NCBI GenBank assembly: GCA_963797055.1
Contig: CAWCOD010000016.1
Location: 27,736-91,735, forward strand
Length of the DNA: 64,000 bases
DNA from: an uncultured Holophagae bacterium
GTDB lineage: Bacteria; Acidobacteriota; Thermoanaerobaculia; Thermoanaerobaculales; Sulfomarinibacteraceae
Direction of reading: 5' to 3'
Shown here: positions 1 through 64,000 of the stretch, piece after piece
How the letters are laid out: every line of letters begins with the position of its first letter
Position numbering within the stretch: the stretch's first letter is position 1
Program-made: the position numbers and the translations under genes
The notes under the pieces: model-generated
Databases searched by the model: none
Seen by the model: the letters and a program-made list of their open reading frames with translations, nothing else
Told to the model about the DNA's origin: nothing

Positions 1-2
1 CC

Positions 3-92
3 AACACCCCCATCGGCCCCGCCTACCTTGGCTACGGCTGGACCGAGGGGGGCCGGAGCCGGGTCTACTTTGCCATCGGCGATCGGTTCTAG
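3..92 (+). CDS. 3' fragment of a gene truncated by the window edge; probable outer-membrane beta-barrel C-terminus
   Basis: Open frame from the edge to TAG at 90-92. Translation ...LGYGWTEGGRSRVYFAIGDRF* ends in Phe like OMP C-termini. Too short for a family call. Confidence 0.35.
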   Translation, partial: NTPIGPAYLGYGWTEGGRSRVYFAIGDRF

Positions 93-120
93 CCCACCAC
101 AACCCTCCCGGTGCTCTCGG

Positions 121-345
121 GGTCCTGAGGTCCGAGCCCCAAAACCCCATGTCGTTCCCACCGGTGCCAGGGCCGACACTTTCTACACCTTCTCCAGGAA
201 GAACTGTGTTGCCGCTCATTACTGGTTGTCAGAAGTGTCGGTCCTGGCACCACGATGGCACCGCGACGAAGCTGGGAGTCCAAAGTGTCGGCCCTGGCAC
301 CGCGGCGGCAAAGTGTCGGCCCTGGCACCGCGGCGGCACCGCGGC
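121..345. repeat. PH element, left copy (palindromic-hairpin repeat built on GTGCCAGGGCCGACACT)
   Basis: GTGCCAGGGCCGACACT at 164-180 pairs with AAGTGTCGGTCCTGGCAC at 233-250 (about 52-nt loop). Further AAGTGTCGGCCCTGGCAC copies at 283-300 and 311-328. The whole block is the reverse complement of 8688-8935. Confidence 0.85.
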
Positions 346-391
346 GGTCCGGTAGAATGTCCCGCACGGTCAACGCTAAGGAGTATGCCCC

Positions 392-2077
392 ATGAAAGCC
401 ACGGTTCTGGCCAATCGTACGCTCGGTCTGACAATCACGGCTGCGGTCGTCCTGGGAGCCCTCGTCTGGAACGTGCTCCCCGCCGGCGCGCAGACGGCAA
501 GGCGGACCTACACCGACACCCTCGAGGTTCGAGTGCTCAACATCGAAGTCGTGGTCTCTGACCGCGACGGACAACGCGTGCCCGGTTTGACCAACGAGGA
601 CTTCACCCTCTATGTGGACGACCAACCGGTTCCCATCGAGTATTTCACCGAGGTTCGGAAAGGCGCCTACGTGGAAACAGTGGACCGCTACGCCGATTCC
701 GGCGTGGTGGCCGGCAAACCGTCGGGCACCAGCTTCCTGGTCTTCATCGATGAGTTCTTTCCCATCGGGCGGGACAAAAAACAGGTTCTGACAGCGCTCA
801 AGGAACGGGTCCAGTCAGTCTCCGATTGGGCGCCGCAGGACCGGGTTGCCATCGTGTCGTGGGACGGAAAGGGCATCAATGTGCTCACCGACTGGACCAA
901 CGACCGCAACACGGTGCTCGCCGCCCTCGACCGGGCCATCGCCCGCCCCGGTCAGGGGCTGAACCGGCAGCAGGAGCGCAGTCAATACGGGGTGACCCTC
1001 GACCCCTCCAACCTCGCCGCATCGGCCGTCGGCGGTGGCGACCGCTACCGCCTGGGAACCCAGGAGCGGATCTACGCCGACATGCTGGTTGGTCAGCTCG
1101 AAGGAACAGTTGGCGCAGCGGCCGCAGCCATGCGAGGGCTGGACGTGATCCCTGGCCGCAAGACCGTGCTGTTACTCTCCGGAGGCTGGCCCATGGACGT
1201 GGGCGACTGGGTTGGGCGAAGCGCCACGCGATCGATCCAAGAGGGACAGATACCCTCAGGCGCCGATCTTTACGGCCCGCTGGCCGAGACGGCCAATCTA
1301 CTGGGTTACAGCATCTACGGCGTGGACATGCCGGGATTCATGCAGTCGGGTGGATCGGATGCCGCACTGGCGACCGGCCGCGGAGCCGCCTACGGCAGTA
1401 CCGAGTTCTTTCTCGAGGACGATCTGCACAGCTCCCTGCGTTTCCTGTCTGCCGAAACCGGCGGATTACCACTCATCAACGACCACCGGATCAGTGCTCT
1501 GGGAGAGGTCCGGAAGGACGTGGAGTCCTTCTACTGGCTCGGCTTCACCCCGAGCTGGATCCGGGATGACGTGCGCCACACCCTTCGCGTCGAGGTGAAC
1601 CGTCCGGACATCTTTGTCCGCACCCGTTCGGGCTACCTCGATTTGGCGCCCCAGACTCAGGTGGCCATGGCGGTGGAGAGTTCACTGCTTTTCGGGATGG
1701 GACGGCCGTCATCCGAACTTCAGATGAAGGTGGGGACGGTGGAGCCGGTCGGGAGGGGGCTCGTCCACGTCGACATCGAGATGTCCTTGCCAATCAGCGC
1801 CTTGACCGTCCAGCAGTCCAAATCCGGCTACGACGCCGAGGCCACGCTCTTCGTCGCCGCCCTGGACGCGGCCGGCGGGCGGAGCGAGGTTCCCGCGATC
1901 CCCCTGCTGCTGTCCAGCCCCACACCGTTCCCGCCCAAAGGCCTCGTCGCCCACACCGTGACGCTCAAACTGCGCAAGAACACCGAGCGCGTGTCAATGG
2001 CGTTGTATGACGTGTACGGCGGGAAGACCTACACCAACACCATCACAAAGGACGAGGAGCAGACGAAGGCAAAGTAA
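392..2077 (+). CDS. VWA domain-containing protein (Acidobacteria-type, TIGR03436-like)
   Basis: 561-aa ORF with AAGGAG RBS at 378-383 and an N-terminal signal/TM. The motif LEVRVLNIEVVVSDRDGQRVPGLTNEDFTLYVDDQPVPIEYF is typical of this family, followed by a VWA-like core (FLVFIDEF...). Confidence 0.75.
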   Translation: MKATVLANRTLGLTITAAVVLGALVWNVLPAGAQTARRTYTDTLEVRVLNIEVVVSDRDGQRVPGLTNEDFTLYVDDQPVPIEYFTEVRKGAYVETVDRYADSGVVAGKPSGTSFLVFIDEFFPIGRDKKQVLTALKERVQSVSDWAPQDRVAIVSWDGKGINVLTDWTNDRNTVLAALDRAIARPGQGLNRQQERSQYGVTLDPSNLAASAVGGGDRYRLGTQERIYADMLVGQLEGTVGAAAAAMRGLDVIPGRKTVLLLSGGWPMDVGDWVGRSATRSIQEGQIPSGADLYGPLAETANLLGYSIYGVDMPGFMQSGGSDAALATGRGAAYGSTEFFLEDDLHSSLRFLSAETGGLPLINDHRISALGEVRKDVESFYWLGFTPSWIRDDVRHTLRVEVNRPDIFVRTRSGYLDLAPQTQVAMAVESSLLFGMGRPSSELQMKVGTVEPVGRGLVHVDIEMSLPISALTVQQSKSGYDAEATLFVAALDAAGGRSEVPAIPLLLSSPTPFPPKGLVAHTVTLKLRKNTERVSMALYDVYGGKTYTNTITKDEEQTKAK

Positions 2078-2090
2078 GGCAGCTAGTATC

Positions 2091-2548
2091 TTGAATTCTC
2101 AGTTTTGAATTTTGAATTCTGAATTCCCCGCCCGCCATTCGAATTTCGAAATTGCAAGCAATCCGGGTGGGCGCGATGAATCAGTGAATCGAGGAACGCC
2201 CGGGGATCCCTCGAGCGGTTCGTCGACCGTCAGGGCCGCACAACGTCTTATACCGGGCAACTGCCGGGAAGCGCCATGGGGAGAATCGGCGCTTTGAACC
2301 CACGAAACCGCGCCGGACATCGTGAGAAGCCACTCGCTGCGCTCGCTCAGGATGACAGCGGCTGCGATTCGGGCGGGCGGGGGAGAATTTAAAATTGAGA
2401 CCTCCACCGGCCCACCCGTTCTCTCGGGGGGAGGGGGTGGCAATCTGCAATCTGTAATCTGCAATCTGCAATCTGTAATCTGTAATCTGCAATTCGTAAT
2501 AGAGGGTTGGGTGGGAATTCAAAATTGAGAATTCAGAATGAAGAATTC
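2091..2548. repeat. Intergenic mosaic of GB-STR modules plus a half GTCATCCTGAGC-family element
   Basis: AT-rich GAATTC-type array 2091-2127 and C-box 2126-2136. G-boxes at 2165-2172, 2371-2383, 2425-2440 and 2504-2515. Nine heptamers (TGCAATC/TGTAATC) at 2438-2500 and a GAATTC-type array at 2516-2548. CGCTCGCTCAGGATGACA lies at about 2338-2357. Confidence 0.85.
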
Positions 2549-2559
2549 ACCCGGCATCT

Positions 2560-3123
2560 TCAGTCAACAGGAACCGGCCGCATCTCCTGCCACTTCGCCA
2601 CCATGAGCTCGAGGGCGGCCTGGATCTCCTGCTCCGCGTCGTCCGGGTCCTCGGGTACGAGGCCGACCACCGTGCCGCGCCACACCACCATCCCGGTGGC
2701 CATGTCCCAGATGTCGATGATCAAGGTGCCTCGGGGATAGGTCCTGACCTTCTGGCTGTAATCTCCGGCGTCGGCTCCCCAGGCCGGGTCCCACTGCCAT
2801 TCAGGCCCATAGTCATAACCGTAGCTCGCCGCGTCGAGCCGGACCAGTCCCGTGACTCTGGTGTGGTAGGTGACCAACAATTCTGGATTCATGTCGTCCT
2901 GAACAAGACCGCTTTTCACGAGGTGGTACTCGATGGCGTTCTTGACCTGCGAGTGGAGCAGGGGGTGGTCCTCCTCGAGCGAGGTCTCCGGCGTCGGCAC
3001 CCAATCAAAGGTCGAGTAGCTGCCCGGGGCCACCGCGCGGTCGTAGTCGATGTAGACGATCTGAGCACCGACCACCGGCGTCAGCGACACCATAACGAAC
3101 AGCAATGTCAGTACCTTCACCAT
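2560..3123 (-). CDS. DUF4136-like secreted/lipoprotein (paralog 1 of 3)
   Basis: ATG at 3123 preceded by GGGAGG. Signal peptide MVKVLTLLFVMVSLTPVVGAQ. Shares YDRxxxFxxYxTFxW, HxxxKNAIEYxL and GTLxIDIWD motifs with 11637-12209 and 35705-36256. Confidence 0.75.
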   Translation of the reverse strand: MVKVLTLLFVMVSLTPVVGAQIVYIDYDRAVAPGSYSTFDWVPTPETSLEEDHPLLHSQVKNAIEYHLVKSGLVQDDMNPELLVTYHTRVTGLVRLDAASYGYDYGPEWQWDPAWGADAGDYSQKVRTYPRGTLIIDIWDMATGMVVWRGTVVGLVPEDPDDAEQEIQAALELMVAKWQEMRPVPVD

Positions 3124-3192
3124 GCAACACCTCCCTGCGGCCTGCCCTTTCGCGATCTTCCTGCAAGGGTAGCACCCCTGCGGATTGAACCT

Positions 3193-3262
3193 CTGTGGTG
3201 CGGCCGTCTCGGCTGCACTCATGGCCTTTATTTAGAGCACGGATGCAGGCCAGAGGCCCGCT
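3193..3262. repeat. TJ element (double-hairpin repeat), slightly degenerate copy
   Basis: CTGTGGTGCGGCCGTCTCGGCTGCA, about 26 nt of spacer, then TGCAGGCCAGAGGCCCGCT. Confidence 0.7.
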
Positions 3263-3356
3263 CGATAAATCCTGTTCATCCCAAGCGAGCGAAATGGCCG
3301 CGAGTCGAGGGATCCCCCGGGCTCTCCGGAGGGACGCTCAGCCCACTCACGGCTCT

Positions 3357-3415
3357 CCGGATGGGTGGGGGTCTTTGTTCTTTGTTCTTTGTTTTTCGTT
3401 CTTTGGTCTTTGATC
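3357..3415. repeat. GB-STR module (G-box + CTTTGTT/TTCTTYG array)
   Basis: GGATGGGTGGGGG followed by tctttgttctttgttctttgtttttcgttctttggtctttgatcg. Confidence 0.8.
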
Positions 3416-3418
3416 GAG

Positions 3419-4599
3419 CTACGCTCCCAACGCCCTCAACAACACACCGCCGAAACGGCTGACCACCGCGGTGAGCACAGCGGCAATGGCCACGCTGGTC
3501 ACCACCACGATCAGCACTTCGCTGGCCAAAACCGCCCGCACCCTACGGCGCGGCGCACCGATCTTGCGCATGGTCTCGATCTCGCGACGACGCAGCCGCA
3601 CCGAGAGCGCGAAGACCAGCGCCGCGGTGGCGATGGTCGCCAACCCAAGGCCCAAGCTCACAGCGAACATGGCGTTTCGGACCGAGAACATGGTTTCCAC
3701 CAGATCGTCCACAACCACCCGAGGCACCACCATCTGCACTGACTGATCGGGCTCCTGGTAACGGCCGCGCAGCACCACGCCCGACTTGCGATCCACGGGA
3801 ACGGCGAGCACCGCATCCACCGGGAAACCCTCGGGGTCGCCGTGGAAGTGGAAGGAATCGATGTTGTCGGGCGTGATCTCGGTGTAGGACAGCACCGAGG
3901 CATTAGCCACCACGTTGTCCTCGGTGCGGGACAGCACCCCGCTGGCCGCCTCCGGAGCCCTCACGTCCTGGTGGCCATGGGCCAGACCGGCGATCACCCA
4001 CGCGGTCTTGAGGTCGACAAAGACGGCTTCGTCGTCGGGGGTGCCCGTGGGAGCCAGCACCCCAACCACCGGCATCTTGAGCGGGAAGCTGCCGGCCACG
4101 TCGAAGGCGCTGGTGGGCGTCGACAACACGTGATCGCCCGCTCCCACCCGCAGGGCCCGAGCCGCGTTGTGACCCACAATGCACTCGCCGAGCATGGCGA
4201 AACGGCGTCCGGAGGCCACCTCGAGCCCTCGAAAATCGAGGTAGTCGAGGGTGGTGCCGACGATGCGGTGACCCCGGACTTCGTACCTCAAATGGAGCGG
4301 TATCGCTCCGGCGAGACCCGAATCCGCAACCATCTCGGACTCGGCGAACGTCGTTGGATCCAGCGACGGCTCACGGAAGTACAGCGCGCCTAGGGTCAGG
4401 TCCACCGCGCTGCCACGGGCTCCCGAGAAGCAGCGGTGTCTGCGTCGGCGCGGGCCGTGAGTGCCTGCGCCGCCTCCCGCACCACCACCTGCAGGGCGGC
4501 GGGAAGGAAGAGAATCAGACTGATGGAACCGATCAACACCGCGGTCTTGCCCCGGTTGAACCGCAGATACCGCCACGCCAAATACAGCACATCACTCAT
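3419..4599 (-). pseudogene. ABC transporter permease, FtsX/MacB-like, reading frame disrupted near the 5' end
   Basis: The N-terminus (4396-4599, MSDVLYLAWRYLRFNRGKTAVLIGSISLILFLP...) is in one frame. The remainder (3419 to about 4420, GARGSAVDLTLGALYF ... C-terminal FtsX TM bundle) is in another. The intermediate frame reads TPLLLG. Span is 1181 nt (mod 3 = 2). Start overlaps the ATPase stop (ATGA). Confidence 0.7.
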
Positions 4600-5382
4600 G
4601 GAGCGCTCTCGTTGTCACTCGATTCTCGAGGCTCGTTTCTGGTTTGCGAATGCGTGCCGGTTTCAGACCGCTCACGATTCAGAAGCGAGCCTCGAGAATC
4701 GAGAAGAGAGGACGGCTGACCGAAGCCTCCCACGTCAACGACCCGGTCGAAGCGGGGGAGAATCTCGTGGTCGTGGGTGACCACCACCACCGGCGCGCCT
4801 TTTTCGCGGCCGTACCGCAGTAACGCATCGATGACGTGGTCCCTGTTGTCGGGGTCCAGGTTTCCGGTGGGTTCGTCGCCGAGCACCACCGCCGGTTGCG
4901 TAACCAACGCCCGGCACAACCCCACCCGTTGCCGTTCGCCCTGGGACAGATGACCCGGAAAACGGGCCACCTTGTCACCGAGACCCATATCCGTCGCCAG
5001 AGAGATGGCCCGCTCGCGCGTCGCATCGTCCATTTCGAGCACCGGCGTGAGCCGATACGGCAGGAGGATGTTGTCGAGCACGTCGAGGTACTCGAGCAGC
5101 TCGAACTCCTGGAAGACCAGTCCGACCTTCAGGGCCCGCAGATCCTGGCGGTCCTCGGCCCCCAGCGACGCCACGTCGAGACCGGCCACCTCGATGCGAC
5201 CGGTGCGGGGTTCCAGGATCCCGGCCAGCAGGTGGATCAGGGTGGTCTTGCCGCAGCCGCTCGGGCCGGTCAGCGCCAGGCTCTCACCCGGCTCGACCCT
5301 GAGCTCGGGGACCGACCAGTTCGAAACCACCTGATGGGTAGCCGAACTCGAGCCCTTCGACCCGGATCAGATCGGCTTCCAC
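4596..5382 (-). pseudogene. ABC transporter ATP-binding protein with an apparent +1 frameshift near the 5' end
   Basis: Walker A GPSGCGKT, signature LSQGERQR and Walker B VVLGDEP lie in 4596-5330. The expected N-terminal strand VEADLIRVEGLEFGYPSGGFELVG is encoded at 5311-5382 in another frame. The junction is a CCCC run (plus-strand GGGG 5307-5310). Span is 787 nt (mod 3 = 1). Confidence 0.75.
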
Positions 5383-7529
5383 GGCACCACCACCCGATCC
5401 TCGCTCTCGAGCTCGACTCCGGAGATCTTCCAGCGATCACCTTCAGGCCGCAAAGTGAGCATCCCGTTGTATGTGTTCTGCCGATGGTGGACGTGCTGCA
5501 GGTGGCGCACCCTGGCGACGACCATCCACCGGACGTCGTAGGCGAAGTCCTGCCCGGCCACAGCCACATCGAGCGGCTCGCCGATCTCGAGCACTCGGAC
5601 ATCACGCACGGTCACCTCAGCTCCCTCCCGCGTGCCCGCCGTCAGCCTTCGTCGACTGTCGAGATAGAGATCGTCCACGAGCTCTCCGGTGACGTTCCGC
5701 TCCAGAGTGTCGTAGAGCTCGTCCTCATCGGACAGATTGAAGGCGTGGTAGGTCTCGGACAGCACATTGGTCACCACCCGGCGGGCGCTCTCGCCCTCAG
5801 GGGCCCGAGGTTCGAAGAACGGATTGCTGACGACCACCGTGCCGAAGGGTAACAGGAGGAAGGCTGCGCCGAGCAGCAGCCAGTGCGTGACCAGTCGCCT
5901 CTGCTCCACCCCCAGCTGCTTCAGGACGCGCCCCCGCCGTGGCCAGAGAAGCACCGCAGCCACGACCAGCAGCATCGACAGCACCGGGATTCGGAGCAAC
6001 CCGAGCGCCGCCTCGGTGACCACCCGGTTGTCGAACCAAAGGCGGTAGTCGGCCAACCGCCACAGCACCGCCACCCCGCCGACCGCAACGCCCAACACAC
6101 GAATCCACCCGGTCATGGGCGTGATCGGGGAAATCCGTGACACCGACAGGCTCGCGTAGAGGAGGGACGTCGCCGTCAGCACCGCGCCGACCGCAACGCC
6201 AGTGGATTTGGACACATTCTCCACGAGCTCGAGCCCGGTGGACCACCCGTGGGCCACGACCGCGACCGGTACCACGACGAGCACCCACCGGGACGGGAGA
6301 GGCCGGCCAACGGCCAACGCCGCACCGAGCAGAAGCAATGTGCCGATCACGATCACTCCACCCAGGGGGATCGGGTTTCCAAAAAGACCCGGCACCAGTC
6401 CCGACAATGCCAGCATGCCGAATCCGGCCACGACCCATCGCCCGGCCTTGCCGGCCAAAAACAGGGTCGGCCCCAACACCAACGCCAAGAGCGCCAGCTC
6501 CACCGGCGACCTCTGCAGTCCGCCCATCAGCTGGCCAAGAGAAACAAACCGGGCCAGCACCATCCCGGTTGCCAGTCCACCGATCACGTATCCCATCGCC
6601 GTATCGGCCCGCGGCAGCCACCTGCCACCGGCCGCGAGGGTCAACACCGTCCGCAACTCCATCGCCACCAGCGAAATGACGACCAGACCGACGCCCACTC
6701 CCACACCGAAGGACACCAGCGCCACAAGCTGCTCGGCACTGGAGAGGCCGTCCGGCGGCAGAGCTTCGGGCCTTGCCCCTCCGTAGAGCAGGCCCAGGAG
6801 CAACGTGGCGGGCCACAGTGGCTGGAGCCAGCCACGCCAGCGCTCACCTCCCCCGGCCAGGGCCACCGCCGGGACCGCGGCGGAGATCAGAGTGAAGCTG
6901 TCGCGTACCAATGGATGCACCAGCAACCATCCGTTGCCGCCAAGCCACTGTGCCACCCCATGGGCCACGGCGAAGACAGCGGCACCGGTGAAAATATTCC
7001 GCCAACGGGCGCCACCGGCTACGACGACGAGGAGAAGCAACCAAAGCGGGAACTGGCGCAGGGTTCGGCGCATGGCCTCGACCGCTGCGTGTCCTCCCAA
7101 GGACGGCAGCGACGGCGGCAGCGGCACCAGAAAGCCGGGCCGCGATGGGCGCAAAATTCCCGTATATTCGCGCCCATCGAGGGTGGTGAGGGTGAAGGCC
7201 AGGTCAGTCTGAGTTCCCAGAAGACCCTCGATCAACACCGCCTCACCGGCCAACGACGGCGGGTCGCAAACGACCGTCCAGGCGGTGGTGTGGCCTACCG
7301 ACGAAACGCTGATGTCACGCTCGGTGATGTCGCTGCAAGTGGGTGGCAGCAGCGGCTCGGCGCGCAACTTGCGCCCCTCGACGATAGGAAGGGTGAAGAT
7401 CACCTCGTAGGTTCCCGGCTCGGTCTCCTCGAGGGTGAGTCGGGCCGGGAACGCAACGTCCGCGTTCACGGTTCCCGCGGCGGCCCAAAGCACCACCAAC
7501 GCCAGGATGACAGGCTTGAGCCTGGTCAT
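5367..7529 (-). CDS. Large polytopic membrane protein; N-terminal region HupE/UreJ-like (family-2 type), C-terminal soluble domain
   Basis: 720-aa ORF with a signal peptide. ARLTLEETEPGTYEVIFTLP...PPTC resembles the HupE_UreJ_2 N-terminal signature (from memory only). More than 10 predicted TM helices and a hydrophilic ~150-aa C-terminus. Overlaps the PPIase stop by 4 nt. Confidence 0.45.
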   Translation of the reverse strand: MTRLKPVILALVVLWAAAGTVNADVAFPARLTLEETEPGTYEVIFTLPIVEGRKLRAEPLLPPTCSDITERDISVSSVGHTTAWTVVCDPPSLAGEAVLIEGLLGTQTDLAFTLTTLDGREYTGILRPSRPGFLVPLPPSLPSLGGHAAVEAMRRTLRQFPLWLLLLVVVAGGARWRNIFTGAAVFAVAHGVAQWLGGNGWLLVHPLVRDSFTLISAAVPAVALAGGGERWRGWLQPLWPATLLLGLLYGGARPEALPPDGLSSAEQLVALVSFGVGVGVGLVVISLVAMELRTVLTLAAGGRWLPRADTAMGYVIGGLATGMVLARFVSLGQLMGGLQRSPVELALLALVLGPTLFLAGKAGRWVVAGFGMLALSGLVPGLFGNPIPLGGVIVIGTLLLLGAALAVGRPLPSRWVLVVVPVAVVAHGWSTGLELVENVSKSTGVAVGAVLTATSLLYASLSVSRISPITPMTGWIRVLGVAVGGVAVLWRLADYRLWFDNRVVTEAALGLLRIPVLSMLLVVAAVLLWPRRGRVLKQLGVEQRRLVTHWLLLGAAFLLLPFGTVVVSNPFFEPRAPEGESARRVVTNVLSETYHAFNLSDEDELYDTLERNVTGELVDDLYLDSRRRLTAGTREGAEVTVRDVRVLEIGEPLDVAVAGQDFAYDVRWMVVARVRHLQHVHHRQNTYNGMLTLRPEGDRWKISGVELESEDRVVVPWKPI

Positions 7530-8398
7530 TCGGCGGCCGCCTCCAGCACCTCTCTCACCGGCCGATCGAGCATGATCTGGTAGGTCTGTGCGATTTCCTG
7601 ATAAAGCTGTTCCTTGGACGCAGATCGGGCCTCATATTCCATGTCCCCGATGACCCGGGCGCCAACCTCCCGCGGGTCGGGGATCCGGGAGTCCTGCCGT
7701 TTGATCACCTTGACCAGGTGCAGACCAAAGCCGGAGACCACGGGCCCTTCCCACTCGCCAAGCTCCTGGGCCACCACGGAGACCGCGAAGTCCTCACCAA
7801 AGGTCGAGCGGATTTCCGGCTCGGTCTGTCCCGAGACCACCATCGGCAACATGATGGAATCACCCCACGAGCCGAGATCCTCCAAATCCGGATCCTCGAG
7901 ACGGAGCCGCGTCAACATCTCCACGGCATCCTGCGATGCGGATGTTCCCCGCTTATCGGGGCTGACATAGACCTGAGCAAAACTGACCACTGCGGGCAGC
8001 CGATACCGCTCCTGCCGCAGCGCGAAGTAGGCCTCCACCTCCTCATCGGTGGGTGGTTCTCTCATGGCCTGGGACGACGCCAGAAACTCCATCTTCTGCT
8101 GCATGGCCCGTCGCACCACCAGATCGTCGCGATCGTAGCCGCGGGCCAGGGCCTCCCGGTAGAGCACCTCCTGGCGGATGAACTTCTCCAGCTCGCCGCG
8201 GAGCTCCACCGCCGTCGGCTCACGCTGCCATGTTCGATAGAACCCGGCCTGCAGCTGCATCAGATCGGCACCGGTCACCACCACGCGCTGCGCCTCGTTG
8301 CCGGTGGGCGGACCCTTGGCGATGAGGATCGCCGCCGCCACGATGAAGCCGAGGATCACGATGTGGGTCGCCGGATGGCGCAAAATGGGTGAATTCAC
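7526..8398 (-). CDS. Peptidyl-prolyl cis-trans isomerase, parvulin/PpiC-type, N-terminally membrane-anchored
   Basis: GTG at 8398 lies 9 nt after GGAGGG. TM segment HIVILGFIVAAAILIA. SurA-N-like helical region, then GEWEGPVVSGFGLHLVKV typical of the parvulin fold. Confidence 0.7.
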   Translation of the reverse strand: MNSPILRHPATHIVILGFIVAAAILIAKGPPTGNEAQRVVVTGADLMQLQAGFYRTWQREPTAVELRGELEKFIRQEVLYREALARGYDRDDLVVRRAMQQKMEFLASSQAMREPPTDEEVEAYFALRQERYRLPAVVSFAQVYVSPDKRGTSASQDAVEMLTRLRLEDPDLEDLGSWGDSIMLPMVVSGQTEPEIRSTFGEDFAVSVVAQELGEWEGPVVSGFGLHLVKVIKRQDSRIPDPREVGARVIGDMEYEARSASKEQLYQEIAQTYQIMLDRPVREVLEAAAE

Positions 8399-8687
8399 GG
8401 TCCACAACCCTCCTGAAAAAAAGATGATAGCCGGGCTTCGCCGTTGCGACACCCTAATGAGACTGCCCATGCTCCTTGGGTGATCGGTTACAACCCACAA
8501 ACACACGACCTACAACCCAGGTCCGGTTGAATGAGAAATGCGAAATGTGCGGCCGCGGTCGGATGCTGCCTGCTGCCTGATGCCTGGCAGGCCAGGTGGG
8601 TAGGCAACGCGGAAATTCGACTTCTGAACCCCCCTTCATTGGGTACAGACGCGGAAGGTGGCGTCCACACTCTCCACTCGTCCCATC

Positions 8688-8935
8688 GCGGTGCCAGGGC
8701 CATCGCGGTGCCAGGGCCGACACTATTGACTCCCAGCTTCGTCGCGGTGCCATCGTGGTGCCAGGGCCGACACTTCTGACAAGCAGTATTGAGCGACAAC
8801 ACAATTATCCCTGGAGAAGGCGAAGAAAGTGTCGGCCCTGGCACCGGGGGTCATATCTCCCCTTAGAAGGTGTCAGAGGTGTCGGTCCTGGCACCGATGG
8901 GAACGATGGAGTTTTAGGGCTCGGACCTCAGGACC
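8688..8935. repeat. PH element, right copy (inverted relative to 121-345)
   Basis: GTGCCAGGGCCGACACT at 8708-8724 and 8758-8775. Reverse copies at 8827-8844 and 8877-8894. The reverse complement aligns with 121-345 at roughly 85-90% by eye, with one extra hairpin unit. Confidence 0.85.
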
Positions 8936-8976
8936 ACCAAGCGGGTGGCGGATCTAGAATCTCGTATCTCGACGGA

Positions 8977-9840
8977 TCAGAACCGCGCCCGCACGAACAG
9001 GCTGAAATCGTTGATGTCGTAGCTGATGGCAGCGTTCAGCAACGTCCCGTTCTCCTCGGTTTCGATTCCGTCCCAATCGACATCGATGGTCGACAGATTA
9101 AAGGCACCACCAACCGAGAAATGATCCCCGATGAGGTACTCGATGCCCAGACGGCCGACCCACTGACCGCCCGAGATGTCCTCGATACTGACGTACAACC
9201 AGCCGAGCCCGGCTTGGAACCGCCAGTGTTCGGAAAACATCCGCCGGTACTCGAAGTAGAGGTAGGGCAGCGGACCGGTGCCCTTCACGTCGCTGGTGCC
9301 CTCGCCCTGCTCTTCGCCGCCCTCCAAACTCCAGTCCAGCGTTGCCGAAAGTTCCAAGACGCGCAGACCGAGCCCGAAGCCGGCCGCCCACCGCTCCTTG
9401 ACCCATGGGAAGTAGGTGTAATCGATGTAGAACTGGGTCACGTCGAAACCGAGATTGACCTCGGCGTCGATGGGGATCACCTCATCGCCCCACTTGATCT
9501 CCTCAAGGCTCTGCGAGGTGGAGTCACGGCTGATGTCCTGCCAGCGCACGCCCAACCTGTGCTTGCGGGCGATCTGCCACTCGAAGGCCAACGACGGAAC
9601 GGTCTTCGACGCATCGAGGTCCAGGTCGTCCTCGAAATTGAGGGTCGTTCCCCTGCCGAGCACCTCGGAGTCGAGTCGGATCTCGGTCGACATACCAACC
9701 CAGCTGGCCTCAACCCTGAAGTTGAACTTGTCGAGCAGCGGTTCATAATCGCGCTGCGCTTCGGCGGGCGTTGCACAGACGATCGTCACAATGATGAGCA
9801 ACGCCAAACCCAAGAATCGAGATGGCACACTGTTTGTCAT
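8977..9840 (-). CDS. Outer-membrane beta-barrel protein (family unassigned)
   Basis: ATG at 9840 after GGAAGGGG. Signal peptide ...IVCATPAEAQ, alternating beta pattern, C-terminal ...SLFVRARF. Confidence 0.6.
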   Translation of the reverse strand: MTNSVPSRFLGLALLIIVTIVCATPAEAQRDYEPLLDKFNFRVEASWVGMSTEIRLDSEVLGRGTTLNFEDDLDLDASKTVPSLAFEWQIARKHRLGVRWQDISRDSTSQSLEEIKWGDEVIPIDAEVNLGFDVTQFYIDYTYFPWVKERWAAGFGLGLRVLELSATLDWSLEGGEEQGEGTSDVKGTGPLPYLYFEYRRMFSEHWRFQAGLGWLYVSIEDISGGQWVGRLGIEYLIGDHFSVGGAFNLSTIDVDWDGIETEENGTLLNAAISYDINDFSLFVRARF

Positions 9841-10192
9841 CGTTGACCCCTTCCAGTCACTGTGATCTCGTGCACGATCATACCGCGTTCGTCGGCCCAT
9901 GTGGGACTCTCGTCGGTTGCGGAAGGAAACGGCTTTGAAGATGATGGGAGAGCGGGCGCCTTCGCCGATCTCGAAGGCCCCACGCCGCCGGAAAGGGACT
10001 GGCGGTGCGGGTCCCCCCGAAGCTCAGCCTGTACTCTCCACCGAGTTTCGTCGCGAGGGAGGTAAAGCACAAGTATCCGTTGGGTTTATCGTAAATTGGG
10101 CGACACAGGCCATGGACAATGGGTCCATTGATTCCACGCTCCCAATTTCACCACGCCACTCTAGCCCAACCGGTCCACCGATCTTCGACTGA

Positions 10193-11014
10193 TCAGAACG
10201 GGAAGTTGAAACTGAGCCGATATCCGCTTTGGCGATCGCCGAACCGGTAGCCGAGGGCAATCCACGGCATCTTGATTTTCCACAGCTTGACGATTGGGTC
10301 GGTGGCGAAACTCAACCCGACCTCGTAGTTCCATTCGATATTTATGGGCCCCTCGGTGATCAACTCGAACTCCAGGTTCGAGTAGTGACGGGCGACGGCG
10401 TACATGCCGCCGTGAGCCTCCTTCGATCCCACTGAAAAGCCAAGCGGCAGCTGCGCGTCGGCGCCGATCTCCACTGTTGAGTACCAGTTCTTGACCGCCA
10501 CCGACGTGGTGTTGTTGCGGTACCTAAGGGCGCCGCCGACCATGATGTTGAAGGGTCCGGGCTGGTACTCGGCCCTGGCGCGAATCCCCGCCGCGTACAG
10601 TAACTCAACCCCGCCTGTGGCAGTGTCGTCGGCGACACCCAATTCGACGAACGGTTTGAGGACCCACCGGTCTCCCACCGGTACCAGAAACTCCGCGCCC
10701 GGGATGAATGCAATGGACTGAAAGCTGTCGAAGAAATCGCCCACATTGGTGGCGGTCTCCAACTGAAAGGTGCCGAGCGAGATCGGAAAATACAGACGGA
10801 GACCCCACGGCTTGTCCTTGAGCTTGCGCGGCCGATACGAGATCGAAATGCGGTAGATTTGGAAGGACTTGGCCTCGGCGTCTTCTATGGTGCCGGATTG
10901 CCTCGGCAGCATCGCAAGTGGGATGTCTTCGTCGAAAGCCCTTGCCGGTGCCACAGCTCCCAGCACGAGTGCCAGGACACCAAATATCAGGACTGCTCTT
11001 CGAACCGAATCCAT
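10193..11014 (-). CDS. Outer-membrane beta-barrel protein (family unassigned)
   Basis: ATG at 11014. Signal peptide MDSVRRAVLIFGVLALVLGAVAPARA. C-terminal ...YRLSFNFPF. Confidence 0.6.
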   Translation of the reverse strand: MDSVRRAVLIFGVLALVLGAVAPARAFDEDIPLAMLPRQSGTIEDAEAKSFQIYRISISYRPRKLKDKPWGLRLYFPISLGTFQLETATNVGDFFDSFQSIAFIPGAEFLVPVGDRWVLKPFVELGVADDTATGGVELLYAAGIRARAEYQPGPFNIMVGGALRYRNNTTSVAVKNWYSTVEIGADAQLPLGFSVGSKEAHGGMYAVARHYSNLEFELITEGPINIEWNYEVGLSFATDPIVKLWKIKMPWIALGYRFGDRQSGYRLSFNFPF

Positions 11015-11091
11015 GGCCACCAGACTACAGGACCTGTTCTTGTTCTCGCTCGAGTGGTTTCGAGCGGTTGGTACCGAACACCTGACCGTAA

Positions 11092-11145
11092 GTGCCAGGG
11101 CCGACACTGGTGACAATCTTCGCGCCAAAGTGTCGGCCCTGGCAC
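11092..11145. repeat. PH element, minimal single hairpin
   Basis: GTGCCAGGGCCGACACT (11092-11108), about 19-20 nt loop, AAGTGTCGGCCCTGGCAC (11128-11145). Perfect 17-bp stem. Confidence 0.85.
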
Positions 11146-11150
11146 CCTGA

Positions 11151-11302
11151 GAACGTTAAACGTTAAACGTTGAACGTTCCCTCCCCCCAACCGGGGCGAG
11201 GTGGGCGCGTATGGCGGGCGTACCGTCCAACGGAGTCGATAGTCCAAAGTCGATAGTCAAAGTGAAAGTCGATAGTTGAAAGTTGAAAGTTCCCACCCTA
11301 CC
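11151..11302. repeat. GB-STR modules (AACGTTR array; GTCGATAGT/GAAAGTT array)
   Basis: gaacgttaaacgttaaacgttgaacgtt followed by C-box CCCTCCCCCC. gtcgatagtccaaagtcgatagtcaaagtgaaagtcgatagttgaaagttgaaagtt followed by C-box CCCACCCTACC. Confidence 0.8.
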
Positions 11303-11580
11303 TCCTGGAGTGCAAGGGCGCGATGATTGGGCGTGCCGGGCAACCTGCCGGCGGCAGCGGTAGTGGCCGTGGCCGGGTGCGGCGGCCGTTTCCGATCCTG
11401 CGAGTGGGATCAGCGGCCATACGGCCACCCGCTGGTGACGGCTGGTCACCGCGGCCACCGGCCGCGAGTAACCGCGGGGAGCGCGATGGGGAGAGGGGAG
11501 GGGAGAGCGTTAACGAGGCTCGGGATCGGGCTCGAGGCTCGAGGCGGCGATCGCGGTCTCCGGCGATCTCGATGCTCGTC

Positions 11581-11636
11581 ATCTTGCATCTTGGATCTTG
11601 GATCTTGGATCTCGTATCCGGGCGTGTGGGCGGGCG
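11581..11636. repeat. GB-STR module (CTTGSAT array + G-box) abutting a stop codon
   Basis: atcttgcatcttggatcttggatcttggatctcgtatc followed by CGGGCGTGTGGGCGGGCG. Ends at the TAG of 11637-12209. Confidence 0.8.
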
Positions 11637-12209
11637 CTACTTTCCCTTGGCCTGCTGAGCCCTCTGCTTCTGGAACTGTTTGACCATCTTCTTGAGCGCC
11701 TTGTCGATCTGTTTGTCCGCCTTCTGCGGATCCTCGGGTACCGTCGCGCTGGTCGATCCACGCCAGACGATCTCGTTGGTCTCGGCGTCCCAAATATCGA
11801 TCACCAGGGTGCCGCGTTCATAGGTCGTGGCAGTGGTCACCGAATTTCCCATGGTGCCGCCCCAATAGGGATCCCAGCCCCAGCCGGGACCGTAGCTGTA
11901 TCCGTAGGTGGTGGTGCTGAACCTGACATCCTCGTAGGTGCCGACGTGATAGGTCACGTAGAGATCCGGATCCGTCGGATCCTCGACACCACCTCCCTTG
12001 GCCAGGTAGTACTCGATGGCGTTCTTGATGCGCGAGTGCATGAACGGCGACGCACCCTCGATTGAGGTCTCCGGGGTCGGTCCCCAGGCAAAGGTCTTGT
12101 ACGAGTCGAAGTCGGCGTTGCGGTCATAGTCCACGTGGACCGACTGTGCCGCCGCCGGCAGGGCGGTCAGGGCCAGGATGATTGCCATTCCAAAAAATCT
12201 CTTCACCAT
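11637..12209 (-). CDS. DUF4136-like secreted/lipoprotein (paralog 2 of 3)
   Basis: 190 aa with GGAGG RBS. Signal peptide MVKRFFGMAIILALTALPAAAQ. Same motif set as paralogs 1 and 3. Confidence 0.75.
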   Translation of the reverse strand: MVKRFFGMAIILALTALPAAAQSVHVDYDRNADFDSYKTFAWGPTPETSIEGASPFMHSRIKNAIEYYLAKGGGVEDPTDPDLYVTYHVGTYEDVRFSTTTYGYSYGPGWGWDPYWGGTMGNSVTTATTYERGTLVIDIWDAETNEIVWRGSTSATVPEDPQKADKQIDKALKKMVKQFQKQRAQQAKGK

Positions 12210-12226
12210 GCCTCCAAGATGTCCAA

Positions 12227-13711
12227 TCAGTCCGGGTCGGTTCGACGAATTCTCTCGATCAGTTTGCTGGTGGAGTGTTCCGGCAGCAGCCGCACGAGCT
12301 CCACCGAGCCCCCGTAAGACTCCACGAGCTCTCGACCCACCACCTCATCCAGCTGGTAGTCTTCGCCCTTCACCAGGATGTCGGGACGGATCAGTTCGAG
12401 GGTCTCGAGTGGCGTGTCTTCGCCGAAAATCGTCACGGCATCGACGCAGTCCAGCGCGGCCAGCAGTGCCGCCCGCTCTCCCTGCGGCATCAGCGGCCGG
12501 TCGTCGCCCTTGAGCCGCCGCACCGAGTCGTCGCTGTTGATGGCCAGCACCAGCACATCGCCGAGCTCGGCCGCCTCGCGCAGCAGCGAGAGGTGGCCGA
12601 TGTGCAGCAGATCGAAACAGCCGTTGGTGAACACGACCCGTTTGCCCTGGAGACGCCACGACTCCACCTGGGCCGCCAGTCCGGTCCGGCTCATGACCTT
12701 GCCGGCCGGCCGCTCGCCCAGCGCGGCCAGAAGATCCGACGGTGGCACGGCCGCGGTGCCCACCTCGCTCACCGCGATCCCTGCCGCAACGTTGGCGAGC
12801 CGGCTGGCATCCTCCAGCCCGGCTTTCGCACCGAGACCGAGCGCCATGACCGCCACCGCGGTATCGCCGGCGCCGGTGACGTCGAAGACGGCACGGCGCT
12901 GAGCCCGAATCACGGTGAAATCGCCTTCCCGGGGCACCACCAGCATGCCCCGCTCGCCGAGGGTCACCACCAGCGCTTCGAGACTGGTGCCGGCCAGAAC
13001 GCCACGCGCGGCGTCGGCGACGGCGTCGTCGTCGGCCGAACTCAGGTCACGCCCGGTCGCCATTTCCAGCTCACGGAGATTCGGCGTGACGACGGTGGCG
13101 GCGCCGTAGGCCTCCAGATCCGGTCGTTTGGGATCCACCAAAACCGGCACATCCACCCGCCGCGCGGCCGAGATCAACAACGCCGTGGAATGATCGGTGA
13201 GAAATCCCTTGGCGTAGTCGCTGAGGATCAGCACATCGGGCGGATCTCCCGCCTCCAACTGCGCCACCAGTCCGGCGACAACGTCGTCCGGACACGGACG
13301 TCCGTCCTCCCAATCAAGACGGAGCAGCTGTTGGCGCTGGCCGAGAACTCGGACCTTGTGAGTCGTCGGCACGTGCTCCATACGCCCCACGGCACGGGTA
13401 TCGATTTCGTTGTCGGCGCAGGCTGAGAGCACCCTGTCGCCCGCGCCATCGGTTCCGATCACGCCGCATAGACTGGCCCTGGCCCCGAGAGCTGCGATCT
13501 GACGCGCCACGTTTGTCGCACCGCCGAGGCGCCACATGCGTTCACGGACATGCACCACCGGCACCGGCGCCTCGGGCGACACTCGCCCCACATTACCCAC
13601 GATGTACTCGTCCAGCATGATGTCCCCGGCCACCCAGACGTGGAGCTCGGGGAAACGGGAAACGATTTCCGCCAGCCGGTCCTCGGCGTGATTCTCCCGG
13701 CTCATGTCCAT
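12227..13711 (-). CDS. hldE: Bifunctional D-beta-D-heptose 7-phosphate kinase / D-beta-D-heptose 1-phosphate adenylyltransferase
   Basis: 494 aa. N-terminal ribokinase-like domain (GGATNVA, TGAGDT) and C-terminal cytidylyltransferase domain (VFTNGCFDLLHIGH). Confidence 0.85.
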   Translation of the reverse strand: MDMSRENHAEDRLAEIVSRFPELHVWVAGDIMLDEYIVGNVGRVSPEAPVPVVHVRERMWRLGGATNVARQIAALGARASLCGVIGTDGAGDRVLSACADNEIDTRAVGRMEHVPTTHKVRVLGQRQQLLRLDWEDGRPCPDDVVAGLVAQLEAGDPPDVLILSDYAKGFLTDHSTALLISAARRVDVPVLVDPKRPDLEAYGAATVVTPNLRELEMATGRDLSSADDDAVADAARGVLAGTSLEALVVTLGERGMLVVPREGDFTVIRAQRRAVFDVTGAGDTAVAVMALGLGAKAGLEDASRLANVAAGIAVSEVGTAAVPPSDLLAALGERPAGKVMSRTGLAAQVESWRLQGKRVVFTNGCFDLLHIGHLSLLREAAELGDVLVLAINSDDSVRRLKGDDRPLMPQGERAALLAALDCVDAVTIFGEDTPLETLELIRPDILVKGEDYQLDEVVGRELVESYGGSVELVRLLPEHSTSKLIERIRRTDPD

Positions 13712-14308
13712 CCGTCCCCTCCGGCGGCCCGCTCGACGGCCTCCGCCAGCACGTGCAGGACCACCTCGTGGACCTCCTGGATACGAGCCACCGTGCGAGA
13801 GGGCGCGGCAACCACGAGATCACAGTATTCGGCCAGTCGGCCGCCGTCACCGCCGGTGAGCCCGACCACCGTGCAGCCCAGGTCCTTCGCCTGACGGGCG
13901 GCCTCGATGACGTTTGGCGAGTTGCCACTGGTACTGATGGCCATCAGCATGTCGCCAGGTCGAGCCAGCGCCTCCACCTGACGGGCGAAGACGCGGTCGA
14001 AGCCGTAGTCGTTGGCGATGGCGGTCAGGGCCGAGCTGTCGGTGGTCAGCGCCACGGCCGCCACTGCGGGTCGGTCGGATCTGGTAGCGACACACCAGCT
14101 CGGTGGCCAGATGCTGGGCATCGGCGGCGCTGCCGCCGTTGCCGCAGACCAGCAGTTTGCCCCCACTGCCGAGACAGGCGATGGCCGCAGCCACCAGCTC
14201 TTCCAGGATGACCGGCAGCGTCTGGGCGGCTTCCGCCATGACCCGGCCATGCTCCTCAAAATTCCCGAGGACCAGCGCCCGGATTCCATTGTCTTCGGAC
14301 GACGTCAT
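13702..14308 (-). pseudogene. gmhA: D-sedoheptulose 7-phosphate isomerase (SIS domain) with an apparent +1 frameshift
   Basis: The N-terminal half (...[24 protein letters not shown]) is in one frame. The C-terminal half ([17 protein letters not shown]...[10 protein letters not shown]...IQEVH) is in another. Junction at plus-strand 14083-14084. Span is 607 nt (mod 3 = 1). Confidence 0.75.
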
Positions 14309-14318
14309 CACTCCTCCA

Positions 14319-14859
14319 TCAGGATTGCCTCGAGCGACGCTGCTCGAGGTCATCGTACACCGCGACAGCGTCAGGGCCGATGATCTCCTCGGTCTCGCGG
14401 CCCTTACCGGTGCGCACCAGGATGGCCTTCACACCGGCGGCCTCGGCGGCCTCGATGTCCCTCGCCGCATCCCCCACAACTACGGTTTCCTCCCGAGGGA
14501 TCCCAGACCACGCCACGGCCTGCTCGATCAAACCCGGCAGGGGTTTTCGGCAATCACAGAGATCCTCGGGGGCGTGCGGACAGACAAAGACGGCGTCGAT
14601 GGGTGCGCCGGCGTCTTCGGCATCCCGCAGCATCAGATCGGTCACGGCATCCACCGCCTCCATGGGGAAGACACCCCGGCCCACGCCCGACTGGTTGGTC
14701 GCCACCGACAGCACCATCGCCGGCAGCGGCCAGCCGCCGCAGGGCCTCCAGCGCACCCGGCTCCCACACCCAGTCCTCGGGTCGGGCAACCCAGCTGCCG
14801 TCGGGCGGCTCCCGGTTGAGCACGCCGTCGCGATCGAGAATGACGTGACGTACGACCAC
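14319..14859 (-). pseudogene. gmhB: D,D-heptose 1,7-bisphosphate phosphatase (HAD family) with an apparent +1 frameshift
   Basis: N-terminus MVVRHVILDRDGVLN (HAD motif I) runs to ...LRRLAAAG. It then continues in another frame as MVLSVATNQSGVGRG...CDCRKP...VGD. Junction about 14713-14725. Span is 541 nt (mod 3 = 1). Confidence 0.75.
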
Positions 14860-14862
14860 GGC

Positions 14863-15859
14863 CTACCGGTAGGGATCGGGCTGCATCAGGTAATCCTGAA
14901 CGTAGCGCCGAACCCCATCCTCAATACTGGCGAACGGTCGATCGTAGCCGGCCTGCCGCAGTTTGCTCATCTCGGCCTGGGTAAAGTACTGGTAGCGGTC
15001 ACGGATGGCGTCCGGCATGGGAATGATTTCGATCTCGGGCTCCGCCCCCACAGCCTCACACAGGGAGCGAGCGAGGTCCGAGAAACTCCGTGCCTCACCC
15101 GTGCCGAGGTTGAAAAGCCCGCTGACCTCCGGGTGGTCGAGCAGCCACAGCACGACGTCGACGCAGTCCTCGACAAACACGAAATCCCGCAGCTGGCCGC
15201 CGTCGGGGTAGTCCGGATTGTGGGACGCGAACAGCGTGATGGGCTCACCGGCCGCCGCCAGCAGGTACTTCTGGGCGATCACACTCTTCATCGACCCCTT
15301 GTGGTACTCGTTGGGACCGTAGACGTTGAAGAACTTCAACCCGACCCACTGCGGCGGCGCCTCCTCCCCCTGTTCCACAGCCGCCACCACCCATCGATCA
15401 AAGAGGTGTTTGCTCCAGCCGTACGGGTTGAGAGGTCGCAGCGCGGCGAGCGCATGCGGCGGACTGATCGTCGTCGAATCCCTGGCTGCCGTCGCCGTAG
15501 GTCGCGGCCGAGGAGGCGTAGATCAACGGAATGTCCTGCCCGGCGCAGAATCGCCACAGGTCGCGGGAGAGCCTGAAGTTGACGTCGACGATGAGATCGG
15601 CGTCGGTCTCGGTGGTCGACGAGATCGCGCCCATGTGGACCACCGCAGCCAGAGAGGCTCCGTTGGCTTCGAGCCACGGCAGCAGAGATTCCGGCGCCAC
15701 CACGTCATCCAGCTGACGTTTGGCGATGTTGCGCCACTTGTCTCCGGTGCGCAGCCGGTCACAAACGACCACGGTATCGCCCCGCTCACCGAGAGCGGCC
15801 ACGATGTTGGAGCCGATGAAACCGGCGCCTCCCGTCACAAGGATTTTCTTTGCCGTCAC
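14863..15859 (-). pseudogene. hldD: ADP-L-glycero-D-manno-heptose 6-epimerase with an apparent +1 frameshift
   Basis: The N-terminus ILVTGGAGFIGSN...ASSAATYG lies in 15398-15859. Continuation LAALRPLNPYGWSKHLFDRW...FFNVYGPNE lies in the 14863-15390 frame. Junction 15451-15463. Span is 997 nt (mod 3 = 1). Confidence 0.75.
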
Positions 15860-15999
15860 CGTTTGGATTCCCCTTTCGTCGGGTCACCGGCATTCTAGTC
15901 GATCGAGCCGGGTTGCGGGCAGTAGGCAGCCCCCCGCCGGCCCGGAGGAGCAGGTCTGGAAAGCGTAGAAAGGGCAGAAGGTGAAAAGAGGACCCACGA

Positions 16000-16038
16000 C
16001 CCAGCCCGAGCCCGAGCCCGTTATCGTTACCGTTACCG
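16000..16038. repeat. STR composite (CCGAGC)n-CCGTTAYCGTTACCG
   Basis: cccagcccgagcccgagcccgttatcgttaccgttaccg. Same composite at 36391-36430 and 39137-39166, and reverse-complemented at 20555-20604 and 46674-46712. Confidence 0.8.
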
Positions 16039-16087
16039 AAAGCCCGGACTCTGAACGAGGGGCTCGATTCCCCTGCCGCTTTTCGTT

Positions 16088-16197
16088 GTCATCCTGAGCA
16101 GCCGTAGGCGACGAAGGATCAGGGTGGGGTCAAGAACGCATCGGCGACCCACCCAGATCCTCCGACTCGGTCACATCGTTCCCTCGCTCAGGATGAC
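16088..16197. repeat. GTCATCCTGAGC-family inverted-repeat element (full copy)
   Basis: GTCATCCTGAGCAGCCGTAGGCGACGAAGGATCAGGGTGGGG on the left. CCCACCCAGATCCTCCGACTCGG...CCCTCGCTCAGGATGAC on the right. The termini are inverted. Confidence 0.75.
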
Positions 16198-16203
16198 AGG
16201 AAA

Positions 16204-16280
16204 TTGTGGAGCAGGCCTCTGGCCTGCATTTGTCCATTCTATCGAGGCAAGAAATGCAGGCGGGACGGCTGCTCCACAAT
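16204..16280. repeat. TJ element (reverse orientation)
   Basis: TTGTGGAGCAGGCCTCTGGCCTGCA, 26 nt of spacer, TGCAGGCGGGACGGCTGCTCCACAAT. Outer arms are perfectly complementary. Confidence 0.85.
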
Positions 16281-16291
16281 GGCGACCAGGT

Positions 16292-16375
16292 CCCCCCGCC
16301 CGCCCAATTCGAAATTCCTAACCCCGACCATCCGACACGGCCCGCTATTCACCACTCGCTATTCACTATTCACTT
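16292..16375. repeat. GB-STR modules (C-box + AATTCGAAATT; CTATTCA array)
   Basis: CCCCCCGCCCGCCC followed by aattcgaaattcc. Then gctattcaccactcgctattcactattcactt. Confidence 0.7.
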
Positions 16376-16445
16376 CAAATCGAGTCGGCGGGGCGCCCCG
16401 CGTGCTAACCTTTCCGCCGCCGAGGAGACTGTGGACGTCAGAACC

Positions 16446-17672
16446 ATGCGCTTCGTGGACCGCTGGATCGGCGCACCCATGTGCGCCGTTCTGACCGTGG
16501 TCCGCCGGCTCGACGACCTGGTACTGCGTCGCGACCCCGATCGGCCGCCCGAGAAAATCGCCGTCATGAAGCTCGCCGAGCAGGGCGCCACCGTGCTGGC
16601 CTACTCGGCACTGGTCCGCGCACGGGAGATGGTGGGCGCCGAGAACCTCTACTTCGTGGTGTTCTCAGAGAACCGCTTCATCCTCGACCTGCTCGACGTG
16701 GTGCCGGACGCAAATGTGATCTCGATCCGCACCGACGGACTCTTCCGGGTCGCGAGCGACACTCTGAAGGCCATCTTCCGCATGCGTCGCGAGGGCATCA
16801 ACGCAACCGTGGATTTCGAATTCTTTGCCCGTTCATCCGCCATCCTTTCCTACCTGTCGGGAGCCAGGGCGCGGTCGGGCTTCCACGGCTATTTCGGTGA
16901 GGCCTCCTATCGTGGCGACCTCATGACCCACCGACTGTCGTTCAACCCGTTTCTCCACGCCGCCGAGATCTTTCAGATTTTGGTCGAGGCGTTCCGCCAT
17001 CCGGCGAAGGGTTTCCCGGCCTTCGACCTGACCCCACCACCCGACCTCCCACTGCCGCGGCTCGAGCCCGAGGAGGCCGAGAACCGCGAGGTGGGACAGA
17101 TGCTCTCAGACGCCCTCGGCACCGCCACGCTGCCTCCCATCGTGCTGCTCAACGCCAACTGCGGTGACCTCCTGCCGTTGCGCCGCTGGCACGACGATGG
17201 ATATGTGGAGCTTGCCCGGCGAATCCTCAATCACAATCCGGAGATCTGCATCGTTCTCACCGGCTCGCCGTCGGAGGCGCCCGAGGCGGAAGCCTTGGCC
17301 GCCCGAATCGACTCTGCGCGCTGCATCAGCTTTGCCGGCAGGACCACACTGCGTCAGCTGATGGTGCTCTACGGCCTCTCCGAGCTGATGGTGACCAACG
17401 ACAGCGGCCCCGCCCACTACGCCACGTTGACCTCTATCGACGTCATCACCCTCTTCGGTCCCGAGACACCGGCGGTTTTCGGCGCCCGCACCCCGCAGAG
17501 CCACATCCTGTGGTCCAACCTGGTGTGCAGTCCGTGCGTCAACGCCTTCAACGACCGGCAGTCCGCCTGCCGGCGCAACCGTTGCATGGAGTTGATCACG
17601 GTTGATCAAGTCTTCGATACCGTCTGCGGCGTCCTCGAAAAACGCCGGCAGAGTCGAATTTTGAATTCTTAA
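16446..17672 (+). CDS. Glycosyltransferase family 9 (heptosyltransferase-like)
   Basis: ATG at 16446; upstream in-frame sequence is repeat DNA. C-terminal half ...LTGSPSE...FAGRTTLRQLMVLYGLSELMVTNDSGPAHYA is typical of GT9. The last codons (RILNS*) and the TAA stop lie inside an AT-rich STR array. Confidence 0.7.
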   Translation: MRFVDRWIGAPMCAVLTVVRRLDDLVLRRDPDRPPEKIAVMKLAEQGATVLAYSALVRAREMVGAENLYFVVFSENRFILDLLDVVPDANVISIRTDGLFRVASDTLKAIFRMRREGINATVDFEFFARSSAILSYLSGARARSGFHGYFGEASYRGDLMTHRLSFNPFLHAAEIFQILVEAFRHPAKGFPAFDLTPPPDLPLPRLEPEEAENREVGQMLSDALGTATLPPIVLLNANCGDLLPLRRWHDDGYVELARRILNHNPEICIVLTGSPSEAPEAEALAARIDSARCISFAGRTTLRQLMVLYGLSELMVTNDSGPAHYATLTSIDVITLFGPETPAVFGARTPQSHILWSNLVCSPCVNAFNDRQSACRRNRCMELITVDQVFDTVCGVLEKRRQSRILNS

Positions 17673-17709
17673 TTTTGAATTCTTAATTTTTGAAGACCCC
17701 CATCCGCCC
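17656..17709. repeat. GB-STR module (GAATTC-type AT-rich array + C-box) overlapping the GT9 stop
   Basis: gaattttgaattcttaattttgaattcttaatttttgaag followed by CCCCCATCCGCCC. Confidence 0.8.
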
Positions 17710-17717
17710 GATGTGTC

Positions 17718-17834
17718 TTTGTAGCGCAGCCGTCTCGGCTGCATCTCCGGTGCTAAATGAACGTACGATTGCAGGCCAGAGGCCTGCGCTACAACCGTCG
17801 AATGTGTAGCGCAGCCGGGACGGCCGCACCACAA
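17718..17834. repeat. TJ element plus an extra half-arm
   Basis: TTTGTAGCGCAGCCGTCTCGGCTGCA, spacer, TTGCAGGCCAGAGGCCTGCGCTACAA (17769-17794). Then TGTGTAGCGCAGCCGGGACGGCCGCACCACAA. Confidence 0.85.
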
Positions 17835-17903
17835 GAGGCCTGTCCTCTCCCGTCGGGCGGTCGATGTTCAATCCTCGTCTGATCGTCTCCGGAACGCCGG
17901 TGC

Positions 17904-17937
17904 GAATTGAAAATTTAAAATTCAAATTTGAGAATTC
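17904..17937. repeat. AT-rich GAATTC-type STR array
   Basis: gaattgaaaatttaaaattcaaatttgagaattc. Confidence 0.65.
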
Positions 17938-17949
17938 GTCGTCGTGTCG

Positions 17950-19104
17950 TCACGGCGACGCGAGGGGGCCGTCATTCCCGAGGGCGGCGAGGGCCGCGAG
18001 GTCCTCTTCGCTGAACTGCGAGGAAAAGCGCAGGTAGCTCGTGGGCCGGACCTCCCACGGCACGACCGCCACGTTGTGGTTCTTGAGCAGCACCACTGCC
18101 GCCTCACCGGCATCGGCCACCGGGCGGCCGCCGATGGCCGACGGTGTCCGGCACACGATGTACATGCCCGAGGCGGGCGGGAACGGCTCAAATCCCAGCT
18201 CCGACAACACCATCCGAAGCCGGTCGAGACGGTCGGCATAGATCGCTCGCATCTGGTCAAAACGGCTGCCGTCCTCCAGGCACGTCAACGCCACCTTCAT
18301 CTCCAGCGAACTCTGATCTGACCACGCGTACTCGGAGTACTCGCCCAACTCCGCGATGATCCCGCGCTCGCCCACAAGGAAAGAAACCGATAGCGGGCCC
18401 AGAGCAAAGAGCTTCGCCAGGGAGTGGAGCTCGACAAAACGAAAACGGTCCTTCAAGGAACGCGCGCCGGCCAACACCGACCACGGGGGTTGGTCAAACA
18501 CAAGGGGCCCGTAGGTCGCGTCGTTGAACACGATGGTTCCCGGGGCAAAACTGTCCACGAACTCGCTCAACACCTTGTCCGAGATGACCGCGCCCGTCGG
18601 GTTGTTGGGGTAGTTCAAGGCCACGAACGAAATCTCAGCCGCATCTTCCGCCGTGAGGCAATCGGCGGCGGGCTCGAACCCGCGTTTGGGATCGAGCGGT
18701 ACGGGATGCACCCGTGCGTGGATCTGATGGGCAACCCGGGCGAAGGCCGGGTAGGCCGGCTCGGCGATCGCCACGTCATCACCAGGGCGAATCAGCGTCG
18801 AGGCGAGAAAACTCATGGCGGTCCTGCCGCCCGGCACCGGAATGATGGCCGATGGCGGTGCCTCGACACCATAGACTCTGCGGAGCATCGTGGCTGCCGC
18901 ATCGCCAAATGCGTCCAGTTCGTCCCGGCTGCACGGTGTTCGAAGCCACCGGTCGTCGACATTCCGGAGCATATCCAGAAGCGCGGTCGGCGGCATTTCG
19001 CGGTGGGGACCCACCGCGAAGTCCAGGACAGGGCGACCGTGCCGCCGGACCCGCTCGCGGACCGCGGCGATAGGATAACGGGTGCTTTCGTTCCGCTCTG
19101 TCAC
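17950..19104 (-). CDS. Class I/II PLP-dependent aminotransferase
   Basis: 384 aa. NYPNNPTGAV motif and a HSLAKLF lysine motif. Start overlaps the upstream gene's stop by 4 nt. Confidence 0.7.
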   Translation of the reverse strand: MTERNESTRYPIAAVRERVRRHGRPVLDFAVGPHREMPPTALLDMLRNVDDRWLRTPCSRDELDAFGDAAATMLRRVYGVEAPPSAIIPVPGGRTAMSFLASTLIRPGDDVAIAEPAYPAFARVAHQIHARVHPVPLDPKRGFEPAADCLTAEDAAEISFVALNYPNNPTGAVISDKVLSEFVDSFAPGTIVFNDATYGPLVFDQPPWSVLAGARSLKDRFRFVELHSLAKLFALGPLSVSFLVGERGIIAELGEYSEYAWSDQSSLEMKVALTCLEDGSRFDQMRAIYADRLDRLRMVLSELGFEPFPPASGMYIVCRTPSAIGGRPVADAGEAAVVLLKNHNVAVVPWEVRPTSYLRFSSQFSEEDLAALAALGNDGPLASP

Positions 19105-20186
19105 GGCGTCGATCCTCCCACGCCAGGCGAGTCAGCGACCGATCCCGCTGATTGACCCGTGGGCTCACCACCGTGGTCGGCCCTGCCGTCCGCCGCCGCG
19201 CGTTGTTTCCGTGCCTGTCGTCCCACATAGGCCAGGGCGAGCCAACCCATGGGGAGGAGAATCCAGAAGGTGACGATGCGAAACGCCGCAACCCCCACCG
19301 CCAGATGTTCCTGCGGGACGCCCCGGAGACCCATGGACGCGCCGAGAAGGGCCTCGGTGGCCCCGATCCCACCGGGCACCCCGCTGCCCAGGCCGAGCAC
19401 GGCCGACCCCGGCGCCAGGAACAGCGAGTCCCACAGGCCCACGTCGCCCGGTAAATTGGAGGCGAGCATGAAGAAGGCGAGGCCGTGGGCGATCCATCCC
19501 GTGGACTGGAGCACGACGATGGCAAAGGTCGTCCAGCTCAGCCAAAAGCCCCGGGGTAGCTCCAACTTCGTGTCGGAAAGGAGCTTGAGGATGAGGTTGC
19601 CGAGAAACAGGCAGACAGCGACCACCGCGGCGCCGGCCGCGAGAGACAGGACGCCGTGGACCCGGTAGGCCACCAGCGCCGCGAACAACGCCAGGACCGA
19701 GATGGAGTCGAGGACGAAGACCACCGCTTCGGCTTTGAGACATTCCCCGAGAACCCCACGACCAAGACGAACCATCTCGTCCGGACGGATCAATCGGCCG
19801 AGCTGGGCCGGCAGCAGCAACCCCGCCTTGCCCGAGAGCCCGACGGCGGCGCCGGTTCGATCGAAGGCCTGGATCCCGAACCGCTGGTAGACCCACATCC
19901 AGGCGATGATCTCCACCGTCACGTCCATCAGCGCGAATACCAGCACCATGGGCAGAATACGGTAGTGCTCGCTCCAGTAGGCCTTCACCGCGGCGGCGTC
20001 ACCGTTGACGAACTCGCGGACGCCGTGGATGGACACCACAATCAGGATGCCGAAACCGACCCACCTGGCCCAACGTTGCCACTTCGAAACTGGTGCCGGC
20101 TTTCCGACGTTCGCAACACCCTCGGTCTGATCGTCGAGGGCTGGCGTGTCACTGGGGTCGACGGCGGGGGGCTTTGGTTCCGTCAC
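19101..20186 (-). CDS. Lysylphosphatidylglycerol-synthase-TM-like (flippase-like, UPF0104) membrane protein
   Basis: 361 aa, polytopic. GSGVPGGIGATEALL motif is typical of the LPG_synthase_TM family (from memory). Confidence 0.55.
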   Translation of the reverse strand: MTEPKPPAVDPSDTPALDDQTEGVANVGKPAPVSKWQRWARWVGFGILIVVSIHGVREFVNGDAAAVKAYWSEHYRILPMVLVFALMDVTVEIIAWMWVYQRFGIQAFDRTGAAVGLSGKAGLLLPAQLGRLIRPDEMVRLGRGVLGECLKAEAVVFVLDSISVLALFAALVAYRVHGVLSLAAGAAVVAVCLFLGNLILKLLSDTKLELPRGFWLSWTTFAIVVLQSTGWIAHGLAFFMLASNLPGDVGLWDSLFLAPGSAVLGLGSGVPGGIGATEALLGASMGLRGVPQEHLAVGVAAFRIVTFWILLPMGWLALAYVGRQARKQRAAADGRADHGGEPTGQSAGSVADSPGVGGSTP

Positions 20187-20247
20187 AGCTCACGGATCTT
20201 ACGGGTCGAGGCCGTCGAGAGTCAAACCGTCAGCCAGCCACACGGCC

Positions 20248-20346
20248 GATGCTGGATGCTGGATGCTGGATCTTGCTGGATGCTGGATGCTGGATGCTGG
20301 ATGCTGGATGCTGGATGCTGGATGCTGGATGCTGGATGCTGGATGC
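20248..20346. repeat. Heptanucleotide microsatellite (GATGCTG) x13 with one 10-nt variant unit
   Basis: Perfect GATGCTG units at 20248-20268 and 20279-20341, interrupted by gatcttgctg at 20269-20278. Confidence 0.9.
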
Positions 20347-20384
20347 ACCGAGATGGTGATGTGACCGACAAATGTCAACCCCTG

Positions 20385-20722
20385 CGGGTGGGGGACCTTA
20401 AATCTGGTACCCGGCTGGGTTGGGGCTGCTCCCTGTCCCCTGCTCCCTGCTCCCTGCTCCCTGTTCCTTGTTCCTTGTTCCTTGCTCCCTGCTCCCTGCT
20501 CCGTGCTCCTGGTAGGGCGGGCGGCGGTTCTTCGATCTTCGTTCTTTTTTTTCGACCGGCAACGGCAACGGTAACGGGCTCGGGCTCGGGCTCGGGCTCG
20601 GGGGAAGGCAGCGGATCTGGTATCCGGCATCCGGGTGGGCGGGGGATCCGGCTCCGCCTGCGGCTACGCCGTGACACGTCTCGCATCTTGCATCTTGAAT
20701 CTTGAATCGGGCGGGCGGGGGG
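20385..20722. repeat. Contiguous mosaic of GB-STR modules
   Basis: G-boxes at 20385-20395, 20413-20425, 20511-20527, 20631-20645 and 20709-20722. CTGCTCC/TTGTTCC array 20426-20509. TTCTTCGATCTTCG array 20528-20554. (GGCAAC)(GGGCTC)n 20555-20604. GCATCTTG/GAATCTTG array 20683-20708. Confidence 0.9.
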
Positions 20723-20745
20723 CCCGGCTGTGCGAAAATGTCCGA

Positions 20746-22731
<1,986 letters not shown>

Positions 22732-22842
22732 CGAAATATCGTCCCGCCAACACCTCTCGGAACCCGCTCACCACACGGATCGAATACCGACATCTCCCTT
22801 GATCGGCGGGAGATACGGATCAACGAGTCCTGGACGCGAAGG

Positions 22843-22858
22843 TGGTACGAGTTGTGCA
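22843..22858 (+). promoter_or_regulatory. Candidate sigma-54 (-24/-12) promoter
   Basis: TGGTACGAGTTGTGCA versus consensus TGGCACG-N4-TTGCW. Invariant GG-N10-GC spacing is kept with two mismatches. About 100 nt upstream of the DUF2092 ATG and directly downstream of the sigma-54 activator gene. Confidence 0.45.
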
Positions 22859-22956
22859 GTTTGTTCGCCGGGTTGAACTGTTCTCTGAACGAGGCCGAAC
22901 ACTGATCCCGACCGTGGCCGGGAGGCCCGGGCCGACACGACACACATAAGGAGGAA

Positions 22957-23763
22957 ATGATGATCAGGTCACATTCGCGATGTGCGCGAGGAATACCGTG
23001 GGTCAAGATCGCCATGGGCTTGGGGGCCCTCGCGGCAGTGACCGCCATCCTGCCGGCCCCAGCGTTCGGGCAGTTGGGGGGAGCGATCGACCACGACGCG
23101 CTGCAGATTCTCAAACGGATGACCGATTACCTCGGTGAGCAGCAGCGATTCGCCATGCATACCGAGAACAGCTACGAGGACGTGTTCGAGAACGGGCAGA
23201 AGCTCCAGTTTCATTTCTCATCCGACGTCGTGGTCCAACGACCGAACAAGCTCCGCGCGGAGCAGTCCGATGGGATACACCGTCAAATCTTCCTCTACGA
23301 CGGCGAGACGCTCTCCGTTCACGACGGCCAGCAGGATTTCTATGCCGCCGTTGCCGCTCCGGACGACATAGACGGCCTTTTACACTTCGCTCGTGATGCG
23401 CTCGATCTGGTGCCTCCCACGGGCGACATGGTCTTTTCCAACGCCTTCGAGTTGCTGACGGCCGGCATCACGTCGGGTGTCGTGGTCGGCAAGACGGTCA
23501 TCGATGGCGTCAGCTGCGATCACCTCGCCTTCACCACTCCGGTGGTGGACTGGCAGGTCTGGGTCGCGGACGGAGACCAGCCGCTCCCCTACAAGTACGT
23601 CTTGACCACACGGGACGACCCCGCACAACCCCAGTTCATCACGATGATCACCAATTGGAATACCGCACCGGAGATCGAGGACGGGTTGTTCACATTTGAA
23701 CCACCGGCCACCGCGATGGAGATTGACTTCGTCCGCCTTGATGCCGGCACGACGGCTCCCTGA
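22957..23763 (+). CDS. DUF2092-like periplasmic (LolA-fold-like) protein
   Basis: AAGGAGG RBS and a signal peptide. ALQILKRMTDYLGEQQRF...GQKLQFHFSSDVVVQRPNKLRAE...LYDGETLSV matches my recollection of DUF2092. Confidence 0.65.
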   Translation: MMIRSHSRCARGIPWVKIAMGLGALAAVTAILPAPAFGQLGGAIDHDALQILKRMTDYLGEQQRFAMHTENSYEDVFENGQKLQFHFSSDVVVQRPNKLRAEQSDGIHRQIFLYDGETLSVHDGQQDFYAAVAAPDDIDGLLHFARDALDLVPPTGDMVFSNAFELLTAGITSGVVVGKTVIDGVSCDHLAFTTPVVDWQVWVADGDQPLPYKYVLTTRDDPAQPQFITMITNWNTAPEIEDGLFTFEPPATAMEIDFVRLDAGTTAP

Positions 23764-23782
23764 CCGGGAACGGAGGCACATC

Positions 23783-24175
23783 ATGAAACATCTCATCGGG
23801 ATTCTCGGGGCCGCAACAGTGTTCGCCCTGCTCGTTTTCTTCGACGTACTCTCGCTCGGTCTGGTGCCTGAGGCTGAGGCCATCGCAGGCGTCCGACGCC
23901 GGACAGCGCGCCGGACCGCCGTCGTGGTTGGCAGCACCTCTGCGGCGGCCGCCGCCTCCGCATCCGCCGCCTCTCAACAGCAGGCTGCTCCGGCGCCAGC
24001 ACCAGCACCAGCGCCAGCGCCCGCCGCCGCCCCGGCGCCCGCACCGACCGCGATGGTTGCCTCACTGCCGGAGGGTTGCGTCTCCGACGGCGCGGTCTTC
24101 CAGTGCGGCAACGTCTACTACAAGCCCTACATGTCCGGCAATCAGATCGTGTATGGCGTGGTGCCTGGGCCGTAG
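23783..24175 (+). CDS. Small secreted protein with Ala/Pro-rich linker and Cys-containing C-terminal domain (hypothetical)
   Basis: GGAGG RBS and ATG at 23783. Signal/TM, (AP)n linker, C-terminal CVSDGAVFQCGNVYYKPYMSGNQIVYGVV. Confidence 0.55.
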   Translation: MKHLIGILGAATVFALLVFFDVLSLGLVPEAEAIAGVRRRTARRTAVVVGSTSAAAAASASAASQQQAAPAPAPAPAPAPAAAPAPAPTAMVASLPEGCVSDGAVFQCGNVYYKPYMSGNQIVYGVVPGP

Positions 24176-24204
24176 CGACCGGTGTCAGGGATTCTGGGGC
24201 GACC

Positions 24205-24762
24205 ATGAGCGTTCGCGACAAGGTGGTCGCAGAGGTCAAGGAGCTGGCGCTGGCCGGCCTCTACTTCTTCGTATGGATCGGCATGCTGGTGGCGATCAAG
24301 AAGCTCATCCTCGCCGAGTACCAGATCGAGTTCGCGGGGCTGTCGGCCGCACTCATCGGCGCGCTCGTGCTCGCCAAGGTGGTTCTGATCCTCGAGAATG
24401 TCCCGCTCTCGGCCCTGACCCGGGACCGGCCGGCCTGGGTGGAGGTCGTCACGCGTACGGCGCTGTACGGCGCCGGCGTTGTGGTTGTGCTGCTCTTGGA
24501 GAAGGGCTTCGAGGGCCGCCACGAGTACGGGGGCTTCTGGCAGTCGCTGAAGTCACTGTTCCACCACGCGGACATCGAACACGTGTGGGCCAACGCGATC
24601 TGCATCTCCGGAGCCCTGCTCGGTTACAACGCGCTGTCGGTCATCCGCAGACATCTCGGAGAGGGCGGTTTGATCGCGATGTTTCGCGAGCCGCTTCCGG
24701 AGGAATCGAATCCGGAGCAGAACAATGAAAACGTCGAGCAGTCGACCAACGGCACGGTATAA
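24205..24762 (+). CDS. Integral membrane protein (hypothetical)
   Basis: 185 aa with about 4 hydrophobic helices. 29 nt after the upstream stop, on the same strand. Confidence 0.5.
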   Translation: MSVRDKVVAEVKELALAGLYFFVWIGMLVAIKKLILAEYQIEFAGLSAALIGALVLAKVVLILENVPLSALTRDRPAWVEVVTRTALYGAGVVVVLLLEKGFEGRHEYGGFWQSLKSLFHHADIEHVWANAICISGALLGYNALSVIRRHLGEGGLIAMFREPLPEESNPEQNNENVEQSTNGTV

Positions 24763-24863
24763 CGCATTCTGCGATCGAGATCTCGGCCACTCGAATGGAC
24801 TGTTTCGAGGTCTCCCGAGCAGCTGCTTCGACACCCGGACCTGACGGAAAGGAGATCTGCGAC

Positions 24864-25220
24864 ATGCTGACCCTCAGGCTCCACATGGAGTTTGCACAAA
24901 AAGCGTGTGGTGAAGCGGCCGCGGTGTTGCGATCGCTGGTCGGGCCGGTTCGTGCCGAGCCCGGCTGCCGGTCGACGCGCTTCTCGGTTGGACCGGCCGA
25001 CCGGTGCGAGCTCACGTGGGTGGAGGAGTGGAGCAACACCGAGGATTTCGAGCGCCACCTTCGGACGCAGGCTTTCCGACAGATTCTGGCGGTCATCGAC
25101 CTCGCCGCCGCGCCGCCGGTGGTCGAGATCGACGATGTCTCTTCTCGACGCGGCTTCGACCTCGTCGAGGAGATCCTCGGAATCAACGCGGTGGAGCAGA
25201 CGGAACTTGGGACCAGATGA
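24864..25220 (+). CDS. Antibiotic-biosynthesis-monooxygenase (ABM)-like small protein
   Basis: AAAGGAG RBS. ...GCRSTRFSVGPADRCELTWVEEWSNTEDFERHLRTQAFRQIL resembles the ABM ferredoxin-like fold signature. Confidence 0.5.
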   Translation: MLTLRLHMEFAQKACGEAAAVLRSLVGPVRAEPGCRSTRFSVGPADRCELTWVEEWSNTEDFERHLRTQAFRQILAVIDLAAAPPVVEIDDVSSRRGFDLVEEILGINAVEQTELGTR

Positions 25221-25260
25221 GGAGACCACGATCATGGTGACGGAAAGAGGGAGATCAGAC

Positions 25261-25683
25261 ATGAGAGCATCGGGGCCTTTGGGCCATCCGGTATTGGCCG
25301 GAATTTTGACGGTGGCGTTTGCCCTTTCGGCCCAACTGGTGGATGCCGACGACCTCGCCGGATCCGATCGATTCCTTTGCGCTGCGGTCCAGGCGGCGGT
25401 GTGCTCCATCGAAGGCGATTGTGCCACCGACATTCCGTGGAATCTCAACATCCCGAAGTTCGTCGAGGTCGACCTCGATGCCAGGCGTCTCAACACCACG
25501 GCCGCGAGCGGGGAAAACCGGACGACGCCCATCGAGCACCTGAGCCGCGCCGACGGGACCATCGCGTTTCACGGCTTCGAGATGGGCCGGGCCTTCAGCT
25601 GGGTCATCGCGGAGCAGATCGAGAATTTCAAGAAGGCCTTCAGCGTCTGCCTCGAGGCCAAGAAATACATGGTCAAGTATTAA
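25261..25683 (+). CDS. Secreted hypothetical protein
   Basis: AGAGGGAG RBS. Signal peptide ...ILTVAFALSAQ. 140 aa with no recognised motif. Confidence 0.45.
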   Translation: MRASGPLGHPVLAGILTVAFALSAQLVDADDLAGSDRFLCAAVQAAVCSIEGDCATDIPWNLNIPKFVEVDLDARRLNTTAASGENRTTPIEHLSRADGTIAFHGFEMGRAFSWVIAEQIENFKKAFSVCLEAKKYMVKY

Positions 25684-25751
25684 AGATAACGAGTCGAGAC
25701 TTTGGGAATCACAGACTTCATCGAAATACCGTTTGTCCAAGGAGGAGATAC

Positions 25752-28259
25752 ATGAAGATCATCATAACCCTCACGGCGGTTGCGCTCGTGCTCGGGCTTG
25801 CCTTCGTCCCATCGATCTCGGCCCAAGAGATTACGGGCACGCCCGGTTCTCCCAGCGCCACCACCAACATCGACGGCAAACAGCTACCGCCGCCGCCCGA
25901 CACGACGTTTGGCGGCACGATCGAACGCAATGCCATCGATTCAGCACCCTACTGGCCACCCCGGGTCGCGCCACCGAAGGGCGCGCCGAACGTTCTTCTG
26001 ATCATGACCGATGACGCGGGCTACGGCGTGTCGGGCACCTTCGGGGGCGTCATCCCTACGCCGGCCATGGACCGCATCGCTGACATGGGTCTTCGCTATA
26101 CCCACTTCCACTCGACGGCCGTGTGTTCGCCGACCCGGGCGGCGCTCATCACCGGGCGAAACCACCACCAGATGGGAACGGGTTCGATACCGGAACTGTC
26201 GACCGGCTACCCCGGCTACAACGCCCTCATGACCAAGGACAAAGCCACCGTTGCCAGAATCCTCAAGGGCCACGGCTACGTGACGTCCTGGTTCGGCAAG
26301 AATCACAACACGCCGGATCTCCAGGTCAGCAAGATCGGGCCGTACGATCAGTGGCCACTCGGACTCGGTTTCGACTACTTTTACGGGTTCATGGGAGGGG
26401 ATACCAGTCAGTGGCAGCCGGGCAACCTGGTCCGCAACACCACCTATATCTACCCATTTGATGACGAACCCGGATGGAACCTGGTCACGGCAATGGCGGA
26501 TGATGCGATTCAATACATGAATACCGTTGACGCTCTGAATCCGGATCAGCCCTTCTTCATCTACTATGCGCCCGGCGCCACCCATGCGCCCCATCACCCG
26601 ACCCCGGAGTGGATCGAAAAGATCAGCGACATGCACCTTTTCGACGAGGGCTGGCACACGCTGCGTGAAACCATCTTCGCCAACCAGAAGAAGCTCGGGG
26701 TCATACCACCGGATGCCAAGCTGACGCCCTGGCCCGAGGAACACATCAAGAGATGGGAGCAGCTCACCGACACCGAAAAGAAGCTGTTCATCAAACAGGT
26801 GGATGTCTTCGCCGCCTACGTGGCCTACACCGACTATGAGATCGGTCGCGTGATCCAGGCGGTGGAAGACCTGGGCAGGCTCGACAACACCCTGATCATC
26901 TACATCACCGGCGACAACGGCACCAGCGCGGAAGGCGGGCCGACCGGCACGCCGAACGAGGTCGCAGCGGTCCAGGGCGCGCATCTGCCGGTGGAGGCGC
27001 AGATGCAGTACTACGATGTGTGGGGCTCGGACAGAACCTACCCCCACATGTCGATCGGCTGGACCTGGGCCTTCGACACGCCCTTCAAGTGGACCAAGAT
27101 GGTGAGCTCGCACTTCGGCGGCACCAAACAGGGCATGGCGATTGCCTGGCCCAAGGTGATCAAGGACAAGGGTGGCATCCGCAACCAGTTCCATCATGTC
27201 ATCGACATCGCGCCGACGATTCTCGAGGCGACCGGGATTCCACTGCCCGAGGTGGTGGATGGCATCAAACAGATCCCAATGGATGGCGTCAGCATGGTCT
27301 ACACCTTCGACGAGAAGAACGCGGATGCGCCCTCGACGCACACGACCCAGTACTTCGAGATGATCGGCGACCACGCGATCTACCACGATGGATGGATGCT
27401 CAGCACCAAGGTCGTGCGTCTGCCCTGGGACAACAGCGGGACGGCCGACAAGCATCCTGACACCTGGCCGTGGGAGCTCTACGACCTCAGCAAGGACTGG
27501 ACGCAGTACGACGACGTGTCGGCTCAGTATCCCGACAAGGTCAAGGAGCTGGAGGAGCTGTTCTGGCAGGAAGCGGAGCGGAACCAGGTGCTGCCGATGG
27601 ATTCCACAACCTTCACCCGTTCGATCATGCCGCGGCCCAACCTCTCTGCCGGCCGCACCGTGTTCACCTATTCCGGGGAAGTGACGGGAACGCCCAACGG
27701 CAATGCGCCGAACGTCCTCGCCTCGTCGTACAACATCAAGGCCGAGGTCGAGATCCCCAAGGGCGGTGCGGAGGGCATGCTTGTGACCCATGGAGGCCGC
27801 TTCACCGGCTACGGGTTCTATGTGCTCGAGGGCAAGCCGGTCTACACCTGGAACCTCATGGGCCTCACGTCGATCAAGTGGGAAGGCCCGGATGTGCTGG
27901 CACCCGGCAAGCACACGCTCGAGTTCGACTTCAAGTACGACGGTCTTGGCGCCGAAACGCTGATGTACGGGAGCCCCAGCGGCCTGGGCCAGAGCGGAAC
28001 CGGAACCCTCAAGGTGGACGGTAATATCGTCGCAACGAACAAGATGGAGAAAACCGTCCCGATGCTCATGCAGTGGTGCGAAAGCTTCGACGTGGGGGCT
28101 GACACCGGCTCGCCGGTGGCCGACGAGGATTATCAGCCACCCTTCCGGTTTACCGGCAAACTCGACAAGCTGACCCTGACCATCGATCGGCCGGAGCTTT
28201 CGGAAGAGGACATCAAGACGCTCCAGGCCGCCATGCACAACAACCCGGCGAGCGACTAG
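25752..28259 (+). CDS. Arylsulfatase (Cys-type sulfatase family)
   Basis: AAGGAGG RBS and a signal peptide. NVLLIMTDDAGYG and the CSPTRAALITGRNHH formylglycine motif (C-x-P-x-R). 835 aa. Confidence 0.85.
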   Translation: MKIIITLTAVALVLGLAFVPSISAQEITGTPGSPSATTNIDGKQLPPPPDTTFGGTIERNAIDSAPYWPPRVAPPKGAPNVLLIMTDDAGYGVSGTFGGVIPTPAMDRIADMGLRYTHFHSTAVCSPTRAALITGRNHHQMGTGSIPELSTGYPGYNALMTKDKATVARILKGHGYVTSWFGKNHNTPDLQVSKIGPYDQWPLGLGFDYFYGFMGGDTSQWQPGNLVRNTTYIYPFDDEPGWNLVTAMADDAIQYMNTVDALNPDQPFFIYYAPGATHAPHHPTPEWIEKISDMHLFDEGWHTLRETIFANQKKLGVIPPDAKLTPWPEEHIKRWEQLTDTEKKLFIKQVDVFAAYVAYTDYEIGRVIQAVEDLGRLDNTLIIYITGDNGTSAEGGPTGTPNEVAAVQGAHLPVEAQMQYYDVWGSDRTYPHMSIGWTWAFDTPFKWTKMVSSHFGGTKQGMAIAWPKVIKDKGGIRNQFHHVIDIAPTILEATGIPLPEVVDGIKQIPMDGVSMVYTFDEKNADAPSTHTTQYFEMIGDHAIYHDGWMLSTKVVRLPWDNSGTADKHPDTWPWELYDLSKDWTQYDDVSAQYPDKVKELEELFWQEAERNQVLPMDSTTFTRSIMPRPNLSAGRTVFTYSGEVTGTPNGNAPNVLASSYNIKAEVEIPKGGAEGMLVTHGGRFTGYGFYVLEGKPVYTWNLMGLTSIKWEGPDVLAPGKHTLEFDFKYDGLGAETLMYGSPSGLGQSGTGTLKVDGNIVATNKMEKTVPMLMQWCESFDVGADTGSPVADEDYQPPFRFTGKLDKLTLTIDRPELSEEDIKTLQAAMHNNPASD

Positions 28260-28360
28260 CTCGATGAAACACTCGTGGCGATGTGCGCCGGGGGGTTTAT
28301 GAATTGGAGACTGGAACGACTGGCTGAACGACCAACCGAGTTGGCAACGGGAGGTGGGAG

Positions 28361-29620
28361 GTGACAAGCGGGAGTTGGTGGGATGTGTCGTTCGTGGCGG
28401 CCAGGGTGAAACCGGCACGACCAATCCGCCGAGCTGCCGCGATTGCCCTTGCGTTGATTCTGACGATGGGGGTCGCGGCTCCAGGCCTCCATGCTCAGGA
28501 GGATGAGGAGCCGGCGGCCGGCGATCCTCCGGCTGCCGAGGCCACCGAGCCCGAGACCGGCGGTCAAGAGGAGGTCAAGACGAAGAAGGGCCCGCCCTTC
28601 ATCGCCATCCCCATCTTCATCACCGAGCCGGCGGTGGGCTACGGTCTCGGCGGCGCCGTCGGCTACTTCCACAAGAAGAAGCAGCACGCCGACTCCGGTG
28701 GAGGATCAACCGCCCCGGTCCTTACTGCCGACACCGCGTCGAAGGTCGGTAAACAGAAAAAGGTCCCGCCGACCATCACCGGGTTCGCCGCGGCATACAC
28801 CCAAGACGGAACATGGGGCGCCGGTTTCGCCCACACCGCCTCGTGGAAGAAGGACAGGATCCGTTACAAGGGCGCCATCGGGTACGCCCACATCGTCTCC
28901 ACCTTCTACTTCAGCGACCAGCCCTTCGACTTCAAGCTCGACACCGGTCTTTTCTACCAGGACATCAAGTTCCGGATCAAATCCAGCGATATTTTTGTCG
29001 GTGGCAAGCTCGTCTACCTCGCTCCCGATCTGCTGTTCGACGAGGACGCCGGCAGTATCCCGGTGGAGAACGAGACCAAGCTCAACGACTTCGGACTGGC
29101 GTTTCAGGGCGAGTACGACGGTCGGGACAACACGATGACCCCGAATCGGGGCCAGTACGTCGAGTTCGTGGCGTGGAAACACCTCGAGGCGCTGGGTGGG
29201 GACACCGACTACTGGAAGATCAGTCTCATGGTGGATTCGTTCAGTGAAATGCTGAACAAGAAGCTCGTGCTCGGTCTCCATCTCGATCTCAACACCGCGG
29301 GTGGCGACCCTCCCCTGTGGGGCTACCCCTGGGTCACCATGCGCGGGGTTCCCGCCCTCCGGTATCAGAACGAGAGCACAGCGGTGGCCGAGACCGAGCT
29401 CCGATGGAATCTCGCCGCTCGCTGGGCCGCGCTCGGATTTATTGGTGTCGCCGGGACCCGCGGTGACGTTCCGATCTTCGAGGACGAGAGCGGGATTGTC
29501 GCCGGTGGTGTCGGCGGGCGCTTCCTCTTCCGGCCCCAGGACAGCCTGTGGGTTGGGATCGACGTCGCCACGGGACCCGAAGACTACGTCCTGTACGTCG
29601 TGGCCGGCCACAAGTGGTGA
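28361..29620 (+). CDS. Omp85/surface-antigen-like outer-membrane beta-barrel without obvious POTRA repeats
   Basis: Signal peptide ...GVAAPGLHAQ. C-terminal GGVGGRFLFRP...VGIDVATGPEDYVLYVVAGHKW resembles the Omp85 barrel terminus. The start could instead be GTG 28406. Confidence 0.5.
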   Translation: MTSGSWWDVSFVAARVKPARPIRRAAAIALALILTMGVAAPGLHAQEDEEPAAGDPPAAEATEPETGGQEEVKTKKGPPFIAIPIFITEPAVGYGLGGAVGYFHKKKQHADSGGGSTAPVLTADTASKVGKQKKVPPTITGFAAAYTQDGTWGAGFAHTASWKKDRIRYKGAIGYAHIVSTFYFSDQPFDFKLDTGLFYQDIKFRIKSSDIFVGGKLVYLAPDLLFDEDAGSIPVENETKLNDFGLAFQGEYDGRDNTMTPNRGQYVEFVAWKHLEALGGDTDYWKISLMVDSFSEMLNKKLVLGLHLDLNTAGGDPPLWGYPWVTMRGVPALRYQNESTAVAETELRWNLAARWAALGFIGVAGTRGDVPIFEDESGIVAGGVGGRFLFRPQDSLWVGIDVATGPEDYVLYVVAGHKW

Positions 29621-29689
29621 TCTTCTTCTGACGGTCTCCACAGCGTCTGGCCCTCTCATGGGTGTCAGGTTGGTACTAAAAATTAACGA

Positions 29690-29718
29690 TTGCACGGTTA
29701 CCGTGAAAGCATTATAGT
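29690..29718 (+). promoter_or_regulatory. Candidate sigma-70 promoter of higBA
   Basis: TTGCAC (29690-29695), 17-nt spacer, TATAGT (29713-29718). 20 nt upstream of the AAGAGG RBS and GTG 29739. Confidence 0.5.
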
Positions 29719-29738
29719 CAAATAAGAGGTCATCTGCC

Positions 29739-30032
29739 GTGATCGTCTCATTCGGTGATAAGGCAACTGAAGCCGTGTTTCACGGGGCACCAGCCCAACT
29801 ACTGAAACGGTTTCCTGCCGACGTCCTGAAGAGAGCGAATCAGAAACTCGACTACCTCAACGGCGCTTCCGACCTGACTGATCTTGAAGCCCCGCCAGGC
29901 AACCGTCTCGAATTTTTGAAAGGCGATCTGAAGGGACTACACAGCATTCGGGTCAACGATCAGTGGAGAATCGTGTTTCGGTGGCATGGTTCTGATGCCC
30001 ATGAGGTCAGACTGGCGGACTACCACCGGTAA
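29739..30032 (+). CDS. higB: Type II toxin, HigB-like (RelE/ParE superfamily, plasmid-maintenance killer type)
   Basis: 97 aa with a GTG start. ...LEFLKGDLKGLHSIRVNDQWRIVFRWHGSDAHEVRLADYH is a typical HigB C-terminus. Followed at 11 nt by the antitoxin. Confidence 0.8.
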   Translation: MIVSFGDKATEAVFHGAPAQLLKRFPADVLKRANQKLDYLNGASDLTDLEAPPGNRLEFLKGDLKGLHSIRVNDQWRIVFRWHGSDAHEVRLADYHR

Positions 30033-30043
30033 AGGAGAATTCC

Positions 30044-30331
30044 ATGATTCCTAAGAACCGTATTCCGACCCACCCTGGAGAGATTCTCCTTGAGGAATTC
30101 CTGGCTCCAATGGAACTCTCGCAGGTCGAGTTCGCCGCTCACCTTGGAGTCCCAGTGCAGCGAATTAACGAGATCGTCCGCGGGAAACGCGGCATCACGC
30201 CTGAAACCGCTTGGTTGTTCTCCCAGGCATTCGGCACGACTCCACAGCTCTGGATCAACCTCCAGACGAACTATGACCTCGCGCGGAATAAGCCCGACCG
30301 AACGGTGCGCCAGCTCAGGAAAGCGGGGTAG
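30044..30331 (+). CDS. higA: Type II antitoxin HigA (XRE-type HTH)
   Basis: 95 aa. HPGEILLEEFLAPMELSQVEFAAHLGVPVQRINEIVRGKRGITPETA is the canonical HigA HTH. Confidence 0.85.
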   Translation: MIPKNRIPTHPGEILLEEFLAPMELSQVEFAAHLGVPVQRINEIVRGKRGITPETAWLFSQAFGTTPQLWINLQTNYDLARNKPDRTVRQLRKAG

Positions 30332-30403
30332 GACGTGAGCCCTAACCCCCGCGGGTTCGGGACGTGCGTGCCAGGGCAGCGAGGCGTGGTGAGCCTCTGT
30401 TCG

Positions 30404-30546
30404 GATTGAAAATCAAAGATCAAAGAACAAAAATCTCCCGCCACCCGATGGGCAGTGGGTAGACCCGCTCGCCCCACCGGGAACAAGGAGCAAGGAACAA
30501 GGGACAATCCCCACCCACCCGTAACGGAGGGGTGCGATGGGCGGGC
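30404..30546. repeat. GB-STR mosaic (reverse orientation)
   Basis: gattgaaaatcaaagatcaaagaacaaaaatc followed by C-box CTCCCGCCACCCG. ggaacaaggagcaaggaacaagggacaa followed by C-box CCCCACCCACCCG, then a G-box. Confidence 0.8.
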
Positions 30547-30562
30547 ATAGCCCACCACACCT

Positions 30563-30696
30563 GTCATCTCGAGCGAGCGCAGCGAGTCGAGAGATCCCCG
30601 AGGGTCCCTGGTGGATCGCTGAGGTCCCCTGCACGCCTCCCACTTCAGGGGATTCCTCCACTCGTCGCCGCCCGGCGGCTCCTCGGTCGGAATGAC
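30563..30696. repeat. GTCATCCTGAGC-family element (variant)
   Basis: GTCATCTCGAGCGAGCGCAGCGAGTCGAGAGATCC on the left and CTCGGTCGGAATGAC on the right. Confidence 0.6.
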
Positions 30697-30699
30697 AGA

Positions 30700-30777
30700 G
30701 CGGGGTGGGCTGGAAATCTCGAATCTTGAATCGGACGGCCGGGAATTTGCAATTTTTAATTCTCAATTCGCAATCTC
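30700..30777. repeat. GB-STR modules upstream of the DegT-family gene
   Basis: GCGGGGTGGGCTGG followed by aaatctcgaatcttgaatcgg. Then gaatttgcaatttttaattctcaattcgcaatctc. A perfect TATAAT follows at 30780-30785. Confidence 0.75.
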
Positions 30778-30839
30778 TATATAATGCGCCTCCCGGTCCC
30801 ACCGGACCAACCAAAGGAACGACCCGAAGAGGAACGAAC

Positions 30840-32084
30840 ATGGCCATTGCAAGACAACGCATCCACCTCCCCCCGTCAGCGTGGAAGCGCGCCATGGGCG
30901 CCGGCTTCAACGACGCGAAAGACGGACCCGAGACCATCGAGCGCTTCGAGAGGGCCTTTGCCGAAGTCATGGGCAGTCCGGACGCCGTCGCCGTGCCCTC
31001 GGGACGGGCCGGGCTGAAGTTCACCATCGACGCCCTCGAGCTCGATCCGGGGGCGGAGATCATCTGCTCGGCCTTCGCCTATCCGGTGGTGCCCTTCATC
31101 GCCCACACTCTGGGGTACTCGGTCCGTTTTGCCGACTGCGAGCTCCAAACCCTGGGCATGGATCCAGAGTCCCTCGAGGAGGTCATTTCCGACCGCACCG
31201 CGGTGGTGATCACAACCCATCTTTACGGCGTGCCCTGCCGGATTCGCGAGATCCGCGACATCGCCCGGCGCCACGGCGCCATCCTCATCGAGGACTGCGC
31301 CCACTGCTACGGAGCGTCGGTGGACGGTCAGCCCGCCGGGTCCTTCGGCACTTTCGGCTATTTCAGCTTCGAGACCTCCAAACCCATCAACACCATGGGC
31401 GGCGGCATGGTCACCGTCAGTGACCCCGAACTCGCCCAACGGGTCCGTGACGTGGCCAGGGCCCAGGAACCCAAGGACGGCTCCTGGCTCAGAAAGCGCC
31501 TCCAAAAGACCACCTTCGAGGCGACGGTCACCAACCCCGTGGTCTTCAATCTCGGCGTCTACCCCGCCCTGCGTGTGCTGGCGAAACGCGACGACTCGGA
31601 GCGGTTCGCCTCCGGCTACCAGCCCGACGAGACCACGATGGAGGGTCGCATGGGCCGTTACACGCCCTACCAGGCCGCCCTCGGTCTCGACCAGATGGCC
31701 ACGGTGACCCCCCAGCTCGAGCACCGGATCGCCAACGCCGAACGGCTCATCCGCCACCTCGAGGGCGCCCTTCTCTTCCAACGCAACACCGACCCGGACG
31801 TGCGCTCCAACTACATGCTGGTCACCGCCCTCATGCCCAAGCTGGAACAGGTGGCCAATCGTCTGCTCGAGCTCGGGGTGGACTCGAAGCACCACTACAT
31901 GCGCGACTGCACCGGCATCGGTGACGGTGGCGGGAACTTCCCCAACGCTGCCCGTGCCGAATCGGAGGTGCTCCACCTGCCGGCCTACCCCGAGCTGAGC
32001 TCGTCGCAGATCGACTGGATCGCGGATCGGGTGCGAACCGCGGTCACCGAGCTGGGCGCAATCCCGTCCGAGCTGGCCCGGTAA
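30840..32084 (+). CDS. DegT/DnrJ/EryC1/StrS-family PLP-dependent aminotransferase
   Basis: 414 aa. ...ITTHLYG...IEDCAHCYGA...GYFSFETSKPINTMGGGMV (Schiff-base Lys motif). Confidence 0.8.
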   Translation: MAIARQRIHLPPSAWKRAMGAGFNDAKDGPETIERFERAFAEVMGSPDAVAVPSGRAGLKFTIDALELDPGAEIICSAFAYPVVPFIAHTLGYSVRFADCELQTLGMDPESLEEVISDRTAVVITTHLYGVPCRIREIRDIARRHGAILIEDCAHCYGASVDGQPAGSFGTFGYFSFETSKPINTMGGGMVTVSDPELAQRVRDVARAQEPKDGSWLRKRLQKTTFEATVTNPVVFNLGVYPALRVLAKRDDSERFASGYQPDETTMEGRMGRYTPYQAALGLDQMATVTPQLEHRIANAERLIRHLEGALLFQRNTDPDVRSNYMLVTALMPKLEQVANRLLELGVDSKHHYMRDCTGIGDGGGNFPNAARAESEVLHLPAYPELSSSQIDWIADRVRTAVTELGAIPSELAR

Positions 32085-32107
32085 CCGGCGGGACGCCAGA
32101 GCGACCG

Positions 32108-33832
32108 ATGACGACCTTCGCCCCCACCGCCGAGTCACTCCCCGTTCGCCATCGGTACCTGCTGCTCGCCCTGATCGGGCTCATGCTGTACGTGCCGTTC
32201 AACGGGTTGCGGGACATGTGGTACGCGGATGAGCCCGACATCGCGGAGGTCACCCAGACCATGTACACCACCGGCGACTGGGTTTCCCCACGCCGGGTCG
32301 GCACCATCTGGGTGGACTACCCGCCCATGATCTACTGGACGGGTCTGGCCTCGGCCCACGCGTTGGGCGGGCTGTCCGAGTTTGCCCTCCGATTGCCCAA
32401 CGCCCTGACGGCCGTGGCCCTGGTTCTTCTCACCTGCTGGGCGGGGTCCCGCTGGTTCGACCCCGAAACCGGTCTGTGGGCCGGATTCACGCTGCTCACC
32501 TTCCAGCAATTCGCCCAGCAGGCGGTGGGCTACCGGCCGGACATGCAGTTCAGCCTCGCCATCACAGGTGGTTTTCTCCTGTGGGCGGCAGGCTCAGGCG
32601 AGCGACCGCGCTGGTATCTCCGGGTGGGCGCCTTCGTCCTCTTCGGTCTCGCCATGCTCGCAAAGGGCCCGCTGGGTCTGCTGCTTCCCGGGCTTGTTCT
32701 CACCCTGTGGCACGGCAGCCGGCGCGAGTGGCGTCGGCTCCTCGAGCTGGCTCCCATGGCGCTGGTGTCGTTGGCGGTCTATCTTCCGTGGTTCTACGCC
32801 TGTTCCCGGGCTATGGGCTCGGAGAACATCCTGTACGAGCTCTACGCCCAGAACTTCGCCCGCTTTGTCGGCGCCAACCGCGGCCACGGCAAACCGATCT
32901 ACTACTACCTGGCCAATATCTGGGGCGACCTCATTCCGTGGTCACTGTTGTTGCCCTTCGCCTTGTGGTGGATCCACCGCGCCCGGTTGTGGCGGGACCG
33001 AAACGTCCAGCTCCTCCTGTGGTGGTTCGGCGCGTTCTTTGTCTTTCTCTCCATGGCCGCAACCAAGAGACAGCTCTATCTGCTGCCGGCCTACCCCGCC
33101 ATCGCCCTGTTCCTTGGAATCTGGATTGCTGCGGTCCTGGCCACGAAGGCATCGCCTTCCGGCGCCCCATCGCCAAAGCCGATCCGGATCTACGGTCTGT
33201 TCATGGCAGGGTTTCTCGCCGTCGTCGGAGGAGCCCTGTTAGCGGCCGGCACGGGAATTCTGGGCGTGGTGGACCCATCCGATATGACACCGACCATCGC
33301 CTCGACCATCCCGGCCCTGCGCCCACCGGTCACGGCGTTGGGAGTCCTGTTGATAGCCAGCGGGCTGTGGATCGGTTTCGCCGGCCTCCGCCGCGACACC
33401 CGCGGCGTCCTCCTGCGAACCGGCGCCGCCCACGTGGCCGTCTACGTTGTACTGCTCGCCTGGCTGTTGCCCGCCGCCAACCCGCTCAAGACCACAAGAC
33501 CCCAGGCAGAATGGATCAGACAGCAGATGGGCGACTCAACCCACATGGGTCTGGTGTACAACGATCAAGACTACGGCTTTCGGAAGATGGGGTCCTTCGG
33601 ACTGTACGCGCACACGGGCGTGGAACTCCTCGAGAGTCCTTCCCAGGTCAAGCGGTTCTTCGAGGTGTATCCGGACTCCGTTGTGCTCATCCAATCAGAC
33701 GAGGTGGACTGGATCTTCGGCGCCGACCGAGCGGGGTGGGAATCGCGTGTCGTACGTGACCTGTGGATCGGCAAGGATCAGTATGTCGTTGTGCGGGGAC
33801 CCGAGGCCACCGCCCTGAATTCTCAATTCTGA
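32108..33832 (+). CDS. Glycosyltransferase family 39 (ArnT/PMT-like, polytopic)
   Basis: 574 aa. N-terminal loop motif MWYADEPDIAEVTQTM...GDWVSPR, more than 10 TM helices. The last codons (ALNSQF*) and the TGA stop lie in an AT-rich STR array. Confidence 0.75.
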   Translation: MTTFAPTAESLPVRHRYLLLALIGLMLYVPFNGLRDMWYADEPDIAEVTQTMYTTGDWVSPRRVGTIWVDYPPMIYWTGLASAHALGGLSEFALRLPNALTAVALVLLTCWAGSRWFDPETGLWAGFTLLTFQQFAQQAVGYRPDMQFSLAITGGFLLWAAGSGERPRWYLRVGAFVLFGLAMLAKGPLGLLLPGLVLTLWHGSRREWRRLLELAPMALVSLAVYLPWFYACSRAMGSENILYELYAQNFARFVGANRGHGKPIYYYLANIWGDLIPWSLLLPFALWWIHRARLWRDRNVQLLLWWFGAFFVFLSMAATKRQLYLLPAYPAIALFLGIWIAAVLATKASPSGAPSPKPIRIYGLFMAGFLAVVGGALLAAGTGILGVVDPSDMTPTIASTIPALRPPVTALGVLLIASGLWIGFAGLRRDTRGVLLRTGAAHVAVYVVLLAWLLPAANPLKTTRPQAEWIRQQMGDSTHMGLVYNDQDYGFRKMGSFGLYAHTGVELLESPSQVKRFFEVYPDSVVLIQSDEVDWIFGADRAGWESRVVRDLWIGKDQYVVVRGPEATALNSQF

Positions 33833-33954
33833 ATTTTGAATTCTCAGGTTCCTCCCGCCACCCGCACGGTGTGGAGTGTGAAAAGGGCGGTAACCTCAAA
33901 TGTCCGACGTTCAACATTCAATCTTCAACATTTAACGTTTAACGTTCAACGTTC
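33815..33954. repeat. GB-STR mosaic between convergent GT39 genes, overlapping both 3' ends
   Basis: ctgaattctcaattctgaattttgaattctcagg followed by C-box CCTCCCGCCACCCGC. ggtgtggagtgtgaaaag. Then cgttcaacattcaatcttcaacatttaacgtttaacgttcaacgttc. Confidence 0.8.
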
Positions 33955-35593
33955 TCGCCCACTCCTCCGGCGGCCGATTCGACAACACCACCTTGCCGCC
34001 GTCACCGTCCACCACGTAGGCGTTTTCGATGAGCGTCTGATCGAGCTTCTGGAGGTGCTCCCGTTTGATCACGCAGTGAGCCGGCTCGTCCTGCCTCATG
34101 TGTTCGACGAACTCCTCCTTGTCGCGGAGGACGCGGCCGAGCCGATCGGTGTAGAACAGCGCGGAATCCCGGAGGTCCTTGTAGAACACGATGGGCTCTC
34201 CCTCGGGAAGGGCAATGTCGAGCCTCTGAGCGAGTTCCTTTGTGGAACGATGGGTGTTCAACGGAGGCACCACCATCACGTTCACCGTGAGGATAAACAC
34301 CACGACCATCCCTGCCAGGGTTGCGAAACAGCTGCGATAGCGCCCGCGCCAGCAGAGCACCGTGGCGAGCACCAGACCAATGGCCGGCACCGCGATCGGT
34401 GTCATGAAGACCTCAGCCCCCACGTTGTACATGGCCATGGCCGTCTCGAGCTCACTGGTCCAGTAGTAGGCCAGAGCGATCACGACTATGCCGGCGAGAA
34501 ACGCGAGCGAGCCGAGGGCGAGCCTCCGCAGCCGCCGGGTCGGGTCGAGCAGGAGATCCCGCCACGACAACCCCACCAGCAATGCCAACGCCGGGAACAT
34601 CGGCAGAATGTAGGACGGCAGCTTTGAGCTGGCCACCGTAAAGAACAACAGCATCATCCCGCACCACAGCCCGAGATAGAGCAATCGGCCGCGATCGTCG
34701 GAGTGCCGGATCTCAAGGCCGTGTCCCACGGCCATGGGCAAGAAGGCGGTCCAGGGGGAGAAGCCACCGATGAGGATGGGGAGATAAAAATACCACGCCT
34801 CCGGATGGCGCGACTCAGCAGAAACGAAGTTCATAAAGTTCTGCTGGATGAAGAAGTAGGCACCGAAATCCGCGTTCGCCCGCATGACCAGCAGGTACCA
34901 CGGTGCCGCCACCGCCAGAAACACGACGGCCCCCCACCACAGCCCCATCTTCTTGAGAAAGGGCAGCGGACGGCGCAGCACAAGCCAAGGTCCGACCACC
35001 AGCCCCACCAGGACGAGCCCCAGCGGCCCCTTGGCGAGCACCGCGAATCCACACGACACGTAGAACCAGAAGAGGAAAAGCCGACGCCGGTCCTGGTCCT
35101 CGAACGCGAGCCAGAAGAAGAGTAGAGCGGCTGTGACAGTGAACGCCAACGAGATGTCGTGCACCACCACTCGCGACATCACCAGAAACTCCAGGCTGGT
35201 GGCGAGAATTACACCGCTGAGAAGGGCCGTCGTCCGGTCGAAGAGCTTTCGGCCGAGAACATAGGTGGCGATGACTGTCGCCGTTCCAAGCAACGCGGCT
35301 GGCAATCGTGCGGCGAACTCGGTGAAGCCGAAGACCATAAAGGCGATGGCCCCCAACCAATTGAAGAGTGGTGTCTTGTCGTAGAACGACTCGCCGTTCA
35401 CCGTCGGCGTGACCCAGTCGCCGGTCTGCACCATCACCTTGGTGGTGTGGGCGTGCATCCCCTCGTCGATGTCCCACAACGGCCGGTCACCGAGCAGCGA
35501 GAAGAACAGTGCCCAACAGAGCACCAGCAGGATCGCCACGTCGATCCACAGCTTCCGGTTGCCCGGGTCGGCAATATCGAGATGCTCTGTCAT
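33932..35593 (-). CDS. Glycosyltransferase family 39 (ArnT/PMT-like, polytopic), second copy
   Basis: 553 aa. LWDIDEGMHAHTTKVM...GDWVTPT motif, polytopic. The C-terminal codons TLNVKR* are encoded by the AACGTT-type array. Confidence 0.75.
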   Translation of the reverse strand: MTEHLDIADPGNRKLWIDVAILLVLCWALFFSLLGDRPLWDIDEGMHAHTTKVMVQTGDWVTPTVNGESFYDKTPLFNWLGAIAFMVFGFTEFAARLPAALLGTATVIATYVLGRKLFDRTTALLSGVILATSLEFLVMSRVVVHDISLAFTVTAALLFFWLAFEDQDRRRLFLFWFYVSCGFAVLAKGPLGLVLVGLVVGPWLVLRRPLPFLKKMGLWWGAVVFLAVAAPWYLLVMRANADFGAYFFIQQNFMNFVSAESRHPEAWYFYLPILIGGFSPWTAFLPMAVGHGLEIRHSDDRGRLLYLGLWCGMMLLFFTVASSKLPSYILPMFPALALLVGLSWRDLLLDPTRRLRRLALGSLAFLAGIVVIALAYYWTSELETAMAMYNVGAEVFMTPIAVPAIGLVLATVLCWRGRYRSCFATLAGMVVVFILTVNVMVVPPLNTHRSTKELAQRLDIALPEGEPIVFYKDLRDSALFYTDRLGRVLRDKEEFVEHMRQDEPAHCVIKREHLQKLDQTLIENAYVVDGDGGKVVLSNRPPEEWARTLNVKR

Positions 35594-35704
35594 CTATATT
35601 TCTACTCAGGTTTTCGGTTTTGAATTCCCGACATCGACGGATTTTCATGCCCTGATCCTCCTGCGGAGGATTCAAAACTCAGAAATCTGAGCATTACCAA
35701 GATT

Positions 35705-36256
35705 CTATTTATCTTCCTTTGCCCTCATTTTACGGAATTTCAGAGCAATCTTCTCGATCATCGCGTCAATCTGTTCCAAGACTTTGCTGGGATCCTCCGG
35801 CAGGGTCTTGGATGCCACGCCCCGAAACACGGCTTTCGATGTTTTGGCGTTCCAGATATCGATCACCAGAGTGCCCTTGTCGTAGGTTGTGGACATTGTT
35901 GATCCGGTGTAGGTCCCGCCCATATAGCCCCAACCCACCGGATAGCTGTAGCCGTACGCCGTTGTCATGAACTGCTGACTCGACTTGCTTCCCGTGTGAT
36001 AGGTGACGTTGAGGTCGGGATTCTCGGTGTCCTCCACCATACCCCCCGTCGTCATCCAATACTCGATGGAGTTCTTGATCAACGAGTGCACCATGGGGTA
36101 GTTCCCCTCCAGCGGGGTGGGCGGACCGTCCACCCAGGCGAAGGTCTTGAATTTCTCGAAATCCGCATCCCGGTCCCAGTCCACCGAGACCTTCTGCGCC
36201 GCCGCCGGGAGGGCCACCAACACGACGACGACGAGTATTCCAATCACTCTCTTCAT
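35705..36256 (-). CDS. DUF4136-like secreted/lipoprotein (paralog 3 of 3)
   Basis: ATG at 36256. Signal peptide MKRVIGILVVVVLVALPAAAQ. Same motif set as the other two. Noticeably lower GC. Confidence 0.75.
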   Translation of the reverse strand: MKRVIGILVVVVLVALPAAAQKVSVDWDRDADFEKFKTFAWVDGPPTPLEGNYPMVHSLIKNSIEYWMTTGGMVEDTENPDLNVTYHTGSKSSQQFMTTAYGYSYPVGWGYMGGTYTGSTMSTTYDKGTLVIDIWNAKTSKAVFRGVASKTLPEDPSKVLEQIDAMIEKIALKFRKMRAKEDK

Positions 36257-36323
36257 GGTCTTTGTCCTTTCGACCAGACGGTTCAGTTCTCTGAATCTGG
36301 TGTCGGTGGGCATGGTAACTGAT

Positions 36324-36430
36324 CCGCCGCCCTCCCACCCATCCGGTGTGGAAGGTGTGGAAAGTGTGGAAAGTGTGGAGAGAACTCCATCCCGAGCCCG
36401 AGCCCGAGCCCGAGCCCGTTATCGTTACCG
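36324..36430. repeat. GB-STR composite: C-box + (GGTGTGGAA)n + (CCGAGC)n-CCGTTATCGTTACCG
   Basis: CCGCCGCCCTCCCACCCATCCGG, ggtgtggaaggtgtggaaagtgtggaaagtgtggagag, cccgagcccgagcccgagcccgagcccgttatcgttaccg. Same module order as 39099-39166. Confidence 0.85.
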
Positions 36431-36622
36431 AAAGCGCACCCCAGGGGATGAACCCCTGGGCTACATCTCTCTCCGTAGGCCAGGGGTTTACCACCTGGCG
36501 CCTCCGCGTCTTGATTGGTCGCGGGAAACTTGTCCCGCGCTGTGTGATTTTCACTGCGCCCCGGCGCGATGTTCTAATAGGGCTCACGGGACGGGCTGTA
36601 GCCCGACACCAGGAGGTCCACT

Positions 36623-38080
36623 GTGAAACTCCAAGACCCGTCTTTGTTAAAGACCCAGGCCTACGTCGACGGCGAATGGACCGACGCGGACGGTGGCGAG
36701 ACCTTTGACGTCACCAATCCAGCCACCGGAGAAATCGTCGCCACAGTCGCCAAGTGCGGAGCGGCGGAAACGCGGCGCGCCATCGAGGCCGCGGAGCAGG
36801 CGCAGTTCGAGTGGCGTCAGAGGGCGGCAACCGAGCGCTCCAACCTCCTCCGCCGCTGGTTCGATCTGATGATGGAGGCCCAAGAGGATCTGGCACGGAT
36901 CCTGACGGCCGAGCAGGGCAAGCCACTGGTCGAGGCGCGCGGCGAGATCGCCTACGGTGCCAGCTTCATCGAGTGGTTCGCCGAGGAAGCCAAGCGTATC
37001 TACGGCGATGTCATCCCTCCGCCAGCCAACGACCGCCGCATTGTCGTCATCAAACAACCGGTGGGTGTCGTTGCCTGCATCACGCCCTGGAACTTCCCCA
37101 ATGCCATGCTCACGCGGAAGGTCGGTGCGGCATTGGCCGCGGGTTGCACGACGGTGTGCAAGCCGGCAAGCTCGACGCCGCTGTCGGCCTTCGCCATGGT
37201 GGAGCTGGCCGAGCGCGCCGGCATCCCCCCAGGGGTCATCAACGTGCTGGCCGGCTACACTGGCGCCATCGGCGACGAGCTGACCTCGAATCCCATTGTC
37301 CGCAAGCTCACCTTCACCGGATCCACCGAGGTCGGCAAGAAGCTGGTTGCCGACTGTGCCGGGACCATGAAGCGCACCTCCATGGAGCTCGGCGGCAACG
37401 CACCCTTTATCGTCTTCGACGACGCTGACCTTGATCAGGCGGTGCAGGCAACCCTCGCCACAAAGTACCGCAACGCCGGTCAGACCTGCGTCTGCGCCAA
37501 CCGAATCCTGGTCCAGGACAGCGTCATGGAGGAGTACTCAAAGAAGCTCGTGGGAGAGGTCGAGAAATTCAAGCTCGGCAACGGCGCTGACGAGGACGTG
37601 ACCATGGGCCCGCTGATCGACGACACGGCGGTCGAAACCGTGTGCAGCCTCATCGATGAAGCGGTATCCAAGGGTGCCAAGGTCATGCTCGGTGGCGGCC
37701 GCTCCGACTTGGGCGGGAACTTCGTGGAACCCACCATCCTCTCCGACGTGACGTCGGACATGCGTGTATTTCGCGAGGAGATCTTCGGGCCGGTCTCACC
37801 GTTGTTTTCGTTTCGTACCGAAGGCGAGGCCATCGCCATGGCCAACGACACCGAATTCGGCCTCGCGGCCTATTTCTGTGCCCGCGACGTGGGCCGGATC
37901 TGGCGGGTGGCGGAGGGCCTGGAGTACGGCATCGTCGGCATCAACGAGGGCATCATCTCCAACCCAGCAGCGCCCTTCGGCGGCATGAAGGAGTCGGGCA
38001 ACGGACGCGAGGGTTCCAAGTACGGTCTCGACGACTACCTGGAAGTCAAGTACCTCTGTATCGGCGGCATCGACCGCTGA
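36623..38080 (+). CDS. gabD: NAD(P)-dependent succinate-semialdehyde dehydrogenase
   Basis: 485 aa with a GTG start after AGGAGG. ALDH motifs ITPWNFP, FTGSTEVGK, ELGGNAP, GQTCVCANR and EEIFGPV. N-terminus ...AYVDGEWTDADGGETFDVTNPATGE is typical of GabD. Confidence 0.8.
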   Translation: MKLQDPSLLKTQAYVDGEWTDADGGETFDVTNPATGEIVATVAKCGAAETRRAIEAAEQAQFEWRQRAATERSNLLRRWFDLMMEAQEDLARILTAEQGKPLVEARGEIAYGASFIEWFAEEAKRIYGDVIPPPANDRRIVVIKQPVGVVACITPWNFPNAMLTRKVGAALAAGCTTVCKPASSTPLSAFAMVELAERAGIPPGVINVLAGYTGAIGDELTSNPIVRKLTFTGSTEVGKKLVADCAGTMKRTSMELGGNAPFIVFDDADLDQAVQATLATKYRNAGQTCVCANRILVQDSVMEEYSKKLVGEVEKFKLGNGADEDVTMGPLIDDTAVETVCSLIDEAVSKGAKVMLGGGRSDLGGNFVEPTILSDVTSDMRVFREEIFGPVSPLFSFRTEGEAIAMANDTEFGLAAYFCARDVGRIWRVAEGLEYGIVGINEGIISNPAAPFGGMKESGNGREGSKYGLDDYLEVKYLCIGGIDR

Positions 38081-38151
38081 TCTCGTCATCAAATTTCAGC
38101 CTGGCGGCGGAGAAGGCGGTGCTCGGATAACCACCGCGAATTCGACAACCC

Positions 38152-38187
38152 CCTGTTCCTGTTTTCGAATTTCGAATTTCGAATTCC
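38152..38187. repeat. STR arrays (CCTGTT; TTCGAAT)
   Basis: cctgttcctgtt followed by ttcgaatttcgaatttcgaattcc. Confidence 0.65.
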
Positions 38188-38219
38188 ATCGAACTCCGTC
38201 TATCCTTTCCTGACCGACC

Positions 38220-39068
38220 ATGATCTACCTCGTCATCGTTTCCGTGATCTGGGCTTTCTCGTTTCCGCTCATCAAGCTCCACCTGACGAGCCTGGATCCG
38301 AGTTTTGTGGCGTTTGCACGGATGGCGCTGGCCCTGCTGGTGCTGCTGCCCTTCCTGCGCACCCGGAATGTCCCTGCCGGCCTCGCCCTGCGCCTGTCGG
38401 CCATCGGCGGACTCCAGATGGGCGTCATGTACGTCACCTACATCCGCTCGTACCAGTACCTCCAGTCCTATGAAGTCGCGCTGCTGACCATCCTGACGCC
38501 GTTGTGGATCACCCTCCTGTCCAGCTTGCTGTCCAAGAAGCTGAACCCCAGATTCCACCTCGCCGCCCTGTTTGCCGTGGCCGGCGCAGCGGTCATCGTC
38601 TACCGACCGGATGCCCTCGGCCCGGCCCTCGTGGGGGCACTGTTGGTCCAGATCGCCAACCTCTCCTTCGGCGCCGGTCAGATCCTGTTCAAGCGCACCA
38701 TGGCGGCCCACCCGGAGCTCGAGAGTCGGCAGATCATGGCCCTGTTGTACGCCGGGGCGGTGGTGGTCACAGCGGCGGCGACAGCGCTCACCTTCGATCC
38801 TGCGGGTTTCGAAATCAGCGCAACCCAGACTTTCGTCCTGGTCTACCTGGGCGCGGTGGCTGCAGGACTCGGATTCCTGCTCTGGAACCACGGCGCCACA
38901 AAAGTCAGCGACGGCACCCTGGCCGTCATGAACAACGGCTACATGCCGATCGCGGTCCTCGCCGGCCTGTTCTGGTTGGGTGAGGATGCCGATCCGGTGC
39001 GTCTGGTGATTGGCACTTCCTTGATGATCATCGCGCTGTTCGTGGCCGGTCGCCCGGCCCAGCAGTAG
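38220..39068 (+). CDS. EamA/DMT-family transporter
   Basis: 282 aa with 10 predicted TM helices in two 5-TM halves. Confidence 0.65.
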   Translation: MIYLVIVSVIWAFSFPLIKLHLTSLDPSFVAFARMALALLVLLPFLRTRNVPAGLALRLSAIGGLQMGVMYVTYIRSYQYLQSYEVALLTILTPLWITLLSSLLSKKLNPRFHLAALFAVAGAAVIVYRPDALGPALVGALLVQIANLSFGAGQILFKRTMAAHPELESRQIMALLYAGAVVVTAAATALTFDPAGFEISATQTFVLVYLGAVAAGLGFLLWNHGATKVSDGTLAVMNNGYMPIAVLAGLFWLGEDADPVRLVIGTSLMIIALFVAGRPAQQ

Positions 39069-39079
39069 CCCCGCCAGCC

Positions 39080-39280
39080 CATTGCGAATTGCGGATTTCC
39101 CGTCCCACCCGGTGTAGAAGGTGTAGAGGATGTGGATCCGAGCCCGAGCCCGTTGCCGTTGCCGTTTTCGGCTTTCTCATCCCTGGATTCGAGGTGGACG
39201 CAATCGTCCGTGAGACCCAACAACGTTCAACATTCTCCCCCACCCAGATCCTTCGACTCGCTTCGCTCGCTCAGGATGAC
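39080..39280. repeat. GB-STR composite plus a GTCATCCTGAGC-family half element
   Basis: C-box CCCGTCCCACCCGG, ggtgtagaaggtgtagaggatgtgga, tccgagcccgagcccgttgccgttgccgtt, caacaacgttcaacattc. Then CCCACCCAGATCCTTCGACTCGCTTCGCTCGCTCAGGATGAC (39238-39280). Confidence 0.8.
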
Positions 39281-39388
39281 ACGAGGGGAGCGCCGTGTGA
39301 GCAGTGCTGCCCCTGTGCCTGTCCCCTGCAACCTGCCCCCGGTTCCCGGGTCGACCGGACTCTGGTATCTTCGACTCTAGAGAGTCCT

Positions 39389-40681
39389 GTGTTGCAACGT
39401 TCTTGTTCATCGTGGCAGTCATTGGCTTTGGTGGTCCTCCTGGCCGCCACCGTCGGGTGCACGTCAACCTTCAATCCAACCCCCATGGACCAGGTGCCGT
39501 TCATGGAGCGGGCAGAAACCCAATCCACGGAAGAAGTCACGGTGACAGTATCGGTCCTGTCCGCCGACGAGGCCAAGGCGGCCTTCGACCGGAAGCTCTA
39601 CAAAAAGGGCATCCAACCCATCTGGCTCGAGATTACCAACCACACCGACGGCCCCATGCTCTTTCTGCCGTCAAGCCTGGACCCGCTGTACTTCTCACCT
39701 TTGGAGGCCGCCCAGAAGGCCGGCTTGACCTGGAAGAAAGAGTCCACCCACGACGCCGCGAATTTCTTCCTCGACAACCAGATCAAGCTCGAATTTTCTG
39801 CCGGCGAGACCGCCTCGGGCTTTGTCTATGCCAATCGGAACAAGGGAATTCGGCTGGTCATGGCAGAGATGGTGGGGCCGAATTGGCGGCGCCACCTCGA
39901 GTTTCTCGTCGAGGTGCCGGGATTCAAGGCCGACTTCCACGGGACCAATGCGAAGGAGCTGTACCCGGATAGAGAGATGACAGACCTCGATCTCGATGGC
40001 CTGCGCGCCTGGATCAAAGAGGTCCCCTGCTGCGTCACAAATGCCGATGGCTCCAAGAATGGAGACCCCCTCAATCTCGTCGTCATCGGCACCGAGCATC
40101 AGGTCTGGCCCGCCTTCTCCCGCGCCGGCTGGGATCCCACCGAGGCGATGCGTACCCAATCGGCTCTCAAGACGGCCCTCTACGGTGTCTTTGGCGGTGC
40201 CTACCGTTATGCCCCGATCAGCCCGCTCTACCTCTTCGGGCGGTCACAAGACATCGCGCTGCAGAAGGTGCGCTCCAGCATCCACTACCGCAACCATCTC
40301 CGGTTGTGGCTGGCGCCCGTCACGTTCGAGGGTCGTCCGGTTCTGGTGGGTCAGATCAGCCGCGACATCGGCAGCAGAATGACCTCGAAGAGCCCCACCC
40401 TGACCACCCACCGGATCGATCCGGACGTTGACGAGACCAGGGCCAGCCTTGTCCAGGATATGATCTACTCCCAGTCCCTCGCGGCTTTCGGCTATGGCGC
40501 CGGGGTCGGCGAGGCACCACGCGACGCCCCGCGCGCAAACCTCACCGGTGACGTCTACTTCACCGACGGCCGTCGACTCGTCATGTGGCTCACCGACGAA
40601 CCCACCACGATCCTCGACATAGATTATGTCCCGTGGGAGCGCCTGCCCGCCGAGGCCGAGGGCTGGGAACCGAAACAGTAG
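39389..40681 (+). CDS. LssY-C-terminal-domain-like protein, probable lipoprotein
   Basis: Start assigned to GTG 39389 (uncertain). Signal ...LALVVLLAATVGC. GDPLNLVVIGTEHQVWPAFSRAGWDPTE and HYRNHLRLW resemble the LssY_C signature (from memory). Confidence 0.55.
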   Translation: MLQRSCSSWQSLALVVLLAATVGCTSTFNPTPMDQVPFMERAETQSTEEVTVTVSVLSADEAKAAFDRKLYKKGIQPIWLEITNHTDGPMLFLPSSLDPLYFSPLEAAQKAGLTWKKESTHDAANFFLDNQIKLEFSAGETASGFVYANRNKGIRLVMAEMVGPNWRRHLEFLVEVPGFKADFHGTNAKELYPDREMTDLDLDGLRAWIKEVPCCVTNADGSKNGDPLNLVVIGTEHQVWPAFSRAGWDPTEAMRTQSALKTALYGVFGGAYRYAPISPLYLFGRSQDIALQKVRSSIHYRNHLRLWLAPVTFEGRPVLVGQISRDIGSRMTSKSPTLTTHRIDPDVDETRASLVQDMIYSQSLAAFGYGAGVGEAPRDAPRANLTGDVYFTDGRRLVMWLTDEPTTILDIDYVPWERLPAEAEGWEPKQ

Positions 40682-40706
40682 GCAATTGGCAGTGACCCCC
40701 GCCCAC

Positions 40707-40742
40707 CCGAGGAGCGCGTTGGAAGAAAATCGCGTTCCTCGG
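40707..40742 (+). terminator. Stem-loop just downstream of the LssY-like gene (possible terminator, no U-tract)
   Basis: CCGAGGAGCGCG, 12-nt loop, CGCGTTCCTCGG (11 of 12 bp pair). Begins 26 nt after the stop. Confidence 0.25.
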
Positions 40743-40786
40743 AGGTGCCTGGCATCCTCACGTCACATCGAGCCAAACGAGAGGAA

Positions 40787-40896
40787 TTTGTGGAGCGGCC
40801 GTCTCGGCTGCATCGTCGCCATTGTGGAGCAGCCGTCTCGGCTGCATTTCCGGCCTCGATTGAAGGCACGATGCAGGCCGGAGGCCTGCGCTACAA
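40787..40896. repeat. TJ element with duplicated left arm
   Basis: TTTGTGGAGCGGCCGTCTCGGCTGCA, ATTGTGGAGCAGCCGTCTCGGCTGCA, spacer TTTCCGGCCTCGATTGAAGGCACGA, TGCAGGCCGGAGGCCTGCGCTACAA. Confidence 0.85.
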
Positions 40897-40974
40897 CCCA
40901 CAACCTGCCACCTGACGGGCGACGGATCTCTGTGATGAGCTTTCTCTGCGTGAGCCGTGTGATCTGTGGATCTT

Positions 40975-41144
40975 CCGGGCGGGCGGGGGATCCGGCTCCG
41001 CCTGCGGCTCCGCCGTGACAAGTCTTGGATCTTGGATCTTGCATCTTGAATCGGGGTGGGCGAAGGTTCGTTCCTGCTCCCTGCTCCCTGCTCCTTGCTC
41101 CCTGCTCCTTGCTCCTTGTTCCTTGTTCCTGGGCGGGTGGGCGG
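40975..41144. repeat. GB-STR mosaic; its left part duplicates 20631-20722
   Basis: CCGGGCGGGCGGGGG-ATCCGGCTCCGCCTGCGGCTCCGCCGTGACAAGTCT-(CTTGGAT/CTTGCAT/CTTGAAT)-GGGGTGGGCG. Then a CTGCTCC/TTGTTCC array 41066-41129 and G-box 41130-41144. Confidence 0.9.
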
Positions 41145-41209
41145 CAGGCCCGAAGATCGACTATCATGGTCCGCGGTGCCGATCCGAACGACGCACCTGG
41201 AGGAATGAC

Positions 41210-41671
41210 ATGAAGCACGCCATCACTCTTCTCTGCCTCGTCACCGTGCTTGCCGCGAGCCCGCTGGCGGCGCAGGTCCGCGACGAGACCATCCTGACCT
41301 TCGATGTCATCCAGACCGAGCGCAAGGCGCTGGTCATGGAAGCGCTCGACCTGACGCCGACCCAGCTCAAGGCGGTGTCTCCGGTCTACGACGCCTATCT
41401 GGCCGAACTCGACGCGCTCGAGGCGCAAGAGGTGGAGCTGATCAAGCGGTTCCTCGCCAGCTACAAGGGAATGAGCGATGTCGAGGCGGCGGAAATGCTC
41501 GTCGTGTGGGGCGCCCACAACCAGGTCCGGCTGGATCTTCGCAAATACTACACCCGGGAGTTCGCCGAGGTGTTGCCCGCGCGAAAGGTCCTTCGTCTGT
41601 GGCAGATCGAGAACAAGCTCGACACCATCATCGACGCCCAGCTCACCAGGGACATTCCGCTGGCTCAGTAG
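41210..41671 (+). CDS. Small periplasmic helical protein, paralog A (hypothetical)
   Basis: GGAGGA RBS. 153 aa. Signal peptide MKHAITLLCLVTVLAASPLAAQ. Shares VIQTERxALV and QIENKLDxxIxxxL...PL with 46739-47200, which has identical length. Confidence 0.6.
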   Translation: MKHAITLLCLVTVLAASPLAAQVRDETILTFDVIQTERKALVMEALDLTPTQLKAVSPVYDAYLAELDALEAQEVELIKRFLASYKGMSDVEAAEMLVVWGAHNQVRLDLRKYYTREFAEVLPARKVLRLWQIENKLDTIIDAQLTRDIPLAQ

Positions 41672-41704
41672 CCCCTGCGTTCGGGACTCGGGGCTCGGCT
41701 GTGA

Positions 41705-42025
41705 TCAGTTGACTGGTGGGATGATCAACCGAATTTCGTAGGGCGACACGGTGACGCAGTCCCCCGGCGAAAACGGTCTCGGGGACGTGCCAAGGAGATC
41801 GTCGTTGAGCATAGTGCCGTTTGCCGAACCGAGGTCCTGAACCACGTATCCATCACCCTCACGGCGAATCACAAGGTGACGCCGCGAAACGCTTTTGGGG
41901 TTGAGGACGACATCACACGACGGGTCGCGTCCGACCAGAGTTTCACCCTCTCGAACCCGTATCGTTTCCTCCAGGCCATCCGGTCCCCGGACCTGCAGCT
42001 GCGGCGCGCCTCCGATCGAACCCAT
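41705..42025 (-). CDS. Stand-alone FHA-domain protein
   Basis: 106 aa. ...LVGRDPSCDVVLNPKSVSRRHLVIRREGDGYVVQDLGSANGTMLND... is a canonical FHA core (G-R...S-R-x-H...N-G). Confidence 0.8.
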   Translation of the reverse strand: MGSIGGAPQLQVRGPDGLEETIRVREGETLVGRDPSCDVVLNPKSVSRRHLVIRREGDGYVVQDLGSANGTMLNDDLLGTSPRPFSPGDCVTVSPYEIRLIIPPVN

Positions 42026-42108
42026 CCCTTCCAGCCTACACGCCTCTGCTCCGGATGAGATCCCGCTGGATGCTCCCTGTTCCTTTTCCCTTGTTCCTGG
42101 CCACTGAC

Positions 42109-44346
42109 CTAACGCCTCCCGCCTCCGCGAGCTGCCCCGCCACCGCTCCGCGTGTACCCCCCCGATGGACGGGTGGCCGTGTAGCTCTGCGTCCGCGCAC
42201 TGCCGCGCTGGCGGTTGGCATAGTCGCGATTGAGCGAGCTGGAGGGCGGCCGCGAAGTGGACGGCCTGGTCTGGGGTGTCTTGGGTCGGGTGGAGGGGCG
42301 GGTGGATGGCATCGTCGACGGCGTCGACGGCCGCGTTGATGGCGTCGAAGGAAGCGTTGATGGCGTCGACGGCCGGGTCGATGGACGCGTTGACGGCCGG
42401 GTCGCGGACGGCACGTCGGCCTTGTTCCATCCTCCCTTGTCCCTCTGGTCCCACGTACCGTTGTCGTTGCGCCGGTAGACGTTGCCATTCTTGTCGGTGT
42501 AAATGTTGTTCTTCACACCTTCAGCGGCCCTGGGCCGGGTGCGCGCCATCTTGTTGCTGGTTTCGGCCACCCTGTCGCGGTTGGTGGGTCGATTGTAGAT
42601 GTTGTTGTTGCTGCCGATGTTGATGTCGCCGGTATTGATGTTGATGGGACGGCCGTTCTGTGAACCGTGGTAGTAGCCGTGCCGATAACCGGCCCGATAA
42701 CCCGCCCGGTAGCCGTACCCCGGATAGGGTCTGTAGTAGCGTGGCCCCCACCACCCGCCGTAGCCTCCCGCACCGATGGTCAGGTGGAAGGGCCCGTTGG
42801 AGTAGCTCAGACCAAAGCCCCAGCCATACCACGGGTTCCAGCGCACATGGAAACCCCAGGTCGCGGGTCGAGGGTAATAGTAGTGGTGGTACCAGGGACG
42901 GTAGTACCAGCCCGTGCCGTAGACCATGCAGCCGCCGTAGTAGTAGCTGTTCATATATCCCGGCGTGTAACCCACATACACCACCTGGGGCGTCACGTCG
43001 TAGACGTTGACATAGGTCACGTTGTGATTCGGATTGGACGCCGGAATTCCGTAGATCTCCTTGGGCACGTTGGTGCAGACCGTCCACGGCCCGGTGGCCG
43101 AGTTCGACTCGTACCACACCGCCTCGTCGCAGCAGTAGTAGCGGTTCTTGTACTTGAAGACCTGCTTTGAGGTGTTGACCGCGTACTGCAGATCGGTGGT
43201 CTCCACATCTTCGAACAGAGGCGTGCCGTCGTATTCCACGGTCGTCGTGGCATCCAACTTCACCTCGGCGGTCTGGGGAATCTCGGCGTCAAGCACCGCA
43301 TCCCGCGCCTCCTGGGTCCCTGCCACGCTGGCCCTCATGTGGGCATTTTCCGACTCCTGCGGAATGTCTCGAAAGGCCGCCGGGAGATCGTCGTTGGGAA
43401 CGTGGGTCCACGGGCCGTCAAGCGATCCGCTCTTGTACCAACGACCGGACAGCAGCACGTAGACCTGCTGCTGAGCGATGTCGTAGACCACATCGGAGTC
43501 GGTGTTGGTGACGTACAGGAGATCCGCATCCGACATGGGTGTGTACTGGGGCTCGCCGTCAACAAAGATGAGCTCAGCCGGCTCCTTGGAGACCACGATC
43601 TCGGGGATCCTGGGATCGATCTCAATGCCCTCGGCATCGGGCTGGTCATCTTGGGGGATTTCGATGGCGGCGATCTCCTTGGGCGGTGACGGCTCCTGCC
43701 GCCACGGACCCCCGATCTGGCGCGCCGAGAACCAGGCCTCGTCCGACGCCAGGTAGTACGCCTGCGAGCCCTTGTCGAAGAGGATGAGGAAGGGCGTATT
43801 CACCACCCGTTGCAGCTTGGAGTTCTCCACGTCCTCCAGGATGGGCTCGCCGTCGATGAGGACGAGGACCGCGGGTTCCGTCTTGAAGATGACCTTTGGC
43901 GGAGCGTTGTTCAGATCGTGCTGGCGGGGTGGTCCCTCAACGCCGTCCAGGCTCGCCATGAGCCGGTCCATGGAGATGTCGAGATCCCACGTGGGAATGT
44001 CCCTCTCGAGCACATCCGCCAGCTGTTGTTGTTGTTCCTCGCTGGCCTCGGGGAAGCGGACGGTGGGCACATCGACTGTCAAGATGTCCACGTTCCGGGT
44101 GTCGCGATCGGTGGCAATGGTCGCGTCGATCCACACCGCTCCGAAGATCGGCGCACCGCCGCCCTTCTTCACCGAGACCGCCGCCCGTGCCTGAATCGAA
44201 TTTTCCACAATGTCGTCGATCTGGGGCTGGTAGACCTGAATGATGTAGCCCTCGGACTCGATCTCCTTGGGCCACCCGTCGTCCTGCGCCACAAGGGGCA
44301 GACAGATGAGCAGGGCCGCGACACACACCAGTAACTTCAACCGCAT
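42109..44346 (-). CDS. Large secreted protein with a Tyr/Trp/Gly-rich core and a Ser/Thr/Arg/Pro tandem-repeat tail (hypothetical)
   Basis: ATG at 44346 after GAGGAG. Signal peptide MRLKLLVCVAALLICLPLVAQ. Core ...YYYGGCMVYGTGWYYRPWYHHYYYPRPATWGFHVRWNPWYGWGF...GYRAGYRAGYRHGYYHG. Tail (STRP/STPS) x about 12, then an R/G-rich end. Confidence 0.6.
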   Translation of the reverse strand: MRLKLLVCVAALLICLPLVAQDDGWPKEIESEGYIIQVYQPQIDDIVENSIQARAAVSVKKGGGAPIFGAVWIDATIATDRDTRNVDILTVDVPTVRFPEASEEQQQQLADVLERDIPTWDLDISMDRLMASLDGVEGPPRQHDLNNAPPKVIFKTEPAVLVLIDGEPILEDVENSKLQRVVNTPFLILFDKGSQAYYLASDEAWFSARQIGGPWRQEPSPPKEIAAIEIPQDDQPDAEGIEIDPRIPEIVVSKEPAELIFVDGEPQYTPMSDADLLYVTNTDSDVVYDIAQQQVYVLLSGRWYKSGSLDGPWTHVPNDDLPAAFRDIPQESENAHMRASVAGTQEARDAVLDAEIPQTAEVKLDATTTVEYDGTPLFEDVETTDLQYAVNTSKQVFKYKNRYYCCDEAVWYESNSATGPWTVCTNVPKEIYGIPASNPNHNVTYVNVYDVTPQVVYVGYTPGYMNSYYYGGCMVYGTGWYYRPWYHHYYYPRPATWGFHVRWNPWYGWGFGLSYSNGPFHLTIGAGGYGGWWGPRYYRPYPGYGYRAGYRAGYRHGYYHGSQNGRPININTGDINIGSNNNIYNRPTNRDRVAETSNKMARTRPRAAEGVKNNIYTDKNGNVYRRNDNGTWDQRDKGGWNKADVPSATRPSTRPSTRPSTPSTLPSTPSTRPSTPSTMPSTRPSTRPKTPQTRPSTSRPPSSSLNRDYANRQRGSARTQSYTATRPSGGYTRSGGGAARGGGRR

Positions 44347-44400
44347 GAGATCTCCTCTTGGTCTGATCGGGTGATTGTATGCCATGACCGGACCGGCAGC

Positions 44401-45042
44401 CTACAGGTCACCAATGCCGAGAATCAGGCCCACGCTGAACTCCGCCTGCCACATAAAATTGCCGTTGAAGCCGAAGGCACAGCCGGCCGGGCCGCACAGC
44501 GCGCCTGCGCTGCCGCTGCCGTAGGTGCCGTAGAGTTTGCCCTGAAACCGAACTCCCACATGGCGACCCGGGAGAATCTTGACCCCCCCGCCGAGCGCGA
44601 ATGCGAATCTGGTGACCGAGCTCAGCTCGCTCCCCTCCGGAGAGAAATGGGTCGCTCCCAGAGACCCGAGTAAGAACGGTCGAACCGTCTCGTCCTCGTG
44701 CCATTGCTTCAATCCACCGGCCTGCCATTGATCGATGGTCATATCGAACTCGTCGTACGAACCCAGGTTGAAGACATCCATGCTGGTGTCCTGCCGGCTC
44801 CACGAGAAGTCCAACTGGGTGTCGCCCATGAGCCCGAGGGTGTAGTTGACGGTGAGACCGTAGCTCTCAGAGTCATTGAAGTCGTACGTCTGGCCGGTCC
44901 AGTAGTCATTCATGCTGCCACCGAACCGGTAACCGAACTGGGGCGTGATCTCCACCTTCTGCGCGTGGACGAGTTGAGCTGCACAGAGGACTATCAACAA
45001 TGCAAGCGAAACAAGAAACTGACGTGGCACACACCCCTCCAA
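44401..45042 (-). CDS. Small outer-membrane beta-barrel protein (OmpA-barrel/OmpW-like porin family)
   Basis: 213 aa. Signal ...LCAAQLVHAQ, alternating beta pattern, terminal ...FSVGLILGIGDL. Confidence 0.5.
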   Translation of the reverse strand: MEGCVPRQFLVSLALLIVLCAAQLVHAQKVEITPQFGYRFGGSMNDYWTGQTYDFNDSESYGLTVNYTLGLMGDTQLDFSWSRQDTSMDVFNLGSYDEFDMTIDQWQAGGLKQWHEDETVRPFLLGSLGATHFSPEGSELSSVTRFAFALGGGVKILPGRHVGVRFQGKLYGTYGSGSAGALCGPAGCAFGFNGNFMWQAEFSVGLILGIGDL

Positions 45043-45125
45043 CGAATCCTCGAAACTGTTGGCATTTCACGCGTTCAGAACGATCTTGACCGACAAACGA
45101 TTCCAACCGACACAGCGGGGCTCGT

Positions 45126-45228
45126 CACCACCCCCTATTCACTATTCACTTGGCCCCGCTCACCCGTCCTACATCACCCGGGGTGGGTGGGCGGAACTGA
45201 GAATTCAAAATTCAGAATTCAAAATTCC
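45126..45228. repeat. GB-STR modules (CTATTCA array; G-box + GAATTC-type array)
   Basis: ctattcactattcactt. Then CCCGGGGTGGGTGGGCGG followed by aactgagaattcaaaattcagaattcaaaattcc. Confidence 0.8.
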
Positions 45229-45236
45229 CCTCGGGT

Positions 45237-46382
45237 TCACACAAGCTCCGTCACATACTTCTCCCGCGCCAGCCGCCAGAAGACCACCAAAAACGCCGTC
45301 AGCGGAATGGCCAGGATCATGCCCATGATCCCGTTCAGGGCCGAACCCCAGAAGAAGACCGCGAAGATGATCACGATGGGGTGAAGCCCGGTTCGGTCCC
45401 CCATGATCTTCGGTGTCAATAGGTAGCCCTCGATGAGCTGCACCACGGTGAAAACCACAAGCACCAGCGCCACGGTCACGATCCCGCCTCCCGGCTGGAA
45501 GAAGGCCAGCGGCAGCGCCGTACCCAGCCCAACGATGCTGCCGAGGTACGGGATGATGTTCAAGAAGCCCAGAATCAGACCGATGACCGCCCCGTATTTC
45601 AGACCGACCACGCTGAACCCGATGGCGTACAGCACTCCCTGCAGGAAGGCGATGATGAGCTGCCCCCTGAAAAAGGCCACGATGATCTCGACGAACTGGT
45701 TGAAGAGGTAGGCCACGTCCTTGCGAGTGTCGGGCTTGAGAAAGGGCAGGTGGCTCTCGATGTCGAACTTCCCGGGCGCGTCCGCCAGCAGGATGAAGAC
45801 GAAGTAGATCGGCGTCACCACCCAGGACAGCAGCGCACCCACCCACGAGATCACTCCCGCACCGGCGGACAGTGCGCCGCGGCCAAAGGCCTCCAAACCC
45901 TGCATGATGGTGCCTTGTTGACCCTCCATGGAGTCTCGTATTTGGCTCAAGTAAGGGTTTGTCTCGACAAAGGCAACCGCCTTGGGCGCCCGTTCCTGGA
46001 ACCACTCCCGGGTCGCGGCCCACCACTCCGGCACGTTGCTCACCAGCTCGCCGAGCTGATCCACAAGCAGCGCGCCAAAGAACCAGAGGAACGCTGCGAG
46101 CGGAATGATGGCTGACAGCAGCAGCACCACCAGCGCCATCCCGCGGCTCAGCTTGAGCTTCTTCTGCAGCCAGTCGTAGTAGGGCTGGAATACCAGCGCC
46201 GCCACCACGGCCACCACGATCGGCAGAAAGACGTTGGAAAATCGATTGAAGAAGGCGCCGATGAGCCAGAACAGCGCGCCGATCGCAACAACGATGATCA
46301 CCGCCGACAGGATCGTAACAGCCGCAGCTGCGGTGGTCTGCTGGCGCTCAGAAAGCTCGAGATTCATCTCAGTCTCCTTCAA
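45237..46382 (-). CDS. AI-2E family transporter (PerM/UPF0118)
   Basis: 381 aa with about 8 TM helices. Sequence organisation is typical of the family (from memory). C-terminal ...WGSALNGIMGMILAIPLTA. Confidence 0.65.
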   Translation of the reverse strand: MKETEMNLELSERQQTTAAAAVTILSAVIIVVAIGALFWLIGAFFNRFSNVFLPIVVAVVAALVFQPYYDWLQKKLKLSRGMALVVLLLSAIIPLAAFLWFFGALLVDQLGELVSNVPEWWAATREWFQERAPKAVAFVETNPYLSQIRDSMEGQQGTIMQGLEAFGRGALSAGAGVISWVGALLSWVVTPIYFVFILLADAPGKFDIESHLPFLKPDTRKDVAYLFNQFVEIIVAFFRGQLIIAFLQGVLYAIGFSVVGLKYGAVIGLILGFLNIIPYLGSIVGLGTALPLAFFQPGGGIVTVALVLVVFTVVQLIEGYLLTPKIMGDRTGLHPIVIIFAVFFWGSALNGIMGMILAIPLTAFLVVFWRLAREKYVTELV

Positions 46383-46434
46383 GATTTCTGGCTGCGATCT
46401 TAGCCGCCTACCGGACTCGAATCAATGCGGAGCA

Positions 46435-46626
46435 CTTTGTAGCGCAGCCGTCCCGGCTGCACATCTCGCTCCTTAAATCTGGGTGGGCGGGGGAACTTTC
46501 AACCTTCAACCGACCCATTCAGGCCAGAGGCCCGGGCTACAACCCACCGTTGTGGCGCAGCCGTCCCGGCTGCATTTCCCACCTCGATTGAATGCACGAA
46601 TGCAGGCGTCCCGCCTGCTCCACAAT
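46435..46626. repeat. Two adjacent TJ elements; the first carries a GB-STR module inserted in its loop
   Basis: Left arm 46435-46461. Insert 46462-46519 contains G-box CTGGGTGGGCGGGGG and aactttcaaccttcaacc. Right arm CAGGCCAGAGGCCCGGGCTACAA at 46520-46542. Second element at 46550-46626. Confidence 0.8.
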
Positions 46627-46632
46627 CAGTCT

Positions 46633-46712
46633 CCGGGTGGGTGGTTTCTTCGATCTTCGATCTTTGTTTTTCGACCGGCAACGACAATGGTAACGGGCTC
46701 GGGCTCGGGTCC
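46633..46712. repeat. GB-STR composite duplicating 20511-20604
   Basis: CCGGGTGGGTGG, tttcttcgatcttcgatctttgtttttcg, accggcaacgacaatggtaacgggctcgggctcgggtcc. Confidence 0.85.
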
Positions 46713-46738
46713 ACAGCTCCATGCCAGACGGGCGGGGC

Positions 46739-47200
46739 TCACTCCACCAGAGGGACCTCCGCGGCAAGCTCGTTGTTGATCACCGCATCCAGCTTGTTCT
46801 CGATCTGGAAGAAACGCGTCACCTTGAGTTCGGGCAGGATCTTGCGGAACTTCTTGGCGTATTTCTTCTTCAGCTTCAGGTCCTTGTCCTCGATGTCGAG
46901 CCATTCATCGAGCATCGTCTTTGCCATGTCGTCGGTCATCACGCCGTAGTTGTCGGAGTAGTCCATGATCAGCTTGACCTCGCGGTCGCCGAGAGACGCC
47001 TGTTCGCTCTGATACTCCCGATAAAGAGGCCAGAAGACATCGGCCTCGGCCGACGTGAGGCCCATCCCCGACGCGACCAGTGCCTGGCGCTCGGTCTGGA
47101 TCACCGACCTGGTGAGCTCGATCTCGTTTTGAATCTCCTGCGCACTCGCCATTGAAGCGAAGACCACGACCGCCACCAAAATCCGAAGAACGTTTTTCAT
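46739..47200 (-). CDS. Small periplasmic helical protein, paralog B (hypothetical)
   Basis: 153 aa. Signal MKNVLRILVAVVVFASMASAQ. VIQTERQALV and FFQIENKLDAVINNELAAEVPLVE. Confidence 0.6.
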   Translation of the reverse strand: MKNVLRILVAVVVFASMASAQEIQNEIELTRSVIQTERQALVASGMGLTSAEADVFWPLYREYQSEQASLGDREVKLIMDYSDNYGVMTDDMAKTMLDEWLDIEDKDLKLKKKYAKKFRKILPELKVTRFFQIENKLDAVINNELAAEVPLVE

Positions 47201-47317
47201 CTCAATTCCTCCGCCTATTTCTCCTTACCTCAACTGAGGGTCTCGACTCTCGATTCCCATGCCATGACGTATTTCCACTATGATGGCCGCCAATGCCAAA
47301 CAAAGGATAATCAAAAC

Positions 47318-49252
47318 ATGGCAAACAACGACACCCGGCATGGACTTCGCCGATGGATCAAAATCGCCATCGCTGTGATGATCGCGGTGGAACTGGTCTA
47401 CGTCATCGCCGCCAACGTCCTGCTCCGGACCGATGTCCTCGTCAACCTCATCAACAAGAAGCCCGAGAAGATGCTCATCCAGTGGGAGTCGGCCTCGACC
47501 TGGTTGCCTGGCGTCGTCCACGTCGAGGGCTTCAGCCTGCGCAACCAGAGCAAGAAGGTCCAAATCTATCTCACGCTCGAGCGGGTGACCGGGGTGATCA
47601 GTCTCTCGAAGCTGCCCTTCAAGACCTTCCATCTTCGCAGCGCGAACGCGTCCAACGTCGATTTCAGATTGCGGACCCGACTCGACGCTCCACGCAAGAA
47701 CGACACGGCCGAGGACCGGCAGCCACAACTGCTTCCGGGCGCCGAGTTCTTTCCCGACATCCCCGGCTATGAAAACCCACCCGACCCCAAACCCGAGGAC
47801 CTCTATCCGCGCAAGAAAAAGAAAACCGCCAGCCCATGGACATTGAGCTTCAACGGCATCGACGTGGACGGGAAATTTCAGATCGCCATCAACCGGGTAC
47901 GACTCAACGCCGACGGCTCTGTCAAGGGCGGTATGAACTACAGACTGCGAGACGCGATCCACATCCGGCGGGCGAAGCTCGATTTGAAAAACGCCCGGTT
48001 CCTGTTCGATTCCGAGCCCGCCAGCGACAACCTGGAACTCCGGGTCGACTCCAAATGGCGGCCGTTCCCGGCGAAGGGTTCCAAGCTCCCGCAGATTATC
48101 CAGGGTATTTCGGGTGATTTCACGATTCGCGGAGATTTCTTGCCCAAAGTGTCCAAGAAGACCCGGATCGTTCCAGGGCTGACCACATTTGGCGCGGGCT
48201 CCCTCGACACGACCTTCCGCCTCGACGACGGCGTCCTCCGATCAGAGGGCTCCTACGCGTTCAGCTCAGACGACTTCACCCTGCAGATCATGGAACTCGA
48301 CATCAAGGGCTCGGCCAAGGTCTCAGGCTCGACCACCAAGGGCGATGGAGCCGACGTCACCGACATGCACCTCGAGTTCGACGGGTACTCGGTGGTCGAT
48401 CGGTCCAATTCCAAGGTGGGAATCGACGGGACCGGTCTGACCCTCGACGCGTCGTGGAACGATCTCGCTCTGGTCGGCGGCATCCCCCCGTCGTCGGTGG
48501 ACATCGTGCTCCCCAAGACCATGATCGAGGACGTCAGCGTCCTCGGGGTTCTGATTCCATCCACCGACGACGTGGCTCTCAGATCGGGAACCGGAGAGGT
48601 TGAGAGCACACTCTCGGTGGACGCGGACGGGATGGCGTCCGGCACGGTCAATCTGGATGCCGAAGACATCACCATCGAGGTCATGGGGGCTCCGATGCGC
48701 GCCGACCTCGCGGTGAACGCCAGCCTCCTCGAAGGTGACCTGGACGCCAAGCGGTTCAAGCTCGAAGACACCTCTGTCAAGTTGACCGACGTCGTCGGTC
48801 TGGCTCCGACCAAGAAATCGAAGCCCGTCGAGCCGTGGTGGACCACCGTGGATCTGGCTCATGGAACCGTGACCTTCGGCGCCCCGTTGACCGCCAGCGG
48901 ATCGGTTCGTCTGCGGATGCTCGACACGCGGGCGATCGTGGCCATGCTCTCAGGCATCGTCAAGACCCCAAAGTGGATGTCGCTGATGCCGAACGTCAAG
49001 AATGTGGACGGGAAGGCGATGGTTGACATCGGAGGCGGCTACCAGAACTTCGACGACGCTCAGATCACCGGGGACAAGCTGAATATCCAAGGCTGGATGC
49101 ACCTCGTGCCAAAGGCTTCCAACGGCCGGATCTACGCCAAGTACAAGGGCCTCGACACGGGTATATCGATCACCGACGGCAAGGGCAAGCTCCACGTTTC
49201 CAAACCGCGCAAGTGGTTCGAAGGCGAAACTGGAGTGAAGCTCGCTGACTGA
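47318..49252 (+). CDS. N-terminally anchored beta-rich envelope protein, AsmA/TamB-like by architecture (hypothetical)
   Basis: ATG at 47318. One N-terminal TM (WIKIAIAVMIAVELVYVIAANVLL), then about 600 aa of repetitive beta-strand-like sequence. No catalytic motif. Confidence 0.4.
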   Translation: MANNDTRHGLRRWIKIAIAVMIAVELVYVIAANVLLRTDVLVNLINKKPEKMLIQWESASTWLPGVVHVEGFSLRNQSKKVQIYLTLERVTGVISLSKLPFKTFHLRSANASNVDFRLRTRLDAPRKNDTAEDRQPQLLPGAEFFPDIPGYENPPDPKPEDLYPRKKKKTASPWTLSFNGIDVDGKFQIAINRVRLNADGSVKGGMNYRLRDAIHIRRAKLDLKNARFLFDSEPASDNLELRVDSKWRPFPAKGSKLPQIIQGISGDFTIRGDFLPKVSKKTRIVPGLTTFGAGSLDTTFRLDDGVLRSEGSYAFSSDDFTLQIMELDIKGSAKVSGSTTKGDGADVTDMHLEFDGYSVVDRSNSKVGIDGTGLTLDASWNDLALVGGIPPSSVDIVLPKTMIEDVSVLGVLIPSTDDVALRSGTGEVESTLSVDADGMASGTVNLDAEDITIEVMGAPMRADLAVNASLLEGDLDAKRFKLEDTSVKLTDVVGLAPTKKSKPVEPWWTTVDLAHGTVTFGAPLTASGSVRLRMLDTRAIVAMLSGIVKTPKWMSLMPNVKNVDGKAMVDIGGGYQNFDDAQITGDKLNIQGWMHLVPKASNGRIYAKYKGLDTGISITDGKGKLHVSKPRKWFEGETGVKLAD

Positions 49253-49301
49253 CCGTCAGCTCCTTTTTCTGCCCTGAGTCCTTCTCGACAATACCGCCGG
49301 C

Positions 49302-49411
49302 CTTTGTAGCGCAGCCGTCCCGGCTGCCCTGGCCATTGTGGAGCAGCCGTCCCGGCTGCAGCTCTCGCCTCGGTTCAACCCTCGACTGCAGGCCAGAGGC
49401 CTGCGCTACAA
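49302..49411. repeat. TJ element with duplicated left arm
   Basis: CTTTGTAGCGCAGCCGTCCCGGCTGC, ATTGTGGAGCAGCCGTCCCGGCTGCA, spacer, CTGCAGGCCAGAGGCCTGCGCTACAA. Confidence 0.85.
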
Positions 49412-49440
49412 ACCATCCCCAACCTCCCGGCCACCCACCC

Positions 49441-49557
49441 GGGTGAGAAGGAGTGAAGGGGAGAAGGGGAATGTGGCGATCCGGGCGGGAGGGCCCTCTC
49501 ACCCTCTCACCCTCTCACCTTCTCACCTTCTCACCCTCTCACCTTCTCACCCTCTCC
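49441..49557. repeat. Inverted STR pair (GGTGAGAAG-type versus CTCACCYT x8)
   Basis: gggtgagaaggagtgaaggggagaagggga (49441-49470) faces eight CTCACCCT/CTCACCTT units (49494-49557). The right array encodes the last residues (GRGEGEKVRG*) of the MFS gene. Confidence 0.8.
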
Positions 49558-50817
49558 ACGCCCCCCATCCACAAAGTAGAGAAGCGTCGCGCCGCCGAGG
49601 AACAAGACCAGCAGCGACAGGATGCCCGCCCGTGGGTTGCCGGTGACCACGCCCACCCAGCCTACGAGCACCGGGCCCACCACTGCAGCCGCCTTGCCGA
49701 GCATGTTGTAGAAGCCGAAGAATTCGGCCGATTTGTCCTGGGGAATGATGCCGGCGAAGAACGAACGCGACAGCGCCTGGACGCCCCCCTGGACGAGCCC
49801 GATGGTCACCGCCATGGCGTAGAACTCCCACTGCTCGCTCATGAAGAAGGCCCAGAATGTGACCCCCACATACACCGCGATGGCGATCAGAATCCCGGTC
49901 TTCGCACCCAAACGCGCCCCCAGCCGGCCAAAGACGATGGCTGCCGGGAAGCCCACAAACTGGGTAATGAGCAGGGCCACGATCAGCCCATTGGGGCCGA
50001 AGCCCAGCGCCATGCCGTAGTCCACCGCCATCCGAATGATCGTGTCCACGCCGTCGATGTAGAGCCAGTAGGCCACGAGGAAGAGAAAGACCGTCTTGAG
50101 TTGTCGGATCTCTCGGAAGGTCTGGACCAACTGTTCAAGACCTCCGCGAACGGCGGCCGCGAGATCTGGACCTTTGTCGACCTTCCGCTCCTTGACGAAG
50201 AGAAACAGGGGGATAGAGAAGACGGCCCACCAGACGGCGGTCAGCAGAAACGACAGACGAACCGCGTCGGCCGCATTCTCCAGACCAAACCTGGCAGGCC
50301 ACATGGTCATGGCCGTACATCCGGCCAACAGCAGCCCGCCACCGAGGTATCCCAGAGAGAAACCCAGGGCCGACACCACGTGGTAGCGGTCCTTGCTGGT
50401 GACCAGGACGATCAGGGCGTCATAGAAGACGTTTCCGCCCATGAAGCCGATGTTGGCCAAAACAAAGAGCACGATCGCCGCCGCCCAGTGACCCTTCGCG
50501 ACCCAGAACAATGCGCCCGTGGTGGACACCCCCAGAATGAGGAAGGCGCATAGGAACCGCTTCTTCATCCCTCCGCGGTCGGCGATGGCGCCGAGGACCG
50601 GGCCCAGGACGACGATGGCGAGGCCGGCGATGGAGTTGGCAAAGCCGAGCCGGAAGGTGATGTTTGCGCTTTCTGAACCTACGCTCCAGAAATCGCGGAA
50701 GAAAATCGGATAGAAGCTCGCCAGGATGATCGTGGCGAAGGCCGAGTTGGCCCAGTCGTAGGCGGCCCAGGACAGGACCTGCCGTCTGTCCCTGTCTCCA
50801 GTTTTCATCTCCAACAC
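49531..50817 (-). CDS. MFS transporter, UMF1/Atg22-like family
   Basis: 428 aa. N-terminal LSWAAYDWANSAF motif and 12 TM helices. Confidence 0.7.
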   Translation of the reverse strand: MLEMKTGDRDRRQVLSWAAYDWANSAFATIILASFYPIFFRDFWSVGSESANITFRLGFANSIAGLAIVVLGPVLGAIADRGGMKKRFLCAFLILGVSTTGALFWVAKGHWAAAIVLFVLANIGFMGGNVFYDALIVLVTSKDRYHVVSALGFSLGYLGGGLLLAGCTAMTMWPARFGLENAADAVRLSFLLTAVWWAVFSIPLFLFVKERKVDKGPDLAAAVRGGLEQLVQTFREIRQLKTVFLFLVAYWLYIDGVDTIIRMAVDYGMALGFGPNGLIVALLITQFVGFPAAIVFGRLGARLGAKTGILIAIAVYVGVTFWAFFMSEQWEFYAMAVTIGLVQGGVQALSRSFFAGIIPQDKSAEFFGFYNMLGKAAAVVGPVLVGWVGVVTGNPRAGILSLLVLFLGGATLLYFVDGGRGEGEKVRG

Positions 50818-50890
50818 CCTATCACCGGTAGATACAAAACGCGCCGCCCATCGGCGGCGCGTTTGAATAACTCAGGCAAAAATAGAATGC

Positions 50891-51466
50891 CTAATTGAGT
50901 TTGTCGTTCTGCCAGTACTTGGTGCCGGCGACGTCGGCGTTCGCCATCAAACCCTTGTCTGAGATCTGGTAGATTGCGATGCCGTTGACAAAGCCGGTCT
51001 GGGCGCCGGCGCCGGTCCCACCGGCCTGCGCGCTGGCGGAGGCATCGGCCTGCCAACCTTTCTCGACGAAGTTGTTAAAGGTCTTCTCGTCCTGGAACAG
51101 GAACAACACCTGGTATTTCTTGCCGCCGATACCAAAGCCAACTCCGACAGTCCCCATCTTCATGTAGGTCCGGGCACCGGACTTCTTGTTCACCGCAACA
51201 CCGTGGCCGCCCCCACCGGAGAATCCGAAGGCGATCTTGAGGTTGTCGAAGGCTGCCCATCCATACGCGTCCTTGTAGAGCGCGCTGGCCTTTTCGTGGT
51301 CCGAGACCACGTCCTTCAAGGTCTTATCGGCCGTCTCGTCGATCTTGGCCCGCTTGGCGGCTTGATCGAGGTCCTCCCAGCTGTCCTCGGCGAGGGCCGA
51401 ACCGGTCGGAGCTAAAAAGCCCACCACGGTCATGACAACTACCAACGAACGCAACACCAATTTCAT
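50891..51466 (-). CDS. SYLF (Ysc84/DUF500)-like secreted protein, copy 1
   Basis: ATG at 51466 after GAGGAG, with a signal peptide. Gly-rich beta motifs GFSGGGGHGVAV...VGVGFGIGGKKYQVLFLFQ...ASASAQAGG...GLMANADVAGTKYW. Confidence 0.5.
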   Translation of the reverse strand: MKLVLRSLVVVMTVVGFLAPTGSALAEDSWEDLDQAAKRAKIDETADKTLKDVVSDHEKASALYKDAYGWAAFDNLKIAFGFSGGGGHGVAVNKKSGARTYMKMGTVGVGFGIGGKKYQVLFLFQDEKTFNNFVEKGWQADASASAQAGGTGAGAQTGFVNGIAIYQISDKGLMANADVAGTKYWQNDKLN

Positions 51467-51528
51467 CGTCCAACTCCTCATTCTGGTCGTGCCGCACGCC
51501 GCAAACCGCGGACAAAGCGGCTGGGTTC

Positions 51529-52134
51529 TTAATCCACCGTCTTATTCAGCTTCTTGTTCTTCCAATATTTGGTTCCGGCGATATCCGCACTGGCCATCAG
51601 GCCGCCCTTGGTGAGCTGGTAGATCGCGATGCCGTTGGTGAATGTCGTCTGGGCGTTGGCACCCTCAACGCCGGCGACGGCCTGCGCCCCGGCGTCGGCC
51701 TGCCAGCCGTTCTCCACGAAGTTGTAGAACGAGCCCTTGTCCTGAAAGAAGAAGATCAGGTCGTAGGACTGGCCGCCGATGCCGAACCCGACGCCCGCTG
51801 TCGCCATCTTCATGTAGAAGCGCTCGCCGGTCTCCTTGTCCACCGCGACACCGTTGCCTCCGCCTCCGGAGAAGACAAATGCGGCCTTCATGCTCCGGAA
51901 CGCCGCCCAACCGTAGGCCTTGTCGAAAAGCGTATCTGACTTGATGCTGGTGGCAAGGAGCCTCTCCAGACCCTGGTCCGCGATTTCATCGCGCCTCAGC
52001 CTTTTGGCCTCCCGCTCCACCTCTCTCCAATCGTCGCTGTCGGCGCCCTGCGCCCACGCCGTCGAACCCGACAGGAGCAGCAACAGCCCCACGACCATCG
52101 CACCGAGTTTCAGCCCGCAGTTTTTCTCAGCCAT
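51529..52134 (-). CDS. SYLF (Ysc84/DUF500)-like secreted protein, copy 2 (tandem paralog)
   Basis: ATG at 52134 after GGAGGAG. Same motif order as copy 1 (FSGGGGNGVAV...AGVGFGIGGQSYDLIFFFQ...GLMASADIAGTKYW). Confidence 0.5.
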   Translation of the reverse strand: MAEKNCGLKLGAMVVGLLLLLSGSTAWAQGADSDDWREVEREAKRLRRDEIADQGLERLLATSIKSDTLFDKAYGWAAFRSMKAAFVFSGGGGNGVAVDKETGERFYMKMATAGVGFGIGGQSYDLIFFFQDKGSFYNFVENGWQADAGAQAVAGVEGANAQTTFTNGIAIYQLTKGGLMASADIAGTKYWKNKKLNKTVD

Positions 52135-52322
52135 CAGCTCTCTCCTCCACCGATTGGATGTGACCGACAGATGATACCTGCAGCCCATCGATACCGCAAC
52201 GAAACTCTCTGGCTCCCGCTTTCGTTCCCGTCCCGGAAACGACCGTCAAGGTGACCGGAAACACCGCATCCCCTCCTCGACAGATCGATACCAGGAGCCC
52301 CGCAGCGCACACCGCCTGTCCG

Positions 52323-52613
52323 TCACTCGCAGGCCACCTGCGACCATCCCCCACGAACCGCTGTACCGCCACAGTAGGCCTTGCCGGAACTGTTCGGATT
52401 GTTGAGGTAGCCGAGAATACTGGAGCAGGTTTCGCCTTCCCCGGGCGCGACCTCGCACACACCGGAGTATCGCGGATTGGTGAAACAACACCTGTCCGCC
52501 GCCACCGCATCCGAACTCGACGCATCTTCGCTGGTCGCCACGGCAAATGTCGCGACGACCGCCACCGCCAGAACACAACACGCCAACAGACTCAGCCGGA
52601 CCTTCGCATTCAT
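52323..52613 (-). CDS. Small secreted cysteine-rich protein (hypothetical)
   Basis: 96 aa with a signal/TM. Mature part has 6 Cys (RCCFTNPRYSGVCEV...ETCSS...AYCGG...VACE*). Coding status not proven. Confidence 0.4.
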   Translation of the reverse strand: MNAKVRLSLLACCVLAVAVVATFAVATSEDASSSDAVAADRCCFTNPRYSGVCEVAPGEGETCSSILGYLNNPNSSGKAYCGGTAVRGGWSQVACE

Positions 52614-52671
52614 TTTTCACCTCCCGTGGTTGGTACCACAGAGGATACCCTACTCCGCCCATCGTGTGTGG

Positions 52672-52749
52672 TTTGTAGCGCAGGCGTCTCGGCTGCATCG
52701 CTCGCTTCGATTCAAAGCAAGACTGCAGGCCGGAGGCCTGCTCCACAAT
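52672..52749. repeat. TJ element
   Basis: TTTGTAGCGCAGGCGTCTCGGCTGCA, spacer TCGCTCGCTTCGATTCAAAGCAAGA, CTGCAGGCCGGAGGCCTGCTCCACAAT. Confidence 0.85.
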
Positions 52750-52757
52750 GTCGATCC

Positions 52758-52841
52758 GGGTGGGTGGGGGCCAATTCGCAATATCGCAATTCGCAATTTT
52801 CAAAGGGCGGGCGGGGAGTCTTCGTTCTTCGATATTTGATC
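52758..52841. repeat. GB-STR modules abutting the kinase stop codon
   Basis: GGGTGGGTGGGGG followed by ccaattcgcaatatcgcaattcgcaatttt. GGGCGGGCGGGG followed by agtcttcgttcttcgatatttgatc. Confidence 0.8.
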
Positions 52842-55561
52842 TAGATCGGTCGGTCGGCATAGCGCTCCACGGCGCGGCCGAGGACTGCGACCAGCGCCCC
52901 CACCAGACCGAGCACGAGCACCAGTCCGATGGCCAGGTAGCCACCCTGGGCGAACCACGCACCGCGCACCGTGGTCATGGGGAATGCGGTCAGTAGACCG
53001 CACGCGAGCAACGCTGCCACCAGGGTCAGAAGACCGAACCGGTAGAGCAGGACGAGCACCATCGCGCCACCGACCACCCCGAGGGTGGCGATGGACAACG
53101 GCATATGGGTGCCGCGTTCGATGCCGAAGTTCAACGCGATCAGACCGGCGAAGGCGCCCCACGCCAGCCACCGCGGCTTCAGCCACCGGCTCAGCAGGGC
53201 GAAGAGCACCGCCGACAGCAGTCCACCAACAATGGCACCTTCAACCTGCCCCAGCGCGGCGGCCAGCATGGAACCGAGGCCCACGGTCGCGTTGAGCTGA
53301 TCCGCGCCCAAAAAGCCCCAGGTCGGGTCCATACCAAAAGCCGCGACGACGATCCGATCCACCTCCACCGCCATCGCCAGGACCGTCCCCGCCAGCGCGC
53401 CGACCAGCAGGCCGTATCCCACCGACCTGTCGATGACATCGCCCGCGAGCAATCGGTTCCAGGCGATCAGGGCCTGCGGTCGGTAGCGACGAACCAGGGG
53501 TTCGAGCCCGACGTAACACAGGCCCACCGCCAACGCTCCCAGACAGATATCCACCACAAAACCGAGCAGAGTCATGCCGGACGAAACCAGCGGGTGCTCC
53601 GGCCGGCCGGCAGACAGGGCCGCCGCCAGCAGTCCCACCACGAGCACCACCGCCGCCAGCACGCCGGCTCTCCTCAGATCGCTTCGGTCGTGCACGATGG
53701 AGTAAGCGCCAAGGGCGAAGGCCACCAGAACGATCAGCAGATACAACGGGGCTCGAACCCATCGCTCCAACCTCGCCCGGCGCCGCAGCTGCTCGTGTCG
53801 TGCCGGCGACTCCTGATCCACCGCCTCCGCCGCAAAGTAGACCGGCAGGCCCTCGAACGAGGCGGCCTGGACGTGGATCGTCGCCCCCGGCCGCCTCGGA
53901 TCGTCTGCCGTCCACGCCGCCCGCTCGTCGGAGGCAACCGGCAGGACGGCCTGGAGATCCGGCACCAGCTCGACCCCCTGGAGGCCCGCCGGCTCGAGGA
54001 GCAGTGACCAGTCAAAATCCTCCGAGTTGCCCACCACTCCACCGACCCTCGAGCCGAAGGACGTCCCGACATTTAAAAAGACCAGTTCACCGGTGGGGTC
54101 GAGCATCACGAAGAGCGGCTCCCTTGTGATCGCCTCGGCACGATCAAACTGTCCGAACAATCCTCCGGTATCGAAGGCCCGCGCCACGAAATCCGGTAGC
54201 GGCCGGGTTCCCTCTTGGCGATACCAGAACAGAACCCGGTCCACTGGATCCGCGGCAGCCACGTTGTCCAGAAAACCCCAATCGGCCGCACTCGAACCGT
54301 CCCCGAGAGTGAGATCATCCAGCAACCGTTCCGATTGGTCTGCAAGCACCTCCGGCGCCTTGAAACGACCCACGCCTTCTAAGACCGCCGACGGCTCGGC
54401 GAGCACCAGAACACCGGCGAGCAGGGCGGCAAGCACCACGACCAACAGCCAGGGGCTGGATCGTTTGAATGGCCGATCGATTGTGGCAGCGGCCACGATC
54501 TCCGGATTGACGAGTGCGCCCACCTCCACCGCCATGGCCAGCGGGTCCCCACCCGGCAGCTCGGCGGCCATGGCCAGAGCCGATGGCGGCCGATCTTCGG
54601 GCGCGCGGGAGATGGCCTTCATGATGACGCGCTCGAGCTGCGGGTCCACGCCGTCCACCAACTCGGAAGGCGGGGACGGTCTGTTTCGCATCTTGGCTCG
54701 GAAGATCTCGGTGAACCCCGACTCTTTAAAGAGCTTCTCTCCGGTGAGGAGCTCGTAAAGCACAAGTCCTGTGGCGTAGAGATCGGCGGTCGGACCCACT
54801 TCGCCGTCCGGGTTGAGCTGCTCCGGCGCCATGTAGGCGGGAGTGCCCGCGATCCCGTCGCGGTCGTCATCCTCCTTGGTCACAGCGATTCCAAAATCGG
54901 TGATTCGAACCCGACCCTCGCCGTCGATCATGATGTTGGCGGGTTTGAGGTCGCGATGAATGACACCCTTCGCGTGGGCCGCGGCGAGGCCGCCGCAGGT
55001 CTGATTGGCAATGTCCACCACCTTGTCCGACGGCAGCCGTCCGATGCGGGACAACAACGACGCCAGGTCCTCTCCATCGACGTACTCCATGGTGAAGTAC
55101 AGCCGATCGCCCTCGCTACCGACGTCGAAGACCCGGCATACCGCCGGATGGGTGACCTCCCGCGACAGCCGCACTTCCTTGAGCAGCCGCTCCCGCAGAT
55201 CGGGCCGGTAGCCGAGCACGAACTTGATGGCCACCGGGACGTCGAGCACGGTGTCGTGAGCTCGGTAGACCTCCCCCATGGCGCCTCGTCCCAGAAGCGA
55301 GATGATCTGGTAGCGGTCGGCGAAGACATCTCCCGCCGAGAACTCCTTTGTCTCGGCTGTGGGAGGCGGCGGCGGGGGTACAGGCTTCGCCATGACCCTC
55401 GACACATCGATGGTCGAATCCTCTCCCTCGAGCAGGGCCTCCACGATCCGGCGGAGCTCACCGTCGTCGGCGCATTCCCGGTCGAGGAAGAGTTCGCGCT
55501 CGGGCCCGTGCAGTTCCACGGCCCGTTCGAACAGTTCCATCGCCCGTTGTTCTCGATCCAT
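52841..55561 (-). CDS. Ser/Thr protein kinase with a large C-terminal ecto-domain and polytopic membrane region
   Basis: ATG at 55561. Kinase motifs VAIK, HRDLKPANIMI, DFG and GTPAYMAPEQ. A TM at about aa 390, a ~200-aa hydrophilic segment, then at least 8 further TM helices. Confidence 0.8.
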   Translation of the reverse strand: MDREQRAMELFERAVELHGPERELFLDRECADDGELRRIVEALLEGEDSTIDVSRVMAKPVPPPPPPTAETKEFSAGDVFADRYQIISLLGRGAMGEVYRAHDTVLDVPVAIKFVLGYRPDLRERLLKEVRLSREVTHPAVCRVFDVGSEGDRLYFTMEYVDGEDLASLLSRIGRLPSDKVVDIANQTCGGLAAAHAKGVIHRDLKPANIMIDGEGRVRITDFGIAVTKEDDDRDGIAGTPAYMAPEQLNPDGEVGPTADLYATGLVLYELLTGEKLFKESGFTEIFRAKMRNRPSPPSELVDGVDPQLERVIMKAISRAPEDRPPSALAMAAELPGGDPLAMAVEVGALVNPEIVAAATIDRPFKRSSPWLLVVVLAALLAGVLVLAEPSAVLEGVGRFKAPEVLADQSERLLDDLTLGDGSSAADWGFLDNVAAADPVDRVLFWYRQEGTRPLPDFVARAFDTGGLFGQFDRAEAITREPLFVMLDPTGELVFLNVGTSFGSRVGGVVGNSEDFDWSLLLEPAGLQGVELVPDLQAVLPVASDERAAWTADDPRRPGATIHVQAASFEGLPVYFAAEAVDQESPARHEQLRRRARLERWVRAPLYLLIVLVAFALGAYSIVHDRSDLRRAGVLAAVVLVVGLLAAALSAGRPEHPLVSSGMTLLGFVVDICLGALAVGLCYVGLEPLVRRYRPQALIAWNRLLAGDVIDRSVGYGLLVGALAGTVLAMAVEVDRIVVAAFGMDPTWGFLGADQLNATVGLGSMLAAALGQVEGAIVGGLLSAVLFALLSRWLKPRWLAWGAFAGLIALNFGIERGTHMPLSIATLGVVGGAMVLVLLYRFGLLTLVAALLACGLLTAFPMTTVRGAWFAQGGYLAIGLVLVLGLVGALVAVLGRAVERYADRPI

Positions 55562-55604
55562 GACGATTACGATACCAGTACACGGTCTTCCCCGTGCTCG
55601 GTCA

Positions 55605-55646
55605 CAGATCGAAGAACGAAGGACGAAGACCCCACCACCCTCCCGG
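55605..55646. repeat. GB-STR module (reverse orientation)
   Basis: cagatcgaagaacgaaggacgaagac followed by C-box CCCACCACCCTCCCGG. Confidence 0.7.
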
Positions 55647-55650
55647 AACG

Positions 55651-55715
55651 TCTTGGTAGCGCAGTCGTCCCGGCTGCGATTCTGGCCCTGATTCAGCGCA
55701 CGAATGCAGGCGAGG
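55651..55715. repeat. TJ element, truncated right arm
   Basis: CTTGGTAGCGCAGTCGTCCCGGCTGCGA, spacer TTCTGGCCCTGATTCAGCGCACGAA, TGCAGGCGAGG. Confidence 0.65.
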
Positions 55716-55837
55716 AAGTCGGTGCCAGGCACCGCCGCAGATGTGTCGACCTCGTACTACGACTCGATTTCGACGGTGCCTGGCACCGGGTGAGCGCGTT
55801 CGCGGCGCGCGTGAGGACGGCACGCCCGCTCACGGCG

Positions 55838-55990
55838 CCCCCCACCCTCCCAATGGGCGGGGGAATCTGCAATCTGCAATTCGCAATTCGCAATGGGTGG
55901 GCGGGCGGTGTTCCTTGCTCCCTGCCTATTGCTCCTGGCTGGGTGGGCGGCACCCACTTCAGAATTGAGAATTCAACACTGAGAATTGAC
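55838..55990. repeat. GB-STR mosaic overlapping the 3' end of the hydrolase gene
   Basis: C-box. GGGCGGGGG followed by aatctgcaatctgcaattcgcaattcgcaat. GGGTGGGCGGGCGG followed by tgttccttgctccctgcctattgctcc. CTGGGTGGGCGG followed by cttcagaattgagaattcaacactgagaattgac. Confidence 0.85.
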
Positions 55991-56776
55991 GCCTGCGAGG
56001 AACTCCCGGCACAACTCGACCAAGCGTTCCGGCTGCTCGTTGACCACCGCGTGACCGGCGCCCTCGATGATCTCGAAGCGCGCTCCGGGAATGGCCTCGG
56101 CCAGAGCCCGCGTGCGTTCCAGCGGGATGAATCCGTCCAGCTCCGACGCGACGATCAGGGCCGGGCAGCTCACGTGGCCCAGTTCGTTGGCGAGAACCAC
56201 GCTCGGTGTGGAGTCCAACAGGCCGATGAGACCGTGAAACCAGCTCTCCGGGAGACCGGCGATCTGACTCCTCCGAAGCGCCCGCTCCTCTGAGTGGGAC
56301 GCGATGTGGGCCGGGGAGTACACCACGGGCTCGAGTACGTCGAAGATGAGTCCACGGTCGCCGCTCGTCAAAGAGTCGACACAACCCTGCCGCCACCGGG
56401 CCACTTCTTTCGCCATGACATCGTCGAAGGCGTCGGCAGACGCGATGGAGATCAGCGACCGCGTGCGATCCGGCCAACCCGCCGCCACCAGTGTCGCCAC
56501 CGCACTTCCAAAGGAGGTGGACACCAGGTGGGCCCGGTCGATTTCCAGATGGTCGAACAGGGCCAACACATCGGCGGCGTGCTCGGCCACATTGGCCGGC
56601 GCCGCCCCACCGGACATGAGCTGGCCCCTGAAGTCGAATCGAATGACCCGGTAGTCGCGCGCCAACGGCACCGCCAACGACTCCCAGCTGGGGGCGCTCA
56701 TGGCGATGCCGTTGAACAGAACCAGCGGCTCGCCCTTGCCGTCCACCTGGAAATAAAGAACTTCCCGATCAGCCAT
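55973..56776 (-). CDS. Alpha/beta-fold hydrolase
   Basis: 267 aa. N-terminal PLVLFNGIAMS, nucleophile elbow VSTSFGS, C-terminal GAGHAV. Last codons GVNSQC* come from the STR array. Confidence 0.7.
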   Translation of the reverse strand: MADREVLYFQVDGKGEPLVLFNGIAMSAPSWESLAVPLARDYRVIRFDFRGQLMSGGAAPANVAEHAADVLALFDHLEIDRAHLVSTSFGSAVATLVAAGWPDRTRSLISIASADAFDDVMAKEVARWRQGCVDSLTSGDRGLIFDVLEPVVYSPAHIASHSEERALRRSQIAGLPESWFHGLIGLLDSTPSVVLANELGHVSCPALIVASELDGFIPLERTRALAEAIPGARFEIIEGAGHAVVNEQPERLVELCREFLAGVNSQC

Positions 56777-56796
56777 TTCCGAGCCCTTTCACCAGC

Positions 56797-56874
56797 CTTT
56801 GTAGCGCAGGCCTCTGGCCTGCATTTGCTCGATCAGTCGAGGCCAGAATTGCAGCCGGGACGGCTGCGCTACAA
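56797..56874. repeat. TJ element (reverse orientation)
   Basis: CTTTGTAGCGCAGGCCTCTGGCCTGCA, spacer, TTGCAGCCGGGACGGCTGCGCTACAA. Confidence 0.85.
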
Positions 56875-56950
56875 CACCAGACCTGGTTTGCGGCCGGGGC
56901 GGCCGCTCCACAATTGTCCTCCGGAGGGGGGCGAGTCTATTCCTCATCGA

Positions 56951-56970
56951 ACAATTCGTAATTCGCAATC
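56951..56970. repeat. Short CGYAATT-type STR abutting a stop codon
   Basis: acaattcgtaattcgcaatc. Its last base is the first base of the TAG (reverse strand) of 56970-57854. Confidence 0.55.
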
Positions 56971-57854
56971 TACTCCGCAGGCTCGTCCACATCGAAATCA
57001 AGTGACTTCGCCGCCATGAAGTCCCGAATCATCCCGAAGAACTCCTTCGGTTTTTCGAGATATACCACGTGACCGCAGCCCGGTACCTCCTCCCATCGGG
57101 TGTTGGGCAAAAGCTCGTAGATCTTGCGCTGCTGCCACAGCGGGATCGCACGGTCCTGCTCGCCGACGATCATCAACGTGGGTGTCTCGATCGCACGGTA
57201 CTGGGGCAGGTTGTCGTCGAGCTCTCCAAAGAAGGGATTCTGGGCCTCGGTCAACCGGATCAGACAGTGCCGGTTGTCGATGTAGCGATCGTAGAAACGC
57301 TGCCGCATGGCAGCCAGGTTTTCCGGCGGTATGGTCGCCGCGAAGTCCTCACCGAAGATCTTCTCGTACATGTAGTGGGTGTAGAGCTCGAAGGCCTCCT
57401 CGGACCCGGTGTAGAAGCGGAGCGAGATGTCCTGGTACATCTGGAAGAGGGTCTCGTGGCTCAGCAGGATGCCCGACAGGGTCATGGTGTAGAGCCGCTC
57501 CTGGTACATCCTGGCGAAATCGAGGGCGATGAACCCACCGTAGGAGATGCCCATCAGGTGGACCTTCTCCACCCCCACCTCGTCCATGATCAGCGTCAAG
57601 TAGCGAGCGAACTCCGGGATGAAGTAGGGCACGTCCTCCTGCGACGACTGGCCCTGACCCAGAAAGTCGAACAGAATCACGTCATAGCTGTCGGTGAGCA
57701 TGGGCAGGAAGCCGTACCAGGCCTTGGTGTGCATGGCCAGGCCGTTGAGCAGACAGACCGCCTCCCGGCTTCCGTCGCCGTGGTACTCCCACCACACCTT
57801 CTGGCCGTCCACGTCCAGATGACCACTACGATCCGGAACGATGTCACTCATCAC
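56970..57854 (-). CDS. Alpha/beta-fold hydrolase
   Basis: 294 aa. CLLNGLAMHT, nucleophile elbow MGISYGG, C-terminal GCGHVV. Confidence 0.7.
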   Translation of the reverse strand: MMSDIVPDRSGHLDVDGQKVWWEYHGDGSREAVCLLNGLAMHTKAWYGFLPMLTDSYDVILFDFLGQGQSSQEDVPYFIPEFARYLTLIMDEVGVEKVHLMGISYGGFIALDFARMYQERLYTMTLSGILLSHETLFQMYQDISLRFYTGSEEAFELYTHYMYEKIFGEDFAATIPPENLAAMRQRFYDRYIDNRHCLIRLTEAQNPFFGELDDNLPQYRAIETPTLMIVGEQDRAIPLWQQRKIYELLPNTRWEEVPGCGHVVYLEKPKEFFGMIRDFMAAKSLDFDVDEPAE

Positions 57855-57855
57855 G

Positions 57856-58075
57856 ACCCTCCCTCCCCAGGAATTCTAAATTCTCAATTTTTAGTTTTGA
57901 ATTGGCCCCCGCCCACCCCCAGCCAATCCGGGGGGTTGGGGCGATTCAGATTTCAAGATTCTCAGGTCTCAGTTTTTAATTCTCAGTTCTTAGTTTTGAG
58001 TTCCCCCCACCCGACCCGGACCGACCCGGGCGGGCGGGGGCAATTCAAAATTGAGAATTCAAAACCCAAAATTCG
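57856..58075. repeat. GB-STR mosaic filling the whole hydrolase-thiolase gap
   Basis: C-boxes at 57856-57868, 57904-57920 and 58003-58020. G-boxes at 57930-57941 and 58028-58040. Three AT-rich GAATTC/TCTCAG-type arrays. C-box/G-box pairs can fold as GC hairpins. Confidence 0.85.
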
Positions 58076-58085
58076 CCGTCCGATG

Positions 58086-59294
58086 TCAGTCGGCGCGGCG
58101 AAGGACCGTACAGACCGATGCGCAGATCGGTCCGCCGATGTTGAAGGTCGCAGCCATCCTGGGGTTGGCCACCTGGAGCTCCGTGGGCACCTTGCCGAGC
58201 AGCTGCCAGGCCGACCAGCCGATCATGGCGATTCCGGTGGCTCCCACCGGGTGCCCCTTGGCGATCAGGCCGCCAGACGTGTTGATGCCGCACTCGCCAT
58301 CCGGTGCGGCCTTGCCCTCGACCCAGTAGCGTGCGCCCTCTCCGTATCCGGCTTTTCCGATGACCTCGGTGCCGATGGCGCCCATCACCGTGAAGCAGTC
58401 GTGGATCTCCGCCACGTTGACGTCATCCGGACCGGCGCCGGCCATCTCGTAGGCGGTGTTCATGGCCCTGAAAGCACCCTCAGGTTTGAGAACGTCGCGA
58501 TCTGCCTTCATGAGTGGATCGGTCGCCTGGCCGAAGCCAGCAAGCTCGACGCAATCGGCCTTTGACACGCCGAGCCGCGCCAGGCCCTCTTCGGTTGCCA
58601 AAATCAGGGCCCCGTAGCCGTCGGTGATCTGGGAGCAGTCATAGGTCTTGAGCGGGAGGCCCTCGACGATATAACGGTTACGTCCCTCGGGTGTCGCCGC
58701 TTCGTCGAGCGTGACCTGGATCTTGCGCATCTGGGCGTAGGGGTTGTGGTTGCCGTTGGCGTACTCCTGGGTCGAAATGACCGCCAGATCACGCTCGCTC
58801 ACGCCGTGGGCATCCATGTAGTCGCGCATCACTTCGGCGAAGAGATGGGGGAAGACATAGACCTTGCCCTCACGCTCCTTCGGATGCGAGAAGTAGCCCA
58901 ACACTTTGCCGATCAGCGCGCCGTCCATCTTGCCCTCGTCGTTGCGCATCTTCTCGAAGCCCACCGCGAGACCAACCTCACCCATCCCGAGGAGGAGCTT
59001 CTGGGCCACCGAAACGATCGCCTGGCCGCCCGACGCGCACGCGTTCTCCACCGCTTCGATGGGTTTGGCGCCGAGGCCCGGGGTCATGGCAACCAGGCCT
59101 GCGAGCAGCCCTTGCTCGTTGAGCGAGAAGTTGCAGGTGGCTCCAATCGAGGCAACGTCGATGGCTGCGGGATCGGCGTCGATCTCGGCGCAGACCTCGC
59201 TGATCGAATTGTCCACGATCTGCGGCACGGTCATATCGAAGAGCTTGCCGAAGACGGATTGGTGGTACGCAGCAATGTACAGTTTCTTGTTCAC
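58086..59294 (-). CDS. Thiolase-fold protein (SCP-x / thiolase-domain type)
   Basis: 402 aa. Active-site region VENACASGGQAI. C-terminal GGLIAKGHPVGATG and NIGGPICASVCTVL. Confidence 0.7.
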   Translation of the reverse strand: MNKKLYIAAYHQSVFGKLFDMTVPQIVDNSISEVCAEIDADPAAIDVASIGATCNFSLNEQGLLAGLVAMTPGLGAKPIEAVENACASGGQAIVSVAQKLLLGMGEVGLAVGFEKMRNDEGKMDGALIGKVLGYFSHPKEREGKVYVFPHLFAEVMRDYMDAHGVSERDLAVISTQEYANGNHNPYAQMRKIQVTLDEAATPEGRNRYIVEGLPLKTYDCSQITDGYGALILATEEGLARLGVSKADCVELAGFGQATDPLMKADRDVLKPEGAFRAMNTAYEMAGAGPDDVNVAEIHDCFTVMGAIGTEVIGKAGYGEGARYWVEGKAAPDGECGINTSGGLIAKGHPVGATGIAMIGWSAWQLLGKVPTELQVANPRMAATFNIGGPICASVCTVLRRAD

Positions 59295-59370
59295 TCGAGA
59301 CCCTCCATTACGGTTAAATGATGATTGTTAAATAAATTGGTGATCAATTCTCTCCCCTCAGCCCGTACCG

Positions 59371-59455
59371 GTCGGGCGGGGGAATATGCAATCTGCAATC
59401 TGCAATCTGCAATCTGTAATCTGTAATCTGTAATTCGTAATTCAATCGCAATTCG
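59371..59455. repeat. GB-STR module: G-box + (TGCAATC/TGTAATC) heptamer array
   Basis: GTCGGGCGGGGG followed by aatatgcaatctgcaatctgcaatctgcaatctgtaatctgtaatctgtaattcgtaattcaatcgcaattcg. Same unit as 2438-2500. Confidence 0.9.
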
Positions 59456-59467
59456 AGGTCCTCACAG

Positions 59468-61009
59468 TCATTCGTCACGTTTCCCAACCCTCAGCGACTC
59501 CACCAGGTCCGCTTTAACGACCTTGCCGTAGGCGGTCCGCGGCAGCTCGTCGAGCTCGACAAACCTCTTGGGAATCTTGTACCGCGCCAGCCGGCTTCCC
59601 AAAAAGGTGGTCAGGGCATCAGGGTCGAACGCAGCGCCAGCACCCATCACGACGAAGGCGACGCCCATCTCGCCCCAGGTCTCGTCCGGCGCGCCCACCA
59701 CCGCGGCGTCCTGGAGATCCGGATGCTGCAGCAACTGGTTTTCGATCTCCGCCGGATAGACGTTGACGCCGCCGGAGATGAACATGTCCTTGGACCGGCC
59801 CGCGATATAGAAAAATCCGTCCTCATCCTGCTTCGCCATGTCGCCGGTGTGGAACCACCCCTTGCGATCGAGGGCCTCCGCCGTGGCCTGGGGATTGTTC
59901 CAGTACCCCGCGCTGACGTGGGGACCACGGAACCAGAGTTCGCCCACATCTCCGGCAGGGGCCTCCTGCCCTGCCTCGTCGGAGATCCGCGCCTCGGTGA
60001 ACATGAGCGGCCGACCGATGGATCCGGCCTTCGCGTACGCCTCTTCATCGGTCATGGTGAAGCAGTTGACCCCGACCTCGGTCAGACCGTAGCCCTGCCG
60101 GAGCACCACCCCGCGCTCCCGGTAGACCTCGATCAGGTGTTTTGGCAGCGGCGCTCCGCCGGAAATAAACCAGCGCACGTGGTCGAGCGAGGCCGTTTCG
60201 AACTCGGGCGCCTCGGCAAGCATCTTCCAGATCGTCGGCACCCCGAGCACCACCGTGCACTTCTCCTCAGCGATGGTCCGCCACACCTCGGCCGCGTCGA
60301 AGGCCGCGTGGATCACCACGGTTCCGCCCACCAGCATGATGGGGGTCAGGAAGGCCCCGAGCCCCCCGGCGTGGTAGAGCGGGGTGAAGATCGGGCTGCA
60401 GTCGGAATCGGTCAACTGCCAACAGACCGCGGTGTTGTAGGCGTTCCACGCCACCTGTCGGTGCGGTGTCACCACCCCCTTGGGACGACCGGTTGTACCG
60501 GAGGTGTAGAGCAGGCAGAAGGGGTCCTCCGGCCGGCACTTCCGGCGCACCGAACTGCCGGCGCCGCGGGTCATCACCAGGTCGGAATAGTCCTGATCTC
60601 CGGGCTCGGCGGGTTCGTCGAGCGCAATCCAGTGGGCCACGTCCACCCGGCTTCGCAGACGGCGGACGCTTTCCCGGTGTTCCTCGGCATAAAGCACAGC
60701 CCGCAGCGAGCAGTCGCGGATGATGAACTCCAATTCGGGGACGGTCAGGCGGGTGTTGAGCGGTACCAGCACCACCCCACTCTTGCCGGCGGCGAAGAAG
60801 GCGTCGAGAAACTCGAGCCGGTTGCCCGCCAGGATTCCCACCCGTTCACCGGGCCGCAGCCCGAGCCCGTAGAGCCACATTCGCGCGCAGCCGATGGCGC
60901 GTGTGTCGAGCTCGGCATAGCTGTAGCGGCTGCCGTCGGACGCCATCACGACCGCGGTCCTCTCCGGCGACAGCCCGGCGCGTTCGCCGAGGATGTCCGC
61001 GTGGATCAC
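59468..61009 (-). CDS. Acyl-CoA synthetase / AMP-dependent ligase (ANL superfamily)
   Basis: GTG at 61009 overlaps the upstream TGA (GTGA). Motifs LLYTSGTTGRPKGV, GYGLTE, FHTGDMA and GRSKDMFISGGVNVYPAEIE. Confidence 0.8.
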   Translation of the reverse strand: MIHADILGERAGLSPERTAVVMASDGSRYSYAELDTRAIGCARMWLYGLGLRPGERVGILAGNRLEFLDAFFAAGKSGVVLVPLNTRLTVPELEFIIRDCSLRAVLYAEEHRESVRRLRSRVDVAHWIALDEPAEPGDQDYSDLVMTRGAGSSVRRKCRPEDPFCLLYTSGTTGRPKGVVTPHRQVAWNAYNTAVCWQLTDSDCSPIFTPLYHAGGLGAFLTPIMLVGGTVVIHAAFDAAEVWRTIAEEKCTVVLGVPTIWKMLAEAPEFETASLDHVRWFISGGAPLPKHLIEVYRERGVVLRQGYGLTEVGVNCFTMTDEEAYAKAGSIGRPLMFTEARISDEAGQEAPAGDVGELWFRGPHVSAGYWNNPQATAEALDRKGWFHTGDMAKQDEDGFFYIAGRSKDMFISGGVNVYPAEIENQLLQHPDLQDAAVVGAPDETWGEMGVAFVVMGAGAAFDPDALTTFLGSRLARYKIPKRFVELDELPRTAYGKVVKADLVESLRVGKRDE

Positions 61010-62004
61010 GTCTCCCCTCCTGTATCCTCGGCCGGCTCGGAGACTTCGGCCGGCGCCTTCGGTTCCGGCGGCGGCTGAGCGAGAGCCGCCGTGAGCGCCT
61101 TCAGGAACCGATCCGGACACTCCCGGTGGGGCACGTGGCCGCAGTCCTTGATCGGGGTCATGCGCACCGCCGGCACCCCTTCCAGCAGCCGCTGCGCATA
61201 GTCCAGATCAAACAACTCGTCGGCATCGCCCCACACCAGATCCACCGGCACCGCGACCTCGTCAAGCCGGCCATCGAGGACAAAAGCCTCAGCCGCCGGC
61301 CCCACCTCGGCAAACCACTCGGCCAGCCGAGCCGCCGGTCCGCGCGCGGCGTGACGAACCACATCATCGAGCACGAAGTTGGGCGGCAACAGGGTGTTCG
61401 GGCCCATGAGGCCCTTCATGGTCTCGCGGGCCTCGTCGCGGTTCTTTGGGAACAGATTGACCCTGGGATCATCCTCGCGCACCGGGCCGCCGTTGACCGC
61501 CACCAGGCGCTCGATTTGTTCGGGGTGCTCCACCGCGTAAAGAAAAGCGACCCACGCCCCCATGGAGTTGCCCACCACGATGGCCGGCTCCGAGGAACAA
61601 CACTCGTCCATCACCGCCGCCACACCGTCCAGCACCTGGTCGATCCCCAGCGGACCCTGGTCGGGATCTGAATTCCAGTGGCCCGGCAGATCGGGAATGA
61701 TGACCCGATAGGACGCCACCAGCGGCGCGACGGCCCGGGCCCAGGCCCCGGCCTGGTCGCCAGCCCCGTGGAGCAGCACCATGGGCTGCCCGCTGCCGCC
61801 CTGCCACACCGTCATCTCGCCGGCGGTGGTTTCAATCGAGATGGTCTCGAATCCGTTGCGGCCGAGGGCCAGCCGACTCATCCAGGCGTCCACCTTCAGC
61901 GGCTTTTTCAGCATCAGCCACGCGCCCACGACGATGGGCACAACGATGACCAGGATGCCGAAGATCACGGCCAGTTTCAGCATTGTCTTGGTGCGCGTGT
62001 CCAT
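61006..62004 (-). CDS. Alpha/beta-fold hydrolase with an N-terminal membrane anchor
   Basis: 332 aa. TM LKLAVIFGILVIVVPIVVGAWL. MVLLHGAGD, nucleophile elbow VGNSMGA, C-terminal DCGHVPH. Confidence 0.7.
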   Translation of the reverse strand: MDTRTKTMLKLAVIFGILVIVVPIVVGAWLMLKKPLKVDAWMSRLALGRNGFETISIETTAGEMTVWQGGSGQPMVLLHGAGDQAGAWARAVAPLVASYRVIIPDLPGHWNSDPDQGPLGIDQVLDGVAAVMDECCSSEPAIVVGNSMGAWVAFLYAVEHPEQIERLVAVNGGPVREDDPRVNLFPKNRDEARETMKGLMGPNTLLPPNFVLDDVVRHAARGPAARLAEWFAEVGPAAEAFVLDGRLDEVAVPVDLVWGDADELFDLDYAQRLLEGVPAVRMTPIKDCGHVPHRECPDRFLKALTAALAQPPPEPKAPAEVSEPAEDTGGET

Positions 62005-62142
62005 GCTTCAGCTCCGTATCGTTGGTGAATTAGGTCGGGTCGATGGCGAGCACGGCTCCACGACCCGACGATCGTAGGCCGTCACCCTCCTCCCCGCAAC
62101 CTGCGTGTCGTTCGCCATCTCCGTGACCTGTCCCCAAAATAG

Positions 62143-62173
62143 CTCAAATTCTGAATTCTCAATTCTGCAATCC
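62143..62173. repeat. AT-rich GAATTC-type STR array
   Basis: ctcaaattctgaattctcaattctgcaatcc. Confidence 0.7.
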
Positions 62174-62203
62174 TCCCCGGTCCCTTGCACAATCGATCGT
62201 CGC

Positions 62204-62281
62204 CTTTGTGGTGCGGCCGTCTCGGCTGCACTTTTAGGCTTCGTTCAACGCAAGAATGCAGGCCGGAGGCCTGCGCTCCAA
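62204..62281. repeat. TJ element
   Basis: CTTTGTGGTGCGGCCGTCTCGGCTGCA, spacer CTTTTAGGCTTCGTTCAACGCAAGAA, TGCAGGCCGGAGGCCTGCGCTCCAA. Confidence 0.85.
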
Positions 62282-62290
62282 CGATGCTCC

Positions 62291-62434
62291 GGGCGGGCGG
62301 CGGGCAATTCAAAATTGAGAATTCAAAACTCAAAATTCACGACCTTGCTCCTTGCTCCCTGTTCCTTCCCTCCGTCCGGCGGGTCGGGCATCTTGCATCT
62401 TGCATCTTGCATCTCGCATCTGGCCGGGCGGCGG
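62291..62434. repeat. GB-STR mosaic abutting the KASIII-like stop codon
   Basis: GGGCGGGCGGCGGG followed by caattcaaaattgagaattcaaaactcaaaattcac. ccttgctccttgctccctgttccttccctcc. GGCGGGTCGGG followed by catcttgcatcttgcatcttgcatctcgcatctgg, then CCGGGCGGCGG. Confidence 0.85.
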
Positions 62435-62435
62435 C

Positions 62436-63428
62436 TCACGGCATCCTGAACGCCGCGCCCGCCTGGTTGTAACCCACCCCGGATCCCACGAAGGCCACCA
62501 GATCGCCCGATGAGATCTTGCCCAACTCCAGGGCGTCATCCAGTGCGATGGGCACACAGGCCGATCCTGTGTAGCCCCATTTCTCCATCACCGTGTGGGT
62601 CCGGCTCATGGGTAGGCCGAGGTCGGCCATCACCAGCTCGATGGACGGCTTGCGCACCTGGGTGAAGATGGTGAAGTCGATCTCCTCCACCCGGAAGCCG
62701 CCGTTTTTGGCCAGCTCGCGCACCACCTTGGGCCAGCCCTCGTGGTTGACCTCGGGGGGATAGCGTTCGATCATCCGGACCGTGGTCCGCCCATCGGTCA
62801 CCGACTCAACGGTGGCCGGCTCGAAGGTGGCCCCCGAATAGATGCCCCAGTGCCCCTGGTAAGCGCCATCCGCCCGGTAGGCCGACGACACGAAGCCCGG
62901 GCTGTCGGCCGGCTCGAGCACCGCCGCCCCGGCGCCATCGCCGTAGAAGAAGATCATCGGGTCGTCCGGCGCCGCCAGCTTGTGCATCAGATACACGCCC
63001 ACCACCAGCACGGTCTTCAGATTCGGGTTGGTCGCGATCAACCCGGACCCGATGGCCAATCCGGTGGGAAACGAGGCGCAGGCGCAGCCCACGTCGAAGG
63101 TGCCCGCGTTGACCGCGCCGAGCTTGTGTTGCAGCACCACCGAGGTGGCCGGCGTGATGTAGTCGGGCGAGTCCGTGCCGACGATGACGAGGTCCACGTC
63201 CTCTGGTCTGCGGCCGGCTTTCTCCAGCGCTTTTTGCGCCGCCGGCAGCGCCACATCCGATGTCGCCCAATCGTCCGGCGCCCACCAACGGGTCAGGATC
63301 GAGGACGACTCCTCCATCTTGTCCACAAAGTCCGGGATGTGAGCGAACCGCTCGCGCAGCACGTCGTTATGGACCTCGATCTCGGGGATGTACCGCCCCG
63401 TCGAAACAATCGTTGCGTATCGGTTCAT
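62436..63428 (-). CDS. KASIII (FabH)-like protein retaining the active-site Cys but lacking the canonical His/Asn
   Basis: 330 aa. FDVGCACASF aligns with FabH FDVAAACAGF (Cys117). The positions aligned to FabH PHQAN and GNTSAAS read FTQVR and GYTGSAC. Confidence 0.7.
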   Translation of the reverse strand: MNRYATIVSTGRYIPEIEVHNDVLRERFAHIPDFVDKMEESSSILTRWWAPDDWATSDVALPAAQKALEKAGRRPEDVDLVIVGTDSPDYITPATSVVLQHKLGAVNAGTFDVGCACASFPTGLAIGSGLIATNPNLKTVLVVGVYLMHKLAAPDDPMIFFYGDGAGAAVLEPADSPGFVSSAYRADGAYQGHWGIYSGATFEPATVESVTDGRTTVRMIERYPPEVNHEGWPKVVRELAKNGGFRVEEIDFTIFTQVRKPSIELVMADLGLPMSRTHTVMEKWGYTGSACVPIALDDALELGKISSGDLVAFVGSGVGYNQAGAAFRMP

Positions 63429-63450
63429 ACCGCCTCCCGCGCCGGCGTCA

Positions 63451-63559
63451 GAAGGTGAGGGTCGGTGAGAAGTGTGAGAAGTTCCTCAGCCCAATCGAGT
63501 CTTCGAGTCGGTCGGGTGAATAATCCAGACTTCCTCCTTCTCTCCTTCTCACATTCTCC
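63451..63559. repeat. Inverted STR pair (GGTGAGAAG-type) between the KASIII-like and SDR genes
   Basis: gaaggtgagggtcggtgagaagtgtgagaag faces cttcctccttctctccttctcacattctcc across a ~48-nt spacer. Same unit family as 49441-49557. Confidence 0.7.
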
Positions 63560-63566
63560 GCCATGC

Positions 63567-64000
63567 CTACGTCCCGACCACCAATCCACCATCGACCCGC
63601 AAGGTCTGGCCGGTGATCCAATTCGCCCCGTCCGATGCCAGCCAGACGTAGGCGTTGGCGATGTCCCGCGGCTCGCCCATCCGACCAAGGGGGGTCCGGG
63701 CCTTCATGGCATCGAGGATCTTGTCCGGCATGGACTGCAGGATCTCGGTGGCGACAAATCCGGGGGCCACCGCGTTGGCGCGGATGTTGAACTTGGCCAG
63801 CTCCCGCGACCAGGTCTTGGTCATCCCGATGACGCCCGCCTTGGTGGCCACATAGTTTGTCTGTCCGAAATTGCCGTCAAGCCCCACCACCGAACTGGTG
63901 CTGAGGATCGATCCACCGCCACCAGCGATCAGGTGGGGCACCACCGCCCGTGTGCAGTTGAAGACGCCGCGCAGGTTGACCCCGATGACGGCATCCCACT
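63567..64000 (-). CDS. SDR-family oxidoreductase (FabG-like 3-oxoacyl reductase), 5'-truncated by the window edge
   Basis: The frame stays open to the window end (...NLRGVFNCTRAVVPHL). SSVVG...YVATKAGVIGMTK (Y-x-x-x-K). NAVAPGF. C-terminal ITGQTLRVDGGLVVGT*. Confidence 0.8.
   Translation of the reverse strand, partial: WDAVIGVNLRGVFNCTRAVVPHLIAGGGGSILSTSSVVGLDGNFGQTNYVATKAGVIGMTKTWSRELAKFNIRANAVAPGFVATEILQSMPDKILDAMKARTPLGRMGEPRDIANAYVWLASDGANWITGQTLRVDGGLVVGT

Follow-up and report, generated by a model that had tools for sequence, protein, structure and literature searches.

Composite intergenic repeats of an uncultured Acidobacteriota bacterium may be segments of a mosaic family of G-box-punctuated microsatellite modules

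Three composite repeats lying at distant intergenic sites of an uncultured Acidobacteriota genome may be segments of a clade-specific mosaic family of intergenic repeats, in which strings of short modules bounded by G-rich boxes would have been copied into unrelated gaps and would afterward have changed in length by slippage. We regard this overall account as a roughly even call. The data covered 64 kb of the source genome (hereafter, the window) and ~250 kb of relatives. The window is chromosomal DNA of the ordinary kind with a GC content of 0.63, and the records of the relatives carry the names Holophagae, Thermoanaerobaculales, and Acidobacteria.

Nearly all intergenic gaps of the window held short tandem arrays beside G-rich boxes (GGGYGGGYGGGG; G-boxes) or their C-rich complements (C-boxes). 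A module consists of a G-box and a same-strand tandem array of 6–9-nt units, mostly with a period of 7. Period-7 arrays numbered 29 in 10.0 kb of intergenic DNA compared to 6 in 54 kb of coding DNA, and boxes occurred at 4.2 per kb and 1.3 per kb, respectively. A strict box was located within 10 nt of 18 of the 38 arrays, whereas random placement gave 9.7 ± 2.7 (maximum 18 in 1000 trials). Furthermore, the relative strand of box and array was fixed in 45 of 47 adjacencies of families F1–F5 (window and relatives' loci L004–L006 and L013), indicating that the module is a single oriented entity and not a chance neighborhood. Approximately 13 unit families recurred in the window, namely F1 (GAATTCA/AAATTGA), F2 (AATCTGC), F3 (TCTTYGT), F4 (CTGCTCC/CTTGTTC), F5 (ATCTTGN), F6 (AACGTTN), F7 (AACTTTC), F8 (CGGYAA-CGGGCT), F9 (GGTGTGGAA), and further families with the units CCCTCTCA, GATGCTG, CTATTCA, and ATCCGGC. 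The coordinates of the composites and of their neighboring parts are listed in Table 1.

Table 1. Positions of composite repeats and associated features in the window.
Feature	Position	Strand	Composition or remark
(GATGCTG)×13.7 array	20248–20346		Left end of locus 1; without adjoining box; TRF
F4 array (CTGCTCC/CTTGTTC)×12	20426–20509	+	GGGTTGGGG just before; homologous to 41073–41130
Composite 2 copy A	20511–20604	+	F3 (TTCTTCGA..) then F8 (CGGCAA)3(CGGGCT)5 at 20528–20604
G-box GGGCGGGCGGCGG	20515–20527	+	
GGAAGGCA linker + (ATCCGGC)2	20605–20632	+	Also before core in L004(−)
Composite 1 copy A	20631–20722	+	Sequence, blastn
Opening G-box GGGTGGGCGGGGG, composite 1 copy A	20633–20645	+	
F5 array (ATCTTGM)×3.4–4	20682–20708	+	TRF, sequence
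Closing G-box, composite 1 copy A	20709–20722	+	23 nt upstream of start codon at 20746
Repeat block, 473 nt	40682–41154		Missing from syntenic L013
Composite 1 copy B	40975–41062	+	G-box, core, F5 array, G-box
F4 array (CCTGCTC)×8 + closing G-box GGGCGGGTGGGCGG	41073–41144	+	TRF, blastn
Composite 2 copy B	46633–46712	+	G-box GGGTGGGTGG, F3, F8
Composite 3 copy A	36324–36430	−	C-box, F9 (GGTGTGGAA)×4, reversed F8 (CCCGAG)×5-CCGTTATCGTTACC
Composite 3 copy B	39098–39166	−	
Composite 3 third copy, degenerate	~15950–16040	−	

Composite 1 had been described, in an earlier sequence-only reading, as a nearly identical 37-nt core between two G-boxes at two distant loci. Both copies and the near-identity of the core were recovered, but the core measures 36 nt and is itself made of two imperfect copies of a 12-mer (GGCTCCGCCTGC/GGCTMCGCCGTG). 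The layout is a G-box, ATCCGGCTCCGCCTGCGGCT(A/C)CGCCGTGACA(C/A)GTCT, (ATCTTGN)n, and a G-box. The two cores (20646–20681 and 40990–41025) matched at 34 of 36 positions, and the core pattern, allowing up to 3 mismatches, occurred exactly twice in the window and 0 times in 100 shuffles. Copies A and B were 91.5% identical over 82 nt by blastn (20630–20711 versus 40974–41055). The G-box can pair with CTCCGCCTGC of the core as a 10-bp imperfect hairpin, the only pairing in composites 1 and 2.

Composite 2 was present at both of its proposed sites; its junction, ACCGGCAACGRCAAYGGTAACGGGCTC, occurred exactly 2 times in the window compared to 0 expected, and the copies shared 93.8% identity over 64 nt (blastn, 20528–20590 versus 46646–46709). 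Composite 3 was found at the two sites expected and at a third, degenerate one. In reverse complement, its (CCCGAG)n-CCGTTRYCGTT part corresponds to the CGGYAA/CGGGCT module of composite 2. Between homologous arrays, the copy number of CGGGCT was 4.7, 2.7, 4.7, 2.5, and 3.0, whereas that of ATCTTGN was 3.4 and 4.3 in the window and 4.3–8.6 in other genomes (TRF). The proposed drift in copy number beside matching cores was thus seen for both units (2.5–4.7 and 3.4–8.6 copies), as slippage would give. A further repeat, ..CCCACCCAGATCCTYCGACT..GCTCGCTCAGGATGACA, had 6 copies in the window (2341, 16087, 16182, 30562, 39265, and 41305) and flanks composite 3 on the right at two loci, so that the conserved order there is one element longer. 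Two paralogous secreted proteins of ~153 aa without a Pfam match, encoded at 41212–41671 (+) and 46739–47200 (−), each adjoin a composite locus, which is upstream of the gene in one case and downstream in the other.

The flanks of composite copies were unrelated, and the similarity ended at the boxes. Three block pairs were 91–94% identical, all ending at boxes; within locus 1, 20426–20525 matched 41073–41145, that is, an array plus its closing box (blastn). The unrelated genes neighboring the composite loci include those for a sigma-54 activator, an LssY_C protein, an AI-2E transporter, and ALDH. The proposal that the order of modules is conserved held inside each composite, but between loci the modules were shuffled: the F4 (CTGCTCC) module precedes the core in locus 1 and follows it in locus 2, and F8 is partnered by F3 in composite 2 and by F9 in composite 3. 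Similarly, of the view that elements were copied as units and then drifted by slippage, the homologous copies at unrelated sites stood, but discrete elements with ends of their own did not, since neither terminal inverted repeats nor a palindrome was present and the single empty site showed no target-site duplication. As judged from these alignments, the copying unit would be variable strings of smaller box-plus-array modules, which recombine.

We then considered other genomes. The core search, conducted with one genome per species and requiring an exact match to 23 nt, gave six loci, as did the metagenome scan for the core; the copies considered are those that keep this stretch intact and not the more diverged ones. 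Alignment of the core copies placed composite 1 in other species and other contexts: with a 36/36 core, it was present in no fewer than two further species-level genomes, each time in an unrelated context. L004 (two copies) and L005 had the full composite with the core at 36/36, and L006, which comes from the same MAG as L005, had a G-box and a 32/36 core without the ATCTTGN array. The module density of L004, L005, and L006 equaled that of the window. In the six-way alignment, the conserved block began at the opening box, the flanks were unrelated, and a closing G-box ended the block in five of six copies, L004(−) being without one. Both window copy A and L004(−) had an upstream GGGAAGGCA-(ATCCGGC)n module. 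The conservation of the core flanks that were not selected for (GGATCCGG.. and ..AAGTC) is real.

The core also occurred alone in GC-richer genomes, either in REP-like hairpin loops (L008 and L009) or with CGGCTTC-type repeats (L010–L012). At L008 5300–5370 and L009 3500–3560, it is inside the loop (GTGCGGGC..core..GCCCGCAC), suggesting that the 36-nt core may insert by itself into hairpin loops. No match to the core was found in phages, plasmids, and viral contigs. L023 had the order G-box-(ATCTCGT)n-G-box-(CTGCTCA)n-G-box. An inverted F3 pair, (F3 reverse)(C-box)-19 nt-(G-box)(F3), was observed at L006 5516–5700, centered in a REPIN-like doublet, and arrays of GAGAAGGG, CCCTCTCA, and CCTTCTCC were present at window 49445–49556 and at L006 1135–1380; GAGAAGGG equals the SpoIIIE recognition sequence of B. 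subtilis, probably by coincidence. L004 (CAVVYS010000018.1) is titled "uncultured Bacteroidaceae bacterium", a label that looks wrong given its GC content of 0.63 and its possession of the repeat system of Holophagae MAGs.

A syntenic relative was then compared. The ALDH gene (36623–38080) had relatives at 82–88% protein identity, L013 among them, and L013 was syntenic with window 16.2–20.2 kb and 30.7–46.4 kb. From the LssY_C-domain gene to the 153-aa protein gene, L013 proceeds from the stop codon directly to GATCGTTTATCATGGTCCGCGG (GATCGTTTATCATGG at the junction), whereas the window has 473 nt extra. An empty site, for which a check in related genomes had been suggested, was therefore found, as L013 is without the whole block (40682–41154) holding composite 1 copy B, a difference that may reflect either insertion or deletion. 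Several elements are piled up in the block, namely a C-box, REP-like hairpins, composite 1 copy B, and an F4 module; no duplication was detected at its borders relative to the L013 empty site, and that empty site has no G-box.

Other gaps of L013 had the same anchors and different arrays. Upstream of the LPG-synthase-like gene, the two sequences align up to GTCAAACCG, which holds the sole promoter-like site; beyond it, the window has (GATGCTG)n and the remainder of locus 1, whereas L013 has G-box-(AACTTTC)n-G-box-(AATCTGC)n. In the DUF4136–ALDH gap, alignment extends up to GGGCATSGTARC..ATCC and is followed by composite 3 in the window versus (GAAAATT)n in L013. Two gene ends had AATTCT-type arrays in the window versus AGTTCT-type arrays in L013. 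These observations indicate that sites are reused, that their content turns over, and that the frequencies of unit variants differ between genomes. L013 also had a 200-bp element in 3 copies within 10 kb (1431–1670, 7073–7283, and 8925–9211), which is MITE-like, with inverted (AGTTCTK)n ends, and is placed directly at gene ends. Orthologues of the sigma-54 activator (71–73% identity) had no G-box modules in their upstream gaps, and locus 1 is therefore untraceable in them; modules were absent from the L018–L021 genome. Overall, L004–L006, L013, and L023 had a high module load, and L015, L018, and L024–L026 had a low one. L013 is without a ~10-kb block (window 20746–30400) between the LPG-synthase-like and DegT genes, which holds genes for the sigma-54 activator, DUF2092, a sulfatase, and an Omp85-like protein and ends with two small adjacent ORFs (~29740–30332) that, judging from the sequence, have the look of a HigB/HigA-type toxin–antitoxin pair.

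The modules were compared with known repeat systems, of which E. coli BIMEs and heptanucleotide repeat families come nearest. BIMEs of E. coli and other enterobacteria are intergenic mosaics that combine a few short motifs in orders that recur. They are positioned behind genes and between the genes of operons, certain types being tandemly amplified with variable copy number, and they are non-coding and genome-specific, consisting of palindromic REP units in alternating orientation with fixed linkers. The present modules are likewise intergenic mosaics built from few motifs in recurring order, positioned after genes, variable in tandem copy number, non-coding, and genome-specific. However, they are composed of non-palindromic G-boxes and 6–9-nt microsatellites, mostly in direct orientation. 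REP/REPIN sequences, which are mobilized by RAYT (TnpA-REP), are headed by GTAG and contain an imperfect palindrome of ~20–40 nt able to form a hairpin. The modules resemble them as short, GC-rich, well-conserved intergenic repeats that are dispersed, clustered in hot spots, and species-specific, but the G-box modules have neither the GTAG head nor the imperfect palindrome. Composites 1 and 2 folded with z from +1.2 to −1.6 relative to shuffles, showing no REP palindrome. Only the minus strand of composite 3 was an outlier among the composites on both strands (z = −3.3), through GGGCUC self-pairing.

A separate GC-rich, GTAG/GTGG-headed hairpin (TTGTRGHGCRG-SCGTCYCGSC-YGC) occurred in 23 window copies compared to 0.03 expected, mostly as REPIN-like inverted doublets ~52 nt apart, with a G-box or C-box 10–13 nt after 4 of 8. 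Its sites include 16204–16279, 17719–17834, 40788–40896, 46437–46625, 49304–49411, 52673–52748, 56799–56913, and 62206–62281. Another dispersed repeat, GTGTCGGCCCTGGCACC, had 12 copies compared to 0.5 expected, clustered and in both orientations (163–329, 8690–8895, and 11091–11146).

MITEs such as Correia/NEMIS and ERIC are small and non-autonomous, with terminal inverted repeats and target-site duplications. The composites are similarly small, abundant, non-autonomous, and nested, and differ in presence between relatives; unlike MITEs, they are without terminal inverted repeats, both ends being same-strand G-boxes, and no target-site duplication was seen at the 473-nt block. CRISPR arrays have repeats of 23–55 nt, unique spacers of similar length, and usually cas genes; this assignment was rejected, as the boxes are 9–17 nt, the "spacers" are low-complexity arrays common to loci, and Pfam scans gave no cas domain. 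The G-box as a canonical G-quadruplex (four tracts of at least three G, loops of 1–7 nt) was also rejected, because the number of G3 tracts per box is one to three; by contrast, the motif is present in the (GGGCTC)n and (GGGAGCA)n arrays. No Rfam match was obtained for the whole window at the gathering threshold or for locus 1 at E ≤ 1.

Heptameric simple sequence repeats (SSRs) have been described in cyanobacteria, as GGGAATC in Xanthomonas and GGGGAYT in Nostoc (PMC4692102), as TAACTGA in Beggiatoaceae (PMC4679880), and as heptanucleotide multicopy elements in Geobacter metallireducens (PMC2700814). As with these, the present repeats have 7-nt tandem units that are strongly intergenic, often near gene ends, without a linked transposase, and variable in copy number and sequence between related genomes. 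Head-to-tail units of 1–9 nt with varying copy number were found in the arrays only and not in the boxes, the core, or the order of modules (TRF). Moreover, genomes with heptanucleotide SSRs have one or few unit types versus ~13 families here, and their repeats are without a punctuating box, a fixed box–array polarity, or multi-module composites with non-repetitive cores. Literature searches, including searches with the unit sequences, found no description of a box-punctuated module arrangement.

In the overall account that we propose, box-bounded strings of one to several modules would be copied non-reciprocally into unrelated gaps, the outcome being visible in the alignments and the process deduced from it; thereafter, arrays would gain or lose units by replication slippage. 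The most likely step would be recombination or template switching anchored in shared G-boxes, which give ~13 nt of homology at each module border and could stall replication. This anchoring is favored, with less confidence than the overall account. Under it, copied segments would begin and end at boxes, modules would reassort between loci, terminal inverted repeats and target duplications would be absent, and repeats would pile up on repeats. However, since each module has a box at its start, box-ended segments would arise under any model. The first arrival at the L013 empty site, at least, would have needed no box, since that site has none, and imperfect homology of only ~13 nt is little for RecA-type recombination. 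Passive recombination accounts less well for the near-identical cores of different species (36/36 and 35/36, with a 23-nt match required) than does a selected function or a cis-site that an enzyme needs.

A stronger reading, which we put forward tentatively and consider clearly less probable, is that the modules constitute a clade-wide cassette-like system, in which oriented G-box and microsatellite modules would be actively copied and homogenized within each genome by a dedicated mechanism and would have a role at gene borders. Within this reading, the mechanism would be either a box-specific enzyme or template switching primed by G-boxes or hairpins. If it is true, the conserved 36-nt element and the gene-tied polarity would imply a gene-border role and not junk.

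It is also conceivable, although unlikely, that modules and composites are non-autonomous mobile elements moved in trans by a dedicated enzyme whose gene lies elsewhere in the genome, such as a RAYT/IS200-like HUH transposase or a nuclease recognizing the G-box or the G-box:core hairpin. The strong conservation of core and boxes across species, the possible 10-bp imperfect hairpin, the co-resident REP/REPIN-like family with its 23 copies and boxes 10–13 nt after 4 of 8 doublets, the core within hairpin loops of L008 and L009, and the box-free empty site of L013 all point this way. Nevertheless, the modules have no GTAG head, terminal inverted repeats, or target-site duplication at the empty site, the folding of composites 1 and 2 does not surpass that of shuffles, and the copied segments vary in extent without fixed ends. 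Pfam scans of 40 proteins in the 64-kb window, comprising housekeeping and envelope genes, revealed no transposase, RAYT, or recombinase; the trans-acting recombinase or TnpA(REP)-like gene postulated earlier thus has no candidate within 64 kb, and the TnpA(REP) link better fits the separate GTAG-hairpin family.

The position of modules at gene borders bears on a further explanation, namely that they are cis elements kept by selection, whose spread and conservation reflect function and not selfish copying; candidates are 3′-end or insulator elements, arrays of protein- or RNA-binding sites, and G4 or i-motif structures. Module strings occupy dispensable intergenic DNA, immediately behind stop codons and a short way upstream of promoters. 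F1 arrays abutted a stop codon in 8 of 14 cases, always in the order stop, TTGAATT-type array, and C-box (mRNA sense), and among the boxes nearest a gene border, those pointing outward prevailed by 24:4 in the window and by 16:7 at other loci with gene calls. These biases and the conservation of the core across species are consistent with a selected function, and stop-codon-proximal heptamer repeats have been reported for Xanthomonas and Nostoc (PMC4692102). We find this explanation quite improbable, however, because modules occur alike in convergent, divergent, and tandem gaps, orthologous gaps of relatives hold other modules or none, and no Rfam family or stable fold was found. Scanning of locus 1 for promoters and terminators revealed no terminator-like site and one promoter-like site, which is within the conserved anchor and outside the repeats; G-boxes alone are not canonical G4 motifs. 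Selected function alone also leaves the shared non-repetitive junctions unexplained, and copying would be needed as well; neither it nor a dedicated enzyme precludes copying.

A nested-palindrome model of the gaps was dropped: polarity switched from C to G 7 times and from G to C 0 times within window gaps, but the ratio was 5:5 at other loci with crude gene masks, so that only the weaker border-polarity trend stays. The longest ORF of the heptosyltransferase-like gene (start 16206) crosses a REPIN-like doublet, a C-box, and (CTATTCA)n arrays (16204–16430), and its true start is probably near 16430, as the L013 orthologue has 413 aa versus 488 aa here.

Independent origin in place, by slippage beside G-rich pause sites with the resemblance being convergence, is very improbable. 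A single array at 59383–59452 does grade from AATCTGC to AATTCGT to AATTCAA, and heptanucleotide SSRs are over-represented in many bacteria, as cited in PMC4692102; against this, the 36-nt core and junctions such as TTTTTCGACCGGCAACG are common to loci and genomes with 0 expected, and the ~40 heptamer arrays can be sorted into ~10 unit families whose polarity is fixed. Finally, the composites are almost certainly not remains of larger segmental duplications, the case that would have undercut the earlier proposal of independent copies, since cores and junctions are shared beyond chance while flanks and neighboring genes are unrelated, locus 1 (20150–20800) matched the window only in module-sized stretches of 25–82 nt (blastn), and no homology into flanking unique sequence or genes was found at the composite loci.

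The account of box-bounded copying and slippage, if true genome-wide, would mean that this lineage gives much of its intergenic DNA to a previously unreported repeat grammar, in which polar, box-punctuated microsatellite modules reassort and are common to several species. Gene calling is affected, since arrays overlap stop codons and inflate ORF starts, as at 16206, and assembly is probably affected too. The modules would form a non-palindromic counterpart to REP/BIME systems and a natural case of short-repeat spread without an obvious transposase, and they would provide strain-level markers for these uncultured Acidobacteriota.

Follow-up and report, generated by a model that had tools for sequence, protein, structure and literature searches.

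REP doublets of the GTAG type in an Acidobacteriota chromosome and the association of their family with RAYT transposases in other genomes

The paired hairpin elements scattered over the chromosome of an uncultured member of the Acidobacteriota are very likely GTAG-type REP sequences, mostly organised as head-outward REP doublets (REPIN- or BIME-like) that are moved by a RAYT transposase. This kind of element is already known; what is new is a REP-doublet family in a poorly studied phylum, and the parts worth following up are its conservation across phyla and the nesting of the RAYT genes. The elements were analysed in a stretch of 64 kb, hereafter the window, which has a G+C content of 62% and whose proteins have their nearest matches in Thermoanaerobaculia/Holophagae-like Acidobacteriota.

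The repeated unit is a 23-nt hairpin with a GT(A/G)G head

The unit that recurs in the window is 23 nt long and consists of a GT(A/G)G head, a 7-bp GC hairpin and a 3-nt TCY loop. Read from its own head, the layout is common to all arms: (TT)GT(A/G)G, N, the stem GCRG-NNN, the TCY loop and NNN-CYGC(A). The pattern GTRGNGCRGSSSTCYSSSCTGCA gave 24 matches in the window with up to two mismatches, when compared to 0.01 in dinucleotide-preserving shuffles, and a 25th arm (46602-46623), whose loop is flipped, lies outside these matches. A GTAG or GTGG head is found at the start of 22/25 arms, the remaining three being decayed (ATCG, GGAG or similar), and many arms match the consensus perfectly. REP DNA represents about 1.5% of the window and several spurious ORFs have their starts within copies; for annotation purposes it is to be masked as repeats and not called as small RNAs or ORFs.

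The two arms of one doublet are not alike, the inner stem being CCG/CGG in one and GCC/GGC in the other (GCG/CGC in two copies). Across genomes, 230 arms gathered without complementarity as a criterion comprised 139 of the CCG/CGG class, 59 of the GCG/CGC class and 15 of the GCC/GGC class, and the inner 3 bp were fully complementary in 215 of them, when compared to 107±6 upon shuffling. Since the inner-stem classes are complementary, each arm is a perfect hairpin alone, and at the family level each hairpin is clearly kept by compensatory changes. G-T (G-U) pairs are tolerated in the stems, with pair 10-22 being GU in 18 of 65 doublets from the different genomes. The arms belong to different stem classes in 56-58 of these 65 doublets, and the flipped-base-pair difference between them is kept across phyla. 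The doublet is by rule a heterodimer, and the difference between its arms keeps each hairpin while barring a perfect long palindrome. One may speculate that this serves the discrimination of left and right by the enzyme, or the stability of the palindrome.

Doublets are the prevalent form in the window

Ten head-outward inverted pairs contain 20 of the 25 arms, making the doublet the prevalent form, while the other five arms are two duplicated left arms, one double-foot hairpin, one single arm and the arm of a truncated copy. An earlier note on this DNA had placed copies at ten loci, and all ten are present within a few bases of those positions. It had also described a loosely conserved spacer; we found a loose but recognisable consensus (..TTTCYGGCCTCGATTGAANGCACGAA..), with a length of 27-28 nt in all eight regular doublets.

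The canonical arrangement is seen between convergent genes at 17719-17794 (+ strand), where TTGTAGCGCAGCCGTCTCGGCTGCA is followed by the spacer and TGCAGGCCAGAGGCCTGCGCTACAA. The doublet forms part of what had been taken as a single copy spanning 17718-17834; the doublet itself stands, but a separate single hairpin that is headed at both ends (GTGTAGCGCAGCCGGGACGGCCGCACCACAA, 17804-17834, no strand assigned) had been overlooked. This double-foot form also occurs in two of the loci retrieved from other genomes (L064 and L112), and according to Quentin et al. (2018, PMC6006769) double-foot REPs are doublets whose central part has been deleted. Further doublets on the + strand lie between convergent genes at 49336-49411, 3' of a Ser/Thr kinase gene (P0241, 52841-55540, 899 aa) at 52673-52748, and 3' of a FabH-like gene at 62206-62281, where the right head has decayed to GGAG. 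Two doublets occur side by side, one at 46437-46542 (+) with an unrelated spacer of about 56 nt and a decayed right arm (TTCAGGCCAGAGGCCCGGGCTACAA), the other at 46550-46625 (+) with a right arm of the GCG/CGC class and a flipped loop. The copy at 3193-3268 (+) is an old and partly decayed doublet, with the left arm CTGTGGTGCGGCCGTCTCGGCTGCA and a right-arm head degenerated to ..CGCTCGATAA.

The deviations from the regular doublet that had been proposed were all recovered. The locus at 40787-40896 contains, in this order, an extra left arm, TTGTGGAGCAGCCGTCTCGGCTGCA, a 27-nt spacer and TGCAGGCCGGAGGCCTGCGCTACAA; the extra, duplicated arm (40788-40812, +) lies upstream of a doublet with unlike heads (40822-40896, +; GTGGAGC on the left, GTAGCGC on the right). 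A second extra left arm at 49304-49328 (+) results from a 32-nt tandem duplication. Two doublets are inverted relative to most copies, namely 16204-16279 (- strand), in which the GCC/GGC-type arm comes first on the + strand, and 56799-56874 (-). The truncated copy at 55654-55713 (+) retains the left arm and the spacer but ends 9 nt into the right arm, and is located 114 nt upstream of the start of the kinase gene. A single REP adjoining the 56799-56874 doublet (56889-56911, -) was absent from the earlier list.

The copies are intergenic and lie among ordinary chromosomal genes

The ten loci all fall between genes, and the surrounding genes are ordinary chromosomal ones whose ORFs are backed by GC3 and Pfam. 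The flanking genes encode a MacB/FtsX permease, a DUF4136 protein, a heptosyltransferase, an aminotransferase, an AI-2E transporter, an MFS/ATG22 transporter, the Ser/Thr kinase, hydrolases, a thiolase, an acyl-CoA ligase and FabH. Eight loci lie between co-directional genes and two between convergent genes, while none is found in the four divergent regions. The copies are oriented 8 against 2 relative to the + strand and, in the co-directional cases, 6 against 2 relative to transcription, numbers that are too small to interpret. The intergenic DNA of the window is also rich in heptamer tandem arrays, which often adjoin the doublets, and in strand-biased GGGYGGGYGG boxes, often beside them.

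Several other kinds of element were considered. Integron attC sites and CRISPR were ruled out on anatomy, since neither a cassette array nor an R''/R' core nor regular spacing is present. A role as intrinsic terminators was rejected, with one terminator-like arm out of 25 and no promoter-like site coinciding with the copies in the window. No tRNA or tmRNA gene was found in the window.

Two folds compete, and pairing is supported within the arms

As single strands, DNA or RNA, the doublets are predicted to fold more stably than their shuffles, with z-scores of -3.6 to -5.5. The minimum-free-energy fold alternates between a long imperfect hairpin and a multibranch structure, in which two hairpins are closed by the heads. 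The three-way junction proposed in the earlier note corresponds to the latter and is predicted, but as one of two competing folds.

Within the window, covariation does not exceed the shuffled control under either model (89.0% paired versus 88.7% for the multibranch model, 76.4% versus 77.2% for the long hairpin). The head variants GTAG-CGC, GTGG-AGC and GTGG-TGC occur intermixed on the two arms, the same head being present on both arms in only 3 of 8 doublets, and the column pair 9/72 of the window alignment, under the multibranch model, is unpaired in 6 of 10 copies. Therefore, the two co-varying outer-stem alleles that had been suggested are unsupported in the window. Across genomes, a set of 65 distinct doublets, chosen with at most one inner-stem mismatch, was 95.7% paired under the two-hairpin model, when compared to 86.1±0.6% upon shuffling, and none of 500 shuffles was as high. 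The outer-stem covariation across genomes is real, but it arises because the head type is genome-specific on both arms, and it does not prove pairing. Pairing of one arm with the other, as in the long hairpin, meets four fixed mismatches in the window and two in other phyla; in the window and in the 65 cross-genome doublets this model reaches 76-86% paired, equal to the shuffled control.

Some copies are shared with a syntenic relative

Synteny links the window to a 241-kb contig of a relative (ERZ25039603 contig_1903), the neighbouring proteins sharing 74-83% identity. Doublets are present there at the orthologous positions of 3193, 16204, 56799 and 49304. The orthologous copies were aligned at 93% identity for 3193-3268 (L197, 14252-14327), 93% for 16204-16279 (L197, 318-393) and 88% for 56799-56874 (L199, 7925-8000), while the doublet at the 49304/49336 site has a 102-nt spacer full of heptamer repeats. 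No copy is present in the relative at four other orthologous sites, 46437/46550, 52673, 55654 and 62206. This mixture of old, persisting copies and copies that differ between close relatives is consistent with a population of mobile elements that turns over slowly. The differences in presence could, however, reflect loss and not insertion, as no clean empty site was recovered. The identity of the orthologous copies (88-93%) compares with 88-95% for the neighbouring coding DNA, and a conservation on par with coding DNA would also fit a host function.

The same sequence is found in other phyla

An exact scan with GTRGHGCRGCCGTCYCGGCTGCA over one genome per species (596 Gb) returned at least 112 stretches, whereas by our own arithmetic at most about 5 matches are expected by chance even if all 596 Gb had a G+C content of 65%. 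Among the matches listed, and judged by record title, the 23-mer is present in at least 59 assemblies of at least six phyla. These comprise 29 assemblies of Planctomycetota, 12 of Acidobacteriota, 11 of Verrucomicrobiota (including the cultured Brevifollis gellanilyticus, L057), two of 'Binatia' and one each of Armatimonadota and Chloroflexota, with one unclassified, together with two archaeal-labelled MAGs whose contigs are short and possibly mis-binned. Most of the matches listed are doublets of the form TTGTGGTGCRGCCGTCYCGGCTGCA-(spacer)-GCAGGCGRGACGCCTGCACCACAA. In this same set, the spacer measures 4-5 nt in Planctomycetota and the long window-type spacer is confined to Acidobacteriota MAGs; overall, spacers in other genomes are between 2 and 93 nt long. 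Only one match was obtained among 2.9 million viral contigs, and carriage by phages was therefore rejected as a general explanation.

To our knowledge, REPIN-RAYT systems have been discussed as vertically inherited, lineage-specific 'replicators' and studied almost only in Proteobacteria. A 23-nt core common to soil Acidobacteriota, Planctomycetota and Verrucomicrobiota lets two questions be asked, namely whether the REP sequence is fixed by the recognition surface of the enzyme, or whether the systems move between phyla.

The REP class is tied to a RAYT transposase

No RAYT was detected in the 64-kb window by regular expressions, tblastn or a home-built HMM. This is expected, because the RAYT gene is normally single-copy. 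The same searches over the 112 pattern loci matched only one of them (L035), plus a fragment in another (L074). L035 belongs to a Verrucomicrobiota MAG and contains an ORF with the motifs NHVH and YICENP, which matches Pfam Y1_Tnp with E=1.1e-4 (22.8 versus a threshold of 23) and NCBIfam REP_Tyr_transpos with E=2.9e-17 (62.9 bits, below the curated cut-off of 80). The ORF is bounded on both sides by REP doublets, whose arm GTAGCGCAGCCGTCCCGGCTGCA is identical to window positions 46439-46461 over 23/23 nucleotides.

The corresponding protein family comprises 7,583 proteins at E<=1e-10, many of which are named 'REP element-mobilizing transposase RayT' at their source. The best PDB match of the family profile is 4ER8, the E. 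coli TnpA-REP (E=7.8e-5), with the HUH and Tyr motifs aligned. GT[AG]G-headed GC hairpins with TCY-type loops were present on both sides of the gene in 4/4 RAYT homologues that were looked up, and GT[AG]G hairpins flanked both sides in 41 of 70 evaluable metagenomic homologues. Hairpin density reaches 5.18 per kb at the ends of the RAYT genes versus 0.22 per kb elsewhere in the same loci, and some of the flanking REPs are one base pair off those of the window, such as GTAGCGCAAGCCTCTGGCTTGC in L187. In agreement with this, the REP-like element that the earlier note had offered as one of its two readings is borne out by the GT[AG]G head, the GC hairpin, the inverted pairs, the extragenic location and the identical arm beside a RAYT. 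The tie between this REP class and RAYT is also the outcome that the note itself had named as refuting a novel RNA. We infer that the source genome encodes such a RAYT and that it acts on the copies in the window.

The RAYTs flanked by this REP class carry the motifs NHVH / WQ / YIxxNP. RAYT groups 2 and 3 (subclasses 2.2 and 2.5) are characterised by DHLH/YIHYNP and DH[LF]H/YI[VI]ANP (Quentin et al. 2018, PMC6006769), and by this motif comparison the RAYTs found here are not of Bertels group 2 or 3. Their motif signature instead resembles that of subclass 2.7 or 2.4 of Quentin et al. (Bertels group 4). Groups 2 and 3 are the RAYTs reported with abundant REPINs, while the groups matching subclasses 2.7/2.4 have a weak REP association (Bertels et al. 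2017, PMC5581495).

RAYT genes nested in frame within housekeeping genes

Most RAYTs of this family lie in frame inside large genes (54/85 loci, counting those in which the frame stays free of stops for at least 120 codons on both sides of the RAYT match). The parts located up- and downstream of the RAYT are the two halves of one housekeeping protein. The hosts include CarB (14 loci), a DinG-like helicase (6), PriA (4), class-I tRNA synthetases (4) and DnaE (3), as well as ClpB, ExoVII, MgsA and Eco57I/MmeI-type methylases, and the insertion site is constant within each host-gene family. Both the HUH and Tyr motifs (NHVH, YxxxNP) are intact in 30/30 RAYTs checked, and in three ValRS loci and in L035 translation is stop-free through the whole insert. 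We found no description of in-frame nesting of RAYTs in housekeeping genes in the literature searched; the survey by Quentin et al. (2018, PMC6006769) left out 'unexpectedly long proteins'. If confirmed, nested RAYTs would represent a new lifestyle for a domesticated transposase.

Taken jointly, the observations on the REP class and on the RAYT clade allow a wider reading, which we put forward as tentative and hold to be possible more than probable. The two would form one system distributed over several phyla (Acidobacteriota, Planctomycetota, Verrucomicrobiota and others), with a 23-nt recognition hairpin that has hardly changed and transposases that have diverged to about 50-60% identity. 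The enzyme would typically sit in frame, bounded by translated REP doublets, at fixed sites of essential genes (CarB, DinG-like helicase, PriA, DnaE, ValRS/LeuRS, ClpB), in an intein-like niche, and the doublets of the window would be its non-autonomous offspring.

Proposed mechanism and alternative explanations

The mechanism we propose is modelled on the IS200/IS605 enzymes and on E. coli TnpA-REP, reportedly an HUH/Y1 enzyme acting on single-stranded DNA, as Ton-Hoang et al. and Messing et al. are said to have described in 2012. In single-stranded DNA, for instance at a replication fork, each arm would form a separate 7-bp GC hairpin capped by a TCY loop. The RAYT (TnpA-REP; an HUH/Y1 enzyme) would recognise the hairpin together with the adjacent 5' GT(A/G)G guide, then cut and rejoin the single strand, so that the doublet with its 27-28-nt spacer would be copied or moved as a unit into intergenic DNA; it is the constant spacer that points to copying as a unit. 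Insertion would take place without a target-site duplication, and the inserted copies would persist for a long time and decay slowly. The partner RAYT would be expected to bear GT[AG]G-GCRGCCGTCYCGGCTGC at its flanks or at its in-frame borders.

Mobilisation by a RAYT has to be weighed against two other histories of the same DNA. The lineage may have lost its RAYT, leaving REP doublets that can no longer move and that either degenerate or, like BIMEs, are kept as binding sites or as structural DNA. The lack of a RAYT in the window, the decay visible in several copies (3193, 46437, 55654 and 62206) and the four copies at sites orthologous with the relative would all agree with such a relic. We nevertheless regard it as unlikely, since four sites differ between close relatives, many arms match the consensus perfectly, the local duplications of arms suggest recent activity and a normally single-copy gene is expected to be missing from 64 kb. 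Alternatively, the elements could be MITEs that a DDE-type insertion sequence mobilises through terminal inverted repeats; their ends are indeed inverted repeats of about 25 nt and the unit is small and intergenic. However, inspection of the flanks revealed no target-site duplication at any copy, as would be expected of an HUH enzyme but not of a DDE enzyme. Moreover, the supposed 'TIRs' are hairpins in their own right, each with a GT[AG]G foot, arms also occur singly and in double-foot form, and the gene that these repeats flank elsewhere encodes an HUH/Y1 enzyme instead of a DDE transposase, making this explanation extremely improbable.

Some of the evidence could also be taken to mean that the doublets are primarily functional RNA, namely 3'-UTR stabilisers, terminators or sRNAs, and that they are kept by selection on RNA pairing and not by transposition. 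Every copy lies 3' of a gene end, in the co-directional and convergent settings given above and never in a divergent one, the predicted folds beat their shuffles, G-U pairs are tolerated in the stems and the orthologous copies are well conserved; besides, E. coli REPs influence mRNA stability. On the other hand, Rfam 15 gave no match over the whole window at gathering thresholds, and relaxing the cut-off to E<=1 over 40-64 kb left the elements without a match as well. The copies coincide with no promoter-like site and nearly all their arms lack terminator features, those between co-directional genes point both ways relative to transcription (6 against 2), covariation in the window is not above that of shuffles, spacer length is not fixed in other genomes (2-93 nt) and the same sequence borders transposase genes. 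An RNA function as the primary role is thus quite improbable, and the small structured RNA family that the earlier note had envisaged was not upheld, given the lack of an Rfam match and of promoter-like sites, the mixed orientation and the variable spacer. Any role at mRNA 3' ends would be secondary to the spread of REP doublets by a RAYT.

Relation to known REP systems

The closest known elements are the GTAG-tagged REPs, GT[AG]G-tailed families described in Proteobacteria, Cyanobacteria, Chloroflexi and the PVC superphylum, which include the GTAG-20 elements, whose head is GTGG, and HH dimers lying close together in Opitutus terrae (Di Nocera, De Gregorio & Rocco 2013, PMC3733652). As in those families, a terminal GT[AG]G adjoins a GC stem of 6-9 bp whose loop has 2-3 nt, sub-families differ by complementary stem changes with G-T pairs tolerated, HH (head-outward) dimers have conserved spacers of either 20-100 nt or 1-5 nt, and the elements are grouped. 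The likeness extends to in-frame insertions, reported there in DNA-repair and tRNA-synthetase genes and as intragenic in-frame copies in Opitutus terrae (PMC3733652). The likeness to the 24 named GTAG families is one of described features; the supplements of Di Nocera et al. (2013) contain no matching string. Acidobacteriota are not among the hosts of GTAG REPs in that work, and for this phylum only TIR-associated transposases were reported (PMC3733652); the phyla in which we find this REP class are likewise outside the coverage of Nunvar (2010). A search of the literature for the hairpin sequence itself returned primer-like chance matches only.

The doublets also share their organisation with the REPINs of Pseudomonas and Enterobacteria (Bertels & Rainey 2011, PMC3116915; PMC5581495), in which two inverted REPs and a spacer make up one replicating unit. 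In both cases doublets are commoner than singlets, copies are extragenic and persist at orthologous sites, and the partner RAYT has REPs on its own flanks (PMC3116915, PMC5581495). In contrast to the REPIN-RAYT systems of Pseudomonas and E. coli, the RAYTs here carry the NHVH / WQ / YIxxNP motifs and not those of groups 2/3, the REP sequence is common to several phyla and not lineage-specific, and the two arms are systematically of different stem classes. With the REPs and BIMEs of E. coli, the elements have in common a GTAG guide 5' of an imperfect palindrome and the pairing of two REP types in alternating orientation. The associated enzyme is of the HUH/Y1 type in both, with TnpA-REP as the best structural match, although the similarity between the proteins is distant; the hairpins are short and perfect here, whereas those of E. 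coli are long and bulged.

RAYT genes nested in housekeeping genes

At 54 of the 85 loci carrying a REP-associated tyrosine transposase (RAYT) homologue (L035, from a Verrucomicrobiota MAG, and L113-L196), that is, in most of the family, the RAYT gene lies in frame within a housekeeping gene, as exemplified by L035 (1428-4292) and by L142, L173 and L187 over the entire loci. The host gene encodes CarB at 14 loci, a DinG-like helicase at 6, PriA at 4, ValRS/LeuRS at 4 and DnaE at 3, with ClpB, ExoVII, MgsA and Eco57I/MmeI-type methylases as further hosts; inside each host-gene family the insertion site is constant. REP doublets that are themselves translated (..KVAQASRLQ..KPEAYATI.. is an example) border the nested RAYTs, and both the HUH and Tyr motifs were intact in 30/30 RAYTs checked. 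None of the papers covered by our literature search describes RAYTs nested in frame inside housekeeping genes.

Arm asymmetry and REP variants

The two arms of one doublet nearly always differ in stem class, and do so across phyla, as seen in an alignment of 65 distinct doublets from the window and L001-L116 that were selected with at most one inner-stem mismatch. In this alignment the flipped positions are mismatched arm-to-arm in 56-58 of the 65 doublets. Since their arms belong to different stem classes, the doublets are systematic heterodimers and never perfect palindromes.

In a more distant relative (L198, 13043-13720), we observed five tandem copies of a double-foot REP variant, GTGGTGCAGCCATCTTGGCTGCACACCAC, with a period of 162 nt; these copies fall within a called 346-aa ORF, and their stem class, CCA/TGG, represents one more compensated variant. 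We also observed the bacterial-type REP motif on two short contigs binned as archaea, namely a 7.2-kb contig of a Bathyarchaeia MAG (L063) and a 2.5-kb contig of a Nitrososphaera MAG (L074), the latter together with a RAYT fragment. It is likely that both contigs are bacterial and were mis-binned, and that these are not archaeal REPs.

Other repeats in the window

A further dispersed repeat of the window, C(C/G)CTCGCTCAGGATGACA, is present 5 times versus 0.1 expected (2340-2357, 16181-16198 and 39264-39281, with weaker copies at 30562-30579 and 41305-41322). In a syntenic relative (L199, 8826-10001) it forms 39-nt tandem arrays flanking a small GIY-YIG nuclease gene on both sides, a site at which the window has only a truncated REP copy.

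The intergenic regions of the window are densely filled with about 25 tandem heptamer arrays (among them 2440-2500, 20248-20346, 20426-20509, 41075-41130, 59383-59434, 62306-62339 and 62388-62421), of varying unit (GCAATCT, GATGCTG, CTGCTCC, AATTCAA and others), and include one period-8 array (49494-49556). Between REP doublet and heptamer array is the usual place of a G-rich box, GGGYGGGYGG, with 25 sites versus 2.2 expected (for example at 2371, 20515, 41131, 45181, 46635, 52758, 55895, 58028 and 62291). The + strand carries 20 of these boxes and the - strand 5, despite the negative overall GC skew of the window. The syntenic relative has arrays at orthologous sites (L197, 14100-14150, and also L199), and in MAGs of Holophagae and Thermoanaerobaculales (L001, L077, L091) arrays likewise lie beside REPs. 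The heptamer arrays of the window are similar to the STRR repeats of cyanobacteria.
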